Made by a program: the position numbers and the translations under genes. Below, piece by piece: positions 1 to 64,000 of a stretch of DNA of 64,000 nt; the stretch's first letter is position 1, and the number at the start of each line of letters is the position of its first letter. The DNA comes from Candidatus Obscuribacteraceae bacterium (GTDB lineage: Bacteria; Cyanobacteriota; Vampirovibrionia; Obscuribacterales; Obscuribacteraceae). Below the pieces are notes generated by a model. That model saw nothing but the letters and a program-made list of their open reading frames with translations. It searched no databases and was not told the DNA's origin. The DNA is taken from contig JBGAHS010000001.1 of assembly GCA_044226015.1 (NCBI GenBank), positions 384,001 to 448,000 on the forward strand. Direction: 5' to 3'.

Positions 1-302
1 GTGTCAAATACGGCCGTGTGCTCAGTGCTTGTTTCGCTTCCAGCAAATTTTGCAGCAAACAATCGCGGATGATTTCCCGGTGATGAAGGTGTTGGCAGAA
101 AACCAGCAAAAAATGACTGATGCGCAGCAAAGGTAAAATTGCCCGGAGTGTGTCTTAGTTCCCAGCCCTCTTTCGGAAGCAGTTTTGCGAAGTTCGGAAT
201 CAAGCCTTCAAGGAATGCTTCCTGCGCTACATCATACCTGAGTGCATCAAGTGTTATGAATAGAATATCGTGCGTGCCGATAAGGGAGGGAGCGTCTATC
301 AT
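1..302 (-). CDS. STM4013/SEN3800-family hydrolase (alkaline phosphatase/sulfatase-like), 3' part outside window
   Basis: Not in the ORF track. Manual translation gives MIDAPSLIGTHDILFITLDALRYDVAQEAF...WELRHTPGNFTFAAHQSFFAGFLPTP. Its ATG overlaps the upstream stop (TAATG), and it follows the STM4014-like gene. Confidence 0.8.
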   Translation of the reverse strand, partial: MIDAPSLIGTHDILFITLDALRYDVAQEAFLEGLIPNFAKLLPKEGWELRHTPGNFTFAAHQSFFAGFLPTPSSPGNHPRLFAAKFAGSETSTEHTAVFD

Positions 303-1507
303 TAAAGCACTGCCTCCTGTTTGGGGAGTCGAACCGCTTCTTTTGAGAGCGCTGTTCCGGAGGCTGCAAGTGTATCCAAGTTCAAAATCGACATTAGCTC
401 GCTGGTGTAGGTGTTGTGTTTGTCGAAATAAACGTCTTTAAGATGATCGCCAAAAGCGTTGACTTCTGCTACTGCATGTTTCTTCAATCCCGCGCTGACA
501 AGTAAGTCGATTCCCATATACAGGCTTCGCGGAAAAATTCGTGCAACGGCTTCTGTCGTCTTCAAAATGCTTTGCCATTGTGAGCCCATTCTGCTTTCGA
601 ACTCGTCGGTTTCAGCGCGTTGATTTAACAGATGCAAGTTTGTGAAAGGACCACTACTTAGCCTCAGGACTTTATGCTTTGCGATACCGTCTATGGTGAC
701 TATGCGCAGGTCGCAGCTCTGTCCATTGTGATTTGCTTTTACAATCCACTCCTCCGCAAATACACGGTCGTGGCAGAGCAAATTCACTAGTTTTTCAATC
801 TCTGTGTGGTTATTTAGTACTTTCAACTTTCTTGAGTTGTACAGGCGCTTTTCCGGTCCTGATTCTTCTAGTTCAATAGTGCTGCATGCTTGCATATGGT
901 GCTGGTTCATGCGAAACGCAATTAGACCTGAAGCGCTCGAGCCATGGGCCAGTTTTAGGAATACGCGCGAGCAGTTATTTGTCCGTATTTTCTCTCGCAA
1001 CTCTTCGAATGAGGATATCTCCCCTAACTGCATTGCGCTTGGAATTGAAGCTTGCTGAAATAACTTTTGGCAAGCTATTTTGTCGAACATTGTTGCGATG
1101 TCATCTGGGCGATTCAAGAAATCGCAGCCTGCTTCTGCACCAATTTGCTTGAGTTCTTGCAGTAATTGTTTGAATCCGAGATACCATTGCCGAGACGGCA
1201 AGATTGCACCTTTGCAAAATGAAAGTGCCTCTAACTCTTTAGGAGATAAGGTAAGGACAGGCTCTTCGTTGGCTGCACTATATCCGCGTTTCAGTAGGAG
1301 CTTTTCTACGGAAAAGTTCTTGCCGGGTGACTCTATTCTTATTATGGAATCAGGCTTCAACTTTTCTCTCAGCTGATCGAGCGACTCGGACATTGTAAGG
1401 TATGGAACTACCTCACAATGCACTGCGCTGAATTGCGCGCATGCTTCAACGAAGCCCTTTACGCGAGGGCTGTCGTGTTCTCCAATCAGAACTATATGCA
1501 CGGACAT
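302..1507 (-). CDS. STM4014-family ATP-grasp protein
   Basis: IRIESPG, MFDKIACQ, FLKLAHGSSASG, DLRIV, PFTNLHL, GIDLL and EVNAFGD motifs (ATP-grasp E-x-N). Confidence 0.85.
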   Translation of the reverse strand: MSVHIVLIGEHDSPRVKGFVEACAQFSAVHCEVVPYLTMSESLDQLREKLKPDSIIRIESPGKNFSVEKLLLKRGYSAANEEPVLTLSPKELEALSFCKGAILPSRQWYLGFKQLLQELKQIGAEAGCDFLNRPDDIATMFDKIACQKLFQQASIPSAMQLGEISSFEELREKIRTNNCSRVFLKLAHGSSASGLIAFRMNQHHMQACSTIELEESGPEKRLYNSRKLKVLNNHTEIEKLVNLLCHDRVFAEEWIVKANHNGQSCDLRIVTIDGIAKHKVLRLSSGPFTNLHLLNQRAETDEFESRMGSQWQSILKTTEAVARIFPRSLYMGIDLLVSAGLKKHAVAEVNAFGDHLKDVYFDKHNTYTSELMSILNLDTLAASGTALSKEAVRLPKQEAVL

Positions 1508-2424
1508 TACTCACCAACTGATACGTACCGGTCTTCTTCGTTGTCGCCCTGTCCGTCCGTTGAGTCGATTTCGATGCCCAGTCGTCTCAGCTTGTTTATC
1601 ATGTTGTCAGAGCAGTAATGATAGTGAATGTCTAGTTTTTTTAGTTGAGTGATTTGTGGGCAGTTCAGCAGATGCTCTGCGCCGACATCGCCGAGTGTTC
1701 CCAGTGACAAATCGAGGATTCTAAGTTGTTTGACGATGTCTGATTTTGCCAGCAACTCTGCTACTGCATCTGCCATATCGCTATCTCGTAAGCCCAGATA
1801 TTCGAGTTTAGGAAACTTCGAGGATTGAACGATTGGTTCAATGTCTCCTATTGCAAAATTTGCACCATATTCGGTTGTTCCAAGCCAAATTTCCAGATGC
1901 TTCAGATTTGGAAGCTTGCTGTTTCCGATCTGCTGAAGGACCCTTCGATCAAGCCCGCCAGTCTCAATAACTAGTGATTCCAGTTTCTCGTGCCGAAGTG
2001 CTCCCAGGCTTAATTCAGCTCCACCTCTTGCCCCAAAATGCGTTAGTGCAGGGAATGCCAGAAGAAGTGGCGATAGATCGGATTGCACAATCCAGGAGAT
2101 TTCGCATTCTTCGAACGTGACCTCAGCAATGAAAATTGCAGTCAGTTTGGGCAGGCGGTCTGAGGCTGCGACGATGGCGTCCACGACTTCAGTGCTGGCT
2201 GTACCAGTTCCCATTTCTCCCCATCCACCCACGACGAGTGCTTCTAGTTCGCTGGAATTTTCGTCGTCTAGAAATTTGTGAAATTTGTCAGCCCAGGAAA
2301 TATCGTCATCGTAACCAACCGAAATTCGGTAAGCGTTTTCGGATGGGTTTTCGATTTTGTCACCGATTTCCCAGTTAACGATTTTCTTTGAGGCAAAATT
2401 ACCCATATCAGTGGCGATGGCCAT
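1507..2424 (-). CDS. STM4015-family leucine-rich-repeat protein
   Basis: ALVVGGW, ECEISWI, LKHLEIWLG, LDLSLGTLGDVGA repeats and C-terminal RYVSVGE; translationally coupled to the ATP-grasp gene. Confidence 0.85.
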   Translation of the reverse strand: MAIATDMGNFASKKIVNWEIGDKIENPSENAYRISVGYDDDISWADKFHKFLDDENSSELEALVVGGWGEMGTGTASTEVVDAIVAASDRLPKLTAIFIAEVTFEECEISWIVQSDLSPLLLAFPALTHFGARGGAELSLGALRHEKLESLVIETGGLDRRVLQQIGNSKLPNLKHLEIWLGTTEYGANFAIGDIEPIVQSSKFPKLEYLGLRDSDMADAVAELLAKSDIVKQLRILDLSLGTLGDVGAEHLLNCPQITQLKKLDIHYHYCSDNMINKLRRLGIEIDSTDGQGDNEEDRYVSVGE

Positions 2425-2594
2425 TAGTTTTCCTCACTTAGACGACGTGTTATATCTTCGACCTTTGACCAGGCGTTTGCGTTAGTAAACAGGGATTCTT
2501 GCTGAAGATTTACATAAAAAGCACCGCAGTCAGGAGTTAATGCCAAATTGAGTTGTAAGCGGGAATAATTCGAATGAGAAACGAGGAGAATTGT

Positions 2595-2897
2595 ATGTCG
2601 CTCTGGAGACAAGGTGATGTCCTGATCAAGTCCGTGAAATCCATTCCGAAGAATTTAAAAACCCGTTCCGGGGCGGTCCTGGTGCGCGGTGAAGCGACGG
2701 GGCACAGTCATCGCTTGCAAAATAGAGATGTTGGGGAATTGTTCGAAGCCGACAATAAGCTATATTTGCGTGTACTCGCAGATGAGGCAGTTATTGTTCA
2801 CGAAGAACATGGACCAGTTCACCTTCCAAAAGGTGAGTATGAAATCTGGCAGCAACGCGAATACTCCCCTGCTGCTATCCGGACCATCAGAGATTGA
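2595..2897 (+). CDS. small conserved His-rich protein (RQGDV...GEATGHSH...HEEH...QQREY family, usually next to DUF6745 genes)
   Basis: RBS AGGAG at 2584-2588, ATG at 2595, recognisable motif series. Confidence 0.75.
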   Translation: MSLWRQGDVLIKSVKSIPKNLKTRSGAVLVRGEATGHSHRLQNRDVGELFEADNKLYLRVLADEAVIVHEEHGPVHLPKGEYEIWQQREYSPAAIRTIRD

Positions 2898-3011
2898 CCT
2901 ACTGTATTTTTTTCGACGAGCTATCAGAAATATCGCTAGCTGTATTTTGCTTGATTAAGTATCAGGTATGGTGGATATTGTGTTTTATGGATAGAGCATA
3001 AGCGTGGCTAA

Positions 3012-4136
3012 ATGGGAATTTTTGATTTTTTTACTAAAGGCAAGAAGGAAGCGCCTCCGCAAGATGATTTTTCCAGTCCGGTCAAATCTCCGCAGAAGGC
3101 TCGGGAACTACTGAAAAAAGGTACTGCTCCCTTTGGAATGGAAGTGAATGGTTATTTGGATTTGCGCTCGTGCACTGAAATTGTTCGTCTGCCTGAGGGC
3201 CTGCGTTGCGATGTGCTCGATCTGACAGGATGCTCCAAGCTCATTGAAATTCCCGGTACGATGCAGGTAGGACGCCTCATTTTAGATAAGTGTTCTTCTC
3301 TGAAACCGCTGCCATCTGATTTGAAGTGCAACGAACTCCGAATGCACGATTCTCATTTCGAAGAGTGGACCGAGGGCTTAAATCCTAAATTTAAGCTTGA
3401 TCTGCAGGGGTCCTCCAGGCTCAAGAAGATTCCGCCTAACTTTAAGTGTGGAACGCTCATTCTTGAAAATTGCACTGAATTGCGTGAGATAGGTGATGGA
3501 CTCGATGTCAATTCCCTGGATTTGTCTAATTGTTCTAATTTGGAATCTCTACCAGAACGAGGAAGATTGCGATTCGGAAGATTGATTTTGCGGAATTGCT
3601 CATCGCTCAAAGCAATTCCAGAGTGGGTTGAAAATTGCTCTCGGCTAGATCTGCGCGGAGCATCGTTAATTTCTGAGGTGCCTGAGGGCACTATGGGTGG
3701 TGCCCAGATTGATATCGCTGGCTCTTCCGTTCGATCATTGCCAGCCGACGCTGCGTTCTCAATTTTGTGGAATGGTGTTTTGATTGATGAGCGCATTGCG
3801 TTTCATCCTGAGGAAATTAGCGCCCGCGAAATCATCGATTGTGTGAATGTGGAAACTCGACGAGTCATGCTTGAACGTGTTGGATATGAGCGGTTTTTCG
3901 AAGAGCTTTCACCGACTGTTCTAGACGAAGATCAGGACAAAGGTGGCAAAAGAACATTGCTAAAGATTGGACTAAGTGGTGATGAAGACCTCGTTTGTGT
4001 GACTTTCAGTTGCCCCTCGACTGGTCGAAAATATGTCACGCGCGTTCCGCCAAAAATAAAGACTTGCCATCAGGCAGTGGCTTGGATGGCTGGTTTTGAT
4101 AACCCCAACGATTACAAGCCGATGCATGAAACTTGA
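3012..4136 (+). CDS. LRR-repeat protein with C-terminal DUF6745-like domain
   Basis: LDLxxCxxLxxLP repeats, then NVETRRVMLERVGYERF...CPSTGRKYVTRVPP...QAVAWMAG. Confidence 0.75.
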   Translation: MGIFDFFTKGKKEAPPQDDFSSPVKSPQKARELLKKGTAPFGMEVNGYLDLRSCTEIVRLPEGLRCDVLDLTGCSKLIEIPGTMQVGRLILDKCSSLKPLPSDLKCNELRMHDSHFEEWTEGLNPKFKLDLQGSSRLKKIPPNFKCGTLILENCTELREIGDGLDVNSLDLSNCSNLESLPERGRLRFGRLILRNCSSLKAIPEWVENCSRLDLRGASLISEVPEGTMGGAQIDIAGSSVRSLPADAAFSILWNGVLIDERIAFHPEEISAREIIDCVNVETRRVMLERVGYERFFEELSPTVLDEDQDKGGKRTLLKIGLSGDEDLVCVTFSCPSTGRKYVTRVPPKIKTCHQAVAWMAGFDNPNDYKPMHET

Positions 4137-4346
4137 GTTGATCTTTTGTGCTTCGCTCTGAATCGCTTCTCGATAAGCGACCTTGAGTGACTAACTTGCC
4201 CGCGCTCATGCGATTGTTTTTGCTTGCCATCTCGGCCGAATGCAAGTGCCTTTGTGTCTAGTAAAGTATGTCATAGTTAATTTGTGGGACGATTTTTACT
4301 CCTGCAAAGCGTGTATATATTTTCTGTCGAACGAAGGAGAATCGCC

Positions 4347-5369
4347 GTGGGTGATAGCAGGCATAAGCACGATAAGTCAGACAAGGCAGAAGAGAAAATC
4401 GAAAAAGCTGACAGTGCTGCTGTAAAGCTTGAGAATATAAAGGTAGCAGTCAAGGAAGACGCAAAGGCTGTCTTTGGCTATTTGATGAAGAAGTCCGAAA
4501 GTTCTGAGGGGAAAGCCGAAGCCCCAAGGGAAATTCCTTATGAGAAGCAGAATCCTGTATTGAAGCCGTCTGATGTTTCAAACTGTGTTGCTAATGCCAT
4601 AACTCAGTACGAGAGCTCCGGAAAGGGGCGGGTAATCAATGACCACCTTTGGACCGGAAAAGCCGGTGGAGCTGTGTATATCGGTAACCAGCTTTACTTT
4701 GAAGAAGGCAACTCAATGAACGTGCTCAAAGGGCTGCCGCTGCGTTCTGGCAAAGAGCTTGATCTGTACCAGGAAATAGTAAGATACACTAAGCACAATG
4801 ACATTACAGACCCATCTAAAAAGATTACACCAGATATGGTGATGTCGTGGTCGCTAAAGGTCAATGCAGACAACGATGGTAATGTTGTAATTCAAGATGC
4901 CCTGTTAACGGCTCACAACGTTATGCGTGCGCTTGCTCGTTCGGAAGTTGCCGAGGTTGAGAACTTGCCCAAGGATGACCCTGTTCGGCACATCGTGGAA
5001 GACCAAACCCCCTCTCACAAGCCTGATTGGCCTCATGCTAAGGGATTGAGAGAAACAATCTACGACAAGTATCAGTTGAAGAAAGGGCTTAGCGAGGGTC
5101 ATGATACTGCTCTTTTTGATCAGTCCGACCGATACTCAGTTTTTAAGCCGCTGACAGATTATGCTAACTCAAGCACTGGGTCATCGTATCACTTCTGGGT
5201 CGGTGCTTTCGGCGCTTCATGTCTCGGCTCAGGCGCTACGCGGCTGGCGGTCAAGGTCGAAGGTGACAAGGTGAAGGGTGGCAACAAAACTGGCCAAGAT
5301 GAGAAGCCGTGGGGTAATGCAGGGGTAGATATGTATGACAAGGTTTCGGGAAACATGCATTGGCTCTAG
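4347..5369 (+). CDS. hypothetical protein, charged N-terminus
   Basis: Long ORF; probable GTG start at 4347 after AAGGAG. Confidence 0.65.
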   Translation: MGDSRHKHDKSDKAEEKIEKADSAAVKLENIKVAVKEDAKAVFGYLMKKSESSEGKAEAPREIPYEKQNPVLKPSDVSNCVANAITQYESSGKGRVINDHLWTGKAGGAVYIGNQLYFEEGNSMNVLKGLPLRSGKELDLYQEIVRYTKHNDITDPSKKITPDMVMSWSLKVNADNDGNVVIQDALLTAHNVMRALARSEVAEVENLPKDDPVRHIVEDQTPSHKPDWPHAKGLRETIYDKYQLKKGLSEGHDTALFDQSDRYSVFKPLTDYANSSTGSSYHFWVGAFGASCLGSGATRLAVKVEGDKVKGGNKTGQDEKPWGNAGVDMYDKVSGNMHWL

Positions 5370-5581
5370 TTCTACAAGTAAATTTGTTGAGCGGTGATTC
5401 TTGCACGGGAATTCTTAATTTAAGAGACTCTTTGCGGATTTCATGCCTGCAAAGGTTTTTACTTGGGTGTTGTAACGCCAAAGTTTCAGGACGCATAGCT
5501 GTCCTGGGCAGGGCTTGCTATAATCAATTTATCGCACACTGAAAATTTGATGCAAAGAAGCCTGAAACCCAACCCCATCAT

Positions 5582-5962
5582 GGGGGCGTTTAGATTCGAC
5601 AGGGTTGTAGGGTCGTGAGTTGCAAGCCGAGGTTGTTCGGAACCTCGTTAACAACCGAGCAAAACAATAAACGCAAACAACAATGTTGTTAGCCTCCGCC
5701 CTGCCCTCAAGGCAGTTGCCTAACTAAAAGCTTAGGTGCGGACTTGACTGGGAGTCTTGATCACCCGATTTCCATCATGTTAAACCATGGTGATTGCTCA
5801 CAGGCGAAGTTAGCAGTTAGTAGCCTGTGCTAAGACATAATTGCGAACCTGGATGGCTGTCTGTGCCTTTCCCAGCGGTTCTGGGAGAATAAGAGACTAA
5901 GCTTGTAGTAACTTGCCTCTCGGCAATTTTGGACGCGAGTGCGATTCTCGCCGCCTCCACCA
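5582..5962 (+). ncRNA. ssrA: tmRNA
   Basis: Acceptor stem GGGGGCG/CGCCTCC-ACCA with a G3-U pair, 5' GATTCGAC, T-arm GCGAG-TGCGATT-CTCGC, and tag ORF 5673-5723 encoding ANNNVVSLRPALKAVA*. Confidence 0.96.
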
Positions 5963-5987
5963 TTTTTTTCAGGCTAAAACAATCAGT

Positions 5988-6046
5988 GTAAGTCCACGCT
6001 TCGAGTATTTTCAACTTTGAGAATGTGCAAGTGTGGACTTTTTTTG
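5988..6046 (+). terminator. possible intrinsic terminator after ssrA
   Basis: Inverted repeat AAGTCCAC...GTGGACTT followed by a T run; the loop is long. Confidence 0.5.
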
Positions 6047-6103
6047 TTGTGTATATTGCAAAACGGTAGCCCGGTGGTGTCTGGTTGTGCCTCTGTCCAC
6101 GGA

Positions 6104-6626
6104 TTATTCTCTGATGCGCTTACTATTAGCAGCTATATCTTTTTCAATCGTGCGCAGCGTTTTCTCGCGGATGGGTCCGAAGTACTGCTTCGCTTTCATC
6201 GTCTTCGAATACATGCCGAACGTCTTGTGCGAGTTCCAGTAACTGTACATCTTCTGGTGGCAAACCGTTGATCTGGCTAGGCTCGTATGCAAGCGCGCCC
6301 ATCGCGGTCTCGCCGATATATCCCAATCTGTCGAGGGGCGACAGCTCGGCTGGATCTAGTCCTTGCTTGCGGAAGAGTCTGTCCATCAACAGCATGCCCC
6401 AGCCATCGGGCAAGCAGTCGCTTATCAGCCCCGGCAGTCGCAGCTGATGGGCAGGATGATCTCCAAAAGTTTGGCTGCTCAGCGGCATTTTAAATGGCGA
6501 AACTTCCAAGCCGCGCTTAATAGCCGCAGCCGTGTACTCGAAGAGAATATCTCTGCCGTCGTCGGCTAGGACCCCCAGGGTGAACCGTTCTCCCCAGCCA
6601 GTATAGATGACATTCAGCTTTTTCAT
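6104..6626 (-). pseudogene. hipA: HipA-family toxin, truncated or internally deleted
   Basis: HipA N-terminal motifs (FEY, SPFKMPL, GLISDCLPDGWG, LDRLGYIGETAMGALAYEP) but the ORF stops at 160 aa, before the kinase core. Confidence 0.8.
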
Positions 6627-6928
6627 AGATGTCTTCTTGATGCACGTTGTCGCCGTTGCTGAGCTACTTCCATTTCCTTAATCGTTCGCTGTTTCAGCTC
6701 GAACAGAGTCGACAGGGACTCAGAGAGCCCAAGTGCAGCGACAATGCGCAGAAACACATCGAGTGAAACTTTACCCGACTGCTCGAAGGTAGTTAGAGTC
6801 TTGTGAGAAACGCCGGCACGGGCCGCCAATTCGCTCTGCGGTAGATTCTGTGCGAGTCTGTGCGCGCGTAACCTCGCCGCCAGTTGCTCCGCTATTTCGT
6901 CAGTAGTTGCTAATCCGAAATGAACCAT
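6623..6928 (-). CDS. XRE-family HTH antitoxin (HipB-like)
   Basis: RLAQNLPQSELAARAGVSHKTLTTFEQSG helix-turn-helix; 4-nt overlap with hipA. Confidence 0.88.
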   Translation of the reverse strand: MVHFGLATTDEIAEQLAARLRAHRLAQNLPQSELAARAGVSHKTLTTFEQSGKVSLDVFLRIVAALGLSESLSTLFELKQRTIKEMEVAQQRRQRASRRHL

Positions 6929-6946
6929 TCTTGCACCTTGGGTAAT

Positions 6947-7002
6947 GCGTAAAATATTACGCGTTAGATGTCAGAAAAGGAGATAATAGGTAGTATTTTA
7001 CC
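6947..7002. promoter_or_regulatory. two operator-like palindromes upstream of the hipB-like gene
   Basis: GCGTAA-AATA-TTACGC at 6947-6962, and a second copy GGTAGTATTTTACC at 6989-7002 (reverse complement GGTAAAATACTACC). Confidence 0.55.
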
Positions 7003-7120
7003 ACTTATTGGTCGCGGTTGGCTGTTTTCTTTTGGAAAACCAATTCCACGTGTATTTGCGCGAATTTTTCTTGCGTACCTTGTATCTTTTAGATGAATCG
7101 TTTTTGGAATGGAGGGGAGC

Positions 7121-7585
7121 ATGGGCTACGAAATCCAAGCGGTGATAGCAAAGATGAGCACTCTTGCTTTGCTATCGCAGTCCAGCGGCTACATTAGGGC
7201 TGTATCCTTGAACCAAGATTTTGGACTGGTACCACTCATCGACGAATTTTTAGACGATTTGCAATCTGCTCGACCCGACCTGAGGGCTCAGCCTGACCCA
7301 TTTGAAGGATTCTGTAAATTATCGGCAGTAGTCGCTGACCTGCTGAAAAATGTATCTAATTCTGGTTCACTTGCGTATGTCGAAGCAGAATTCTTTGGTG
7401 GTGCCGGCGGGCAATCATCGATAGCTTGGGCTAATGGGAGTGTTAGTTCAGGTCCGCACCACACTGAAGATGCTATCAACTTGGCTTTATTGCACTTGGG
7501 AGTGCAGGCAATTGCACCGTATGACGAATTTGATAGTCTTGGGCTCGGGCAAAAACGGCATACTAAGCAGTGGTTGAGCTCATAG
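7121..7585 (+). CDS. conserved hypothetical protein
   Basis: RBS GGAG; AYVEAEFFGGAGGQ...AINLAL...DEFDSLGLG motifs. Confidence 0.7.
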   Translation: MGYEIQAVIAKMSTLALLSQSSGYIRAVSLNQDFGLVPLIDEFLDDLQSARPDLRAQPDPFEGFCKLSAVVADLLKNVSNSGSLAYVEAEFFGGAGGQSSIAWANGSVSSGPHHTEDAINLALLHLGVQAIAPYDEFDSLGLGQKRHTKQWLSS

Positions 7586-8104
7586 CCGATTATGCAATGT
7601 CTCGTGCACGTGAGTCAGATTGCATCGCGTCGTTGAATATCTCGCATTGCACTGGTTTTGTGCTCTGGTTAGAACTTCTTGCAGACTTTCGCAACTCGTG
7701 AATTGGTTTCAAGCGAAGCGCAGCTGTAATTGTCGCGCTCGTATTTCTGAATTGACCTGTTCAAAAAAATGGAAAATTATTGGATTCGCCGAATTTTATC
7801 AGTCAAATCCGCCAAGTTTTAGCGGACTTTTTGCCGGAAGTTTATGCGGACTTTTTAGATGGTATTCAGGATGTGAAAATACTGATATGGTTGACTCTAT
7901 AGAAACATGGATGCCGGACAATGAAGCAGACTTTTTGATGGACATTGATCGAGGTGAGCATGTACGTGTTGTTTCTTCGCTTGTTGCGAAAAGCGTTATT
8001 TGTTCAAACGGTGATCGAGAGCCTCTTCGATTGTCATTCCCTGTAAAAGCTGCCGCGAGCTGGTTTCCCGGGCTGTTTCCGCCTAAGTAAAAACACCTGA
8101 TTTA

Positions 8105-9529
8105 TTACATTTGTTCGTTTCGAAGTCGGGCTTGCATCTTCTCTATTTGAGTGATGATTTTTTTTCCTTCAGATGATGGAGGCCCGCCCTGGTAGTGTGG
8201 TCCAGCCTTGAGGACCTGCTTGTATTGGTCTAGCACGAGCATCGCAGATTGAGAAAATTCGTTCGTTTTGGCATGATTGTTGACGCAATCGAAAACCAGT
8301 GACGGTGGCAAGAGCGGTTGAAAACTTGGACCAAGATCTTTGAATCGCGAGCTAGTCGACCGATCTAGCAAGGTTCGCTCAGTCGCTAATTGAAGGAATA
8401 GTGTGAATTCGTTTTCGGAGAATGGTAGCTTACGATTTAGCAGAAGCGGAATCAGCTCGCCGAGAATCTTTTGCCTTGTCTGTAGGTTCTGATATCTCGT
8501 TAGCTGCTGCTCCGTGGGTTCCCGTTGTCGTACTTCTTCAGCTCCAATCATGCCTTTATCTCGAATCTCCGCCAGATCATTATCAGTGTCCGCATAGGAC
8601 ATTATCCAAGCTAATTCGTTATTTACTTGCAATGATCTTCCAACCGTTCTCAGAATAAGCGGACTTTCGGGATTATAGATTCCATCTAAAAGCAGTTGAA
8701 TACGATCTCTTAAATCCAGTTTCCTTGTAAGATGACTGAGTCTGCACGCCGATAACTCACAGAGTGCGCAAAGCAGAAATTGAGTTTGCTCAAGCTCTGG
8801 TTGGGCAAGGACATCCTTCACTGCGTTTATTCTCTGAACTTCAACTGTGAGATCTGCTTGTCTCTCTTCAATGAATCGCTCCAAATAAACTTTGGCGTGA
8901 ACGAAGTCTGACAAATGATGTAAAGTCGGCTCATCGCTCATCAGGAGTCCTTGGGCACTGCTAGGTGCGTTCGTGATCATTTTGTTGGCTTTGTTTGTGA
9001 TGTTGCTGGTTGACTTTTGAGTCTTCTGTCGTTCCGCCTTGAGAGACTGTGTGTCATGTGGAATTTTATTCTCCTCAATTTGCAAGAAAATATGCTCTTG
9101 TTCTAATGCGAGTATCGAAGATAACCTTTTTGCGAAAGCTACAAATTCAGCCATGCCTCCTTCTGCGAAGTCCTCTGCTTGTGGTTTTCGCCCAGTGACA
9201 CTAGCTTGAGAAAGGTTGATTAGAAACGTTGTTTGCACCTCTGATAATTCAGAATCCTGAGTGCGACGCCATAACTGCTTGGATCTCTCAATCATGTGAG
9301 ATTGCCGAAGTTGTGAAAGCCGCTCACCTTCAAGTTGGAGTTCGTTTGCAGAGTCTCCCTTAGACGCTAGATAAACAGCGATTGATTGTTTAACTGCAAG
9401 TTCCGGTACATCGAGGAGTTCAACGATTCTGTCTTCTGCGACTCCAGCCTGAACATAGGTCATGATGTTGGCGCATCTATCTCGATTTTCTTCGGTCCAA
9501 CACAATGTTTCTGGTTTATGCATCGTCAT
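8105..9529 (-). CDS. hypothetical helical protein
   Basis: 474-aa ORF with RBS GAGG directly upstream; no family recognised. Confidence 0.65.
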   Translation of the reverse strand: MTMHKPETLCWTEENRDRCANIMTYVQAGVAEDRIVELLDVPELAVKQSIAVYLASKGDSANELQLEGERLSQLRQSHMIERSKQLWRRTQDSELSEVQTTFLINLSQASVTGRKPQAEDFAEGGMAEFVAFAKRLSSILALEQEHIFLQIEENKIPHDTQSLKAERQKTQKSTSNITNKANKMITNAPSSAQGLLMSDEPTLHHLSDFVHAKVYLERFIEERQADLTVEVQRINAVKDVLAQPELEQTQFLLCALCELSACRLSHLTRKLDLRDRIQLLLDGIYNPESPLILRTVGRSLQVNNELAWIMSYADTDNDLAEIRDKGMIGAEEVRQREPTEQQLTRYQNLQTRQKILGELIPLLLNRKLPFSENEFTLFLQLATERTLLDRSTSSRFKDLGPSFQPLLPPSLVFDCVNNHAKTNEFSQSAMLVLDQYKQVLKAGPHYQGGPPSSEGKKIITQIEKMQARLRNEQM

Positions 9530-9709
9530 CCTCTGTCATAAAATGGTTAGGCAGCATTCTACCAAGTTCTCATTTTTTTGTTGAAATGTTATCCTGTCTT
9601 TTGTCAGATTGCTCGGAAATGCAATTGTACCGGAAGTGGCGAGCTTTGCGTAACCAACTCTCCACTCAGTTTCCAGGCTGTTAGCATACCAGTGTAGAGA
9701 GAGAATAAA

Positions 9710-10243
9710 ATGAGCCGTGATGATTCTTTGAATATTGGGAGTTCGATTTGGAAGATTGTTGCTTCTGGTATTGTTCTTTTGAACTTCTGTCCGGCAGTTT
9801 CTGCCGATAGCGCCAAGACGATAGTTCGCGATCAGAAAGCAAAGCAAAAACTATTGGGGAAGCACAAGCTTGCGCTGCAGTGGATCAGTTGGGATAAATT
9901 TGGTTCAGCTGATGTTGTCGATGTTGCTGGACAGTTGCAGTTGAAGGGCGAGCAACTGGGCTCTGAGCAAGGGAAAATCAGCACCAGTTCACATCCTGGA
10001 ACTCCGGGAAATACAGGAGACTATCTCAAAATCGATGGTGTGGTAACAGAGATTGATGCTAAGCAATTCAAGTTCAAGGGTAAAATTCTGATGCGAGTTT
10101 CTAGCATCGCAGGGGGTAAAGAGTGTAAAAGAGATGGCGTTTTTACATTTGCGCTGAAGTCGCATCCAACATATTGGAGGATGCAGGAAATTCAGAATCC
10201 ATGTGACGAAGTCGTTGATTACGTAGATTTGTTCTGTCGCTAA
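9710..10243 (+). CDS. exported hypothetical protein
   Basis: Signal-peptide-like N-terminus; LQWISW and YWRMQEIQNPC motifs. Confidence 0.7.
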   Translation: MSRDDSLNIGSSIWKIVASGIVLLNFCPAVSADSAKTIVRDQKAKQKLLGKHKLALQWISWDKFGSADVVDVAGQLQLKGEQLGSEQGKISTSSHPGTPGNTGDYLKIDGVVTEIDAKQFKFKGKILMRVSSIAGGKECKRDGVFTFALKSHPTYWRMQEIQNPCDEVVDYVDLFCR

Positions 10244-10335
10244 CTAACGCGATTTTGCTTGTTTAGCGGGCGCACGTGAGTCCTATGTTATTGGTCCACT
10301 AGCTATGCCGAATTGAGATGGCAATCCCATCACAT

Positions 10336-11772
10336 CTATTCGCTCCACTTCGCCTCATCGGCTCCGAAAGGCTGTAGCAATGTCAAATCTTTTCTCGGCA
10401 TTTTATCGAAGCTAACCGCTGGAGCCAGTTCCGTTACTTTTCCGCAGCTAGTCATAAAGCTATGCAAGTTTGTCGGGTACTCATCCTTTTCGGGCATCTT
10501 CGAATATGCTTCAGGTGAGATGTATCCCAAGCTTTGAACCCACATAGCAGTTCTTGCCAGTGATACCTTCACGTGATACGAGCCGCCATGTTTAGCGCGC
10601 AACAGTAACGCCGCCATAGCTCCGGCAGACGCAAGATAGCCTGTCAGGAAATCATTCAAGTAAAATACCGGAGATAGTCGCGGCTTGTCGGCACCGCCCT
10701 CGGTGACTGCAAAGCCCGTGCCAACTTGCACGTTGTGGTCAAATCCTGGACGCAAAGCCCATGGACCGCTGTGCCCATAGGCATTGATAGATACGCAAAT
10801 CAAGCCTTGATGCTTTTCGACGAGATTCGCTACCTGCAATCCAAATCTTTGTGCAACTTCGGGGCGATATGAGCAAACAAAAACATCAGCATCGCTGATT
10901 AGACCTCGCATTCGTTCTAATGAAGTACTCTCGGTTAAAAGCAAGTATGCATTGCGCTTGCCGATGTTGACCAAAAGGTTTTGCGCTACGGTGTCTCGAT
11001 GATATGGTGAACTGATGTGCAAGACTTCAGCTCCGTATTGTGCCAGGCTGCGAGCGCTTCGCGGACCAGCAAGCACGTGTGTGAAGTCAACTACTCTAAT
11101 TCCATCCAGAGGAAACTCTGCTTTTTGCTCTAGCCCTTTGGGGCTGCCGTCGCCAACTTTCTCAATTTCCACTAATGGAGATGCCATCAACGCTAGTCCT
11201 TGAGGATGCTTCTCCCATTCTTGCTTGCTGCGTGCCACACACGCGGGCAATCCCAACGCCGAGAGTTTCTCTTCCAGATCGGCAGCGTCGTATTTCGCCA
11301 TTTCGCGTGCGATTGATTCTCTATTGTTTCCACAATCAAAAAAATTCAGGTAGCCTCTTTCGAGTTTAACGTAAGGTGGACCTGACTCAGTCATGATGTA
11401 GCGTCCATCTTTGCACTGATAGATTCCGTTTGTTGGAACAAATTCGGCACCTACGGACATGCTGTAATTTGACTGCCAGAGAAAATGAGTTGAATGCAAT
11501 GCGTGTATTGCATCAATAACGCTCACTTCCATTGAAGTGCTTTGTCCCGACCGATGATGCCAGGCTGACGCAGCTGCGATTCCTTCTGCTAAGAGTGCAT
11601 AGGCGGTTGCTTCAGCGAGATGATGAGGTGAACGGAGTAGTGGATCCGCTCCATGGAGCACTGCATCACCAGCGAAATCATCGAGCTTTAGTACTCTGGT
11701 GAGATCGGAAAGAGCTGTTAAGTCCTTGTTTCTGAGCGATCTTTGAACTGAAGTTTTAGTTTGTTCGGTCAC
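10336..11772 (-). CDS. CaiB/BaiF family III CoA-transferase
   Basis: PLDGIRVVDFTHVLAGP, GKRN, ADVFVCSYRP and GPWALRPGFD motifs. Start uncertain; the ORF extends to 11859. Confidence 0.9.
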   Translation of the reverse strand: MTEQTKTSVQRSLRNKDLTALSDLTRVLKLDDFAGDAVLHGADPLLRSPHHLAEATAYALLAEGIAAASAWHHRSGQSTSMEVSVIDAIHALHSTHFLWQSNYSMSVGAEFVPTNGIYQCKDGRYIMTESGPPYVKLERGYLNFFDCGNNRESIAREMAKYDAADLEEKLSALGLPACVARSKQEWEKHPQGLALMASPLVEIEKVGDGSPKGLEQKAEFPLDGIRVVDFTHVLAGPRSARSLAQYGAEVLHISSPYHRDTVAQNLLVNIGKRNAYLLLTESTSLERMRGLISDADVFVCSYRPEVAQRFGLQVANLVEKHQGLICVSINAYGHSGPWALRPGFDHNVQVGTGFAVTEGGADKPRLSPVFYLNDFLTGYLASAGAMAALLLRAKHGGSYHVKVSLARTAMWVQSLGYISPEAYSKMPEKDEYPTNLHSFMTSCGKVTELAPAVSFDKMPRKDLTLLQPFGADEAKWSE

Positions 11773-11998
11773 TTGGTTCGCGCCTTTTTTTAAGTGATAC
11801 CTGGCCTCATAAGCCATATACCCCTTTTGCGAATTGGCAGCATTGTAATTCGCTTTCATTTTTTTATGTCAGAAAGGCAGGTCTGAATTGCCATTGCATG
11901 GAAAACATCGTTGACCGCTTGTTGATTGATAGGAAACTAGTGTCATGAGGAATACAAGGTTTAGTCTTTCGTTAATACTCAAATTCGGGGTTGCGCAA

Positions 11999-13750
11999 AT
12001 GCCGAAAAGTACGAAACTTGGTCCTGAGACGCTAGAAAATAGAAGTCGAGTTGATTTTATTTCAGCTGTACAAGCTGGCAGAATTGAGGAAGTGAAGAAG
12101 TTTCTTGCAGATGGCATGTCTCCGAATGCACAAGATGCGATGCATCTTCTGGAGTCGTCCGACCCCAGCTTTAATAAGCGGGCTGCAATGAGTAATCGCT
12201 GTGTGGGTTTGTCTGCTTTGTCATCTGCCGCCTGTCTAGGTAATCTGGAGATGTGCACGATTCTTCTTGATGCCGGTGCCAATCCGAATATTCGTGAAAC
12301 GAGGCAAGCGATGCAGACACCATTGATGGTGGCGATACATAACGGGCAAGTAGCCGTCATGCACCTGTTGCTTGAACGTGGTGCGGATTGTTTCGCCTCG
12401 GATATAGTGGCTAACACTCCACTAAAACTTTGTCGATACCTGAAGAACCCGGAGGAGGCAAAGAGTGCGCTAGAGGCGGCATTGAAAGCGAATAGGGAAA
12501 AGATGACCTTAACCCAAGCAATCATTCATGGAGACACCGAGCGCCTCAAGGAATTGCTGCTTGCAGGAAATTCTCCCAACGTATTTCATTCAGACGGGTT
12601 CTCTGCATTGTTTTATGCCTGTCTGGTGGGAAATCTAGAGACCCTAGATTTGCTCTTAGAGAACGGTGCCGAAATAGATTTGGGTTCAAACGGAACTCAA
12701 ACACCAACTCTGGTATTGTCTTCTAAAGGCGAGGAGCTGAAAAAGGTTACGGCTTCAGAGTTCTTCCAAGAAAAGACAGGCAGAACTGTTTATAGCAACA
12801 GGCTTCTATTTGGGGAGGCTCCAATTTTTGCAGCGTGTGAGTTGGGGCGAATGGATATAGTCAGCCGAATGTTGAAAGCTGGTTGCGATGTAAATTGTCT
12901 AACCGAGGTTGGTAAAGTGTCACCACTTATGATGGCAATCTATTCGGAGAATCTCGAACTGGCTCAGTACCTCATTGACGTTGGTGCTGACTTGCAGCAT
13001 CGTGATTCGCGTGGTGCCTCTGTTTTGGAGTGGGCTTCGAAAGCTGCTCCGGGGTCTGGAATGCGCAACTTGATTCGCGATGCCTTGGGTCTTAAAAATG
13101 CCGCCGTTGATTTTAAAGCTGAATTCAAAAAGTTCAAAGATGTGGAGGCTTCAACGGAATTCAAAGATGCTTTGGCTTATTTGATGAACGTTTGCCAAAA
13201 CAAAACTGCCTACCCGTGGAAAAAGAAAAAGGGCGTATATCGGCTTTATGTTAATGAGAAAGCCTGGGACAACATTGCACAAGTCTTCGGCAAAGGGTCT
13301 GATTACATCAAGGGTGCAAAAAAAGAGGCGAAGCAGCAACTCAAGAATGAACTTGCTGATATGTTGCAGGACGAAATTCGCAAACGAGGCTTTTTGCTTG
13401 TCTCTCATAGAGATGAGCAGGGCTCTGCGATGCAACTGCTTTTTCCAAGTTCAAACAAATACGCCGTGCTTGCTGCGTGCGGTACAAATGGTGATAACTA
13501 TGGGCGCGATAACAGTGAAATCATTCAACTGCTGACGGAGTTGGAGGAAAAGCAAGCGTTTGTTTTATCTGAATGCACGCACGATGCGGTTGGAGGTCGG
13601 TTTATTGAGAAACTATCTTCGCCAGAAGCACTCTCCCAGTTTCTCTATTCAATTTGTCCTGATTTAATTGATGGAGAATCAGTTTGCGATGAAGGAGATT
13701 TAGCCAAGCAATTGAGAGAGCAGAATAGGTTTTATTTATGGTGGAGCTAG
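11999..13750 (+). CDS. ankyrin-repeat protein with C-terminal DUF4253-like domain
   Basis: Several TPL/xxA...LLxxGA ankyrin repeats; C-terminal GTNGDNY...CPDLID...FYLWW. Confidence 0.82.
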   Translation: MPKSTKLGPETLENRSRVDFISAVQAGRIEEVKKFLADGMSPNAQDAMHLLESSDPSFNKRAAMSNRCVGLSALSSAACLGNLEMCTILLDAGANPNIRETRQAMQTPLMVAIHNGQVAVMHLLLERGADCFASDIVANTPLKLCRYLKNPEEAKSALEAALKANREKMTLTQAIIHGDTERLKELLLAGNSPNVFHSDGFSALFYACLVGNLETLDLLLENGAEIDLGSNGTQTPTLVLSSKGEELKKVTASEFFQEKTGRTVYSNRLLFGEAPIFAACELGRMDIVSRMLKAGCDVNCLTEVGKVSPLMMAIYSENLELAQYLIDVGADLQHRDSRGASVLEWASKAAPGSGMRNLIRDALGLKNAAVDFKAEFKKFKDVEASTEFKDALAYLMNVCQNKTAYPWKKKKGVYRLYVNEKAWDNIAQVFGKGSDYIKGAKKEAKQQLKNELADMLQDEIRKRGFLLVSHRDEQGSAMQLLFPSSNKYAVLAACGTNGDNYGRDNSEIIQLLTELEEKQAFVLSECTHDAVGGRFIEKLSSPEALSQFLYSICPDLIDGESVCDEGDLAKQLREQNRFYLWWS

Positions 13751-13808
13751 AATGAGTACGCTGTTGGTATCTTCGAGTTTCTGTTTAGTTCTTTAGTGGA
13801 TCTGGTCG

Positions 13809-14345
13809 ATGACGAGTGAGGCAGGTTATTTTCTTTGCGGCAAGCGAATTGGTTTTCGCTGGTGGACTGACGATGATTTCGAATTAGCAAAAGGGCTTTG
13901 GGGCGACCCATCCGTAACTCGTTTGTTCTCGAAAGAGCCTCTAAGTGACCTGCAAATTCGTGAGCGTTTGCAGGCGGAGATCAAAAGAGCCGATGAGCAT
14001 AAAATGCAATATTGGCCGATGTTCGAATTGGCAACGGGGCTGCATATTGGTTGTGGTGGATTTCGTCCATACCGAGCCGATGAACAGATTTACGAACTAG
14101 GTTTTCATCTTCGCCCGGCTTTTTGGGGAAAAGGACTAGCTTCTGAGGCAGGCAAGACTTTAATCGAATATGGATTCGGGCAGCTTTCTGCAAAAGCAAT
14201 TTTTGCTGGGCACCACCCCGATAATCTTCCTTCTCAAGCGGTTTTGTTGAAGCTAGGTTTCGAGGAAATTGGAAAAGAGCTGTATCCACCCACGGGACTT
14301 CTGCACCCCTCGTACATGTTGCGTGCGTGTCCAACCGTCCGCTGA
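13809..14345 (+). CDS. GNAT N-acetyltransferase (RimJ/RimL type)
   Basis: ELGFHLRPAFWGKGLASEA and NLPSQAVLLKLGF motifs. Confidence 0.9.
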   Translation: MTSEAGYFLCGKRIGFRWWTDDDFELAKGLWGDPSVTRLFSKEPLSDLQIRERLQAEIKRADEHKMQYWPMFELATGLHIGCGGFRPYRADEQIYELGFHLRPAFWGKGLASEAGKTLIEYGFGQLSAKAIFAGHHPDNLPSQAVLLKLGFEEIGKELYPPTGLLHPSYMLRACPTVR

Positions 14346-14364
14346 AGATCACTACACTTTTGTA

Positions 14365-14392
14365 TTGCGCATTCTTCGTGCTGTGTTATATT
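14365..14392 (+). promoter_or_regulatory. putative sigma70 promoter
   Basis: TTGCGC-16 nt-TATATT with a TG extended -10 element, upstream of a short leader ORF. Confidence 0.4.
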
Positions 14393-14422
14393 GAAATAGT
14401 TGACCGCATGGAGGATATAACC

Positions 14423-14452
14423 ATGCTTACTTTAATTGCAGGCTGTCTTTAG
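14423..14452 (+). CDS. putative 9-aa leader peptide MLTLIAGCL
   Basis: Perfect GGAGG RBS 8 nt upstream; followed by hairpins before the next gene. Confidence 0.4.
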   Translation: MLTLIAGCL

Positions 14453-14582
14453 CACTGCCATATCTCCGTTAAATTTGCGACTCACTGCGTAGCGCGTCCT
14501 TGCGATTCAATGTAAGGACGCTGGCTAATCTTGGCAAAAGCAAGGCTGTGTTCGAGCACAGCTCATAGGAGTTCGCAATTAT

Positions 14583-15920
14583 ATGAAACCAAGGAAATTG
14601 AAAAAGCGTGAGTTTGCTCGCGCCCTTCGACATGGTCACGGAAGCGCTTTTTTACATGTTAAAGAGTACGGTGATGAGTCCATAGCTAATCACCTATTAA
14701 ATGCTTGCCTCCGCAACTTGATTTTCGATCGACAGTTTGAAAACGGGCGAGCCAGTTGGCTGGCGCGAATGGTCGATGCAACTGGCAGGGCAGAATATTA
14801 TGCCGAGGAGGTGGCGACAGCTCTGCGATCCTGCAAATTTGAGGAGTACTCTGACCTTCAACAATTGCTTGAACTGGCGGTGGAATTTTTTGAAAGAGGT
14901 TTCAGCGAATTCAAAACAATTTTGCTTGATCCTTCATTAGCGGCAAACTATAAGGAGCTTGCTTTATTGCCTTATGGTCGCGCAATTGCGGATCTAGCTG
15001 GTCTTTCCGGATTTGAGAGTGCCTGCCAGTTCATGGCTGGTGCAGAGGTCGATGAGTATGAAAAGTTCTGTATGTATGAACATGGTAGAAAGTTTTTTGA
15101 TGAGCAGGCTGAGCTTGACTCTTTTCTTGATGAATGTGCTGCGATGGACGAATTGATTGCAAAGTTTTGGCAAGAGGTTAAGGCAGAGCGTTCGCGAAGC
15201 AAACTAATCAAGCAAGCCCCAGCAGAGAGGAAAATAGCGACTCTCGGCGAGCTTATAGGTGAATTTGAAAATGATGAGGGAACCAGGCGGTTGGAGTTCA
15301 AATTCTCTCGCTTTGGGAAGACCGCAAGCAAAACCGATTTAGAAAACGTGCTCAAGCTCATAGAGCGTGAAACGAATAACAGACGAATTTTGTGTTACCT
15401 CTCGGTGTTTAGATTCGTCGCACCGCCAGCGGTATCGAGTAGCTTTTTGAATCTGATGTTCTCGAATGACCGGAAGATCAGATATGCTGCCTCATCTGCT
15501 CTTCGAAACTTGCAAGGCCCTGCTGTCCGAAAAGCAGCGCTGAAAGCTCTCAAGAGTGAGCGGCAGGAGTTTGTTTCGGCTGGATTCAAGGTCTTTCTAA
15601 AAAACTACAAATCCTGCGATGTTGATGTTCTGAACAGTGCGTTTGTCAGGCTGAAGGATCCGGACCACATTCATTGGGTGGTTATGGACATAAAAGCCAT
15701 CGCAGCGGAGAGCTCTGACTTTGCCCTTGCTCCACTTCTGCACCATTGTTTTTATTCGACGCCATGCTCATATTGTCGTAAGGTTGTTCTTGAGTTACTA
15801 CTGGAATGGCAGCTGACTCCAGCTCAGATGCTATATGAAGGTCAATGGGACAGCGAAATTGAAATAAGAAACATCGCAAGAGCACAGATTGGAAAAGCAG
15901 AACCTTGCATGGGTATGTAG
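14583..15920 (+). CDS. hypothetical protein with HEAT-like repeats
   Basis: RBS AGGAG; DRKIRYAASSAL and VRKAALKAL HEAT-like helices; PCSYCR motif. Confidence 0.7.
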   Translation: MKPRKLKKREFARALRHGHGSAFLHVKEYGDESIANHLLNACLRNLIFDRQFENGRASWLARMVDATGRAEYYAEEVATALRSCKFEEYSDLQQLLELAVEFFERGFSEFKTILLDPSLAANYKELALLPYGRAIADLAGLSGFESACQFMAGAEVDEYEKFCMYEHGRKFFDEQAELDSFLDECAAMDELIAKFWQEVKAERSRSKLIKQAPAERKIATLGELIGEFENDEGTRRLEFKFSRFGKTASKTDLENVLKLIERETNNRRILCYLSVFRFVAPPAVSSSFLNLMFSNDRKIRYAASSALRNLQGPAVRKAALKALKSERQEFVSAGFKVFLKNYKSCDVDVLNSAFVRLKDPDHIHWVVMDIKAIAAESSDFALAPLLHHCFYSTPCSYCRKVVLELLLEWQLTPAQMLYEGQWDSEIEIRNIARAQIGKAEPCMGM

Positions 15921-16171
15921 AGCTATTGCCTCATCTCAGCGCAACTATGATGGCTAAATGAGATGGGCGGTTCGCTCTGTAATTTTAGATTCACCATGAA
16001 GTTGAAAGCAGGTGAAACTTTTGAGCCGACAAAAAGAATAATTAAAAAGCAAATGCTACAAACTATATTTCGCGGTTGAATAGCTGGAAGAAACGCAGTC
16101 ATTAGTCCTCGGCTTTTGGTGCGATAACCTTCCTATTTTATCATTTCGAGCTGCTGAGCATGTCATGTTCG

Positions 16172-16474
16172 CTATCGCTCAGCACACTCGTTCGTCAAGT
16201 CTGCTTCGGAATCACATGTGTCCAAATAGTTTTGATTAACCAGGCTGCACCAATATTTTAGAGCTCTCTGAAAAGCCTCATGTTCAAGTTCTACGGTTGT
16301 GAGCTTGTTATTGTGCACCTTTGTTATTACGTCGACAGCGCCGTGTCCGTCTACGCGAGATTCTAGCTCATGCTTGAGTCTCGCTAGTTCTTTTTTTGAG
16401 CTTTCATTCAGTCGGTGCTCGAACTCTTCTGAGCAGTGGCTCTGTGATTTAGCAATTTTGGATTTCTTTCTCAT
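16172..16474 (-). CDS. small basic hypothetical protein (EHE..F..AL.YWC), paralogue of 19419-19679
   Basis: RBS GAGGT; motif shared with the upstream paralogue. Confidence 0.65.
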   Translation of the reverse strand: MRKKSKIAKSQSHCSEEFEHRLNESSKKELARLKHELESRVDGHGAVDVITKVHNNKLTTVELEHEAFQRALKYWCSLVNQNYLDTCDSEADLTNECAER

Positions 16475-16604
16475 AGCCACCTCGCTGTTGTTTTGCAAAG
16501 TCTATTGAATTACTCTAGCACTCGGTTTTACGCTCGCCATCCTTCTCGCAAATGGCTTTTTACCGAGTGGGAGGGATGCTCGTTTTGACATTTGAGCCTG
16601 TGCT

Positions 16605-17066
16605 CTATTGAGCTGTAACAACTATCGGGAAAGTATAGGTTTTGCTGAACTTCAACAGGGTGTTGCTTCCAACGTTAAATCCATAGACGAAAATTGGAGC
16701 TGGCAACCTGACTTGGGAGTAACAAGTGACTTGAACGTACGGACTGGTGTTTGCGGGAGGAACTCCGCCGAAATCGTTGTAGACAAATTTGCTAACGTCT
16801 ACAATTGGTGAGCTAACAAAGTAACCGTCCCCTCGATAGCAGTTTACGGCCGTTTTTGCTAGCAGAAGACTATCCTGGTAGTTGTTGCATTGGGCTGACA
16901 TGCGAGCGGCATCTCTGCAGGCTCTTTCGGTTAACGATGAGCCGATCGCGAGAATCAACATGTTCAGGCAAAATAGAGTCATCACAATCAATAGAACGCA
17001 GACGACCGCGAATTCCAGAATGGCGCCGCCTTTCTTATTTCTGTTTAGAAAACGCATTGTGTTCAT
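16605..17066 (-). CDS. TadE-like pseudopilin
   Basis: KKGGAILEFAVV prepilin site, hydrophobic helix, ACRDAAR. Confidence 0.85.
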   Translation of the reverse strand: MNTMRFLNRNKKGGAILEFAVVCVLLIVMTLFCLNMLILAIGSSLTERACRDAARMSAQCNNYQDSLLLAKTAVNCYRGDGYFVSSPIVDVSKFVYNDFGGVPPANTSPYVQVTCYSQVRLPAPIFVYGFNVGSNTLLKFSKTYTFPIVVTAQ

Positions 17067-17071
17067 TTTGC

Positions 17072-18811
17072 TTACCTCACAAGTTGCACGAGGCAGCGAG
17101 CTACATGTTCAAACGTATAGCGAAGTTGTTTTGCATCTGTAACCAGATAGAAGTGACCTCCGTTTCCAGCAATGGCAGCCATGCCGCCAGTTGTTGGGTT
17201 AGAGTTTGTATCGTTTAATATCGATGTCTCTCCTGGAATTATCTCGGGATTTTGAGCTAGCCCAATGGTGTAAATTGGAATGCCTGCCGTTTTCGCCTGG
17301 ACGGCCGCCAGCCTTGCGTTAGACCACGGGTCTGAACTTAGAGGTCCGCCGGTGGTCGGCTGTCCATCAGTAAATAGGACGATTGCCCTGCGCGAACCAA
17401 CCCTGCTTTGATTTTTCAATTGAGTAACAGCTTTGGAAACGGCATCTCCGATATTGGTAGATGTGCAGGCAGTCAAGGTCGGAATCTGCGCTATGACAGT
17501 CGAATAGTTGCTTACTGTGGGGGAGACGTTCAAGCTTATGTTCGGCAGGGGGACTTGCACTGTTCCGGCAGGGAAGCTGGAGTCGATTTTATTTTCGCTA
17601 TAAGTTCCGCTTGGGCTGCTGCCTGCATTGTCGGCGAAGGCAATCAAACCGAAATGAGCATCTGTATTTGTGTTTAGAATTTGGAAAAAAGCATTAGATG
17701 CCTCTTTTGCTGCCGCGATTGGTTGCGAGAGTGCTGTCGCCAACTCGAAGTATTTGCTTTGGTAACCACTGCGAGCTTGAATATTACTTGGAACGCCAGT
17801 GTATGCTTTGCTTGAGTTGAATGATGCAGCATCATCTAGGTTGCCGCGCGAAGCTTCTACCAGGGTTGCGACGTTTGGAAACTGATAGCCATCGCTCGAT
17901 GTGTAACCTGCAAAGGTTTTCTTTCCGTCAAGGTTTACAACCATGTCCGTAAATGTCTGTGCCGTTCCTGTAGAAACATTGCTTGGAGGATAGTTTCCTG
18001 GTGGAGTCCCTTTGTCTGCGCTTCCTCTCAACTTAGCACTGAAGGTCAAAGGGTATTTGACTCCACTATTTGCAAGCCCTAAATACTCGGGGTATTTGGT
18101 ATTAACTCTGGTGCCAGTTGCGGGGGCTCCAAGAATGTCATAAATGGTGCCGCATGCAGTGCCTCCGACCGGCGATCCGTTGCTGCTAGTCATTGTGTAA
18201 ACGATTTTGGAATCGGCAGATTGCCATTGTCTTTTGACGAAACTAACATTTGTTTGATCATCAATTGAGCCAGAAATGTCAAAACATACAACAATGTCCA
18301 GGTCAGGCACTCCTGCAAGAGCCTGTGTTTGCAAGCAAACCGAGGGTAGCTTCAGGTAAGAAAAAGCTGCTTCAAGTCCGAGGCTTCCCGTCAGTTTCAA
18401 CACTTTCCCTGCAGGATTGCCGAGTTGAACTTCGACATTATCGTGGTTGGGGTCCAGCAGCTGAACATAGACAGAGGAGCATCCGGCGGCTGGCTTGTAT
18501 TGCGGACTGCTGGTTAAAACAGCGTTCTTGAGGTCATACCCAGTTACAGTGTTTTGTTGAAACATCTTCAAGGCGGTCTCAATCGCATTTGTTTGAGCCT
18601 GGCTTGTGTCGATAATGTCGCTGCCTGCCAGGGTGGCTGCTCCGGCAAGAGCTGCCGCTTCTGTAGCTGCGCGGAGTTGGTTGCGCGCCGTCTCGACTCT
18701 TGCGATCTCAAAACCAAAGGTACCAATGAGTAACAGCACCATCACCGCAATGCCCATACCAAGTAGTACGATCATTTGTCCTTTTCTTCTGCGTATGGCT
18801 GCAGTTTTCAT
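17072..18811 (-). CDS. TadG-like protein with VWA domain
   Basis: RRKGQMIVL..., QLRAATEAAALAGA, MIDAS DISGS, TNIGDA and VLFTDG; ATGA overlap with the upstream gene. Confidence 0.88.
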   Translation of the reverse strand: MKTAAIRRRKGQMIVLLGMGIAVMVLLLIGTFGFEIARVETARNQLRAATEAAALAGAATLAGSDIIDTSQAQTNAIETALKMFQQNTVTGYDLKNAVLTSSPQYKPAAGCSSVYVQLLDPNHDNVEVQLGNPAGKVLKLTGSLGLEAAFSYLKLPSVCLQTQALAGVPDLDIVVCFDISGSIDDQTNVSFVKRQWQSADSKIVYTMTSSNGSPVGGTACGTIYDILGAPATGTRVNTKYPEYLGLANSGVKYPLTFSAKLRGSADKGTPPGNYPPSNVSTGTAQTFTDMVVNLDGKKTFAGYTSSDGYQFPNVATLVEASRGNLDDAASFNSSKAYTGVPSNIQARSGYQSKYFELATALSQPIAAAKEASNAFFQILNTNTDAHFGLIAFADNAGSSPSGTYSENKIDSSFPAGTVQVPLPNISLNVSPTVSNYSTVIAQIPTLTACTSTNIGDAVSKAVTQLKNQSRVGSRRAIVLFTDGQPTTGGPLSSDPWSNARLAAVQAKTAGIPIYTIGLAQNPEIIPGETSILNDTNSNPTTGGMAAIAGNGGHFYLVTDAKQLRYTFEHVARCLVQLVR

Positions 18812-19371
18812 TGGTTTAACCCTTGTGGATTTTCGAAGAAGTCTTTTGAGCAAACTGAAACTTTAATCGGAGCAGTTAGTCCTGGAATATTCTGCAAGCG
18901 CGCATTTTCTAACTTGAGAATTGGTTGAGCCTGTCCATTAACCACAACTTCAATTTGGTAGGCATAGGTGGACGTGTCGGCAGGTTGTGCCAGCGCCTTG
19001 CTTTGCTTGCTTACAGTTCCATCAGCTAATTTTGTGATGATTATGTTTGTGTTGACTGATGTTACTGAGATTTCGTTGAATTGTTGGGCTGCACCCTCAG
19101 CGACAGATTTTGAGGTGTGAATAGCTGATTGTTTAGTGCTGGAAACATCAGTTTCGAAAGTTCTGCATCGCGATGCCGCAAATGCAGCATCTCTTGATGC
19201 AGCGACCAGGAAACTGTATCTGATGGAAAACGACACCATAATTACTAGCGGAATCATCAAACCGCAGAAGAGCAGCCAAAGTACGATTGGTAGTTCAGCA
19301 GCGACAGAGGCTAGTGGTGTAAGCCTGCTTTCCCGCATGCTTTTCTCTTTCGGTTGTGTGTAAATAAACAT
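18808..19371 (-). CDS. TadE-like pseudopilin
   Basis: AAELPIVLW hydrophobic segment and ASRDAA; start may be 19338. Confidence 0.7.
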   Translation of the reverse strand: MFIYTQPKEKSMRESRLTPLASVAAELPIVLWLLFCGLMIPLVIMVSFSIRYSFLVAASRDAAFAASRCRTFETDVSSTKQSAIHTSKSVAEGAAQQFNEISVTSVNTNIIITKLADGTVSKQSKALAQPADTSTYAYQIEVVVNGQAQPILKLENARLQNIPGLTAPIKVSVCSKDFFENPQGLNQ

Positions 19372-19418
19372 AGCTAGTCACCTCTCAGTAAGAGGATGCG
19401 CCCTCTGAAAGGTTCAAT

Positions 19419-19679
19419 TCAGTCCGTGGATGGCTCGCACCAATAATGGAGCGCTTCCACAAAAACCTCGTGCTCATGATTCCTTTGCGTAGAATTCTTT
19501 CTCTGCATCTTGGTGATCAAGTCACTTGAGCCTGTGTTGTGTTTATGATTCTCGTGATATTCACGCTCTTGAATCAGTCTGGGAAGTTCTGTTCCATCGA
19601 GAGCTTTGCGTTGAGGCTTTTCTCTGCGATTCTTATTAGCTCGACGTGGAAGCTTAGCTGATCTAGATTTTCTTGGCAT
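19419..19679 (-). CDS. small basic hypothetical protein (EHE..F..AL.YWC)
   Basis: RBS AGGAG; paralogue of 16172-16474. Confidence 0.65.
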   Translation of the reverse strand: MPRKSRSAKLPRRANKNRREKPQRKALDGTELPRLIQEREYHENHKHNTGSSDLITKMQRKNSTQRNHEHEVFVEALHYWCEPSTD

Positions 19680-19841
19680 GATGCTTCTCCTTGTATGTCG
19701 ACTATAATTCGAAAATACCATTTAGCCCGGTATTCCTTCATCAATCTAGGGATTGGAAGCTAATCCCCCAAATAAGGGATACCAACCAATTCATTTCATA
19801 CCAGCTTGTTTCGATTGCAGTTATAAGGGAACTGGGGCGTC

Positions 19842-19880
19842 GCTTCACGAGTGGGATTGCTGCTTCACGAGTGGGATTGC
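19842..19880. repeat. tandem 19-bp exact direct repeat
   Basis: GCTTCACGAGTGGGATTGC at 19842-19860 and 19862-19880. Confidence 0.9.
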
Positions 19881-20104
19881 AGGCTTCCGGCCGGCATCGG
19901 AGTCAAAGAGAGCGCCGGATACGGAATGCCACTGCGGGATCCCGTGAGAACTCTCCTCGTCTGAGAATCCTGATGGGCGCTCTCGCAGTCCTGCAAAGGT
20001 AGCAGGGGCGGCAATTTGGGAATTTCACGAAGCCCATGCGGCGATCACACCTTCCCCCAGCGCCCCTGAGCGGGTAGCATAGTGGGTGGTATGGAGTGCT
20101 AATT

Positions 20105-21811
20105 GTGCCCTTTGAAGAAGTGAAACTAAATCGAAGTAGCGAACTCGACAATCAAGCTGTCGAGTCGACTATGCACAAGCTTCAGAGAGAAGCTCACCTT
20201 CTTCTTGGTGGTGTCGGCGAAGGTACGGTTGATGCAGCCAGGCACTCGGTGTCGTCAAAAGAGGCGTGGGGAAGAACTCTTCTTAGTGTTGGAACAGCAG
20301 CTGCTTTGACTATAGCCATGAAGCGACCGGGAATGCTGGGCAACATTGGAAGAGGCGCTGGAACGCTCGGCGCAGCAAACTTCATTTATGATCTTGCGAA
20401 TCCCTACAGGCTAAGTGCCATGGGAGACGCGATTAGCGATACCTGGCAATCGGGAGCAAATTTCGATCGTAATTATGGCTTGATGAAAAAAGAGCTCGGC
20501 AAGCTCAGTTTTGATACCATGCTTGGTGTCGGTGGCGGTGCTCTAGGTGCAGGCTTCGCTAGCCGGTTTGCGCTAAAAAACTCAATTGCAGAGCCAATTC
20601 TGGGAAGGCAGGCGCAAGCTGTTGAGCCGCCCATTCTTGCGGATAAGACCAGTCTTGCAGCTGCTGAAATGACTCCTGCAGCTCAGCTGTCCCGTTTAGA
20701 AGCGACAAAGCCACTGGAGCTGCTAAGTACAGAAGCGCCGAAAGGTGCTGACGCCTTAAACGTTTTTAGCCGTTCAAATGAGCCTCTAGGTCGCGCTCTT
20801 TCTAATTTCGCTCATACACCTTTTGAACTTGATGGAGTAAAGTTTGCTTCGGTTGAAGCCTTCTATCAAGCTCTAAAGTATTTGGACCCAGTGAAGAGAG
20901 CCGAGATGGCACCACTTTGGGGCAGTTATGCTAAGTCGGCTGCTAACAAAGCACCGAAATTGAGCGAAACTTCTTATATGGGTGAAACAATTACCCTCGG
21001 CTCCAAAGAGCATCATGCTTTAATAGAACGTGCAATAAAGGCTAAATTAGAGCAGAATCCGAACGTTTTAGCGGGACTTCTTGAAACTGGCAATCGCCCA
21101 ATTGTTCATGACACTGGTAAAGGAATGAACTTTACTCGGCAGAGCAATTTCCCTGACCCTGTTTTTGCATCTATGCTTGAGAAAGTACGTGCGGACTACC
21201 AGGCTAAAGGCTTTGACGCAGGAAAGTTTAACCCATCTGCTCTTGATGTTATAGACGCAAAAGGTGGTAAATCGACGAGCGTGCCTGTTTCGATTCGCGA
21301 TACCGTCAGTGGTGCTGATAAAATATTCTTGAATCCTGTTGCTATCTCTGGAGAAGCAAATTTGAAATCTGTAGCAGATGCGCTGTCCACCATAAAGAGA
21401 CCAGAGCTTCATGAATGGCATAATTTAGAGGATTATTCTAGGGCTTTTGCGGGATTTGACCGCAAAGTTAGTTCTGTAGTCGGAGGTGGCTCCGACAGCA
21501 TTGCTCTTAAGCTTGAAGACGGCAATGTTTTGAAAATCACTACGAGAGACCTTCCGGCTGATTTGGGTTCTCGCCCGTTTGATCTGCCAGTCCTGGAACG
21601 CGGTTCTAAGCCCGTAGGCATCGGCGATATCAGTGTTAATTACTTCATTCAACCGTTCGCCAGCAAGCCTAAGCAGGGGCATTTAGGAATGGTTGCAGAC
21701 ACTATTAGCAAGAGTGGTTATAACTTTGTAGAGCCGTTCATTAGTCAAGTCGGAGTCTACAAAGGGCAAGCTTACTTGCTCGATCCGTTTGCGGTGAAAC
21801 CGAAAAATTAG
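20105..21811 (+). CDS. multidomain effector-like protein: Gly-rich helical N-domain, NADAR domain, kinase-like C-terminus
   Basis: NADAR motifs LSNFAHTPFELDGVKFASVEAFYQALK, AKLEQNP, LLETG; kinase-like VVGGGSDS...VLKIT...SQVG...LLDPF. Start at 20105 (GTG after GGAG) or 20096. Confidence 0.75.
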   Translation: MPFEEVKLNRSSELDNQAVESTMHKLQREAHLLLGGVGEGTVDAARHSVSSKEAWGRTLLSVGTAAALTIAMKRPGMLGNIGRGAGTLGAANFIYDLANPYRLSAMGDAISDTWQSGANFDRNYGLMKKELGKLSFDTMLGVGGGALGAGFASRFALKNSIAEPILGRQAQAVEPPILADKTSLAAAEMTPAAQLSRLEATKPLELLSTEAPKGADALNVFSRSNEPLGRALSNFAHTPFELDGVKFASVEAFYQALKYLDPVKRAEMAPLWGSYAKSAANKAPKLSETSYMGETITLGSKEHHALIERAIKAKLEQNPNVLAGLLETGNRPIVHDTGKGMNFTRQSNFPDPVFASMLEKVRADYQAKGFDAGKFNPSALDVIDAKGGKSTSVPVSIRDTVSGADKIFLNPVAISGEANLKSVADALSTIKRPELHEWHNLEDYSRAFAGFDRKVSSVVGGGSDSIALKLEDGNVLKITTRDLPADLGSRPFDLPVLERGSKPVGIGDISVNYFIQPFASKPKQGHLGMVADTISKSGYNFVEPFISQVGVYKGQAYLLDPFAVKPKN

Positions 21812-21911
21812 TGCCAGAGATAGCCAAATTGTGGGACTGCGTTGGAGCAGGCTCAAGCTCTCTTGAGCAAAGCGGGAAGCTCTTTTTGCTTTGAGCTTAC
21901 TCGTTGTGACA

Positions 21912-22358
21912 CTACATGCGGTGTTTGATTTCGTCCCAGTCAGGTATTTTACCCAGTACCGGTTCCAAAACGGCAACATTTAAGCGAGCACTTTTGTTTG
22001 CCACTTCCAGCGCCTGTTGTCGCAATGATGTATATTCTTCTTCAGTTAAAGAACGGATTTTTCGTTTGCCCAAATACTCTACTAACAAAAGTGGAATTCT
22101 ATCAGCGCCTTCGAAACGATCTGGAGGGTATTCGAGAAGCAGATACTCTCGCCCATTTGCCGGCATTCGTTGGTTCACCGCAAACCAGTATTCACTCTTG
22201 GCTGTTTCGTCTTGTTTCAGGCATAATTGCACCGATCGCGAACCGTAGCTGTAGCATTCAGTGATTGGTAGTATTGTATTTGGTGGCAAAACCTCGAGCC
22301 CGAAGCAAAGCTCGCGCATGATATCAAAATGTTCTGTGAATTCTTCAGTCGATGCCAT
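21912..22358 (-). CDS. hypothetical protein directly downstream of the giant gene (candidate immunity/partner)
   Basis: RBS GGAGAG; starts about 20 nt after the giant gene's stop. Confidence 0.65.
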   Translation of the reverse strand: MASTEEFTEHFDIMRELCFGLEVLPPNTILPITECYSYGSRSVQLCLKQDETAKSEYWFAVNQRMPANGREYLLLEYPPDRFEGADRIPLLLVEYLGKRKIRSLTEEEYTSLRQQALEVANKSARLNVAVLEPVLGKIPDWDEIKHRM

Positions 22359-22377
22359 CTTTCTCTCCAATCAATGT

Positions 22378-25300
22378 TTATAACTTATCTACAAACAACT
22401 CAGTACCTCGCCTCAACTGTGGATAGGTATGGAACGCAGAACTTCCGTTATTGGTGTCTTTCGTTCCAGTTCCACCAAGCATGAGCCGGTCTCCTGGTTT
22501 AATTTCCTGGGTTCCCACGAGAGCTTCCCACTTATCCGTGTTCGCTCTCATTATGTATGTTCCGTAAGTTGAGCCTTTGTCTTTGGCGTAAAGTTTGCCA
22601 GACGCGTCTTTGGTCAGCTGCAGATGTTCTCTGGAAACATTGCGATTAAAATACGGTGAAGCTACGTCTTCCAGGACATCTCGCTGATGATTGCGTCCAA
22701 TCTCCAGCGGAGTGCCATCAGCTTCCACTCTTAATTGCATTCCTCCGAAATCTATTTTGTTTGCAACGGCTTCGACCTTTGCCGGGGCTGAAGCGAACAA
22801 CTTCAATTCTGTGCCGTAGCGTTTAGCTGGGTCCGCATCCCACGCTACAGATGGAGTGTCGGAGGTTCCACCTAACATTACGCGGTCGCCTGGCTGTACT
22901 TCAGTCTTGCTTGTTACGGCTTCCCATCGATTGCTGCCATTACGCTGAATGTAGGTGCCGTTGCTGGAATTGTTGTCTGTTATGAATACTCTTCCATCTG
23001 CTTCGCGGTTGACGACTGCGTGAGAGCGCGACACGTTCTTATTATTGAACGGTGAGTTGTCAGCACCGAGGGTTTGTTGATGTGACCGGCCAACGCTGAG
23101 CGCTGGTCCGCCTGCTGCCAGGTCGAGCTGCTCGCCGCCGATGCCAATATTCACTTTGGCTTCTGGCGTTAACTTAGACCCCGGTGCAACCGGTGCCATG
23201 GGGGCATCGAATCCACTGGGCGATTTCACCGTACCAAGCAACAGGTCGGTGGGGTCTTTCCCTTCGGGCAAATATTTGTTCGCCAGGGCGTAATACGCTT
23301 GTCTGTCAGTCAAGTCTCCTGCTTGCTTGCTTGCGCTGCTTTCGTCCAGATATAAGCGGGGACCATCGCCTCCTTCCCTGACTCTGGATCCGTTAGACTG
23401 AGCTGCAAGCGAGAGGTTTGAGTCTCGGTCATAACCAAGTGTGTTAGGACGCAGTCCCGCATTCTTTTCCACTTGCCGTAATTGATCGCTTGTTAAACGC
23501 TCACCGGGCTTCAGTCCCATTTGCGAATGGATATGATCTGCCAGCGGTTTGTCGAGCTTCGCTGCAATATCGCTATCCATTCTTGTTATCTGGTAGAAGT
23601 CTCGAACGATGCCTACTCGGTTCGAGCTGCCAGTTACTTTGTCGATGTTTCCAGTGTCGATTGGTTTTGCTCGACCCAGATTTTTTTCCGTAAGTATTCT
23701 GTCTATTTCTTTTTGTACAGCAACCGCATCTTCCGGAGTCTTTGTGAATACGGTGAAACCTTTTGCTTCCTGTCCCTTTCCTGTTGGAGAGAAAGTGCCT
23801 TCTGGAGCCGTTCCTGCGCCGACTTTAGGATCGAATGTTTTCCATCCGTGAATCTTGGATGCTAGCGCTGGATTCTTTTCAAGCTCAGGAATCAGAGCCT
23901 CTTGCAATTTGCCGAGGTCTGCATTTCCATCTGTTGTCACATGAACTTTTACGGCTCCGGGTGGACCAGAATCGAGTTTTCCATAAAACCAATCTTGTTG
24001 CGGTGTTTTGATTAGTTTGAATTGATCGCCGTTGATTTCGACTTGCCGCAGGAATGGCATGTCGTTCGGCTCGCTGACTTTCATTCTCTTCGGAAATTCA
24101 GGTGCTGCATCCTTTGGAAGTGCTGCGCGATCGAATGCATCGATTTTAACTTCCGTGCCGAAGCGTTTTGCTGGATCTTTGTCTGCCACCGCAGATGGTG
24201 TCTCGCTGGTTCCGCCCAGCATTACCTTGTCTCCAGGCTGAACCTCGGTTCTTCCTGTCACTGTTTCCCACTTATCTGAGCCATTGCGCTTGATATAGGT
24301 TCCATTGCTGGAGTTATTATCAGTGATAAACACTTTGCCGTCGGCGTCTCGACTGAGCGTGGCGTGATTTCGAGATACATTCAAATTCTCGTGTGGGCTA
24401 TTCGACCCGAGAGAGGTTTGATGTGAACGTCCCAATGGAACTGAGGGACCGCCTGCTTCTAAATTGATTTTGTCGCCACCAATTCCAAGTCCGACATTTG
24501 CCTCTGCACTGAAAGATGGTTTTGCAGCCTGCGGGAGGGCTTGAACAGGTGGTGCTTCAAATTTTGGAGATTTGACCAGGCCCGCAGCTAAATCTGCAGG
24601 ACCTTGTCCTTCGGGAAGATACTTGTTTGACAGTGCGTAAAAAGCTTGTCTGTCCGTCAAATCACCAAATTCTTTTCCAGCCTTTCCTTCATCAAGGTAA
24701 ATGCGCGGACCGCTGCCGCCATCATGCATGCCGCTTGAGCGAGATTGTGCGATGAGCGAAAGATTGTTGTCCCTATCATAAGCGAGCGTTTCCGGTCTCA
24801 ACCCAGCCGCTTTTTCCACCTGTCGAAGCTGTTCGGGAGACAGCTTTTGACCAGGTTGCAAGCCCATTTGAGCCTGAATGTGCTCGGCTAGTGGTTTGTC
24901 CAATCGGGCTGCAAGATTGCCATCGACTTGAGTTGGTTCAAATTGGTCTCGAACGATTCCAACTCGGTTGGATGATCCTTTTATCTGGTCGATATTACCG
25001 GTGTCTATCGGTGTCGAACGACCCAGTCCTTTTTCAGTAAGTACTCTGTCAATTTCCTTCTGCAGAGCTACTGCATCTTCAGGAGTTCGGGCGTAGATTG
25101 TGAATGCTTTTGCTCCCTGTCCTTTGCCATTGGGCAACCATGCGCCTGGTCCTGCGTTACCAGCACCAATTTCGGGGTCAAATGTTTTCCAACCATGAAC
25201 TTTCGCTGCTAGTTCCGGATTCTTATTCAGTGCCGGAATTAATGCCTCTTGTAGCTTTCCAAGGTCTTGAACTCCGTCTGTCATCACATGGATTTTGACA

Positions 25301-28300
25301 GGAGCTTCCCCTTGGGCAAACTTACCGTAATACCAAACTTGAGGTCCGCCTTTGACCAGTCTGAAGTTTTCACCATCTATATTTACTTCGCGAACACCAG
25401 GCATATCTTCGGGAGAGCTGACTTTCATCTTAAGCCCTGGCGTTCCGTCATTAGGCACTACTGCAGCTTTGCGTTCGAGTGCTTCAATGTGCAGTTCTGT
25501 GCCACGTCGTTTGGCCGGGTTTGTTAGGAATTCTGAATCGCGAACATCTTGTGTGCCGGTTCCGGCCAACATCACTTTGTCGCCAGGTTTTATTTCTGTC
25601 TTCCCTTGCACCTTTTCCCAGTTGTTGGAACCGTCTCTCTTTATGTAAGTTCCTGCAGTTGAATTGTTGTCTGTGATGTAGACCTTGCCGTCGGAAGTCT
25701 GATGGATATGGCCATGTTCGCGTGAAACATTTGTATTGAAATGCTCCGACGAGGGGTTTGCTATTCCGTCCTGATGGTATCGTCCAAGTGGCACTGAAGG
25801 ACCACCCGGTTCAAGTTTTAGTTTCTCACCGCCGAGTCCAACGCTAGCGATTTCTTTTGTCGATGGAGGGAGATCGGCTACTGCTGCAGGCTTCGCAAGT
25901 GACTCCGGACGTGGAACTCGTCCACTTGCCAGGTCAACCGGATCGTAACCTTCGGGTAGATATTTGTTGGTTAGCGCGTACATTGCTTGTCGATCTGTGA
26001 GATCTCCAGCAGCTTTACTCGCGTTGCTTTCATCAAGATAAATTCGAGGTGTGCCGCGATCGCTTATTCTAGAATGACGCGATTGACCAAGTAGCGCAAG
26101 TTCCCCATTGCGATCATAAGCTAGGGTACCCGGCCTGATACCAGCGTCTTTTTCCACTTGTCTCAATTGAGCGTCAGTGAGCTTTTGTCCTTCCGGAACA
26201 CCTAATTTAGAATTGATGTGGGCTGCAAGTTCGCGATCTAAGAGGGCACCATCTACGGGGCTATTTGGCAGGTCTGCTGGATGGAAATAATCACGCACAA
26301 TTCCAACACGGTTTGAGCTTCCTCTGATCGAGTCAACGTTTCCTGTTGAAATTCCATGCTCTCTGCCGAGACCCTTAGCAGTTAGAATTTCGTCAATTCG
26401 CTTCTGAACTGCAAGCGCATCCTCTGCTGTTTTTGTGTACAGAGTGAATGCCTTCGCACTTTGCCCTACCCCATCTGGCGCTTTCTCGAGATTTCTTCCA
26501 ACACCAACTTCAGGGTCGAAAGTCTTCCAGCCTGAAACTTTTGCTGCTAATTCCGGATCGTTTTTCAGTGCAGGAATAATGGTCTCTTGGAGTTTGCCGA
26601 GGTCTGCAGCACCATCTGTCACTACATGTACTTTCGCAACAGCGCTTTCTCCCTCTGGGAATTTTCCGTAATACCAGAAATCGCGAGGCGGACGCATAAG
26701 GTCGAACTGTTGACCATTTATTTCGACCTTCTTCCAGGCTTCGCTGTCGGCATGTACTTTCATCTCTTTTGGGAAGTTCTTCGCCGCAGCTTCTCTTTCC
26801 AATGCTTCGGTCTTCAAGCCAAAGAGTTCGCGCGCGCCCTTATTTCCTGCCGGAACTTCGCCATCGGACTTCTTACCAAAGCCCCAGAGTGCTTCGTTGA
26901 CTGGTTGTTTTTGTCCTAGTTCTGGTGGCGTTTCAAGTTGTGGACGGATTTCGGCCGTATGATCAAATTTTGCCTTTGATTTGCCCCTTATGCCCGTGGC
27001 TTTTTGCAGTTCATCCAACATGTTCATGTTGTTGTTGGGGCCGCCATATGGAGTCAGGATATTTGTAGTTAGACCAGAGTCGTGTCCTGGTTTGAAGAGT
27101 TTATAGTTACCGAATACTTTTTCCTGATCTGTCAGTCCGAGACGTGCCAATGTTGCCGGGTCATACAATTGTTTGTATGTCTGATTAGATAGAACAGTGA
27201 CATCCATATCCTTCAATGGAAGGTAGCGAGAATCTTTTTGCCAGAGTAGCCATGGGTTCGTTTCGGTTTCAAATTTGCCCATGGTGGCAACTACAACTTT
27301 GCCACCAGATTGCTTCAGCATAGTGGCATTGTCTTTGACAACACCAGCAGCTTGCCGTCCGCTCAGGGAGAAGTCATCCAAGTAGACCAGAACCTTGCCT
27401 TTGGCACCATCTGGACCCAAAGCAGCCAGTTCTTTTGCTGTTATGAAATTAGCAGAGCCCAGATCGTTAGCTGTGGCGTACATTTTCGCCGAGATCATCT
27501 GGCTGCCAATATTGTCAATCTTATCTAAGGACTTGCCTGCTGCTTTTGCTGCGGCAATTTGTCCTTCGTATTCAAGTCCGGTCACAAGCATGATGTCAGA
27601 CGGCTTGGTGCCAGGCGGGAGCTCTGCCATAAGCTTCTGATGCAGTTCGTGGAATTCTTTGAGTTGTTGTGTATACGATTTGTACTCAACTCCATGTTCA
27701 AGAATTTGACCTGCAAATGACTTGATTTCTGGGCTCTTGATTGAAGCCAGATAAGACTCAAGTTGCTGCTTCGTCAGCTGAGGGGCAGTAAACTGATCGT
27801 ACATCGATCCGATTCTGTACTGTTCGCTACCTCCAACCTTATCTCGTAGTTGCTTTCCTGGTAGCTGCTGTTCTGGTTGCAGAACTGTCGTTTTTGGATT
27901 TATTTCCGTTGCTAGTTTCGCGGTGTCGCCTTCCAATATCTTCTTCACAGCGGCTTCACTGCTCAGACCTGGTTCAGCTGCTTGCAATGCCTTGGCTTTC
28001 TCTACTATTCCTGCAATCTTGTCTTGCATACCTTTGGTGCCTGCGAATTGGCTGGCACCAAAATCAATGAAATTGACTCCCTTGTCGAAACCGTTGATAT
28101 TGCTCACGTAGAGTCTGTCAACTTGAGAAAGAGCTTGCTTTTGCGCTGCAGTTGCAGTGCTCAGGTCGCCGAGAATTAGTGCACGATTTGGCATTCCTTC
28201 AGCTGCAAGTTGTTTCATTCCGGCAGCATCAAGAGTAACAACATGAACCTTGAGTTGATCTTGATTCTTTCTAAGTAATTGTGCCAGCATTTCAGCAGAA

Positions 28301-31300
28301 TCATTGCCACCCATTGAGAAGACTGTAATGCCCTCTTTGCGGAGTGCCGGGTCAATTTTGTCGAGTTGGGCTTGCAGGTTGCGGAGCTGATCGTCGAGAG
28401 CTCGTGGTGTCATATTCGGTGCGGACTGTTCCATGACTTCCATGGCCAGTTTTCTGTCGGCTTCGCTAAATCCTTTGAACATGTCCTCGAATTCAGCTTT
28501 TGTTATTGGTACCTCACGGGTGCCTTCCGAGAACTTTTTGGTTATGCGATCAATGCGTTCGAGATCCATCTTTTCGGCAGGATCATACGGTTTTACTGGC
28601 TGATCACCAGGCGTGTCTTTGGCGCGAACTGGAGCGTCGTCGACTTTCGGTCTGGTACCAGATGTGGCGTCGCCGCCCTCTTTGACCTGATGCGAAAGTC
28701 CGTATGCTTCTTTCTCGATTTGGTTAGTCGAATATGCGTTGATCAAGTCTTTATGAACCTGATTTACTTTCGCACCTTCACCTTCAAGGTGCTTAATCAA
28801 CGCTTGTCTTGCCCCTTCAGCGTCAAAGCTCTGTATGTGTCCGGCTTTGAAATCTTCCCATTGTTTAGCAAATTTCGATAACTCTTCTGATGGTGCAGTT
28901 TGACCAAACAATCTGGAAGCCAGCACATCACCTCCTGGCTCCTTCAAGAGATCATTAAACAATCGGTCAACCGCCTTGCCGTCAACATTTGCTTGAAGGT
29001 CTTTAAGCTTCGAATCAATGACTCTAGCCGAATTGCCTAACTGCTCTGACTTTGCTGCAACATCTGTCAGCGAGTTCTTGACACTCTTTGCGAGATCTCC
29101 AGCCCGTGCTATTTCATCGGCAGTGAGAGCACCTTTCTTCTCAGCCGATTGACTTACAGTCTTTAACCAATCAGCATTTAGATCGCGACCCGTCGCTTCC
29201 TTGTAGTGTGCCTGAACCGCAGCCACATCGCCGGCTTTGCCATCGGCTGCTGCCAGACGTTGAGCGTTGCGCACCAGAAGTTCGTCTTGTGCTGCTGCGT
29301 GAGTGAATTCATGGAAGGTCACCCTATTAAGTCCTGCGGCACCACCTGCCTCAGCTAAAGCATCCTTCGGTAATGTGATTACTCCTTCGCCGAATGTGTA
29401 GCCTCCAGCCGCGTGCATGTTTTCTGCCAGCTGTACTTTGACTGGTGGCAAGCCTCTTTCGCTTGCAAATTTATTGAGTTCTCGCTCTAATTCTTGTGCG
29501 CGCGCTTTAGATACCGCGGTAATCTCGCTGGTCAGATTCTTGTGTTTGTTAGCCAGCGATTTCCAATCTTCGCTGAGTTGATGAAGTTTGGAGTCCTTAT
29601 TAAGAGGATGATTCGCGTCACTTCGTGCCGCAGCAATGTCGGCTTCGGAAGCTCCGGATTGCTTTAATCGCGAAATTTCATTATCTAAAACCTGTTGAGC
29701 TTCTTTGACTTTCGGAGCCAATCCATCAGCTTCTTTGACTTTTGGACTGAGGTCATCCTTCCAAGATTCTCTGACCTTGCTCATGCGGGCACTGAAATCT
29801 TCAGCTGCTTCTTTTCCGAGTTGCGGAATTTTGTCATTCAACGCTTGCAATTCAGAAGCGCTCGGAGCTTCGATTTGCGGTCTGTAGGCTGAGTCAAATG
29901 GCTCTTCTGTTTTGAGGGCTGCAGCTTGCTTTTTCAAGTCGGGATGGAGATTGTCATTTGCCGGAACTCGTTCAGCAGGAGCCGGACCGTCTTTAACAAC
30001 GCTTGGTCCATCTTTCACGCCTGTCGCGGGGGTATCTTTTACAGCTGTCGCAGGCGCGTCTGTGGGAAGAACCTTGCCTTCATTTACCCTAGCTTTGTCG
30101 AATACATCTTTCAGTTCACCAGCAGCGGTGCTTCCGCTGCCAGGGTGTAATTGTCCGCTGGGCTTGCTGGGAACATGTGCTTTTGCTACATCGGCGGTCA
30201 CTGCGCCCAGTCCAGCCGTTCCTGCTACTACTTCCGGAACGACATGATCTCCTTTTGGAACCGGCACAGAAGGATGTTCTCCTCCCTTGAATGCCATTCC
30301 GACTCCTTTGAATGCCGTGCTCATGACACCAGTGAAGACGAATCCTTGAGCGAATGCGATCTGTAGCGATTTGCCGTCAATCTTGCCGTCGTCAATTAGC
30401 TGTCGTCCACCTTCACCTATGGTATTACCGATGCCACCAACAGTAGAGTGCACGAGTAGGTTTGCTGCCTCTGTCTTCAATATCTGTGCAGTACTTGCAC
30501 CCGCCAAATGCGTGGCTTCTTTGAACCCTAAGTTGCCCGCGCCGAACTGGTTCGAAAATGCAAGCGCGGTGTATTTGAATGCATCCCCAGCGAATTCCTT
30601 AGCTCCGTTGGTGTCATTTCCCATCAAGCCATACTTTAATGTCGCTGCTCCCAACCCCATAACAGTAGAAATTCCGGCTAGAGCGTAAAGACTAGCCCCT
30701 GCAGTGAACGGGGCTGCCACCAAGGAGACGCCTGTAACGACGCCTGTCACCACGGTATCTGTTGTGGCTTGCTTTGTGTCCTTAAAGCTCTTTACTCTGT
30801 CTTCTGTATTTGCGGCAAGTTCATTTAACGTTTTTACATCTAGTGTCTTGCCGTTAGAAGTGGCCTCATAGATTTTTCGGTTGAAATCGTTTAGTGCTTC
30901 AATATGAGTAGTGTTGTAATTGCTTGCCATGCGCGCTCCAAGTCCAGCGTCTGTAGCAGAAACTGTCTTGATAGCGTGTAAATGTTCTTTGTCTTGCGTC
31001 CAGTCTTTGTGTCTGGTTGCACGGAATACTTCATCGTACTCTTTGTTGTCCACTTGTTTGAGCATGCTGGCTCTGAAGTTTTCGTATTTCGCTTCGTAGC
31101 GATTTTGAATTTCTACGCGAGGTCCTTCCTCAGTCATAGACTTCATTAAGCCTATGGCTTCTTCTTTTGTCACGCCCGCATTTAGTGTAAATGCACGCAG
31201 TTTGTCCTCTGGTTTAACTTCACCTTGCTTCAAAATGTTTTGAGCAAGTTCGTAAACTTCTTTTGGTCCGGCATTTTTTAAGGTCTCGAGCATCTTCGCT

Positions 31301-34300
31301 TTTTCAGCTGCACCTTCCGGTGAATTCAAATAAGCTAGTGCGCGAGGCGAAGCATCCAGAACTCCTTCTTTAAAGTAGCCCCTTGAGTCGAAAATTGGCG
31401 CTCCGCTTTCCTGATCATATGAGGTATGTTTTTCTTTCAAAGTATCACTGGTCAACCTGCCTGTTTCGAGCAGAGGTTTGACCTGTTCGTTGAATGCTTT
31501 CTCGGCTGCTGCGTCATCTCGTCCAGACTCTCTCTTGAATGCTTCGATGGCTGCTTTTTTGAATTCCGGGTCTTCAGCCAATTTACGGGATTCACTGCCG
31601 TCTTTGTCGCCCTTGATTGCATCGGTGATGATCTTTGTGGCGCTCTTATCTGAGTAACCATCAAGCCCGGCTGCTTTTGCTAGAAGTTGTTCTTTTGCTC
31701 CCATAACAGGTGCTGCTGGAACTGCATCTTTACTCGTTTCAACTTGCTTGAGCAAGCTGTCTATCAGTTTATAGCGGGCATTATCTTCGGCTCCGTTCGA
31801 GAATTTTTCTTTGAATTGATCGCGCAGTGCCTTTCTTGCTGCCTCTCCTTCCGGAGTCTGGCTGGCGAGTAACTTTCGATCTTCTGCTTTCATGTTGAGC
31901 ACAGCATCAACCATGGCTTTGCGATCGTTACCCCAGAAACTCTCATTGTCTTTTAGTTTGGTTTCTAGAGAGCGACCAGTAGTTTGTTGGACAGCGTCAT
32001 AGATTCCTTTCTGGTAGGCTTCAAGAGCTTTGCTACCAGGTTCTGAGAGTTGCTTGTTGAAACCTTCTCGCTGCCTTTCGATGACTTGATTTTTCAAGGC
32101 TGGAGTCAGTCCTTCGATTTCTTTTGCATTTTGCTTGTAAAAATCAATGGCTGCTTGCTGTTCTGGGGTTGGCTTCTTACCTGCCAGCTCTTTTTCGAGC
32201 CGCTGTCCTTCGAAGAGCCTGTCGGCGCGTGAACCGCTTTCAATATCATTCAGTTGTTTAGCAACGGCTCGGCCTTCCATGAAAGGACGAACCACCTTAT
32301 CCTGCTGGTACGCCTCGAGCTGTTTGCGCTGGTCGCCGGTCAAATCGCTGTCTTTGATTTTTCCTGAGGCCAGGTCTTGTTGCAAGCGATAACCGGCTCC
32401 GATGTCTTTGTATTGTGATTCAGGAATATTTCCGAATGCCGGTACTTTCTGCCTGAGGGCATCGAGATCGCCTTTGTCAGCAGCCTCGTTTATGGAAAGT
32501 CCTTTTGCAACTTTCTCGTCAAGAAGTTTTTGTGCCTTCTCTATATACTCTCCACCGCCAAGATTCTTTTCTAGAGCGGTAGCCATTTGCTTGTGAAATT
32601 CAGACGCGTACTCGCGTTTGTCTCCAGGAACACCACCTGTGATACTATTGTCCGCGCCCGCTGTACCGCGACTTCCCGCAAGCAACTGGTTAAATGTTTT
32701 CTGGTCCATTGACTCAATGGCCTGGGCATTCACCTGATTGCTATTGAACCAATGTCCTCCAATTGGAGCAACTTTTGCGGCAACGTCAGTGCCACCCTTG
32801 TGAAGAGTCTGGTCGATGTATTTTTCGACCTTTTTGTCAACTCCAAAATAGTGAAGTGACTTGAAAGAGTCCATCATGTCGTTATAGAACTTCAGCGCCT
32901 CTTGTTCTTTTGGCGTGAACTTCGCCCGTTCTTCAGGGCTAGCTTTTGCTAGTTTCGCTCCATCAGCAAATTGAGCTCGTTTCTCTGACTTCAATCCGGC
33001 CAAAGTGTGCTCGATCACATTGTCATCATTGCTAAACACGCCTGCCGCTTTCTGAATTTGCGTATGCGGGCGTAGTGCGCCGGTCTCCGCAAAGTCGGTT
33101 GCCTGCTGCACGGCAAATTTGTCGACTTCTTCCCAGGTATTTCCTGCCTCGTCTGCTCTCGTAGTCGTGAATGCCTGCGTGATTTTTTCTTGTCCGCCGT
33201 TTTTGGTCCAGGCTTCTCTGCCGCTGTCTTTCACGAGGCTGGTAGCTTCCTGGAAGTAGTCCAATTTGCGACCACCAGACAGAGCTGCGTCGAGAATTTT
33301 TCCTTCCTCTTCGGCTGTACGAATATCTTTGCCTTTCTCTAGCGAAATGCTGAGCACGGCTTTCGTATAGGCATCGCGTTCCATGATGCCACTACCCGAG
33401 CCACCAGGCTGGAACTGCGATTTTAGATCTTTGTTGTAGATGTTATGGAATGCGTCCACATAATTCTTGCGCTCTTGCTCGGTAGCGTTCCCGAGTATAT
33501 TGCGTGTGCTTGCAGCTATTTCTGACTGGCTGCGATCTCGGTTCCAGAACCAGCGGCTTGATTCCTCGGCGTTGACAGCAAGCTGAATGGCTTTGTCTTC
33601 TCCCGCGTTACCTTTACGGTTTAAGTACCCTTGCACTTCTGCCCAGCGGTGTGTATCAGAGCCTTCGTCGAAGCGTTTGTAGAGGTCTCCCCAGAGTCCA
33701 TGTCCAGTGCGGTCTTGGTACACATGTTTCAACATGTGTGTTTGCTCTGCATCGAGGTCGGCAAGCTGAGCGCGAATGTCTTTTATTGCGTTTGAGTTGT
33801 ACCAATAATCGATTGTCTTTCTGATTTCATCGGCATTGCTGGCGATGGCTTTGTCGGTGCGCTCTACTTTTGTTCCGTCAAGTGCGTACTCAGCGACGCT
33901 GCCATAATAATGTTTGTCGGTAAGCTTGCCGGTATTCTGGTCAACAGAAGTGAATCCCTTCCACTGTTTTCCTGTACCATCTTGGGTCCAGTTGAAGCCG
34001 TCATATGTTCGGTAGGTGCTGGCTGTGGGTCCTTCGCCGTAAGTGACTTCACTCAGGCGATTTGGGCGACCAAGAAGATCTTTATTGTTTGGCAACTCAT
34101 ATTTATAGCTGCGCAGGAAGCCGTTGGCGTCTCTGGTCGAGCCTATCAGCCCATCCGGACGATATTCGATCATCGAGCCGTCGGTATTTTTAACTAACTT
34201 TGTTTTGTCCAGCCTATCTGTTAGCTCGAAGCCATTTTCTCCCTTCAATGACATGCTGCCATCTTTACCGACACTGAACATTCCTGGTCTGACGTCGTTT

Positions 34301-37300
34301 GTTTTATTCGGGTCTTCGTTCTTGTACATCACCTGCCCTTTGTCGAGGGCGGCTTTGTCGAGAGAGTATTTGTTGCCGTTATCGTTGAATGAAGTGACTA
34401 GGTTCGGGTATTTCTCATTTTCATAAGCAAATGATCGTTTGAAAGGACCCTTGCTTACCTCGGTTGTACGTCCTAAAGCATCTGTTTTCTGCACAGTTCC
34501 GTCAGGCGATTTTATTTCTCTGCCCGTATATTTGTTTTGGGCGTCGTACTGGTAGTTGGTCTCCGTAAAACTGCCTTTGCCGTCAGGCACCTTTTCAGAC
34601 AACTTTCTGCCATCAGCGCTGATCGTTGCAGATGAACCATCTGTGCTGGTTCGCTCGATAGTACTGGGCGACTTTTCGTTATTCTGCTTAAGCAAGTTCC
34701 CTTGCGAATCAAAACCAACTGAGAATTTTTGAGGATTTGTAGCTTTGTCCTCTGTTCCGTCAGCGTTATGCTTAGTCCAGGTTTTGTTATCAGCTGATGT
34801 CCAATACGCGCCTTTCTCTTTAGGATCTTCAAAGCGGTTAGGTTGCTTATTGTCGCCATAAGCAACTTTATATTGTTCCTCGCCTATCTTCAGGCTGGTG
34901 TATCGCCCGCCTTCGGCTTTCAGAGTGCTGCCGTCTGTCTTGCGAATCTCCTCAACCGCTTTGCCATCTACTTTCTTTTGCTCAACTAGGTCTCCATTCG
35001 GAGTCAAGGAGAATGTTGCGGTTTTTGTTTCAGGTGGATTCGTTCCGTCTTTAGTCCAGGTTTTGCCACCATCAGCAGTGCTAAGCTTGCCTTCCTTTCC
35101 GAGGTCGATTTTGGAGAGAACGCCCTTAGCATCATATTCGAACTTGCGAACCTGTCCGTCAGTTGTTTTAGTCTCGACGATTTGTCCGAGGTCATTTTTT
35201 GTGACAGTAGATTTGTCTGCGTTGGTTTTGCTTAGCAGTCGCTGACCGTTTTCACCTTGCGTTTCCTGCCATCCATCTCGCCGTGTGACGGTTTCTGCTG
35301 CGCCTTCGTTTTTAATTCGAAGCGTGCCTTCTTTATCAACGCTTCTGGTGCCCTCAACAATTTTGCTTGTGCCATCTTGCGCCCAGCGCTCATGAGCTTG
35401 CTTTTTGTCATCCATGCGATCGGGCAACCGGCTGAACGAGGTGCCATCAGGCATCTTCATTCCGGTGAGTCTGCTGTTCGCATCATAGGTGTAACTAGTG
35501 GTCTTTCCATCGGGTGTGGTCGTGCTGCGTACGTTCTGCTTTTCGTCTCGTTCGACCGTTGAGCCGTCCACATTGTGCACAAGTTCGCCTTTGCTGGCGC
35601 TGTCCGCAAAGTGCAGATTTCCGCTCTTGTCCATGCTGAACTCGCCTTTACGCTGAAGTCCATCATTGGAGGTCCATACATCTTCTTTGCCAGCTTCCTT
35701 ACTGCGAGTCCAGACCTGATCACCGACTCTAGCCTCGCTCACCTTTGCGGGAGCGTCTGGTTTTGCCGGATCCTTCTCCGTCTTCACCGCGAGCCTGACA
35801 CCATCAGCGGTGCTCGATTGTTCGGCTTCACCCGCTTTGTTGTAACTAACACTGGTTCCATCGTTATTTAGAACTGTTTTCTCGCCACCAGAAGAGATAG
35901 TGATTGCATCTCTCGTTCTAGTCAGTACTTTGTTCTGTGAACGAAACTCATAGTCGCCGTTTGCTTTCACAGTCGGGGTGCCGTCGATTTTAATTCCGGT
36001 TCCTGCCTGCTTGAATGTTTTTCCGCCGTCACTTGACTCGAAACTATTAGGACCGAGGCTATCATTTATTTTTGTTATGTTGCCCTTTGCGTCGCGCTCA
36101 ATGCTGACTCTCTGTCCATCGCGATCCACCTGCATAACACGATCATTATTGTCGTACTGCGCAACGGTCTTTCCATCCGCTGATCTTGTTTCTTTGCCGA
36201 GGTAATCGCCTTGCTCGTTTCTCTTAAAGGTTGTTTTCGTGCCGTCTGCATTTTCTGAACTCAATTCGGTTCCTTTGGCATCATACTGATGCTTGGTGCC
36301 TTTTGAGTCGACAAGCTCTGAGCTTCCATCAGCCTTTTTAAAGCTGATGGATTTGTTGTCTTTGTCTACGGTCACACTGTCGTATTGTTTTTTGTCGCCG
36401 TTATACCAGCCATCAGCACGTTTTTCGAGCACCGATTTATCTGGCATTGTAATTTTGCTGGGCTCGCCAGCCGGTTCGTATTTGATTCCAAACTTTTGCT
36501 TGCCTGCCGCTATTTCGCTCAGGTCGTGATTCTTATCCGTGGTGACCAGTGAGCCGTCGGTTTTGTGCTCGACTTCAGTTCCATTCTTATAAACATCAGT
36601 GACTTTACCGTCTTCGACTTTGACGGTGCCATCCCAGTTTTGCTTCGTACCATTCGGAAGCGTTTTTTCCCACTTCGTTTTGTCTGCGTCTACAGCGTCC
36701 CACTTGCCGTTGCCGTAATCAACTGAACTGGGCTGCTTCTCATCGCCTTTATAACCAAGAGTAGTCTTGCCACCTAATCTGTCTGTGATATGCTCGGGGC
36801 GATCTTGCGAGTCGTAATTAATTTTTGAGCCATCGAGTTGCCTGGACTCGTGCTCGCCGCTCTTCGCTTTGCTATGAAGTGCACCTTTTTCGTCAACCCA
36901 GCGCTCACCTTCAAAGGTTTTGCCGGTGTTTTCGTTTTTCCAGCTGCCGTCTTTTTGTTTTGACCAGCTGCCGTCGGCGTCTGTGTAAGAACTCAGCTTG
37001 CCGTTTTTATCTAACTTGTAGCTGGTCTCTTCTCCGTTTGCGCCTACGGTCTTGATAGTTTGTTTGTCAGCACTTGTGGTGATCTTCGAGCCATCGGAAT
37101 TGAAGCTTGTTTCATCAATTAACTTCTTTTTGGCATCAAGGTGCTTTTCAGTCTTGCTAATTTCCGAGCCGGGAGGGAACTCTCTTGTGCTCGTGAACGT
37201 GCCATCGCCGTGCTTTTGCAGCTTTTCAGGGTCGCTTTTCGCTTCGGCGACTTTTTCGCCTTTGGGTCCAGGTTTTGCCTCTCCAGCTTTAGTCCCGTCA

Positions 37301-37575
37301 CCGGGTTTAGCTTCGCCTGCTTTTGTTTTGTCGCCCTTGTCTGCCTTCTCAGTTTCTTTCTTTTTCTCTTCGTCAGTCTGCCCTTCAAGAGCTTTTTTGG
37401 GCTTTCCATTAGAGTCCACCACTGTCGTGTTCGGCAGTGTCTTGCTGGCATCTTCTTCGGGCTTTTTCGGCGCCGGCGTCTCTAACGCTTCCTTTGCAAG
37501 CGCGCTGGAGGCTGCGTCTTTAGACTTATCCTCTGGTTTGTCTTTCTCTTTTTTACTCTCGTCTACATCTGCCAT
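22378..37575 (-). CDS. 5065-aa multidomain effector/toxin-like protein: YD-like repeats, annexin-like repeats, hydrophobic helices, HExxH peptidase, PRTase-like, (pThr-lyase-like + FHA)x3 + FHA
   Basis: Uninterrupted ORF. Motifs: TTSYTYDANSRLT and RKFEYDAKG repeats; HEFTH at aa 2755; VYLDDFSLSG at aa ~3400; KVH/KIH at aa 3648, 4094 and 4543; four GR...VSRxH...SxxGTY FHA motifs. Confidence 0.9.
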   Translation of the reverse strand: MADVDESKKEKDKPEDKSKDAASSALAKEALETPAPKKPEEDASKTLPNTTVVDSNGKPKKALEGQTDEEKKKETEKADKGDKTKAGEAKPGDGTKAGEAKPGPKGEKVAEAKSDPEKLQKHGDGTFTSTREFPPGSEISKTEKHLDAKKKLIDETSFNSDGSKITTSADKQTIKTVGANGEETSYKLDKNGKLSSYTDADGSWSKQKDGSWKNENTGKTFEGERWVDEKGALHSKAKSGEHESRQLDGSKINYDSQDRPEHITDRLGGKTTLGYKGDEKQPSSVDYGNGKWDAVDADKTKWEKTLPNGTKQNWDGTVKVEDGKVTDVYKNGTEVEHKTDGSLVTTDKNHDLSEIAAGKQKFGIKYEPAGEPSKITMPDKSVLEKRADGWYNGDKKQYDSVTVDKDNKSISFKKADGSSELVDSKGTKHQYDAKGTELSSENADGTKTTFKRNEQGDYLGKETRSADGKTVAQYDNNDRVMQVDRDGQRVSIERDAKGNITKINDSLGPNSFESSDGGKTFKQAGTGIKIDGTPTVKANGDYEFRSQNKVLTRTRDAITISSGGEKTVLNNDGTSVSYNKAGEAEQSSTADGVRLAVKTEKDPAKPDAPAKVSEARVGDQVWTRSKEAGKEDVWTSNDGLQRKGEFSMDKSGNLHFADSASKGELVHNVDGSTVERDEKQNVRSTTTPDGKTTSYTYDANSRLTGMKMPDGTSFSRLPDRMDDKKQAHERWAQDGTSKIVEGTRSVDKEGTLRIKNEGAAETVTRRDGWQETQGENGQRLLSKTNADKSTVTKNDLGQIVETKTTDGQVRKFEYDAKGVLSKIDLGKEGKLSTADGGKTWTKDGTNPPETKTATFSLTPNGDLVEQKKVDGKAVEEIRKTDGSTLKAEGGRYTSLKIGEEQYKVAYGDNKQPNRFEDPKEKGAYWTSADNKTWTKHNADGTEDKATNPQKFSVGFDSQGNLLKQNNEKSPSTIERTSTDGSSATISADGRKLSEKVPDGKGSFTETNYQYDAQNKYTGREIKSPDGTVQKTDALGRTTEVSKGPFKRSFAYENEKYPNLVTSFNDNGNKYSLDKAALDKGQVMYKNEDPNKTNDVRPGMFSVGKDGSMSLKGENGFELTDRLDKTKLVKNTDGSMIEYRPDGLIGSTRDANGFLRSYKYELPNNKDLLGRPNRLSEVTYGEGPTASTYRTYDGFNWTQDGTGKQWKGFTSVDQNTGKLTDKHYYGSVAEYALDGTKVERTDKAIASNADEIRKTIDYWYNSNAIKDIRAQLADLDAEQTHMLKHVYQDRTGHGLWGDLYKRFDEGSDTHRWAEVQGYLNRKGNAGEDKAIQLAVNAEESSRWFWNRDRSQSEIAASTRNILGNATEQERKNYVDAFHNIYNKDLKSQFQPGGSGSGIMERDAYTKAVLSISLEKGKDIRTAEEEGKILDAALSGGRKLDYFQEATSLVKDSGREAWTKNGGQEKITQAFTTTRADEAGNTWEEVDKFAVQQATDFAETGALRPHTQIQKAAGVFSNDDNVIEHTLAGLKSEKRAQFADGAKLAKASPEERAKFTPKEQEALKFYNDMMDSFKSLHYFGVDKKVEKYIDQTLHKGGTDVAAKVAPIGGHWFNSNQVNAQAIESMDQKTFNQLLAGSRGTAGADNSITGGVPGDKREYASEFHKQMATALEKNLGGGEYIEKAQKLLDEKVAKGLSINEAADKGDLDALRQKVPAFGNIPESQYKDIGAGYRLQQDLASGKIKDSDLTGDQRKQLEAYQQDKVVRPFMEGRAVAKQLNDIESGSRADRLFEGQRLEKELAGKKPTPEQQAAIDFYKQNAKEIEGLTPALKNQVIERQREGFNKQLSEPGSKALEAYQKGIYDAVQQTTGRSLETKLKDNESFWGNDRKAMVDAVLNMKAEDRKLLASQTPEGEAARKALRDQFKEKFSNGAEDNARYKLIDSLLKQVETSKDAVPAAPVMGAKEQLLAKAAGLDGYSDKSATKIITDAIKGDKDGSESRKLAEDPEFKKAAIEAFKRESGRDDAAAEKAFNEQVKPLLETGRLTSDTLKEKHTSYDQESGAPIFDSRGYFKEGVLDASPRALAYLNSPEGAAEKAKMLETLKNAGPKEVYELAQNILKQGEVKPEDKLRAFTLNAGVTKEEAIGLMKSMTEEGPRVEIQNRYEAKYENFRASMLKQVDNKEYDEVFRATRHKDWTQDKEHLHAIKTVSATDAGLGARMASNYNTTHIEALNDFNRKIYEATSNGKTLDVKTLNELAANTEDRVKSFKDTKQATTDTVVTGVVTGVSLVAAPFTAGASLYALAGISTVMGLGAATLKYGLMGNDTNGAKEFAGDAFKYTALAFSNQFGAGNLGFKEATHLAGASTAQILKTEAANLLVHSTVGGIGNTIGEGGRQLIDDGKIDGKSLQIAFAQGFVFTGVMSTAFKGVGMAFKGGEHPSVPVPKGDHVVPEVVAGTAGLGAVTADVAKAHVPSKPSGQLHPGSGSTAAGELKDVFDKARVNEGKVLPTDAPATAVKDTPATGVKDGPSVVKDGPAPAERVPANDNLHPDLKKQAAALKTEEPFDSAYRPQIEAPSASELQALNDKIPQLGKEAAEDFSARMSKVRESWKDDLSPKVKEADGLAPKVKEAQQVLDNEISRLKQSGASEADIAAARSDANHPLNKDSKLHQLSEDWKSLANKHKNLTSEITAVSKARAQELERELNKFASERGLPPVKVQLAENMHAAGGYTFGEGVITLPKDALAEAGGAAGLNRVTFHEFTHAAAQDELLVRNAQRLAAADGKAGDVAAVQAHYKEATGRDLNADWLKTVSQSAEKKGALTADEIARAGDLAKSVKNSLTDVAAKSEQLGNSARVIDSKLKDLQANVDGKAVDRLFNDLLKEPGGDVLASRLFGQTAPSEELSKFAKQWEDFKAGHIQSFDAEGARQALIKHLEGEGAKVNQVHKDLINAYSTNQIEKEAYGLSHQVKEGGDATSGTRPKVDDAPVRAKDTPGDQPVKPYDPAEKMDLERIDRITKKFSEGTREVPITKAEFEDMFKGFSEADRKLAMEVMEQSAPNMTPRALDDQLRNLQAQLDKIDPALRKEGITVFSMGGNDSAEMLAQLLRKNQDQLKVHVVTLDAAGMKQLAAEGMPNRALILGDLSTATAAQKQALSQVDRLYVSNINGFDKGVNFIDFGASQFAGTKGMQDKIAGIVEKAKALQAAEPGLSSEAAVKKILEGDTAKLATEINPKTTVLQPEQQLPGKQLRDKVGGSEQYRIGSMYDQFTAPQLTKQQLESYLASIKSPEIKSFAGQILEHGVEYKSYTQQLKEFHELHQKLMAELPPGTKPSDIMLVTGLEYEGQIAAAKAAGKSLDKIDNIGSQMISAKMYATANDLGSANFITAKELAALGPDGAKGKVLVYLDDFSLSGRQAAGVVKDNATMLKQSGGKVVVATMGKFETETNPWLLWQKDSRYLPLKDMDVTVLSNQTYKQLYDPATLARLGLTDQEKVFGNYKLFKPGHDSGLTTNILTPYGGPNNNMNMLDELQKATGIRGKSKAKFDHTAEIRPQLETPPELGQKQPVNEALWGFGKKSDGEVPAGNKGARELFGLKTEALEREAAAKNFPKEMKVHADSEAWKKVEINGQQFDLMRPPRDFWYYGKFPEGESAVAKVHVVTDGAADLGKLQETIIPALKNDPELAAKVSGWKTFDPEVGVGRNLEKAPDGVGQSAKAFTLYTKTAEDALAVQKRIDEILTAKGLGREHGISTGNVDSIRGSSNRVGIVRDYFHPADLPNSPVDGALLDRELAAHINSKLGVPEGQKLTDAQLRQVEKDAGIRPGTLAYDRNGELALLGQSRHSRISDRGTPRIYLDESNASKAAGDLTDRQAMYALTNKYLPEGYDPVDLASGRVPRPESLAKPAAVADLPPSTKEIASVGLGGEKLKLEPGGPSVPLGRYHQDGIANPSSEHFNTNVSREHGHIHQTSDGKVYITDNNSTAGTYIKRDGSNNWEKVQGKTEIKPGDKVMLAGTGTQDVRDSEFLTNPAKRRGTELHIEALERKAAVVPNDGTPGLKMKVSSPEDMPGVREVNIDGENFRLVKGGPQVWYYGKFAQGEAPVKIHVMTDGVQDLGKLQEALIPALNKNPELAAKVHGWKTFDPEIGAGNAGPGAWLPNGKGQGAKAFTIYARTPEDAVALQKEIDRVLTEKGLGRSTPIDTGNIDQIKGSSNRVGIVRDQFEPTQVDGNLAARLDKPLAEHIQAQMGLQPGQKLSPEQLRQVEKAAGLRPETLAYDRDNNLSLIAQSRSSGMHDGGSGPRIYLDEGKAGKEFGDLTDRQAFYALSNKYLPEGQGPADLAAGLVKSPKFEAPPVQALPQAAKPSFSAEANVGLGIGGDKINLEAGGPSVPLGRSHQTSLGSNSPHENLNVSRNHATLSRDADGKVFITDNNSSNGTYIKRNGSDKWETVTGRTEVQPGDKVMLGGTSETPSAVADKDPAKRFGTEVKIDAFDRAALPKDAAPEFPKRMKVSEPNDMPFLRQVEINGDQFKLIKTPQQDWFYGKLDSGPPGAVKVHVTTDGNADLGKLQEALIPELEKNPALASKIHGWKTFDPKVGAGTAPEGTFSPTGKGQEAKGFTVFTKTPEDAVAVQKEIDRILTEKNLGRAKPIDTGNIDKVTGSSNRVGIVRDFYQITRMDSDIAAKLDKPLADHIHSQMGLKPGERLTSDQLRQVEKNAGLRPNTLGYDRDSNLSLAAQSNGSRVREGGDGPRLYLDESSASKQAGDLTDRQAYYALANKYLPEGKDPTDLLLGTVKSPSGFDAPMAPVAPGSKLTPEAKVNIGIGGEQLDLAAGGPALSVGRSHQQTLGADNSPFNNKNVSRSHAVVNREADGRVFITDNNSSNGTYIQRNGSNRWEAVTSKTEVQPGDRVMLGGTSDTPSVAWDADPAKRYGTELKLFASAPAKVEAVANKIDFGGMQLRVEADGTPLEIGRNHQRDVLEDVASPYFNRNVSREHLQLTKDASGKLYAKDKGSTYGTYIMRANTDKWEALVGTQEIKPGDRLMLGGTGTKDTNNGSSAFHTYPQLRRGTELFVDKL

Positions 37576-37845
37576 CGTTTAACATCCGTCAGCGGTCTGC
37601 CAGGCCCTGGACATGGGTATACCCCGATGGGTATTCTCCTATGCCCTTGGCATTTCGTCATTAAGCGGTGTCTGCTCGACGGGGGTGTTAGAATCGTGCG
37701 ATGTTCACCGAGACCCTTATGCCCCATGGTGGGAGGGGGCGAAACCAGACCTCAAGTTAAATCCTCATGACAATTTTGAGAAATGATTTATTTGCAGGCG
37801 TTTCGGGCTTGATAGAAGTGGATTAATTTTCAGGTGGGAATTTGA

Positions 37846-38379
37846 ATGACTGAGCAATCTCTCGAGGAACTGATTAATGCTGAAACGGCTAAGCTTCGGG
37901 CGGCTTTTTTGGAACAGCTGAAATTGGAGATTGAAAAGGCTCGAGGGAACAGCACAGTAGTTGTCTGCCTTAGCTCACAGAATCCCAGTCCAGATTACTT
38001 TCCGACGCAACAAGCACAGCTCTCGATTTCTTTTGAATTGCTGGGCGTCCTGCAAGAGGCTCATGTTGACGGCGTTGCTGCTCAATGGGAATACGAAAAT
38101 ATTGGGTTCATTTGTCGGGGTCAAAACCGAAGCGATTATGCTGGGAAGGTCGACAAAGCCATCGAAATCGTTGCCGAGCGGGAATTTGGACGTATGATGC
38201 CGCAGCGAAAAATTGCAGTCAATTTTGGACTTGCCTCTTTTCCTCACGACTCAGAGCACCCTGAGCAGTTAATGCAGCAAGCTTTCCTTGCGCTGAGAGC
38301 AGCGCAGGAGGCTGGACCTAACAAAATGGGTTGTTTCTGGATGTTGAAATCAACTCCGTTTCCTCCAGTTTACCCCTAA
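37846..38379 (+). CDS. degenerate GGDEF-like domain protein
   Basis: VNFGLASFP...EQLMQQAFLALRAAQEAGPNK matches the GGDEF C-terminus; the GG(D/E)EF motif is absent. Confidence 0.65.
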   Translation: MTEQSLEELINAETAKLRAAFLEQLKLEIEKARGNSTVVVCLSSQNPSPDYFPTQQAQLSISFELLGVLQEAHVDGVAAQWEYENIGFICRGQNRSDYAGKVDKAIEIVAEREFGRMMPQRKIAVNFGLASFPHDSEHPEQLMQQAFLALRAAQEAGPNKMGCFWMLKSTPFPPVYP

Positions 38380-38571
38380 ACAAATTATTGCTTCTTGCGA
38401 TATTGTCCGGGCTGCTAATACTTCGCAGCGGTACACGATTATGCAGTGCTGCCCAGTAATCGCCGTACATTTTATTTGAATCTCGCTCATAATTTTTGAT
38501 CAACGTGATCTTACGGTGGGCTAGGCGCGTAGTTAGTCTTAACCTCTTTTTGTTGGTTGAGGGCAGTCGCA

Positions 38572-39573
38572 ATGGTCCAGGATAATTTTGGTTCGCATTC
38601 TCTTCGTACAAACAGAGAGCTTTTAAGCCCTGCTGTCGCATCTGATGAGAGTCATCAGTCGACGTGGGATGTTGTGCGTGACGGTCTCTGGCAGGGGCTT
38701 CAGGACAGAGGAAAACAAGCTCAAGAAAATTCGGTCGCGACTTCACTTGAGTTTGTCGGCTCGGCTGGTATAGCTGCAGGACTCGTTCAGGCTGCTAATG
38801 CAGGTGGGCGCTGGCGCTTCGCAGCTGAGCTTGCAGGAACTGTGTTAACGCTGGTGGCGGGTGCCGATCTGTTCAATCGAGGAATGAACATTGGCAGAGC
38901 TTACGGTGCCACCACAGACGATACCGCTGGAAACGCAATTAGAAAAGATGCCATAGCGAAGAACGCTGGAAGTGGAATTTTCGATTACGCATTGATGTTC
39001 TCGGGTGGCTCAATTGGTGCAGGCGGCGCTCTGAAAGCCTCCATCGCCAGACCTATAGAATTCACTCAGCCTGGTTCGGCAAGAATCACTTTTAGAAGTA
39101 GTGACCGAGCAGCGCTTGCCGAAGAAGGTCCCAAAAAAGGCTTAGACGTTGAAAAAGTGAGTGATGACATGGCGTACTCGCTGGACTATAACATCAGCCG
39201 CACCGCTATGGAGAAAATTTCCGAGTCTTTACAGAAGGCAAATCCTGAGGAATTCAATGGACTTTTGCGCAGGCTGGAGGAGAAAGATCGTAAGTTTCAA
39301 GGAATGGATTTACAGCTCACTAACTGGAGCGAAGTCGCCCAGCGATGGGAGTCCGCAAAGCTTCACCACACTGATGAAAACATGACCACGTATATGATTG
39401 TTCAGCGTGGTGACACCGCAGCAAGAATTGCTGAGCTTGAAACTCGCCCAATGCAGAACAGAACAGAGGACGACATTACATTTTATCGTGATGCTTTGAT
39501 TCGAAAGAATAAGATTAGCGACCCTGATAATCTCTTGTCGGGCTCAATTTTGCGCTTGCCATTCGCATCATGA
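38572..39573 (+). CDS. Gly-rich helical N-domain plus C-terminal LysM-like domain
   Basis: C-terminal YMIVQRGDTAARIA...LIRKNKISDPDNLLSGSILRLP; N-domain resembles that of 20105-21811. Confidence 0.72.
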   Translation: MVQDNFGSHSLRTNRELLSPAVASDESHQSTWDVVRDGLWQGLQDRGKQAQENSVATSLEFVGSAGIAAGLVQAANAGGRWRFAAELAGTVLTLVAGADLFNRGMNIGRAYGATTDDTAGNAIRKDAIAKNAGSGIFDYALMFSGGSIGAGGALKASIARPIEFTQPGSARITFRSSDRAALAEEGPKKGLDVEKVSDDMAYSLDYNISRTAMEKISESLQKANPEEFNGLLRRLEEKDRKFQGMDLQLTNWSEVAQRWESAKLHHTDENMTTYMIVQRGDTAARIAELETRPMQNRTEDDITFYRDALIRKNKISDPDNLLSGSILRLPFAS

Positions 39574-39707
39574 GTTCTAAACCCATCTGTCTCTTCAAAG
39601 TTGTGAATCGAGGACTGCGCACTCTTCTTATTTTGAATTCAGTCTTGCATAACTTGTAATTCTTGCATCACACAGAATTGCAGGCTCGTTCTTTGGATTG
39701 GTGGCGA

Positions 39708-40322
39708 TCAACACTTGCCCCAACCTGGCAATTTCGCGGCTTGTTTTATCCATTTTGCCAGTTGCTGTTCGTCAAAATCATCTTCGTGAATATCAATCCA
39801 TCTTGCTTCTTCACTAGTTCCTCCTTCCGGAGCAGGTCTAAGGGATGTTCCTTTAAAGAAAGTTGCCTTGACGTAGTTTGTAAATACATGAAAGCTGAGA
39901 AACCACCCCTGTCCCTTGATACCATAAAACGGCGAATTCCACTTAACTGCCTTGCTTACTTCAGGAACATTCTCATCGACGAGCGCATCAATTCGTTGTC
40001 CAATGGACCGTTTCCAACCAGGCATACTAGCAATGTATTTTTGCACCGGATCATTGCCAGAAGCCTTCGCAATTTGCGGGTTTCCGCCGCTTAGAAGCTT
40101 CACTTCGTCTGTGCTCTTTGTTTTTTTACTTGTTGATTTTGCTACAGGTTTTGTGCCAGTGCTCTTGCTCTGCGCCCTCTTTGCGGTTTTCATTAATGTG
40201 GTCTCTTTTTTCGTAGATGGCTTACTTGTCGCAACTGTGTTTTTTGTTTTGCTTGATGACACTGCTTTTTCTTGAGTTGTGCTTAGTCGCGTTTTTTTGT
40301 TTGAGTTCTTTTGAGCCATCAT
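39708..40322 (-). CDS. DUF1801 (YdhG-like) protein with Lys-rich N-terminal tail
   Basis: LLSGGNPQIAK, KAVKWNSPFYG, YVKATFFKG and WIKQAAKLPG motifs. Confidence 0.85.
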   Translation of the reverse strand: MMAQKNSNKKTRLSTTQEKAVSSSKTKNTVATSKPSTKKETTLMKTAKRAQSKSTGTKPVAKSTSKKTKSTDEVKLLSGGNPQIAKASGNDPVQKYIASMPGWKRSIGQRIDALVDENVPEVSKAVKWNSPFYGIKGQGWFLSFHVFTNYVKATFFKGTSLRPAPEGGTSEEARWIDIHEDDFDEQQLAKWIKQAAKLPGWGKC

Positions 40323-40504
40323 TTTTTTCCTTTTATTTTTTTTCTTGAGAGCTGGGCCATATCTGTTTTTCGAAACACTTAGAGCATGCACGATTAGTGG
40401 TTCAGATTCGCAAGTTTTGCGACGACTTATCTTTTCTTGCACCTTGTGTCAGGTCCAGAATTTTGCTGAGCGGGGCTCGCGCCTGCTACCTCATGCTTTT
40501 AGCC

Positions 40505-40541
40505 AAAAGAAAAGAGAGGCTCGCTTGGCAAGTCTCCCTTT
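40505..40541 (-). terminator. intrinsic terminator
   Basis: Minus strand reads AAAGGGAGACTTGCCAAGCGAGCCTCTCTTTTCTTT, just after the 40564 stop. Confidence 0.65.
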
Positions 40542-40563
40542 TCAGATTTCAAAAAATAGTGAA

Positions 40564-40947
40564 TTACTCTTTGTCAGACATGCTCATTGACGCTGTGCTG
40601 AAAGGGTGTTCAACGCAGTTGTCAACTGAGTTCTTTGGTCCGTCAACCAGACCTTGTCCTGAACCCATAACAGTTCCAGTCACGATTGAGACTGGTGCCA
40701 TGAAAATTCTGGCTGCTGTATTATCTTCGCCACCAACCTTGCCTGCGAATGCCTTGTCGTGGGCTTGAATATTTTTCAGTGAATGCTTCACCATTGAAAC
40801 TGGCGTTCCAACAACTGCGCCTACTCCGAAAGCCAGTACGCGAACAGGAATCAGAACAGTATTTGTAGCCGGGTCATCGCCTGCAAAAGCTGGTGCTGCA
40901 CTTAATGACATCATAGCCAAACATGCTGAGCTAATTAGTTTTTTCAT
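40564..40947 (-). CDS. exported hypothetical protein
   Basis: Sec signal MKKLISSACLAMMSLSAAPAFA. Confidence 0.75.
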   Translation of the reverse strand: MKKLISSACLAMMSLSAAPAFAGDDPATNTVLIPVRVLAFGVGAVVGTPVSMVKHSLKNIQAHDKAFAGKVGGEDNTAARIFMAPVSIVTGTVMGSGQGLVDGPKNSVDNCVEHPFSTASMSMSDKE

Positions 40948-41255
40948 CTTGAACTCCAAGAAGACCATAGTAAAAAGTCGATACTGTCCATGATATTAGC
41001 GCAGTTTTTCCTGGAGGTGAACACAAATTTACTAATGTAAGGCGATAAATCCGCGAGAGCCTTATTCAGTTTTGTTTTGCGTGTTCACTGGATCCGCAAA
41101 AGCTATTGACGATGTCTAAGAATCCCTTGCGAAATTCTGGGTTGTTGTAGTCCATGCGATTCTCTGCTCGCGACGTGACGGGTAGCGAACTCCTTAGTTC
41201 ATCATTTCATTGATTGTGAATCAATGAATCGTGTTCGGATTTTTGCAGATCAAGT

Positions 41256-42680
41256 TTATAGGAAGTGCAAAACAATAGCCGCCACAGCGAGCATTACGCT
41301 GAAGGAAATTGCCATCTTCGATGCAAATGCGGGGCTTCCAGAGGAGTAAGCTATACCCGTTTTGAACACGGCGTTCATGCATACGGCTAAGAGAACAGAG
41401 CCAACTGCTCTGTCCGGCACAATTTGTCCACCGCGAAACAAGTCTGCCGCTGACACAGCAATTGCATCCACGTCAACGAGTCCACCGATGATACTGGTCC
41501 AGATTAAGCCATTTGCCCCAAGGGTGGTGACAACAACCTTATTGATGAAAATTACAATTGCTAAGACTAATCCGCATTTTAGAGCTGGTCCGAGCGTAAG
41601 TGGGTTGCGCATTTTGAATGCTTCGGAATCTGTCAGCGATTGCACTGCTGAAATTTTCATTGTGTTGCTTTTGCGCGGAGAGAAAGCTGCGTCCGCTTTG
41701 CTTGTAGAGACCGGTGCGGCTTCCTTATTTGCCTCAGTTGTCGTAGCAAGCAGGCTCTTTTGTTCAGATTCACCTGCAGTTGCTTCAATCTGCCCGTTTT
41801 CCAAGGGAGGCGTTTTGTCAGTTTCCTTTGCCGGAATCAAGAAGGCCATAATAATTCCAGCTGCGCCTGCGGCTAATAGTGGGGCGGCAGCATCAGCGGA
41901 TATTTGCGGGCTGATGGCTGAAAGAAACGCGAACAATCGTGGAAATTGAATTGCGTTTGCCAGCGTGCCAGCTTGCCAAAAAGTGTTTAGTTTGTGCGGA
42001 TTTTCACGCGCTTCTTTCGAGAGTGAGAGCGTGGTGGCAGTAGTTGATGCAATTCCACCCAGTACGGCTTCTACCTTGAGCCCACTTGAAGAACCCATGT
42101 ATTTTTCAAGGAAGTATCCACCGAATGAAACGAAAGACACAAGAATTACAAACATCCAAATGTCACGCGGGCTGAATCCGTCGTATGGCCCATAATTACC
42201 TTCTGGCAAAATCGGATAGATTATGAAAACCAGTGCTAGAAAAAGGAGCGTGCCGGAAAATTCCTCTCGCGTTAATCCTTCGCTGAAAAATTTGCGGACC
42301 TTGTCTTTTGATTCAAGCAAGAAAGTGACAGCTACGGCAATGCCAATCACAGCAGCGCGAGCATTTTCTGATTCGCTCAAAGCGCAGATGTGGGACAAGC
42401 AAAAGACTGTAAGCATTGAGAGATCTGTTGTAAACCCTGACTCCTCGCCATTATTTCGAAATCGAAACGCAAGTAGTAAGAGAACCACCGTCACCAGAGC
42501 CACTGCTGATAAAGCTGGACTGTGTTGCAATCCGCATGCCGCAGCGGCCGCTGAGCACAGCACAAACTCTCGAATTCCTATGTTAGGCGAATTCTTTGCG
42601 TGCTCTCTCTGAGCCCCTACAAGAACGCCAATCATTATTGCTTCGGAAGCCGGCAGCCAGAATAAACGTGGATCAAGCAT
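41256..42680 (-). CDS. MgtC/SapB-family membrane protein with DUF4010
   Basis: GVLVGAQRE, IGIREF, YPILP, LGGIASTTATT and GLVDVDAI motifs. Confidence 0.88.
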   Translation of the reverse strand: MLDPRLFWLPASEAIMIGVLVGAQREHAKNSPNIGIREFVLCSAAAAACGLQHSPALSAVALVTVVLLLLAFRFRNNGEESGFTTDLSMLTVFCLSHICALSESENARAAVIGIAVAVTFLLESKDKVRKFFSEGLTREEFSGTLLFLALVFIIYPILPEGNYGPYDGFSPRDIWMFVILVSFVSFGGYFLEKYMGSSSGLKVEAVLGGIASTTATTLSLSKEARENPHKLNTFWQAGTLANAIQFPRLFAFLSAISPQISADAAAPLLAAGAAGIIMAFLIPAKETDKTPPLENGQIEATAGESEQKSLLATTTEANKEAAPVSTSKADAAFSPRKSNTMKISAVQSLTDSEAFKMRNPLTLGPALKCGLVLAIVIFINKVVVTTLGANGLIWTSIIGGLVDVDAIAVSAADLFRGGQIVPDRAVGSVLLAVCMNAVFKTGIAYSSGSPAFASKMAISFSVMLAVAAIVLHFL

Positions 42681-42869
42681 GTCTGATAAAGCGGTAAACC
42701 AAGTGTCAACAAGGCTTTTGTGCCCTTTTTTTCAAAACTCAAAGCGGGCTAAGCAGATTTGTTAGCTTAATCGTGAATCTTCAACCAGGAACTTACTCAG
42801 CTTATGTGTAAGTGCCAATCTTGAGCACTTATGCTATCCTGATTCGACCGTTTTCTGTAGGTCAAAAAA

Positions 42870-43652
42870 ATGCGCGCAGATTCTTCGACAGTGGCTCCGG
42901 CTCTGAAAGCTCTTCTTGATACATTTGTTGATTACGCTGGCATTTTTCCGCCTGCAGCGCTGACTCTGCCCATTGCCCTGGAGAATTTTCAACGATATGA
43001 AGGTGAAAGTCATGCGTGGATGTTGCGATACCTTGTAGTTAATGCAAGTAACCTTGATGACATCCCTGAGGAATATAATGGGCGACTCTCTGTGATTTCA
43101 GATCGAGATAATAATCGCGCTGCAACCATCGAGAGTAAGTCAGTATTTCTTGCTGATAGACCTGTCTACTGCGAAGTCGCTGTGAGCAATTTGCCCGAGT
43201 TGTCCAATGTGAAAAATTCTCTTTGTTACGCAAAGATTCGCACAGGTGGGCTCACTCCATCGGCGATTCCTTCGCCCAAAGAAGTTGCTGATTTCATTCT
43301 TGCTTGCGCTGAGTTGCGGCTTCCCTTCAAAGCTACTGCTGGGTTACATCACGCTTTTCGCTCGGAGCAAGCACTCACTTACGAGAAAGATTCTCCTCGG
43401 GCTGTGATGCATGGCTTTATCAATGTTTTGATGGCAGCCTCTTTTGCCTGGCATGGCGATAAGGACATTCAAGCTATCATTGAAGAGCGCGAAGCTGCAG
43501 CTTTTAGTTTTGAAAATGAAGCACGATGGAGAGATAGAGTCCTGACTGTCGAGCAAGTTCATGAAGCACGTCAGCTCTTCATTCACTCAGTTGGTTCATG
43601 TTCTTTTGAAGAACCTGTTGCTGAATTGCAGGAGTTTTGCTTAATCGATTAA
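42870..43652 (+). CDS. conserved hypothetical protein
   Basis: VDYAGIFPPA, AKIRTGG, PFKATAGLHH, HGFINV and GSCSFEEP motifs. Confidence 0.8.
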   Translation: MRADSSTVAPALKALLDTFVDYAGIFPPAALTLPIALENFQRYEGESHAWMLRYLVVNASNLDDIPEEYNGRLSVISDRDNNRAATIESKSVFLADRPVYCEVAVSNLPELSNVKNSLCYAKIRTGGLTPSAIPSPKEVADFILACAELRLPFKATAGLHHAFRSEQALTYEKDSPRAVMHGFINVLMAASFAWHGDKDIQAIIEEREAAAFSFENEARWRDRVLTVEQVHEARQLFIHSVGSCSFEEPVAELQEFCLID

Positions 43653-43781
43653 GCTAGCCATCCGTCGAAGAGCTGATCGTTGCGAATTCGCCCGTCTTGA
43701 GGAAACATTTGGGTCCTCACGAAGTCCTCAGATCTGTGCGATAGGATCAAAATATCCGAAATATCGGAGTTAGGGGGAAGT

Positions 43782-44336
43782 ATGAGTCACATCCTTCATC
43801 AGATTTCTGTGTCTGCTTCAGTAGCTTTATTGATGAGTACAAGTGGCTCGTTTGCTGCAAATGCAGAAAGTGATTTGCAAACGCACCCCGCTGAAATACA
43901 AGTAGATTCTTTACCAAGTGTGACTAGAACTGTTGAAGTGCAGGCTCCAATCGAAAAAGTCTGGTCAGCTATTCAGGCTAGAAGGACTTCTGACCCTACA
44001 AAGCGCAAGTTACTTTCATATGATGGAAAAACTGCCGTAATTAAGGAGCTATTCCCCTCCATGCCGGTTATTGGAAGTTCGAATTGCACTTATTCCGAGC
44101 GAGAGCACAGTGCGGACCGATCAATTGAATATAAGATGATCAATTCAGATCATTTCAAAGCATTTCAAGGAAGTTGGCACTTGCTGCCGGGAAGAAAACC
44201 CGGTACGACGCTCGTGACATTAACCTCCACTTTGGACCCTGGAGTTCGAATTCCATTTTGGATGCAGATGGCAAAAATGAATATGTCCAGGGACGTGAAG
44301 TCGAACATACAGGAAGTTGTTACGCTGGCTAAATGA
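43782..44336 (+). CDS. SRPBCC/START (polyketide cyclase-like) protein with signal peptide
   Basis: VEVQAPIEKVW and FKAFQGSWHL motifs. Confidence 0.78.
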   Translation: MSHILHQISVSASVALLMSTSGSFAANAESDLQTHPAEIQVDSLPSVTRTVEVQAPIEKVWSAIQARRTSDPTKRKLLSYDGKTAVIKELFPSMPVIGSSNCTYSEREHSADRSIEYKMINSDHFKAFQGSWHLLPGRKPGTTLVTLTSTLDPGVRIPFWMQMAKMNMSRDVKSNIQEVVTLAK

Positions 44337-44459
44337 GAAGTGCAAGTAAAGAATGGTTTGAAGCTAAACTCTGAGTTAGTTCGAACCTAATATTCCTCGG
44401 TTAGAATAGTGCTGCTTTAAGAGATATGCACGTTCGCAGCATTCATCAGAGGGATACAA

Positions 44460-44930
44460 ATGACGCAAAAAGAGCCTTGCTTACAAGTGAAATATGCTGA
44501 GAAGAGCATTTGTTTTGGCTGTGGTCCTGCAAATAAGGACGGCTTGCACATCAGCAGCTATCCTGAGGGCGAAACTCTTGTTGCCGAATGGAACCCCGAG
44601 CCTAAGTATCAAGCTTTTCCGAATTGCTTATATGGTGGATTGGTTGCAAGCCTTTTGGACTGCCACTGCAACTGGACGGCATCATGGCATTTGATGAAGC
44701 AAAATGGATTAGACAGTCCGCCCTGCACGGTTACTGCAGAACTGAACGTCAAGTTTTTGAAACCAACTCCTGCGGACAAGCCAGTGAGAATGGTGGCACG
44801 TGTCATTAAATCTAAGGAGCGCAGCGCCAGTGTTGAGGGAGAGCTTCTCTCCGGTGATGAAGTCTGCGCGACTTGTAGCGCTGTATTTGTAGCAGTCAAA
44901 GAAGGGCATCCTGCTTTTCACCGCTGGTAG
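44460..44930 (+). CDS. PaaI-family thioesterase
   Basis: CFGCGPANKDGL, YGGLVASLLDCH and VTAELNVKFLKPTP motifs. Confidence 0.9.
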   Translation: MTQKEPCLQVKYAEKSICFGCGPANKDGLHISSYPEGETLVAEWNPEPKYQAFPNCLYGGLVASLLDCHCNWTASWHLMKQNGLDSPPCTVTAELNVKFLKPTPADKPVRMVARVIKSKERSASVEGELLSGDEVCATCSAVFVAVKEGHPAFHRW

Positions 44931-44935
44931 TGGCA

Positions 44936-45910
44936 CTAGCTGTTTGTTGAGTTTATGTGATGCTTTAACTCTTCGCGCAGCCTTTTGTTAAGGTCGTTGA
45001 TTGAAGAATAGATCAAGCATCGCTGTCCTTTCACATCAAATTTGAGCTCATCCGGATTCCGTGTCAGGAGAATTGCGGGCACTTTCGTTCCCCAAGCATA
45101 GCCGACCTCCAGATATACATTTGGATTTGAACCGGTCAAATCGGCAATAACAAACCTTGCACTTGCAATTCTTGATTTGATCCTGTCAACTATGTCACCT
45201 GTGAATAGATCCATGTCGACACGTTCGCATAAGAGTCCCGCATCCTGAACTGGACCCTGTATTCCGAAAATGTAAGTGTCTTCGAAGTCGGGGCTGAATG
45301 GCATGGCGACGAAAACGTGCGGCTTTTCAGCGGCAAGCCCCGCGCTTGCTACTGGCTCTGTCATGCTAAGAGTTGTTCGTTGTGATATTGAGGGAAAATA
45401 GTTTTCGTTCAGTATTTTTCGCAGGCGTTCTACCCTGCCAGTATTTTTTTCTACAAAAACTATTTCTTGAAGACTGGGTAGCAGTTCCTCGATAGCAAGA
45501 GCTTCCAGTACTCCTGCCAGTTGGGCAAGGAAAGACTCTTTTTCATCAAAGCCGATGTGAATGCCATGCAAGGTCATTGCTACCGTTTTTGCATTGCTGG
45601 CAGAAAGCTGCAGATGTGTCAGAGAATTTCGAGCAAATTCTCTTATGCGAGAATAGGACAACTCTCGTAGCGGTGCTACGCCTTCGAAAAGAACAAGTTT
45701 CGCGGCCAACTTGTCTTCACCAGGAACCAGCTTAAAGCTGCCTGGAGTAACGAACCCCTTAAAGTCAAAGATGTGGCCCAGTCCAAGTGCGCTGGCTACC
45801 GCGAGATCAGCTCCATGCCAAGCTTGTGCGTATTTGAGAATCAACGCGTCGCAAGAATACTTCAGTACGTTTTCGTTTACAATTCTAATTTGTAGATTTT
45901 GACGCGACAT
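44936..45910 (-). CDS. macro-like N-domain fused to a nucleoside 2-deoxyribosyltransferase/TIR-like domain
   Basis: N-terminal DALILKYAQAWHGADLAVA; C-terminal VFVAMPF...IADLTGSNPNVYLEVGYAWG...FDV. Confidence 0.7.
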   Translation of the reverse strand: MSRQNLQIRIVNENVLKYSCDALILKYAQAWHGADLAVASALGLGHIFDFKGFVTPGSFKLVPGEDKLAAKLVLFEGVAPLRELSYSRIREFARNSLTHLQLSASNAKTVAMTLHGIHIGFDEKESFLAQLAGVLEALAIEELLPSLQEIVFVEKNTGRVERLRKILNENYFPSISQRTTLSMTEPVASAGLAAEKPHVFVAMPFSPDFEDTYIFGIQGPVQDAGLLCERVDMDLFTGDIVDRIKSRIASARFVIADLTGSNPNVYLEVGYAWGTKVPAILLTRNPDELKFDVKGQRCLIYSSINDLNKRLREELKHHINSTNS

Positions 45911-46018
45911 TCACTGCTCCATGGTTCATGCGATGATTGACAGTGCTATTCTAATCGGTTCCAAGTTTCCAAAACAACACCCGATGACAATATTGACAAA
46001 GGCGGAGAATAGTTAGAT

Positions 46019-47161
46019 ATGCCTGTGGCTTTGATTATTGGCGGCGGAATTTGCGGATTGGCTTGCGCGCATGCTCTTATGAAGGCAGGAGTCGATTTCT
46101 TGCTATTTGAGCGAGCAAGCGAACTCAGAGAAGTTGGCGCCGGGTTGACATTATGGTCGAATGGCATTAAAGCCCTGTCTAAAATTTCGCTGGCGGAGGC
46201 AGCTATAGCCGCCGGGCAGAATTGCAAGCACTTTGAGTTTATAACTCAGCGCGGAATCAGTCTGGGTCAAGTTGATATGAACTCACTCTCCGCATTGGCT
46301 GGTCATCCCAGTATTTCTATTCATCGAATGAGACTCATGCAGGTACTGGTGAGTCAAATTGATTATTCTCGTGTACATCTGTCGCATGAATTTGAGTCGT
46401 TTGTTCGAACTGAAGATGGAATAACTGTCAATTTTACTAATGGCAGCAGTTATACAGGCGATTATATTTTGGCTTGTGATGGGTTTCATTCCAGGCTACG
46501 TCAATGGATGCATCCGCAATCGGCTCAGAAGTATGCTGGCTACACCTGTTTTCGAGGTGTGACGAGTGTGCCACCAAATCTGGTGCCGAGCGGAGCTGTC
46601 TTGCATTACCTTGGAAATGGGAGTCAGATTGGTCTGCTCGATGTGGGACAGCAACAGCTTTGTTGGTATGTTACTGCCAATGCAAAAGAAGGTAGCCAAA
46701 TCTTCGGGGAAGAGCGCAAGAATGCTGTCTTAGAGTCTGTGAAAGACTACCCTGAGGAAGTGAGGTCGGCTATAAATCTGACTAAGGCAGAAGCAATTTT
46801 GCTCAACGACATTTACGATAGAGACCCGGTGAGCAAATGGGTTTCTGACAGAGTCTTATTGATGGGAGACGCCGCTCACCCGACCACGCCAAATTTGGGG
46901 CAGGGGGCATGCATGGCGGTAGAAGATGCTGTGGTGCTTGGCGAGTGCCTCGCTTCAAACTCAAATTATTCCGATGCATTCTCAAAATTTACTAGTATGA
47001 GGCAAGCACGCACAGCAAGAATAGTGCTAAGTTCCAGGAAAATCGGGTTTGTGTCGCAATTGGAAAATCCTTTTGCACGAATGTTTCGAGATGAATCAAT
47101 CAAACTCTCTGTAAAGTTCAATGCGCTTTCTGATTTGACATACGCGCTAACTGGTTTTTGA
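46019..47161 (+). CDS. FAD-dependent monooxygenase
   Basis: IIGGGICG, ACDG and GDAAHPTTPNLGQGACMAVED motifs. Confidence 0.93.
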   Translation: MPVALIIGGGICGLACAHALMKAGVDFLLFERASELREVGAGLTLWSNGIKALSKISLAEAAIAAGQNCKHFEFITQRGISLGQVDMNSLSALAGHPSISIHRMRLMQVLVSQIDYSRVHLSHEFESFVRTEDGITVNFTNGSSYTGDYILACDGFHSRLRQWMHPQSAQKYAGYTCFRGVTSVPPNLVPSGAVLHYLGNGSQIGLLDVGQQQLCWYVTANAKEGSQIFGEERKNAVLESVKDYPEEVRSAINLTKAEAILLNDIYDRDPVSKWVSDRVLLMGDAAHPTTPNLGQGACMAVEDAVVLGECLASNSNYSDAFSKFTSMRQARTARIVLSSRKIGFVSQLENPFARMFRDESIKLSVKFNALSDLTYALTGF

Positions 47162-47162
47162 A

Positions 47163-47441
47163 TCAACCTTTGAACTCGAATTCTTGTAGCATTCTTTCTG
47201 TCTTAGCTTCTGAAACGCGGTTTATGAGTTTCTTTGCTTCATGATTATCCCTGACTGTTTTTGAGAGCGTGAAACAAGTTCCCATGCAGAAAATGGATCC
47301 CATCGCCATATATCCCTTGACCCAAAACTCCACAGGGAGATTATAGATTCCAATAATGTTAGCGCTCACTGCGAGCCCGAAGCTGATCCAGACGAATGCC
47401 ATCCATCCTTGGCTGTTTTCGCTAAGTTGTGGTCCGTTCAT
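47163..47441 (-). CDS. YiaA/YiaB-family two-helix membrane protein
   Basis: GIYNLP..WVKGY and LSKTVRD motifs. Confidence 0.85.
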   Translation of the reverse strand: MNGPQLSENSQGWMAFVWISFGLAVSANIIGIYNLPVEFWVKGYMAMGSIFCMGTCFTLSKTVRDNHEAKKLINRVSEAKTERMLQEFEFKG

Positions 47442-47564
47442 TGATTTATCCTCATAACAACGCAGGGGAGATAAAGATGATTATGCCTGGAGCAAAATTT
47501 GTGCTGGTGGTTGTCAGAACAGTTTGCCAACTGACTGCTAGAATTTAGGAGGAAGTTTGGAGCA

Positions 47565-49028
47565 ATGATGTCGCAAGCAATTTTAGTAGCACTAATTGTT
47601 GTAATCGGTTGGCTGGTCTCCGTTTGCTTCCATGAGTTTGCGCATGCATTGGTTGCATATTTTGGTGGTGACAAATCTGTAAAGAGCAAAGGATATTTGA
47701 CTTTTAATCCTTTCGTTTACACTGACATTCGACTATCGATTATTTTGCCAACTATTTTTATTTTGCTTGGTGGCGTCGGTTTGCCCGGAGCCTCCGTGAG
47801 AATACGAGATGACTTGCTGCGTTCGCGGCTGTGGATGAGTCTCGTGTCTGCTGCGGGTCCTTTTGCAACTTTCCTGTGGATAATTGGTATGGTTCTGGTT
47901 TTGAGAGCCGGAGTTTTGTCCACAACATGGGTGCTTGCTTTTGCGTATCTACTAAGTTTAGAAATTTTTGTTCTGATTTTGAATTTGCTTCCAGTGCCAG
48001 GACTCGATGGATTTGGAATCATCGAGCCGTTTTTTAGCCCTGCGTTGCGCGAGAAAGTTAAGCCATGGTACAGGTATGGATTTGCAATTCTGATTTTGAT
48101 GCTCTGGGTTATTCCTGGTCCGAACATGTTTTTATGGATTACAACCGGAGTCATAATTTCGTTGCTGGGTGTTCCTTACATGCTGGTTGATCAAGGTAGT
48201 ACTCTGTATGAGAAGGGATGCGCTCCGGTTGCTGGAGTTGCACTTGTCGCTGCTGCTGGCTTCTATTTCTTGAACAAGAAATTGAATTGGTACAACCAGG
48301 GAATGCGCTTGCTCACCCGAGGTGACTGTCTTGAGTGTATTGCTCTGACGGATAAAGTTCTCGCGAAAAAGCCTGATGCGCGTGCTTATCGATTGCAGGC
48401 TTTAGCGTATGCAGAGCTTTGCGAGAAATCGAAGTCCGACAACAATGTAGCTGATATGAGAGAGTCATTTGCGCTTAAAGCTCATGAAGCCATAGACAAG
48501 GCGATTGCAGCTTCGGAAGAGCCTCGAGAGTTTCTACTGGACAAGGCGTTCATTTGTCATCAAATTGGGATGCTTGACGAAGCTGAACTTGCTTACAAGC
48601 AGTGTTGGGAATTTAGTAAAGGAAACGTCTATTGTGCTAACAATTACTGTGAGGTTCTGAAGTCTCGTGGAGCCTTTGATGAGGCTCTCCAGGTCGTGGA
48701 AGAAGCGCTGAAGGACAACCCTTCTTCAAATGAGCTGCGCTTTCAAAAGGCAATGATTCTTGCTCAATTGCATAGATTTGAGGATTCTCTGCTTTGCGCT
48801 GAGTCCTGTTTAAAAGACGGTTTTCGCGATGCCCGAGTGCTGCAGTTCCTCATGATTGTTTTGATTCTTCTCGACAAATTTGACGAAAACAGCGACCTCT
48901 ACAAAGAGTATTTGGCTAAAGCAACACCAGAAATGAAAGAAGCTCTAAGCAAAGTTAGAGCCCCTCAGGAAGATTCAAGTGCTGAAGATCTTGCCATAGA
49001 CCTCGACAAAAAGGTAAGCGAGAAATAG
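47565..49028 (+). CDS. site-2 (M50) protease with C-terminal TPR repeats
   Basis: HEFAH, SAAGP and NLLPVPGLDG motifs, then TPR-like helices. Confidence 0.9.
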   Translation: MMSQAILVALIVVIGWLVSVCFHEFAHALVAYFGGDKSVKSKGYLTFNPFVYTDIRLSIILPTIFILLGGVGLPGASVRIRDDLLRSRLWMSLVSAAGPFATFLWIIGMVLVLRAGVLSTTWVLAFAYLLSLEIFVLILNLLPVPGLDGFGIIEPFFSPALREKVKPWYRYGFAILILMLWVIPGPNMFLWITTGVIISLLGVPYMLVDQGSTLYEKGCAPVAGVALVAAAGFYFLNKKLNWYNQGMRLLTRGDCLECIALTDKVLAKKPDARAYRLQALAYAELCEKSKSDNNVADMRESFALKAHEAIDKAIAASEEPREFLLDKAFICHQIGMLDEAELAYKQCWEFSKGNVYCANNYCEVLKSRGAFDEALQVVEEALKDNPSSNELRFQKAMILAQLHRFEDSLLCAESCLKDGFRDARVLQFLMIVLILLDKFDENSDLYKEYLAKATPEMKEALSKVRAPQEDSSAEDLAIDLDKKVSEK

Positions 49029-49030
49029 CG

Positions 49031-49888
49031 CTATTTTCTATTTTGCTTCATCTCGTCAATGACAGTCTTGTCTATCGGGGTGGCTATAGATGTGAATGGA
49101 CTCGTTTCGATATCTACAACGCCAATTGCTTTTCCAGTGTTATCGAGCACCACGCCTCCAGAAAAGCCAGTTCTAACAGGTAGCGTCATTGATAAAATGG
49201 GGCGTTCTGGATCTTCGCCATCTAGCGGTTTGATTACACGATTCAGTTCCTTTCTTAGCATCACCCGATCGGCTGTTCCCTCGGCGGTGTAAACGGTATG
49301 CGAGGTGTAAGGCTGCCCAAAAGCCACAACTGGAGGATTTCCCTCAGGGTTAAGTTGGCGGTCTGCTATTGCAATTGGTTTGATGAGTTTTGTTTTTTCT
49401 CCTGTGTCAATTTCAACTAGAGCCAGGTCTCTTGAAGGGTCAGCTGCAACAACTTTTCCTTGGACAACTTCGCCATCTGAAAGAACTACTTTTGTGTCAG
49501 ACACAGAAACTTTTTTGTCCATTCCGGTGCCAGCCACAACATGATTATCTGTAACTACAAGACTTTTACCGTTTTCGGCTTCAATTATGAATCCGCTTCC
49601 GCCCCATTTCATTTCTTTGCCTGAATCGGGTCCGCTCTCTGTGTTGCCTTTCATTTGAAAGTACACTACCGAAGGTCGTGCGTCTTTGTATAACTGCAAT
49701 ACGTCGATGTTGCTGCTGGCGCCAGACGAATCTGGTCCGTAGTTTTGCAAGTCACATCCAGCGGAGAATGGTCCCCGAGTCAGAACAAGGAGTTGTTCAT
49801 CATTTGGTTGCACCTGGCATGTTTTGCCGTAGAAGTCTTTTGCTTCGTCGTTGATTGGAAGGGCTTGGTTTGCGATTGCATTATCCAT
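49031..49888 (-). CDS. trypsin-like (S1) serine protease
   Basis: GSGFII, TDNHVV, DLALV and GFSGG give the catalytic triad. Confidence 0.88.
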   Translation of the reverse strand: MDNAIANQALPINDEAKDFYGKTCQVQPNDEQLLVLTRGPFSAGCDLQNYGPDSSGASSNIDVLQLYKDARPSVVYFQMKGNTESGPDSGKEMKWGGSGFIIEAENGKSLVVTDNHVVAGTGMDKKVSVSDTKVVLSDGEVVQGKVVAADPSRDLALVEIDTGEKTKLIKPIAIADRQLNPEGNPPVVAFGQPYTSHTVYTAEGTADRVMLRKELNRVIKPLDGEDPERPILSMTLPVRTGFSGGVVLDNTGKAIGVVDIETSPFTSIATPIDKTVIDEMKQNRK

Positions 49889-51257
49889 TTTTGTCAATTC
49901 TCCTCTGTTCTTCCACGTCTTGCCATGCGGCTTCTAGCTGTTCGTCGATTTTTGTTTTTGCATCATCTTCAACAATTTTGTCTGGTGTAATTCCTTTTCC
50001 GTTTATGTCTCGACCGGCTGGAGTTAGGTATTTTAGTGCCGTAATCTTGAGAATTCCGCCCGATGGCAAATGCTCAGTTCTGTAGCCAACGCCTTTGCCG
50101 AAGGTTTGGGTACCGATGATGGTGGCGCGATGATTGTCTTGCATTGAGCCTGTAAATACCTCAGATGCACTCACGCTTGATCCATTTACCAGCACCGCCA
50201 TTTTGATGTGTTTGAGTTCTTCGACCAGCTGCCTATCAACTGCGCGATGATTTATTCGAAGTTCATCCAGCGGAACGACTTTATTGCGTTGTACTTTCAT
50301 TGCGCTGAAATTAGACGGGTCATTGGCTCGAACATAACTGGTGGCAATTTCCATGTTGTCGTCAGGCAAGAACATAGAGCTGAGATTTACTGCATTTGGA
50401 AAGTCTCCTCCGGGGTCGTTTCGAAGGTCTAAGATTAAGCCGTTGAGTCCATTCTTAGTTTGTTGCTTCAGCTCTTTAATTTTCGCGAGTAGATTTTCAA
50501 GCTTAATTTCGCCATTGAAGTCAGGCAATCTTACGTGGGCGATGTCGTCTCTTAATAGATCACCCTCAACAACAGGCTCTGGCGTTTTTGCCAGGGTTAG
50601 TTTTGTAGTGTGGACTTGTCCCTTTCGCTCATATTCGATTTCAACACCATCACCAGCTTTTCCGCTTGCTAGCCTTTTCGCTTCGATGATGCTCTGATTT
50701 TTCAACGGAACACCATTTATTGAACGAAGCAAATCTCCTTCCCGAAGTTCAGATTGTTGAGCGGGCGAAGCATAATGCATGAATTCGAGTCTGTAATCTT
50801 TGCTGAAGGGAGATAGTTCCATTCCGCTGCTGAGATTTCCCTCTGATTCAAATTGATCTTTCTCTGCTTGTTCCGCCGCTGTGGAGTACTGAGTCCACTG
50901 GTTGTGAAGGCTTTGCGCCATTAACTTTAGCGCTATGTCCATGTCTTGCATTGTACAAAGTTTTGAATCAAACTTATGCTGCCATTCGTCCCAATTTTGC
51001 AATGCTGACGGTTCTATATAACTCTTTTTGATGCTGTTCCATTCGTTTTCGTAGAACATTCTCCATTGCTCCGAAGGCTCTGAGCAACTAGAAAATTCAG
51101 GGACATCCTTGCTTTTCTCGTCGCTGAGTTTGGAGGACGGCTCGGGTGCTAGTGAGTATGCATCAGCGCGGAGGATATCATTGGTCGCCGCAGAATTTTT
51201 CTGCGATGCCAAATCAGCATTGATTTGATCCACTTTCAGCCCCCTGGGCCAACTCAC
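49881..51257 (-). CDS. S41 C-terminal processing peptidase with PDZ domain
   Basis: LILDLRNDPGG, SVSASE, GTQTFGKG and GITPD motifs. Confidence 0.92.
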   Translation of the reverse strand: MSWPRGLKVDQINADLASQKNSAATNDILRADAYSLAPEPSSKLSDEKSKDVPEFSSCSEPSEQWRMFYENEWNSIKKSYIEPSALQNWDEWQHKFDSKLCTMQDMDIALKLMAQSLHNQWTQYSTAAEQAEKDQFESEGNLSSGMELSPFSKDYRLEFMHYASPAQQSELREGDLLRSINGVPLKNQSIIEAKRLASGKAGDGVEIEYERKGQVHTTKLTLAKTPEPVVEGDLLRDDIAHVRLPDFNGEIKLENLLAKIKELKQQTKNGLNGLILDLRNDPGGDFPNAVNLSSMFLPDDNMEIATSYVRANDPSNFSAMKVQRNKVVPLDELRINHRAVDRQLVEELKHIKMAVLVNGSSVSASEVFTGSMQDNHRATIIGTQTFGKGVGYRTEHLPSGGILKITALKYLTPAGRDINGKGITPDKIVEDDAKTKIDEQLEAAWQDVEEQRRIDKNG

Positions 51258-51737
51258 GACTACTCGCCGCTGACCGCTATCTCGAACTGTTCAACCCGCT
51301 ATGAACATAGTAATTCGATGATTTAGTAAATTACGTGCGAATGCTGTGCAAGTGTAATGGGACAAACCTCAATCGAGGCATCATGAGTCTGTGCTCGTGA
51401 TGGCAGGACTCGTTTGTGGTATTGGCTTCCTTTGACTTAAGGGGGAATCTTCCCATCTTGATTACTTGTTCGTAATCTTGGGAGTTACGTGAAGGCTTGA
51501 ATAGCAATCTTTTCCAGCGCCTTGCTTTATTAATGAAATCACATTTTTGTAGGCGTCAATTTTCATTTGTAGCTGTATACAGACAGATGGGGTTAGGCAC
51601 GGATTCAAACACGACAGCAAGCTCAGGCGGGGCGGCTGAAGGCATCAAACTAACAGAGCTATTGGATTTATTTCTGACATCACCGGGTTTATTCAGAGTC
51701 CAATAGGGTGCGATGCCAAACGAGAGGTAAACTTGTC

Positions 51738-53153
51738 ATGCCATCAGATCATTCTGATGTCCCTGGGAACAGGGTCGTAAATCGAGTCTCGGACGATAGC
51801 AGCGAAGCGCTGTTCACTTCCACTTTGCCAGCAGATGGTATTTTTGGAAACAGACCAAGCAGTCCTTGGAATACTCAAATTTCCAGTCCAAGCAGTCCGT
51901 TTCAAAATATGGATATGAAGGTAAGCAGCCCTTTCCAAAATGGTGATAGGCGGGCTAGTGCTCCTCTCACTGACACCACTAATGGTGAGGCGTGGAGGGC
52001 GAGCTTTCAAAATACAGGTTTTGTAAAGCCTCATATTGTACCGAGACCAAACCCATGGGGGACGCCTTCGGATAGACCTTCACCGCAGCCGGCTCCGCTG
52101 CCACCTGCTGACAGAATGCCTCCTGCAAGACCGCAGCCAGCGCCATCAAATGAACCGTGGGATAAGGCTCCTAACGGACCGTGGAGTAAGCCAGCTGAGC
52201 CAAGTGGTGGACCCTGGGATAAGGGTCCGTGGGGCAAAGATGGTGCTAGCTCGAAGCCTGGGGCTCCTGCAAATGACGGCAGTGCAGTTGCAGCCTTCCA
52301 GCGTGATCAGGTTTCGCGTACCTCATATACTTTTAGAGAATGCGTTGAGAAGGAAAAGGCGCTGGGTAAAGAAAACGAAGTTGCGCTTGAGAAACAAATG
52401 CGCGACTGGCTCGGCAAGCAAAAGGACATGAATCCGATTGTTCATATGCGCGGAACGGCATCTCTTGCCTGCGCTTTAGGTGAATTTCGTTTGGAAGAAG
52501 GAAGCCGCATTGATCTGACTTCACATCAAAATGAAAAGCCTCGTATTTTGAAAGGGCACGATTATGATTTTGGTGGTGAAGCGAATACCTGGTTAAGAAT
52601 GTCGGCGGGTTCGCTTGTTGCCGCGCAGCAATATGTTGTTGGGCACAAGGGGCTGACCATCGAAGGGCAGTCTATGGATGATGCTTATCTGCAGCAATTA
52701 AAAGGTTTGCAAACAGACGTAGAGCGAAAACTTGACGTGATCTATGGTCCGCATGATCTTGAGTCTGTTTACAGCGTTGTTCGCGATCAGGTGCGCACCA
52801 AAAGTGGTGACTGGCAGCAAGGGCTTGTGCGTCTAAAGTATCAATTGGATGACCTTAAGTCTTCTGACAATCGCTTCATAGCAAAATCCGCGCGTGATGT
52901 CGCATTGGGTTTTCTGGCTGAAGCTGATTACATGAGCTCCAGAGATAATGGTGAAGAAGCCAAAATCATGTACCAGTCTGCAAATCAATATCTTGCAATG
53001 TCTCAGCGATATGACAGCAGTGCTCCGGACAACCTTGCGCTTGCGAAAATCTCAGAACGCTTGAAACCGCAAATTCTAAAATCCATCGATAATCAGTGGA
53101 GCGATCCTTTCAGTAACCCATTTGAAATACCGAAACCGGCCGCAATGGTCTAG
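51738..53153 (+). CDS. hypothetical protein with Pro/Trp-rich low-complexity N-half
   Basis: RBS GAGGT; SSPW/SSPF and PWDK repeats; helical C-half. Confidence 0.7.
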   Translation: MPSDHSDVPGNRVVNRVSDDSSEALFTSTLPADGIFGNRPSSPWNTQISSPSSPFQNMDMKVSSPFQNGDRRASAPLTDTTNGEAWRASFQNTGFVKPHIVPRPNPWGTPSDRPSPQPAPLPPADRMPPARPQPAPSNEPWDKAPNGPWSKPAEPSGGPWDKGPWGKDGASSKPGAPANDGSAVAAFQRDQVSRTSYTFRECVEKEKALGKENEVALEKQMRDWLGKQKDMNPIVHMRGTASLACALGEFRLEEGSRIDLTSHQNEKPRILKGHDYDFGGEANTWLRMSAGSLVAAQQYVVGHKGLTIEGQSMDDAYLQQLKGLQTDVERKLDVIYGPHDLESVYSVVRDQVRTKSGDWQQGLVRLKYQLDDLKSSDNRFIAKSARDVALGFLAEADYMSSRDNGEEAKIMYQSANQYLAMSQRYDSSAPDNLALAKISERLKPQILKSIDNQWSDPFSNPFEIPKPAAMV

Positions 53154-53410
53154 CTGAAATCTGGATTGATTGAGCTAAGAAAGGTGTGTCCTCTCGACTC
53201 TTTGATTGAGGCTAAAACTGCCGTGGAGTAATGTCACGTATCCACTACCAGGTCTTACGTGTTTGAAGTAGGTTCAATCTTCAACGACGATTACAAAATC
53301 GATGCCTTGCTGGGTAAGTGATCTCACTGCATGTTTTACTTTTGGCTTAGTTTTTGCTGTGGCACGACGCTTTTTTTTCATCAATTCTTCAAAACCTCAA
53401 GGTCAGAACC

Positions 53411-53908
53411 CTAACCTGCAGAGCCAGAACGGGACTCTCTCATCTCCTTCATCTGTACTCCAAGTTCGATATCGTCGTTGATGTAACTAGTCAAATATTC
53501 CAAAAACGATTTTCCAACGAGCAAAGGCGCTTCGTCCGCGACTATGTCCAGGCGGTAGACAGGCGGATCTTGCTCTCTAGTGTCAAAAAACATGAATACA
53601 TCATCGCGTATCAGATAAACAAAATGGAATGGAAGTAAATCGAAGTTTTTTTCAGCTGCATATCTTTCAGCCCTTGTCCGGCAGAATTTCACAAGCCCTG
53701 GATAGGTCATGATTACATCATTAGCCCAGTCTCCCGTCGCCTTACCCATGGTTCTCAAAAACTCTTTATAGGAACTCGGGAGCTTGATGCTGAAATGTTT
53801 TTCAATACCAGCGATTTCTTCATCAGAACATGCCACGATAGTTTCAGGAGTCGCGATCCCAGCGTCGATCAGCATCTTTGCCAGTTCTTGTGGTGTCTTA
53901 GCTTCCAT
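53411..53908 (-). CDS. SMI1/KNR4 (SUKH) immunity protein
   Basis: CSDEEIAGIEKHFSIKLPSSYKEFL, DPPVY and SFLEYL motifs; TAATG overlap with the toxin stop. Confidence 0.9.
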   Translation of the reverse strand: MEAKTPQELAKMLIDAGIATPETIVACSDEEIAGIEKHFSIKLPSSYKEFLRTMGKATGDWANDVIMTYPGLVKFCRTRAERYAAEKNFDLLPFHFVYLIRDDVFMFFDTREQDPPVYRLDIVADEAPLLVGKSFLEYLTSYINDDIELGVQMKEMRESRSGSAG

Positions 53909-55689
53909 TATTTATACCTATCCATCAATCCTTGATCTTTCGCATTTAGATTCTTGTAACTCCAAGTGACCTCAGGAAATTTTATTGAATCTCCACGGTT
54001 CTTGAACAGTTTCTTGAAATCTTCGATAACCTTTTCGCATGAACGCACACACGGCTTTTGTTCTGAATAGAGCATTATCTCAGCATTTACTTTGCCTGAT
54101 TGTTCTTCAAAACGTTTTGCTATTTCGTTAAGGATCTTGAACTCAGAGTCGCGGTCTCTAAGCAATGCACCGCTGTGATATGGGTGGAGCCTTGGTTGCT
54201 CGGGAACCGGCAGTCCTGGAACCTCGCGACTGGTCCCGTTTATTGCCCACAGAATTTCTTGCTTGCCTTGATTTTTCACGAGAGCAACTGCAATATTCTT
54301 TTCGTCGATATGAGGACATGTTTCTCGAACAGACTCGCGAATTATGTCTGTGACTCGATGGCCGTCCTTGGGATCAAGTCGACCAGTTCTAGCTGTACGC
54401 TCAAGAACCTCACGAACTATGGGATGCTCAGCCAGTTTTTCAAGGCTTATTGGTTTTGGTCCATCTACCTTTTCTTGCAATTCCGGCTTTGTTTCTCTTG
54501 ATTCTTTTGATCGTTCGCTCTTGCCACAAGGCTTTTCATCCGGATGTTTGCCCATTCGCAATATGCCATCATCATGCGCTCTGTTAGAAGGTCCCAAGCT
54601 TGGTCCATTTGCAGCAAGTTTCGGACCGAAGTTTGGTAAGCTTGCATCAAGATATTGGTTCATTTGCAACATTTTTTCCGAGCGAGGAAGCTCTTTCAAC
54701 TTTGTGGCAAATGTTTGCATGTCTGAGCTGATCTGTGACAACATCTTGCTGTCTTTGGCTAAGTGACCAGCTTTGGTCAATGCCATTCCACCTGTCTCAG
54801 CAAAGGTATAAATGTCTAGAAACAGTTCAGTAGACTTTGCTGCTTTGGCCTCTGTGTCCAGATTTTTGAACTTGCTGATTTCGTCTTTCAGTTTCTCAGG
54901 CATTGTTTGAGCGAGCCTTTCAGCTACTAGCCTGCCCTCCGGATCAAAGTCTTTGCCGAAAAATGGCGAATCTTTGTTTAGAGTTGTGCTGAACTGCAGC
55001 AAAACCCGAGAGCCCATTGCCAGGGACTGGCAGGTATCATGCAGTTTTCTCGTTGCTTCAGGATCTGTGTCTGGTTCCAATGACCTATTTGGATCAAATT
55101 TACGCTGGGCCGCATCGAGCATACGGACAGTATCACCAACCGATACGATGGTATTAACAGCGAAATTAGTTGCTCCATGAAGATGCCCCAGCCCCGTCAT
55201 TACAGCTTCGTGAACAGCAGTTCTATCAGGCCCGATTTGTGCAATCAGATCATCTGGGCGTCGGGGCATACCATCTGCATAGAGGGTTCCCAGGCGAAAT
55301 AGATTTGCTGCGGCGTCCCTGGCGGAGGTTTCGGTGCCCGGCTGTTGCACCAACGCGTCGGGTTGATTCTGGTGTAATGGCGCTTCAATGGCTTTGCCAC
55401 CTGCCCCAAGCATATCGCCGCGTTCAGAGATGGTTTTCAATTCAGTCAGGACTTTCTCTTGATCAGCTTTACTGCTAAGCGTCTTGCCATTATCTGTCAA
55501 TGCAAACTTCGATTTTCCATCTGGACTTACGGTATCTGTGCGATTTGGATTAGCTGCAAGAACGGCTCGATAAGTTTTGGCATCAGCTTCCGGAGAAGCC
55601 TTAAAGAGCTTCTCACTTGCCTTTTCAGGCGATTTATCTCCTTGGCGCTCGTGGCTGCTGTCGCCTGGTTTATTTGCGTCCGAACTCAT
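53908..55689 (-). CDS. polymorphic toxin with C-terminal deaminase domain (BURPS668_1122/SsdA-like)
   Basis: RDRDSEFKILNEIA...IMLYSEQKPCVRSCEKVIEDF; cognate SUKH gene directly downstream. Confidence 0.82.
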   Translation of the reverse strand: MSSDANKPGDSSHERQGDKSPEKASEKLFKASPEADAKTYRAVLAANPNRTDTVSPDGKSKFALTDNGKTLSSKADQEKVLTELKTISERGDMLGAGGKAIEAPLHQNQPDALVQQPGTETSARDAAANLFRLGTLYADGMPRRPDDLIAQIGPDRTAVHEAVMTGLGHLHGATNFAVNTIVSVGDTVRMLDAAQRKFDPNRSLEPDTDPEATRKLHDTCQSLAMGSRVLLQFSTTLNKDSPFFGKDFDPEGRLVAERLAQTMPEKLKDEISKFKNLDTEAKAAKSTELFLDIYTFAETGGMALTKAGHLAKDSKMLSQISSDMQTFATKLKELPRSEKMLQMNQYLDASLPNFGPKLAANGPSLGPSNRAHDDGILRMGKHPDEKPCGKSERSKESRETKPELQEKVDGPKPISLEKLAEHPIVREVLERTARTGRLDPKDGHRVTDIIRESVRETCPHIDEKNIAVALVKNQGKQEILWAINGTSREVPGLPVPEQPRLHPYHSGALLRDRDSEFKILNEIAKRFEEQSGKVNAEIMLYSEQKPCVRSCEKVIEDFKKLFKNRGDSIKFPEVTWSYKNLNAKDQGLMDRYK

Positions 55690-55718
55690 AAAAGCAGAAC
55701 CCAGAGCAGGTCAACAAG

Positions 55719-56012
55719 CTATATATTCCCGTCCGAGCCTGTTTGATTCACCTTACCAAAAATAGTCCTATTTTTTTTGTGCTTTACTTCTATCTTTATA
55801 GATATCGTTGTGCTCTTCTTATGCTTTTTTGCTGCGCTGATTGCTTCGTTAACCCTCTTGGTGACTTCGACTAGGATGAAAGCCGTGTTGTCTCCCTCGG
55901 GAGAATATTTATCATTTGGAATATGTGCATGATATTCCTGATCTTTACTCCCTGGCGATGAAACCGTCACTAAGAGTTCCTCAATTTGAATATTCAATTG
56001 CAGTTGGAGCAA
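55719..56012 (-). CDS. small hypothetical protein
   Basis: ORF fills the gap between the S53 and toxin genes; start uncertain. Confidence 0.4.
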   Translation of the reverse strand: MLQLQLNIQIEELLVTVSSPGSKDQEYHAHIPNDKYSPEGDNTAFILVEVTKRVNEAISAAKKHKKSTTISIKIEVKHKKNRTIFGKVNQTGSDGNI

Positions 56013-56076
56013 TAGAAAACAAAACTGCCCGATGCCGGGCAGTTTTGCGGGATTGTCGAGTAAACTTTCTTGTGAA

Positions 56077-57771
56077 TCAAGCTTGTCTTGGAAGTCTGTT
56101 TAAATCAACGCGCATTGCTTCAAGCAATTTTGTACCGTTCAAAACTCCCCAGCCTGTTGCGGCATCCCAGCCGGGTCCTGCCTCGTAACCACCATTGTTT
56201 CCTGTGGTCATATCACGAAATATATCGCTGCCACCGTTCTTATAGAGAAAGGGATTCAAATATCCTACTCTTTGACCGAGGCTCTGGTTCATTCGAAGCA
56301 CTAGTCCGGCGTAGAGGGGAGAGACAGCGCTCGTCCCGGCCATGCGGCTTTCGACACCATGAACTCTTATCATGTAACCTGTTGCCGGATTGGCGTTGCC
56401 CGCAACATCTGGAACACCTCGACCAGTTTTTTCATTCTTATTGGCGTTGGCAGGTAGTTTTACCTCTTTCTGAAACTCAGGAATCGGATTGCTTTCACTT
56501 ATGCCACCACCGCTATCAGCCCAGGTTTTCTCGCTTTCAATTTTTCCATCAGGCTTCAGTGTGAGTTCTGTTCCACCAGTGGCCAGCACCATTGAGTCAG
56601 ACGCGGGATAGTCTGCTGTAAAACGATCAGTACCGTTTTTAGCACCATTGTCGCCTGTTGCTGCAAAAACAGTAATACCCTTTAAAGCCGCCTTTTTGAA
56701 TGCGATGTGCATGTTTTCCATAGCTTGCTGCGACCACATCGACTCCGGTGCACCCCAACTTATGCTGATTGCAGAGTTGCTCTGTTCTCCTGGTTTGGCG
56801 AATGTTGCTCGTGTTATTGCATCTAGAAAGCCCTGTTCAGAATTGGGAGCAAAAATGACTGTTTGCTTTGCTTCTGGCGCTACCGAGCCTAAAACTTGTG
56901 TGTCTAGAGCCACCTCATCGTCAGCGCTTTGCCCTGATTTCATTTTTGCACCGTCTACGGTGACAATTTCTATTTCTGGCATTTTCATGCCACGTTGCTG
57001 AAAGTACGCTGCCGTGTCCTTGAGGTCTAAGCCGCCACCAAACTGAAGTATGGCTACGCCTTGTCCTTTGCCAGTGGTTTCGCTGGGAAAACTGTAGGCA
57101 TTTGCAGCATCGACCGGAGTGATGCCACCATTGATTCGTGGGTGAAATGGACCAGGAGGTTTGTACCTTACGACATCTGCATGTGCGAATGGTCGGTCTT
57201 CCAGACCTAGCACTCCCAACACATCGGTCGCAATATTTCTCGGAACTGATATGTTTCCGAATCGCTCTCGGCATACTCCAAGAGGACCTTTGAAGTCATC
57301 CAGTTGAACTTTGAACGCTTCGTTAAAGTCTTTAACTTTACCTCTAAGTAAAACCTTTCCTGAGTCGAGGTCTGATTCTTCAACTTTCAACCCGTAGTCT
57401 TCAGCGAATTTTTTGACCCGTTTCATTGCTTCTGGGTCTGCGCCAAAACGGTCGTTAAACTCCTCATCAGTCAAAGGCTTGATTTCGCGATTTTGAATTC
57501 TCGCGAGTGTTAGGTCCATTTCTTGTTCGGAACCTTTTGATTTCACAACAATAGTTGCTGTGATTTCCTTGTTTGGATCGCTAGGACCAATTTTTTCTTT
57601 CTTTGTTTCATTACTGGTTTGTTCTGCTCGCGTACTTAACAGTTCTGCGCGTTCACCTACGAACTTCAGTCGTGGCGAGCTCAGTTCTTGTGCGGCTTCT
57701 GATTGTAATGTAGTGCTGTTGTCGCTAGGCGCTAACGATCTTGCTTCTGCAAGGTCCCTGAATTCGTGCAT
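56077..57771 (-). CDS. S53 sedolisin/kumamolisin-like peptidase with prodomain
   Basis: EVALD (E-x-x-x-D), ISISWG, AATGDNG, RGVPDV, GTSAVSP and GWDAATGWG motifs. Confidence 0.93.
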   Translation of the reverse strand: MHEFRDLAEARSLAPSDNSTTLQSEAAQELSSPRLKFVGERAELLSTRAEQTSNETKKEKIGPSDPNKEITATIVVKSKGSEQEMDLTLARIQNREIKPLTDEEFNDRFGADPEAMKRVKKFAEDYGLKVEESDLDSGKVLLRGKVKDFNEAFKVQLDDFKGPLGVCRERFGNISVPRNIATDVLGVLGLEDRPFAHADVVRYKPPGPFHPRINGGITPVDAANAYSFPSETTGKGQGVAILQFGGGLDLKDTAAYFQQRGMKMPEIEIVTVDGAKMKSGQSADDEVALDTQVLGSVAPEAKQTVIFAPNSEQGFLDAITRATFAKPGEQSNSAISISWGAPESMWSQQAMENMHIAFKKAALKGITVFAATGDNGAKNGTDRFTADYPASDSMVLATGGTELTLKPDGKIESEKTWADSGGGISESNPIPEFQKEVKLPANANKNEKTGRGVPDVAGNANPATGYMIRVHGVESRMAGTSAVSPLYAGLVLRMNQSLGQRVGYLNPFLYKNGGSDIFRDMTTGNNGGYEAGPGWDAATGWGVLNGTKLLEAMRVDLNRLPRQA

Positions 57772-57948
57772 AGTCAAGCCCTCCGAAACTCCCCTAAGCT
57801 GGCTTTGCTGCCATCGCATTTGGTGCTCAATTTTTTTTTTGTTGCACCTTGAGCTGCATTTTTCAAATTCTTTGAACAGCTTGCGCTAGAGCAGCTTGCT
57901 TTGCGTCAAAGCTCGTTCCCGACAAAGAGCTATCGACGCATAATGATG

Positions 57949-57972
57949 GCGCTACGGCAAGCGCCGTAGCGC
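57949..57972. other. perfect 10-bp GC-rich hairpin, next to a second hairpin at 57902-57940
   Basis: GCGCTACGGC-AAGC-GCCGTAGCGC. Confidence 0.7.
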
Positions 57973-57986
57973 GCATGCGATTCCAA

Positions 57987-58574
57987 CTATGCTTCTTTGA
58001 AGTGCTTGATCAAGTCTTTCATGTCAGAAATTAGTGCCCGTCCCTGTGGGCTCATTGCTATTTGAGCAAGGTCTTTTCCCACGGTGATAACGTCTTTTAT
58101 TACAAGTGGGTTTGTGAACTTGCGAAGCAAGGTCTGATAGATTCCCGAAATGCGTGGGTCCACCAGTCCAGCCTCTTCGTCTGCGCTCTGAGCTTTCTCG
58201 GCCGCAGGCTTGCTTTGATCTTGTCCCTTTGCCTGCTCTGAAGCCGCCGCTGTTAGTGCGGGCATTTTTATGCCTGACTCTGCCAGTGAACTGGCAAGAT
58301 TCAAGGTTTCTTCCACCACTTTAGGGTCCATTCCCTTTGTGGCTTCAAGCAATTGCCGATAGGCCTCCTTCACCTCTGGAGTTTCATTCGCTCTTGCTCT
58401 CTGCTGAAGTAGGTCGTCGCCGCTGTTGTCACTGCTGGCGGTGCGACTGTCACTTGAAGCAAAGTTTCTTCTGGACATCGAATCTAGTGCTTCTGTTGTT
58501 AGTGCATTTCTGCTGTTGTCTTTTTCATCAATAACTGATCGTATATCTCTCACTTCTAACGTTCTCGGATCCAT
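57987..58574 (-). CDS. hypothetical helical protein
   Basis: Purine-rich RBS GGGGGAAGG; 195-aa ORF. Confidence 0.7.
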   Translation of the reverse strand: MDPRTLEVRDIRSVIDEKDNSRNALTTEALDSMSRRNFASSDSRTASSDNSGDDLLQQRARANETPEVKEAYRQLLEATKGMDPKVVEETLNLASSLAESGIKMPALTAAASEQAKGQDQSKPAAEKAQSADEEAGLVDPRISGIYQTLLRKFTNPLVIKDVITVGKDLAQIAMSPQGRALISDMKDLIKHFKEA

Positions 58575-59374
58575 ATACCTTCCCCCCTTGGGCGTAAATG
58601 AATTTAGTCACCATATTTTCCGAGCAAGCTTTTTCGCAATTCCCCAGTGGTTAAAAGCCTGAAGAAAACTTTGTGATCGAGTCCCTGCATCAACTCTCAT
58701 TTAGTTTTCTTTTCACCTTGGAACCGTCTATATCCTTCGAAACGCCAAATTTGACGCGCCTTTTCTTGAATATCCTTAAGAAAGATCTTCTTGGCAATCG
58801 CCTGTGACGACCTTCTAAAGTCCCTATTTGTAATGGTTTTGTCGGAGTTTATTAACTAAATGGCGTATGTGAAAAATGATTAGCTGCATTAAATAATTTG
58901 ATGTTTTCGGTGAGATTTTATGTGTGTTGCAGAGTTTCTTGAGTTTGCTGAAACAAGCTTGTGACAATCTTTTCGCCGTGGCGCTACCGTATGTGGTGCA
59001 AGTGTTGGTGTCCGCTGGGGCTTACGACTAGTGCTTTGTGGCGGTGTTGCATTGAATGTTTGTGCTTAAGCACCGTGCATACAGTCTGCATTATCAGGCA
59101 ACTGTTACAGCTTCTGGACCAGGTGGCAGACTGCTGGCTAGCGGTGTATCCGCCTCTAGATAGCGGGCTTCCACCTGTGTGTCGAGCTCAGTGCAGGTGT
59201 CTTGGATACCTGTATGCGGGTATTGGACTGCCGTATCCACTCCGTAAATGTGCTGCCTCGGGGCTCTATACTGATAGTGCGCCGAGTCGGTGTCCGTGCT
59301 GACTGGGCTTCAGGCGCAGGGACCACGAAATGGCTTTGTTCATCACAGGCGTACGCGTTCAGATCAGTGAGTAA

Positions 59375-60061
59375 TTATTTTGCTGCTGATTCCGATTCGA
59401 TAATGTAACCGTATCCAGCCAGAGTTTTGATGACACACTCTTTGCCATCTTCGGTGATCTTTTTCCTCAGTGAACGCATACAAGAGCGCACTGTGTCTTC
59501 CGACAGTGCCGAATCCAGTGGCCAAACCGAATCCAATAATGCTTTTGAATTATAAGCATGGTTCGGATGGCGCATCAAGAATTCCAATAAGGAAAATTCT
59601 CTAGGAGTGAGTGGAATGTTCTTAGTTCCTATTTCGACGCTGTGTGTGTCAGTGTGCAAGGCGAGTCCCTGTACTTGCAGCACATTGCTGAGCATCGCTG
59701 CTGGACGCCTCAGTAGAGACTTCAGGCGTGCGCCGAGTTCTCGAAATTCGAAGGGCTTAGACAAGTAATCATCAGCACCTGTTTCAAGCCCTGCAACTTT
59801 TGAGTTTAGATCTGATTTGCCAGTTAAGAACAAGATGGGTGTTGTTCCGCCTTTCTTGCGGAACGTATCGCATATTGAAATTCCTGGTATGCCAGGCAAT
59901 TCCCAGTCTAAAATCAACAAATCATAGCTGAAGCTTGCCAGAAGTTGCAGCGCATCTTCCCCGTTGTATACAGTGTCAATCACATAATTTTGTGATTGCA
60001 GCCAGGTTGAAAGAATACCTGCGAACTCTTCATCATCTTCGACAATCAATATCTTTGCCAT
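59375..60061 (-). CDS. OmpR-family response regulator
   Basis: ILIVEDD, LILDWELP, GADDYLSKPF and winged-helix LTPREF...GYGY. Confidence 0.95.
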   Translation of the reverse strand: MAKILIVEDDEEFAGILSTWLQSQNYVIDTVYNGEDALQLLASFSYDLLILDWELPGIPGISICDTFRKKGGTTPILFLTGKSDLNSKVAGLETGADDYLSKPFEFRELGARLKSLLRRPAAMLSNVLQVQGLALHTDTHSVEIGTKNIPLTPREFSLLEFLMRHPNHAYNSKALLDSVWPLDSALSEDTVRSCMRSLRKKITEDGKECVIKTLAGYGYIIESESAAK

Positions 60062-60127
60062 TTGCTTGAACTCGATTCCTTGTTGTTCTAGTTGTTCTTT
60101 GCCTGATCTTTTATTCCAAGTTTTACA

Positions 60128-61948
60128 TCAATCCACACTTGAGGCGCTTTTCGGCAAGGTGAACCAGAAGCTGCTTCCTTCGCTCAAAATGCTGTCCACG
60201 CCTATTTCGCCTTTGTGCTCGTGCACAATCGCCTGGCAGATTGCGAGCCCCAAGCCTGTTCCACCTTTTTTCTTTGCGTCTGATATTTCGACTTGTTCGA
60301 ATTGACTAAACACTTTGGAGATTTTGTCAGCCGGAATTCCGCGTCCCTGGTCTTGCACAATGATTTTGACGAATTCTTGCTTATCTGTAATTGTTTCACC
60401 AGCACTTAAGGAAATGGTCTGATTCTCTTCTGAATATTTGATTGCATTAGAAACCAGATTAACTAGAACCTGGACGATTCTGTCTTCATCTGCCCAGCAA
60501 GTCAGTTCTGGAACGTCCACGGCAAAACTTAGTTTCTTTGCTTCTGCCAGTGGCAGCATGTTTTCCATTGCTTGTTCTACTGCTTGCTGTACCGACATAT
60601 CTTTTAGCTCTAACGAGAATTTGCCCGCGTGGATTTTTTCCAAATCAAGCATGTCATTTATTAGTCGAAGCAGGCGATTACAAGTTGCTCTAACTCTGCC
60701 GATGGTGCGTTCACCTTGCGCTGTAAGTTGCCCGATTATGCCTTCCTCAAGCAAAGTCAAAATTCCAACTACTGAGCCAAGCGGCGTCCTGATATCGTGA
60801 GTTACCATCGCAATGAACTCACGTTTCAGTTGCTCTAGTTCTTGCTCTTTCGTTTTGTCGAGAAACACATAGATGTTCTTTTCTGTTCCAGCAAATTCCA
60901 GTTTGTTCTCAGAAAAATCCACAGGAAATTGTGTGCCATCAAGCCGATGGGCAGTTGCAATTACTCTTTCATCGATGCTGCCGTCGGCCTGCGATGAATA
61001 ATCGATGGCGTGTTTGTCGCGAACGAGAATATTCGCAGACTTTCCTAGAAGATCTCCCTTACCCGCGAGCAACATTCTGGAAGCGGCACTGTTAGCGAAT
61101 TCTACGGTATTGTCTTTGGCGACTATCATCACTCCTGCTGGCAAACCTTCAAGAGTCAATCGCAATTGTGCTTCGCTTTCTTTCACCAATTCTTCTGCTT
61201 TTTTTCTTTCGGTAATATCGTGAACGATGCAGAATAGTCCTCCGTCTGAGGCTGACCAATGTCCTGTCCAAACCACATCGAGCAATTCGCCATTTTTTTT
61301 GCGTAACTTGCATTCAAAAACAATTTTATCGATGCTCTTTGCTGAACCAAGTATTGAGTTCAGGATGCTGTTTGCGTCATCGCTGACTATCACGTCCATC
61401 AGCGAGCGCTTTTCTAGCTCTTGCGGCGTGTATCCCCACGCGCTCATACAGGCTTTGCTGACAGATACAAAACGTGACTCTATGTCCGTTATGCAAATCA
61501 CGTCCACGGCTCGCTCAATAACGGCTCGCTCTCGTTTTCTAGCTTCAGACACCTCAATGTTGAGCCGGCTGATCGAGTCTCTCAGGCGCTTCATAGCTTC
61601 GCCTGGTTGATCTTGAACGGTTTTTTGATGATTGCCGTCAAGCAAGCTCGCGAGCTCAGCGAGGTCATTTGAAGAGTCTGCTAGCTCGGCTTTGCTCGCA
61701 AGACTCTGAGCGCTCAATAGAGTCAGGACTGCACTGCCACCCAACAAGCCCAGCCCGAAGAGAAGCAATGGAGAGCTGAGTTTTCCCATGGCATCCTGAA
61801 ATCTCTTCCCTTGCGAGCCATGGTCAGACGTGTATTCGTAGATTTTTCCGTTCATCTGCTGCAGCAAGAAAATCGTGCTGCAGCCCATGATGAAACAAAC
61901 GACTGCAAATGCTATTGAAAATTTAGCCAGATTTTGTGACTTGGGCAT
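60128..61948 (-). CDS. membrane PAS-domain sensor histidine kinase
   Basis: Two TM helices, two PAS domains, THDIRTPL, NLVSNAIKY, DQGRG and GTGLGLAI. Confidence 0.95.
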   Translation of the reverse strand: MPKSQNLAKFSIAFAVVCFIMGCSTIFLLQQMNGKIYEYTSDHGSQGKRFQDAMGKLSSPLLLFGLGLLGGSAVLTLLSAQSLASKAELADSSNDLAELASLLDGNHQKTVQDQPGEAMKRLRDSISRLNIEVSEARKRERAVIERAVDVICITDIESRFVSVSKACMSAWGYTPQELEKRSLMDVIVSDDANSILNSILGSAKSIDKIVFECKLRKKNGELLDVVWTGHWSASDGGLFCIVHDITERKKAEELVKESEAQLRLTLEGLPAGVMIVAKDNTVEFANSAASRMLLAGKGDLLGKSANILVRDKHAIDYSSQADGSIDERVIATAHRLDGTQFPVDFSENKLEFAGTEKNIYVFLDKTKEQELEQLKREFIAMVTHDIRTPLGSVVGILTLLEEGIIGQLTAQGERTIGRVRATCNRLLRLINDMLDLEKIHAGKFSLELKDMSVQQAVEQAMENMLPLAEAKKLSFAVDVPELTCWADEDRIVQVLVNLVSNAIKYSEENQTISLSAGETITDKQEFVKIIVQDQGRGIPADKISKVFSQFEQVEISDAKKKGGTGLGLAICQAIVHEHKGEIGVDSILSEGSSFWFTLPKSASSVD

Positions 61949-62236
61949 CAGAACTGTAACGGTTCCTAACTGTCTGATTCTACGACAAAATCGGCTTCTT
62001 GGCGTACTTGGAAACCGTTGCTCTGCTGCTATTTCAGCGGGTTCAGGCGCGCGGTCTCTCTGGAGAAGCGGCTCACTGGAGAAGCTGCTCTCGCCGAACG
62101 GGACTTTCCTCGCGCCTTCGAATCACCGTAAAGACTGAAAAAGTAGTCGTGATAATTGTTTCTTAGAAATTTTCAAAGCGCTATTTCAAGCTTTGCGTGA
62201 GAATGACACAGGTTGTAGAAGTGGGAGCCCCCCTAT

Positions 62237-62647
62237 ATGCGTCAATTGGCGTCCGTATATTCGTCTGTTCTTGTTTCGCTCGTTTTGTTGCTCCCTGTTG
62301 CGGCGAAGTCGGTTCAGCAGAATGATTCAGACCGAAAGTCTTCTCCGTTTTCGGGTCTGGCTGACTATTACCATCACAAGTTTTATGGCAGAAAGACTGC
62401 TTCGGGAGAGCTTCTCCAGAAAGAAAAGTACACAGCCGCCCACAGAACTTTGCCTTTTGGTACGAAAGTAAAAGTAACAAACAAGAGATCTGGAAAGTCT
62501 TGTGTGGTTACAATTAATGATCGTGGTCCTTACACGCCAGGCAAAGTTATCGATTTGTCACATGCAGCAGCTTCTCATTTAGGTGTATTGTCTGCTGGAA
62601 CCGCTCTTGTGGCTTGTGAAGTCGTTGCCGAGGAAGCGGAGGACTAG
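62237..62647 (+). CDS. rlpA: RlpA-family septal ring lytic transglycosylase
   Basis: GRKTASGE, TAAHRTLPFGT, INDRGP and IDLSHAAA motifs. Confidence 0.92.
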   Translation: MRQLASVYSSVLVSLVLLLPVAAKSVQQNDSDRKSSPFSGLADYYHHKFYGRKTASGELLQKEKYTAAHRTLPFGTKVKVTNKRSGKSCVVTINDRGPYTPGKVIDLSHAAASHLGVLSAGTALVACEVVAEEAED

Positions 62648-62668
62648 TCCTTTCTTCGGGATTCTAAA

Positions 62669-64000
62669 ATGTTGCGCTTAGAACATGTATCGAAAGTTTT
62701 TCCTAATGGTGAAGCGCTAAAAGACGTTTCATGGGAAGTGAAAGCCGGCGATAGGCTTGGTCTGGTCGGTGCAAACGGTACTGGCAAAACTACTCAATTC
62801 AAAATCATCACCGGAGAACTTGAGCCAACTACTGGTGATGTTTACCGGCAGTCAGGAATTAGAATTGCCTATCTCAGTCAGGAGTTCGATATTATTCCTG
62901 AGAATTCCGTTCACGAAGAATTGCTTCGCGCTTTCACTGAGATACATGTGCTGAAACAAGAAATTCACAAGGTGCAGGTTGCGCTGGAAACTGTTTCTGA
63001 CGCAGATATGACTCGATTGCTGAACAAACTAGATCGCTTGCAGCGTGATTTTGAAGCCAGAGATGGCTATGGCATTGAACTTCGTGTTGACAAAATTTTG
63101 CCAGAGATAGGATTTACTCCTGAAGATGCTGAACGTAAGGTTAGTGAGTTTAGCGGCGGTTGGCAAATGCGAATTGGCATTGGCAAAGTCATGCTGCAAG
63201 ACCCTCATGTTTTGCTGTTGGACGAGCCTACGAACCACATTGACCTTGAAACCATTGAATGGCTTGAGAATTATTTGCGCGGGTTATCGACTCCGATGGT
63301 GATAGTTTCTCACGACAGATTTTTTCTCGACCGAATCTGCACAAGCATCGTAGAAGTTGAACGGGGCATTTCTAGCACCTATCTCGGAAATTATTCTGCG
63401 TATCAGGAGCAGAAGAAAATGAATCGCGAGGCGCAGGAAGCAACTTATGAGCGCCAACAAAGAGAGCTTGAGCGTCAGCAAGAGTTCATCGACAAATTTC
63501 GTGCCAGCGCCACTCGCAGTACTCAAGCAAAAAGCCGTGAAAAGCAAGTAGAAAAATGGGACATCGTTGATGCTCCAGATTCTGACGAGCGAACACTAAA
63601 GTTCCGCTTTCCTCCCTGCGTCAGAAGTGGGCGTGAAGTGGCGATGGTCAAAGAATTGAGTCACGAGTATGGCGCGAAAACAATATTTCTCGGAGCCAAT
63701 TTGTTAATTGAGCGCGGAGATCGAATAGCCTTGCTGGGTCCAAATGGCTGTGGCAAATCTACTCTGCTGCGTCTGATTGCAGGCGCCGAGCCGCCGTCCG
63801 ATGGAGTTGTGGAACTCGGACAGCACAATATCGTTCCAGCTTATTTCGAGCAAAATCAAGCTGAGGCACTCGACTTGACCAAGACAGTTTTAGAGACTGT
63901 TGCTGAGCTAGTACCGCAATGGAAAGATGCCGAGATAAGGGGACTTCTTGGGCGCTTTCTTTTTAGTGACGATACAGTTTTCAAAAAAGTGGGTGCCTTG
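62669..64000 (+). CDS. ABC-F family ATP-binding protein (runs off window end)
   Basis: Not in the ORF track. MLRLEHVSKVFP...GANGTGKT, FSGGWQMR, LLLDEPTNH, and a second Walker A GPNGCGKS. Confidence 0.95.
   Translation, partial: MLRLEHVSKVFPNGEALKDVSWEVKAGDRLGLVGANGTGKTTQFKIITGELEPTTGDVYRQSGIRIAYLSQEFDIIPENSVHEELLRAFTEIHVLKQEIHKVQVALETVSDADMTRLLNKLDRLQRDFEARDGYGIELRVDKILPEIGFTPEDAERKVSEFSGGWQMRIGIGKVMLQDPHVLLLDEPTNHIDLETIEWLENYLRGLSTPMVIVSHDRFFLDRICTSIVEVERGISSTYLGNYSAYQEQKKMNREAQEATYERQQRELERQQEFIDKFRASATRSTQAKSREKQVEKWDIVDAPDSDERTLKFRFPPCVRSGREVAMVKELSHEYGAKTIFLGANLLIERGDRIALLGPNGCGKSTLLRLIAGAEPPSDGVVELGQHNIVPAYFEQNQAEALDLTKTVLETVAELVPQWKDAEIRGLLGRFLFSDDTVFKKVGAL

Follow-up and report, generated by a model that had tools for sequence, protein, structure and literature searches.

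MARTX toxins are giant single chains with GGxGxD repeats, a cysteine-protease domain, and several stacked, exchangeable effector domains. Polymorphic toxin systems, as presented in the main text of PMC3482391, combine a constant N-terminal part with variable C-terminal toxins, follow a toxin-then-immunity gene order, and may carry YD repeats and an annexin domain ahead of the enzymatic domains; "lyase" is nowhere mentioned in the first 300,000 of its 357,715 characters. In polyvalent proteins, according to the portion of PMC5512222 considered here, many enzymes share one chain with one to several HExxH zincins between them, for which self-processing or effector roles are proposed. Phosphothreonine lyases are described so far, in the portions of PMC4159009 and PMC2843593 used here, as enzymes acting on eukaryotic MAP kinases or in lanthipeptide maturation.

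The 5,065-residue protein analysed here has features in common with each of these systems. It is encoded in the window (the whole 64,000-nucleotide stretch of DNA that was analysed) of a genome of 13 contigs (8.19 Mb, 92% complete) from Ca. Obscuribacterales, the non-photosynthetic sister group of the cyanobacteria. Like MARTX toxins, it is a giant single chain with repeats, several stacked, exchangeable effector domains, and an internal protease candidate. In contrast to them, it contains no GGxGxD motif (0 occurrences), carries its payloads at the C-terminus, has a linked gene for a predicted inhibitor, and possesses no cysteine at all, and hence no cysteine-protease domain; membership of the MARTX group was rejected on the missing repeats and protease. 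It shares with RHS/YD toxins the YD repeats, which score above the cut-off, but not the PxxxxDPxG core or a T6SS marker, and its payload of approximately 2,500 residues is placed after a helical and hydrophobic region. With 0 occurrences of DPxG and no match to RHS-core models in Pfam and NCBIfam scans of the protein, it was not counted as an RHS-core toxin. Many enzymes per chain and, by sequence, one or more HExxH zincin domains that each have a distal Glu recall the polyvalent proteins, from which it differs in its chromosomal, syntenic setting, membrane hairpin, YD stalk, and partner gene. Assignment to that group was rejected because no relatives of the lyase domain were found in viral contigs, the flanks of the syntenic locus in a related genome (G007) are chromosomal, and the source genome has no VirB4.

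The two core marks of polymorphic toxin systems are present, namely C-terminal toxin domains exchanged behind a constant N-terminal part, and a small 3′ gene that tracks a toxin domain as judged by gene context and a predicted complex. The protein differs from those systems in having no recognised trafficking domain or machine and in stacking many payloads with FHA targeting domains. The conserved carrier, the swappable payloads, and the predicted blocker gene make a weapon against neighbouring bacteria likely, and we consider the protein to be probably an antibacterial toxin of the polymorphic, multi-payload kind, whose phosphothreonine lyase is guided by FHA domains and countered by a cognate immunity protein. 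The sequence-only reading had proposed a delivery scaffold with translocation helices and payloads, in its logic like MARTX or polymorphic toxins but matching neither. The logic of carrier, hairpin, and payloads and the separation from MARTX and RHS-core toxins stand, but the separation from polymorphic toxins does not, since their broad definition fits.

An intact gene with a constant carrier and shuffled payloads

The ORF and the parts ahead of its C-terminal third are as follows.

22378..37575, minus strand: whole ORF, giant polymorphic 5065-aa protein with several payloads (ATG start; intact in an independent strain)
37216..37575, minus strand: aa 1–120, low-complexity charged head, no signal peptide (composition, hydropathy)
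33826..37215, minus strand: aa ~121–1250, YD/RHS-type beta repeats without RHS core (Pfam RHS_repeat, TIGR01643, self-repeats)
31216..33825, minus strand: aa ~1251–2120, conserved helical region (Pfam in relatives; model of aa 1870–2435)
31003..31215, minus strand: aa 2121–2191, annexin-fold repeat (VIA Z 10.9, in the tool's warning range for helical domains; rmsd 1.9 over 70 residues)
30772..31002, minus strand: aa 2192–2268, three-helix bundle (model)
30187..30771, minus strand: aa 2269–2463, Gly/Ala-rich hydrophobic helical hairpin and weaker hydrophobic helices (hydropathy, model)
28570..29805, minus strand: aa 2591–3002, zincin-like metallopeptidase domain (H2755-E2756-x-x-H2759 and E2954)
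26929..28518, minus strand: aa 3020–3549, two-part module with a PRTase-CE-like domain at its end (PF24390)

The ORF is real and intact. In run X2, which belongs to another study, the gene is covered colinearly by abutting contigs with zero joints, and a single contig runs across the PRTase region, all the repeats, and the downstream gene. Run X1, which may be the source run, closes a gap of 12 nt in X2; runs X5 and X6 cover mere scraps of the gene. The X2 strain shows 151 differing positions over 6,224 nt in the contig with the repeats, and 52 over 8,445 nt in the one with the carrier. Among the 40 differences listed (250 more lie beyond these), 35 are in the gene, of which 28 are silent. This comparison speaks against the misassembled chimera that had been named earlier as a refuting outcome of read mapping.

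The first 60 residues consist of D, E, K, or R to 43% and contain no hydrophobic core (max KD11 0.69), which indicates that a Sec signal is absent; in 16 full-length members the maximum does not exceed 0.81. Of the 28 DG[ST] motifs in the protein, 24 lie within aa 93–1233, where approximately 2 are expected by a hand estimate from the amino-acid composition. Matches to Pfam RHS_repeat (E 1.8e-23) and TIGR01643 (E 4.2e-19) identify these as true YD/RHS repeats, and the region likely forms a stalk or shell. Annexin repeats are weakly matched in the following helical region (E 0.005) and exceed the Pfam cut-off in relatives. The structure model of aa 1870–2435 (pLDDT 80.8; the last 88 residues are below 50 and unreliable) contains an annexin repeat, a three-helix bundle, and a long hydrophobic hairpin. 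The five-helix annexin fold is displayed by one repeat, aa 2121–2191, for which the top four rows of the VIA structure search are annexins/giardins, in agreement with the Pfam annexin matches of relatives.

The hydrophobic segments comprise aa 2270–2314 (nt 30768–30634) and weaker stretches at aa 2404–2429 and 2445–2463. Their hydrophobicity is moderate, with a max KD19 of 1.66 here and 1.19–2.18 in 34 members, and the hairpin region (aa 2269–2463), which weakly matches ApoL (E 0.007), is predicted to be the membrane-insertion part. Foldseek returned zero matches at E ≤ 0.001 for the helical-hairpin model, so that no pore-forming toxin fold is shown, and an initial hairpin scan of the genome contigs found nothing. 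Much of what had been read from the letters was borne out by these measurements: the charged head, the absent Sec signal, the DG[ST]/YD repeats lacking an RHS core, the absence of RTX nonapeptides and of DPxG, the helical region (by the structure model, for aa 1870–2350), and the hydrophobic segments at ~30630–30760.

Across the family, members retain the carrier, made up of the charged head, YD repeats, annexin-like repeat, and hydrophobic hairpin, but differ in the arrangement of their payloads. The stretch aa 1270–2430 is present in 17 of the 24 other genomes of the same family and in none of 16 from other families; the source genome has four carrier-family members, and open frames of the family reach 13,687 aa. 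Four homologues share their N-terminal ~1,800–2,600 aa at 45–60% identity and then diverge into different C-termini, the pattern for which a search of relatives had been suggested. The modules that follow the hairpin (zincin, FHA, PRTase-like, and lyase) vary in kind, number, and order (protein P0010, for example, has the layout carrier-zincin-lyase-FHA-FHA), and the payloads recognised by Pfam in relatives include zeta toxin, patatin, a papain-fold deamidase, a transglutaminase-like domain, and DSP phosphatases. In another family of the class, a profile of the region with the annexin repeat and the hairpin matches 17 of 73 genomes (E 1e-13 to 1e-3), mostly over the hairpin part. Five of the six loci fetched from that family encode a protein of 790–1,240 aa with a variable tip, in one case an ADP-ribosyltransferase exoenzyme.

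In the zincin-like domain, H2755, E2756, and the distal E2954 are invariant in 18 of 18 copies. No match of note was found for it in Pfam or the PDB, the sole outside lead being LPD23 (Atlas, 0.87), and we regard it, from its motif, as a candidate self-processing protease or payload. PF24390 scores 21.9 bits on this protein, below its 27-bit cut-off, and exceeds the cut-off in three relatives (L034, L047, and the C12 paralogue). No significant match was obtained in PDB sequence searches that used domains or profiles of the lyase, the zincin, and the PRTase, and an immunity gene was identified for neither the zincin nor the PRTase payload.

Lyase-fold and FHA repeats of the C-terminal third

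The C-terminal third is composed of three tandem repeats of ~450 aa, each a lyase-fold domain followed by an FHA domain and mutually 52–67% identical, plus a fourth FHA domain.

25936..26718, minus strand: aa 3620–3880, phosphothreonine-lyase-fold domain 1 (K3648, H3650, K3684, Y3713; profile alignment)
25486..25848, minus strand: aa 3910–4030, FHA 1, without the conserved Asn (motifs)
24595..25377, minus strand: aa 4067–4327, lyase-fold domain 2 (K4094, H4096, K4130, Y4161; the copy that was folded)
24142..24495, minus strand: aa 4361–4478, FHA 2, GR, SxxH, and NGT motifs intact (motifs)
23248..24033, minus strand: aa 4515–4776, lyase-fold domain 3, Phe in place of Tyr (self-repeat, motifs)
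22798..23154, minus strand: aa 4808–4926, FHA 3, motifs intact (motifs)
22390..22761, minus strand: aa 4939–5062, FHA 4, without the conserved Asn (motifs)

The sequence-only reading had placed stacked enzymatic domains here. Payloads are indeed present, and the C-terminal third is in part FHA rather than enzymes throughout. The lyase-fold and FHA identity of the repeated payload and the small gene linked to the lyase had both gone unnoticed in that reading. FHA domains bind phosphothreonine through GR, SxxH, and Asn residues; the set is complete in FHA 2 and 3, and the Asn is missing in FHA 1 and 4.

The lyase-fold domain (~270–280 aa, 163 representatives) was modelled from copy 2 with a pLDDT of 97, and the model displays the SpvC/LanKC fold of the phosphothreonine lyase superfamily. 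The top Atlas matches were OspF/VRP3/RamC_N (0.85–0.89), taken as a lead only. Foldseek gave five matches at E ≤ 0.001, all of them LanKC, followed by SpvC, VirA, and OspF. In the VIA search, the top six of 48,161 chains share the fold (Z 10.0–7.7, rmsd 2.9–4.4) and consist of LanKC lyase domains, LxmKY, a Pseudomonas syringae effector (4rsw, which we take to be HopA1), and SpvC. The similarity is remote, with an rmsd of ~3–4 Å and a TM of ~0.3 by query length.

The catalytic set of K104, H106, K136, and Y158, given in the portions of PMC4159009 and PMC2843593 used here, has its equivalents in K3648, H3650, K3684, and Y3713. A profile alignment paired K3684 with SpvC K136 and Y3713 with Y158 at E 0.008 (the best of 20 shuffled controls reached E 0.085), and the equivalence of K104 and H106 comes from motif spacing and fold rather than from pairwise alignment; a direct pairwise profile comparison of a 5-row alignment with SpvC was weak (E 0.076). 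All four residues are retained in 107 of 135 homologue rows, and the family has three further conserved basic positions. In the present protein, the four are complete in copies 1 and 2, and copy 3 has Phe for Tyr. The positions of the SpvC phosphotyrosine pocket are variable, the commonest residue occupying 18 of 133 rows at F100 and 36 of 138 rows at K134; at the position equivalent to K160, K or R is found in 68 of 140 rows. Pfam VRP3 (PF03536) matched none of 63 lyase members, and RamC_N weakly matched two. Membership of the OspF/SpvC family (MAPK lyases, Pfam VRP3) was rejected on these grounds, namely the lost pocket and the 0 of 63 matches to PF03536. From the conserved residues, the domains are predicted to act like SpvC, yet they stand outside the SpvC family. 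The fold and the residues lead us to predict that they strip phosphothreonine irreversibly by beta-elimination.

With SpvC/OspF/HopAI1 and the LanKC/LanL lyases, the domains share the fold, the K/H/K/Y positions, and conserved arginines (as given in the consulted portions of PMC4159009 and PMC2843593). In contrast to these enzymes, they form a separate clade with ~100 extra C-terminal residues and no phosphotyrosine pocket, stand in tandem with FHA domains, are accompanied by a partner protein, and are neither linked to a T3SS nor located in a peptide cluster. The lyase domain is matched by 27 genome loci, of which 20 (best identity 53%) are labelled as Ca. Obscuribacter, Obscuribacteraceae, or Obscuribacterales and seven carry broader or different labels.

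A small gene that tracks the lyase

21912..22370, minus strand: 152-aa ORF (147 aa from ATG), predicted cognate inhibitor of the lyase (context, predicted complex)

This ORF begins 7 nt past the stop of the 5065-aa ORF, and its family, which is unnamed, had no match of note in Pfam or NCBIfam. The small family tracks the lyase and not the carrier. A profile from five seeds found 13 members among the fetched loci, 11 of them directly behind a lyase-bearing gene; for the non-seed members the count is seven of eight, some being near-duplicates. Because these loci were mostly fetched via the lyase, the association is biased and less biased tests weigh more. In a search of the whole genome (16,661 ORFs), the three strong matches were the genes behind the three lyase carriers, with one extra marginal match (E 9e-4), and the fourth carrier of the genome has neither a lyase nor a small gene. 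Across 41 genomes, the family occurred only in lyase-bearing ones (three of seven). The syntenic locus of G007, at which the carrier is 56% and the two flanks are 55% and 49% identical, has neither the lyase nor the small gene. Among 17 held-out loci, the family was present in eight and absent from six, and three loci are cut off; five of the eight matches are near-copies of training loci, and the other three are new and adjacent to a lyase gene.

The predicted complex of the small protein with the lyase scored 0.86, compared with 0.00 for the best control. The mark for this score was reached by 116 of 157 solved pairs and 2 of 215 mismatched pairs, counts that are only rough with the alignments used. 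The runs agreed in at least 97% of contacts, and the pLDDT of the partner was at least 85. The predicted interface includes K4094, Q4153, T4159, Y4161, D4210, Y4293, and E4296, with the K104 and Y158 equivalents among the residues covered; the catalytic base K4130 and H4096 lie outside the confidently placed contacts. The small protein is thus predicted to bind across the active-site face of the lyase. Loci L107 and L139 encode the small domain as a fusion with a kinase-like domain, and lyase-like fragments adjoin the small gene; these fusions are not accounted for by an inhibitor role.

Export, targets, and competing explanations

Searches for secretion markers narrowed the possible routes of export. 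No match to FlhA/SctV (T3SS) or the contractile-sheath family turned up in 25 family genomes, nor to TssC (T6SS) in 41 genomes; VirB4 occurs in 2 of 24 family genomes, neither of which has the carrier, and not in the source genome. No type I HlyD match exceeded the cut-off (22 were weaker), and the T7SS-type FtsK marker was not found. Two Tad loci and one type IV pilus locus are present, and scattered TadE/TadG-like genes 3 kb from the giant ORF are its sole tie to pili. In Myxococcus, a Tad-like machine reportedly kills prey on contact. After these searches, the remaining candidates are export through Tad or type IV pili and liberation by cell lysis. With a hairpin but without a signal peptide, the whole protein could also stay in the cytoplasm.

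The source genome encodes at least 150 Ser/Thr kinases (all 150 scored candidates matched, of 175 candidates in this one genome), so that an unguarded lyase would likely harm its maker. Kinase-rich relatives would be rich targets, if the count from this one genome is a guide. A linked immunity gene is a mark of conflict among related bacteria, according to the main text of PMC3482391, and the probable victims would be kin or other kinase-rich bacteria.

We put forward, tentatively and as somewhat short of probable, a fuller account in which the giants are self-translocating interbacterial weapons with an uncharacterised exit route, which permanently erase phosphothreonine signalling in kinase-rich bacteria by means of FHA-guided lyases and are held in check by immunity proteins. 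In the antibacterial reading that we hold to be probable, exchangeable enzymes would enter a neighbouring cell by means of the conserved carrier, a signal-peptide-free route taking the protein to its target. There, the YD repeats would present the toxin and the annexin-like repeats would bind the membrane, into which the hydrophobic hairpin would insert and pass the C-terminal half across. The zincin may cut the payload string loose. The FHA domains would steer the lyase domains onto phosphothreonine proteins, and the lyases are predicted to remove phosphate from pThr/pSer by beta-elimination; the dehydro residues that result are no longer open to phosphorylation by kinases. The small downstream protein would cover the active-site face of the lyase and thereby protect the producer and its clones.

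Searches of the openly accessible literature listed no account of this family and none of a phosphothreonine lyase directed against bacteria, although the supplements of PMC3482391 and PMC5512222 might list such domains. If real, a bacteria-directed phosphothreonine lyase with a natural protein inhibitor would be a new toxin chemistry in bacterial competition, and the pair would provide the first inhibitor structure for the phosphothreonine lyase class. The host is uncultured, and the 280-aa lyase and 147-aa partner are small enough for assay. The family also raises the question of how proteins of up to ~13,000 residues are exported without a signal peptide in a lineage lacking the injection markers searched for.

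The carrier might instead deliver its payloads to protists, algae, or fungi, with the lyase striking MAPK-type signalling as SpvC and OspF do and the small protein acting as a chaperone or a guard against self-damage. The patatin and deamidase payloads of relatives fit such an effector, as does the class itself, one member of which is reportedly a predator of algae. Host MAPKs are the substrates of those stand-alone lyases that have been characterised (consulted portion of PMC4159009), and a part in the breaching of membranes by toxins has been proposed for annexin domains (main text of PMC3482391). However, the SpvC pocket residues F100 and K134 are not conserved, searches of the carrier genomes for T3SS, T4SS, and T6SS markers were negative, and a linked inhibitor is typical of kin conflict. 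The zeta toxin payload, whose target is a cell-wall precursor, also argues for bacterial victims, and we consider an anti-eukaryote role unlikely. Equally improbable in our estimation is a complex that is never exported and sits at the inner face of the membrane for defence or control, silenced by the small protein and shutting down the cell's own kinase signalling upon attack by phage or epibionts. Such a complex would explain why neither a signal peptide nor a delivery machine was found; a hairpin leaves both ends of the chain on one side, the cell's own kinase network would be a sufficient target, and the gene order is toxin-antitoxin-like. Against this, the hairpin is Gly/Ala-rich and only moderately hydrophobic, the 1,100 aa of YD repeats and the near absence of Cys fit exported toxins, and another family of the class has shorter proteins with a hairpin and a variable tip, one of them an ADP-ribosyltransferase exoenzyme.

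Two further explanations have far less to recommend them than the antibacterial toxin that we favour. The best fold matches, LanKC lyase domains and LxmKY, together with the fusions of the small domain to kinase-like domains in L107 and L139 and a kinase-like gene behind the lyase giant in L075, would suit a kinase-lyase dehydratase resembling the class III–V lanthipeptide enzymes, in which a kinase is brought to the lyase through the small domain and dehydro residues are made in a peptide or target protein. Such an enzyme is very improbable here, since no kinase or cyclase was detected among the 40 window ORFs scanned or inside the lyase carriers, the catalytic Asp is missing from two of the three kinase-like domains nearby, and the lyases sit amid unrelated toxin domains. 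An adhesin-like surface protein or an assembly chimera, to which the long repeat region and the metagenome-assembled source could be taken to point, is hardly credible and has been largely refuted: the independent strain is colinear without joints and differs mostly silently, independent proteins such as P0010 have these modules behind the same carrier, and the catalytic residues are conserved.

Giant proteins and their neighbours

The source genome (G000) holds 78 open reading frames of at least 1,500 aa, the longest of 14,391 aa, and most of them begin with a signal-peptide-like stretch and resemble one another in a motif at the C-terminus. These signal-peptide-like proteins with the common motif are a class separate from the carrier giants. 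Members of the giant family, which shares the N-terminal carrier of the 5065-aa protein, have open frames of 13,687 aa (G021:C3) and 13,497 aa (G002:C209), with many zincin copies; the loci are L039-L044. Short proteins with the hydrophobic hairpin and a variable tip (loci L133-L136 and L138) occur in relatives with small genomes that belong to another family of the class; their tips include an ADP-ribosyltransferase and an HExxH domain.

A second unnamed family of about 175 aa, with 7 copies in G000, sits after several giant family members. Copies were located at:
L036:3384-3911
L048:14658-15179
L051:11475-11999
L068:11915-12436

Ser/Thr kinase domains number at least 150 in the whole G000 genome. 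Atypical kinases or pseudokinases adjoin giant FHA proteins at the following positions, and in two of the cases beside these proteins they are fused to the partner domain, the predicted lyase inhibitor family:
L107:9014-10618
L139:671-2284
L075:11887-12882
G000 C9:344111-345966

Strain differences within the lyase repeats

Differences between the window strain and the independent-study strain form dense clusters at 23371-23669 and 24766-25063, within copies 2 and 3 of the phosphothreonine-lyase-fold domain. Since these clusters are dense and mostly silent, recombination between repeats or strains is suggested.

Other genes of the window

Further genes were as follows:
302-1507 (-), STM4014-family ATP-grasp gene
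5582-5962 (+), tmRNA
6144-6626 (-), lone HipA N-terminal domain gene
16605-19371 (-), TadE / TadG-vWA / TadE-like triplet
20096-21811 (+), hydrophobic Gly/Ala-rich N-half and NADAR-like domain
38557-39573 (+), hydrophobic Gly/Ala-rich N-half
53411-55689 (-), 593-aa ORF with a BURPS668_1122-type deaminase tip, SUKH/SMI1 gene next

The deaminase-tip ORF and the SUKH/SMI1 gene are a classical toxin-immunity pair. The N-regions of the two Gly/Ala-rich ORFs have three paralogues each in G000, one of them common to both, and these ORFs possibly represent a second, small polymorphic family. The Tad-like triplet stands apart from both full Tad loci of G000 (C9 380-387 kb and C11 221-228 kb).
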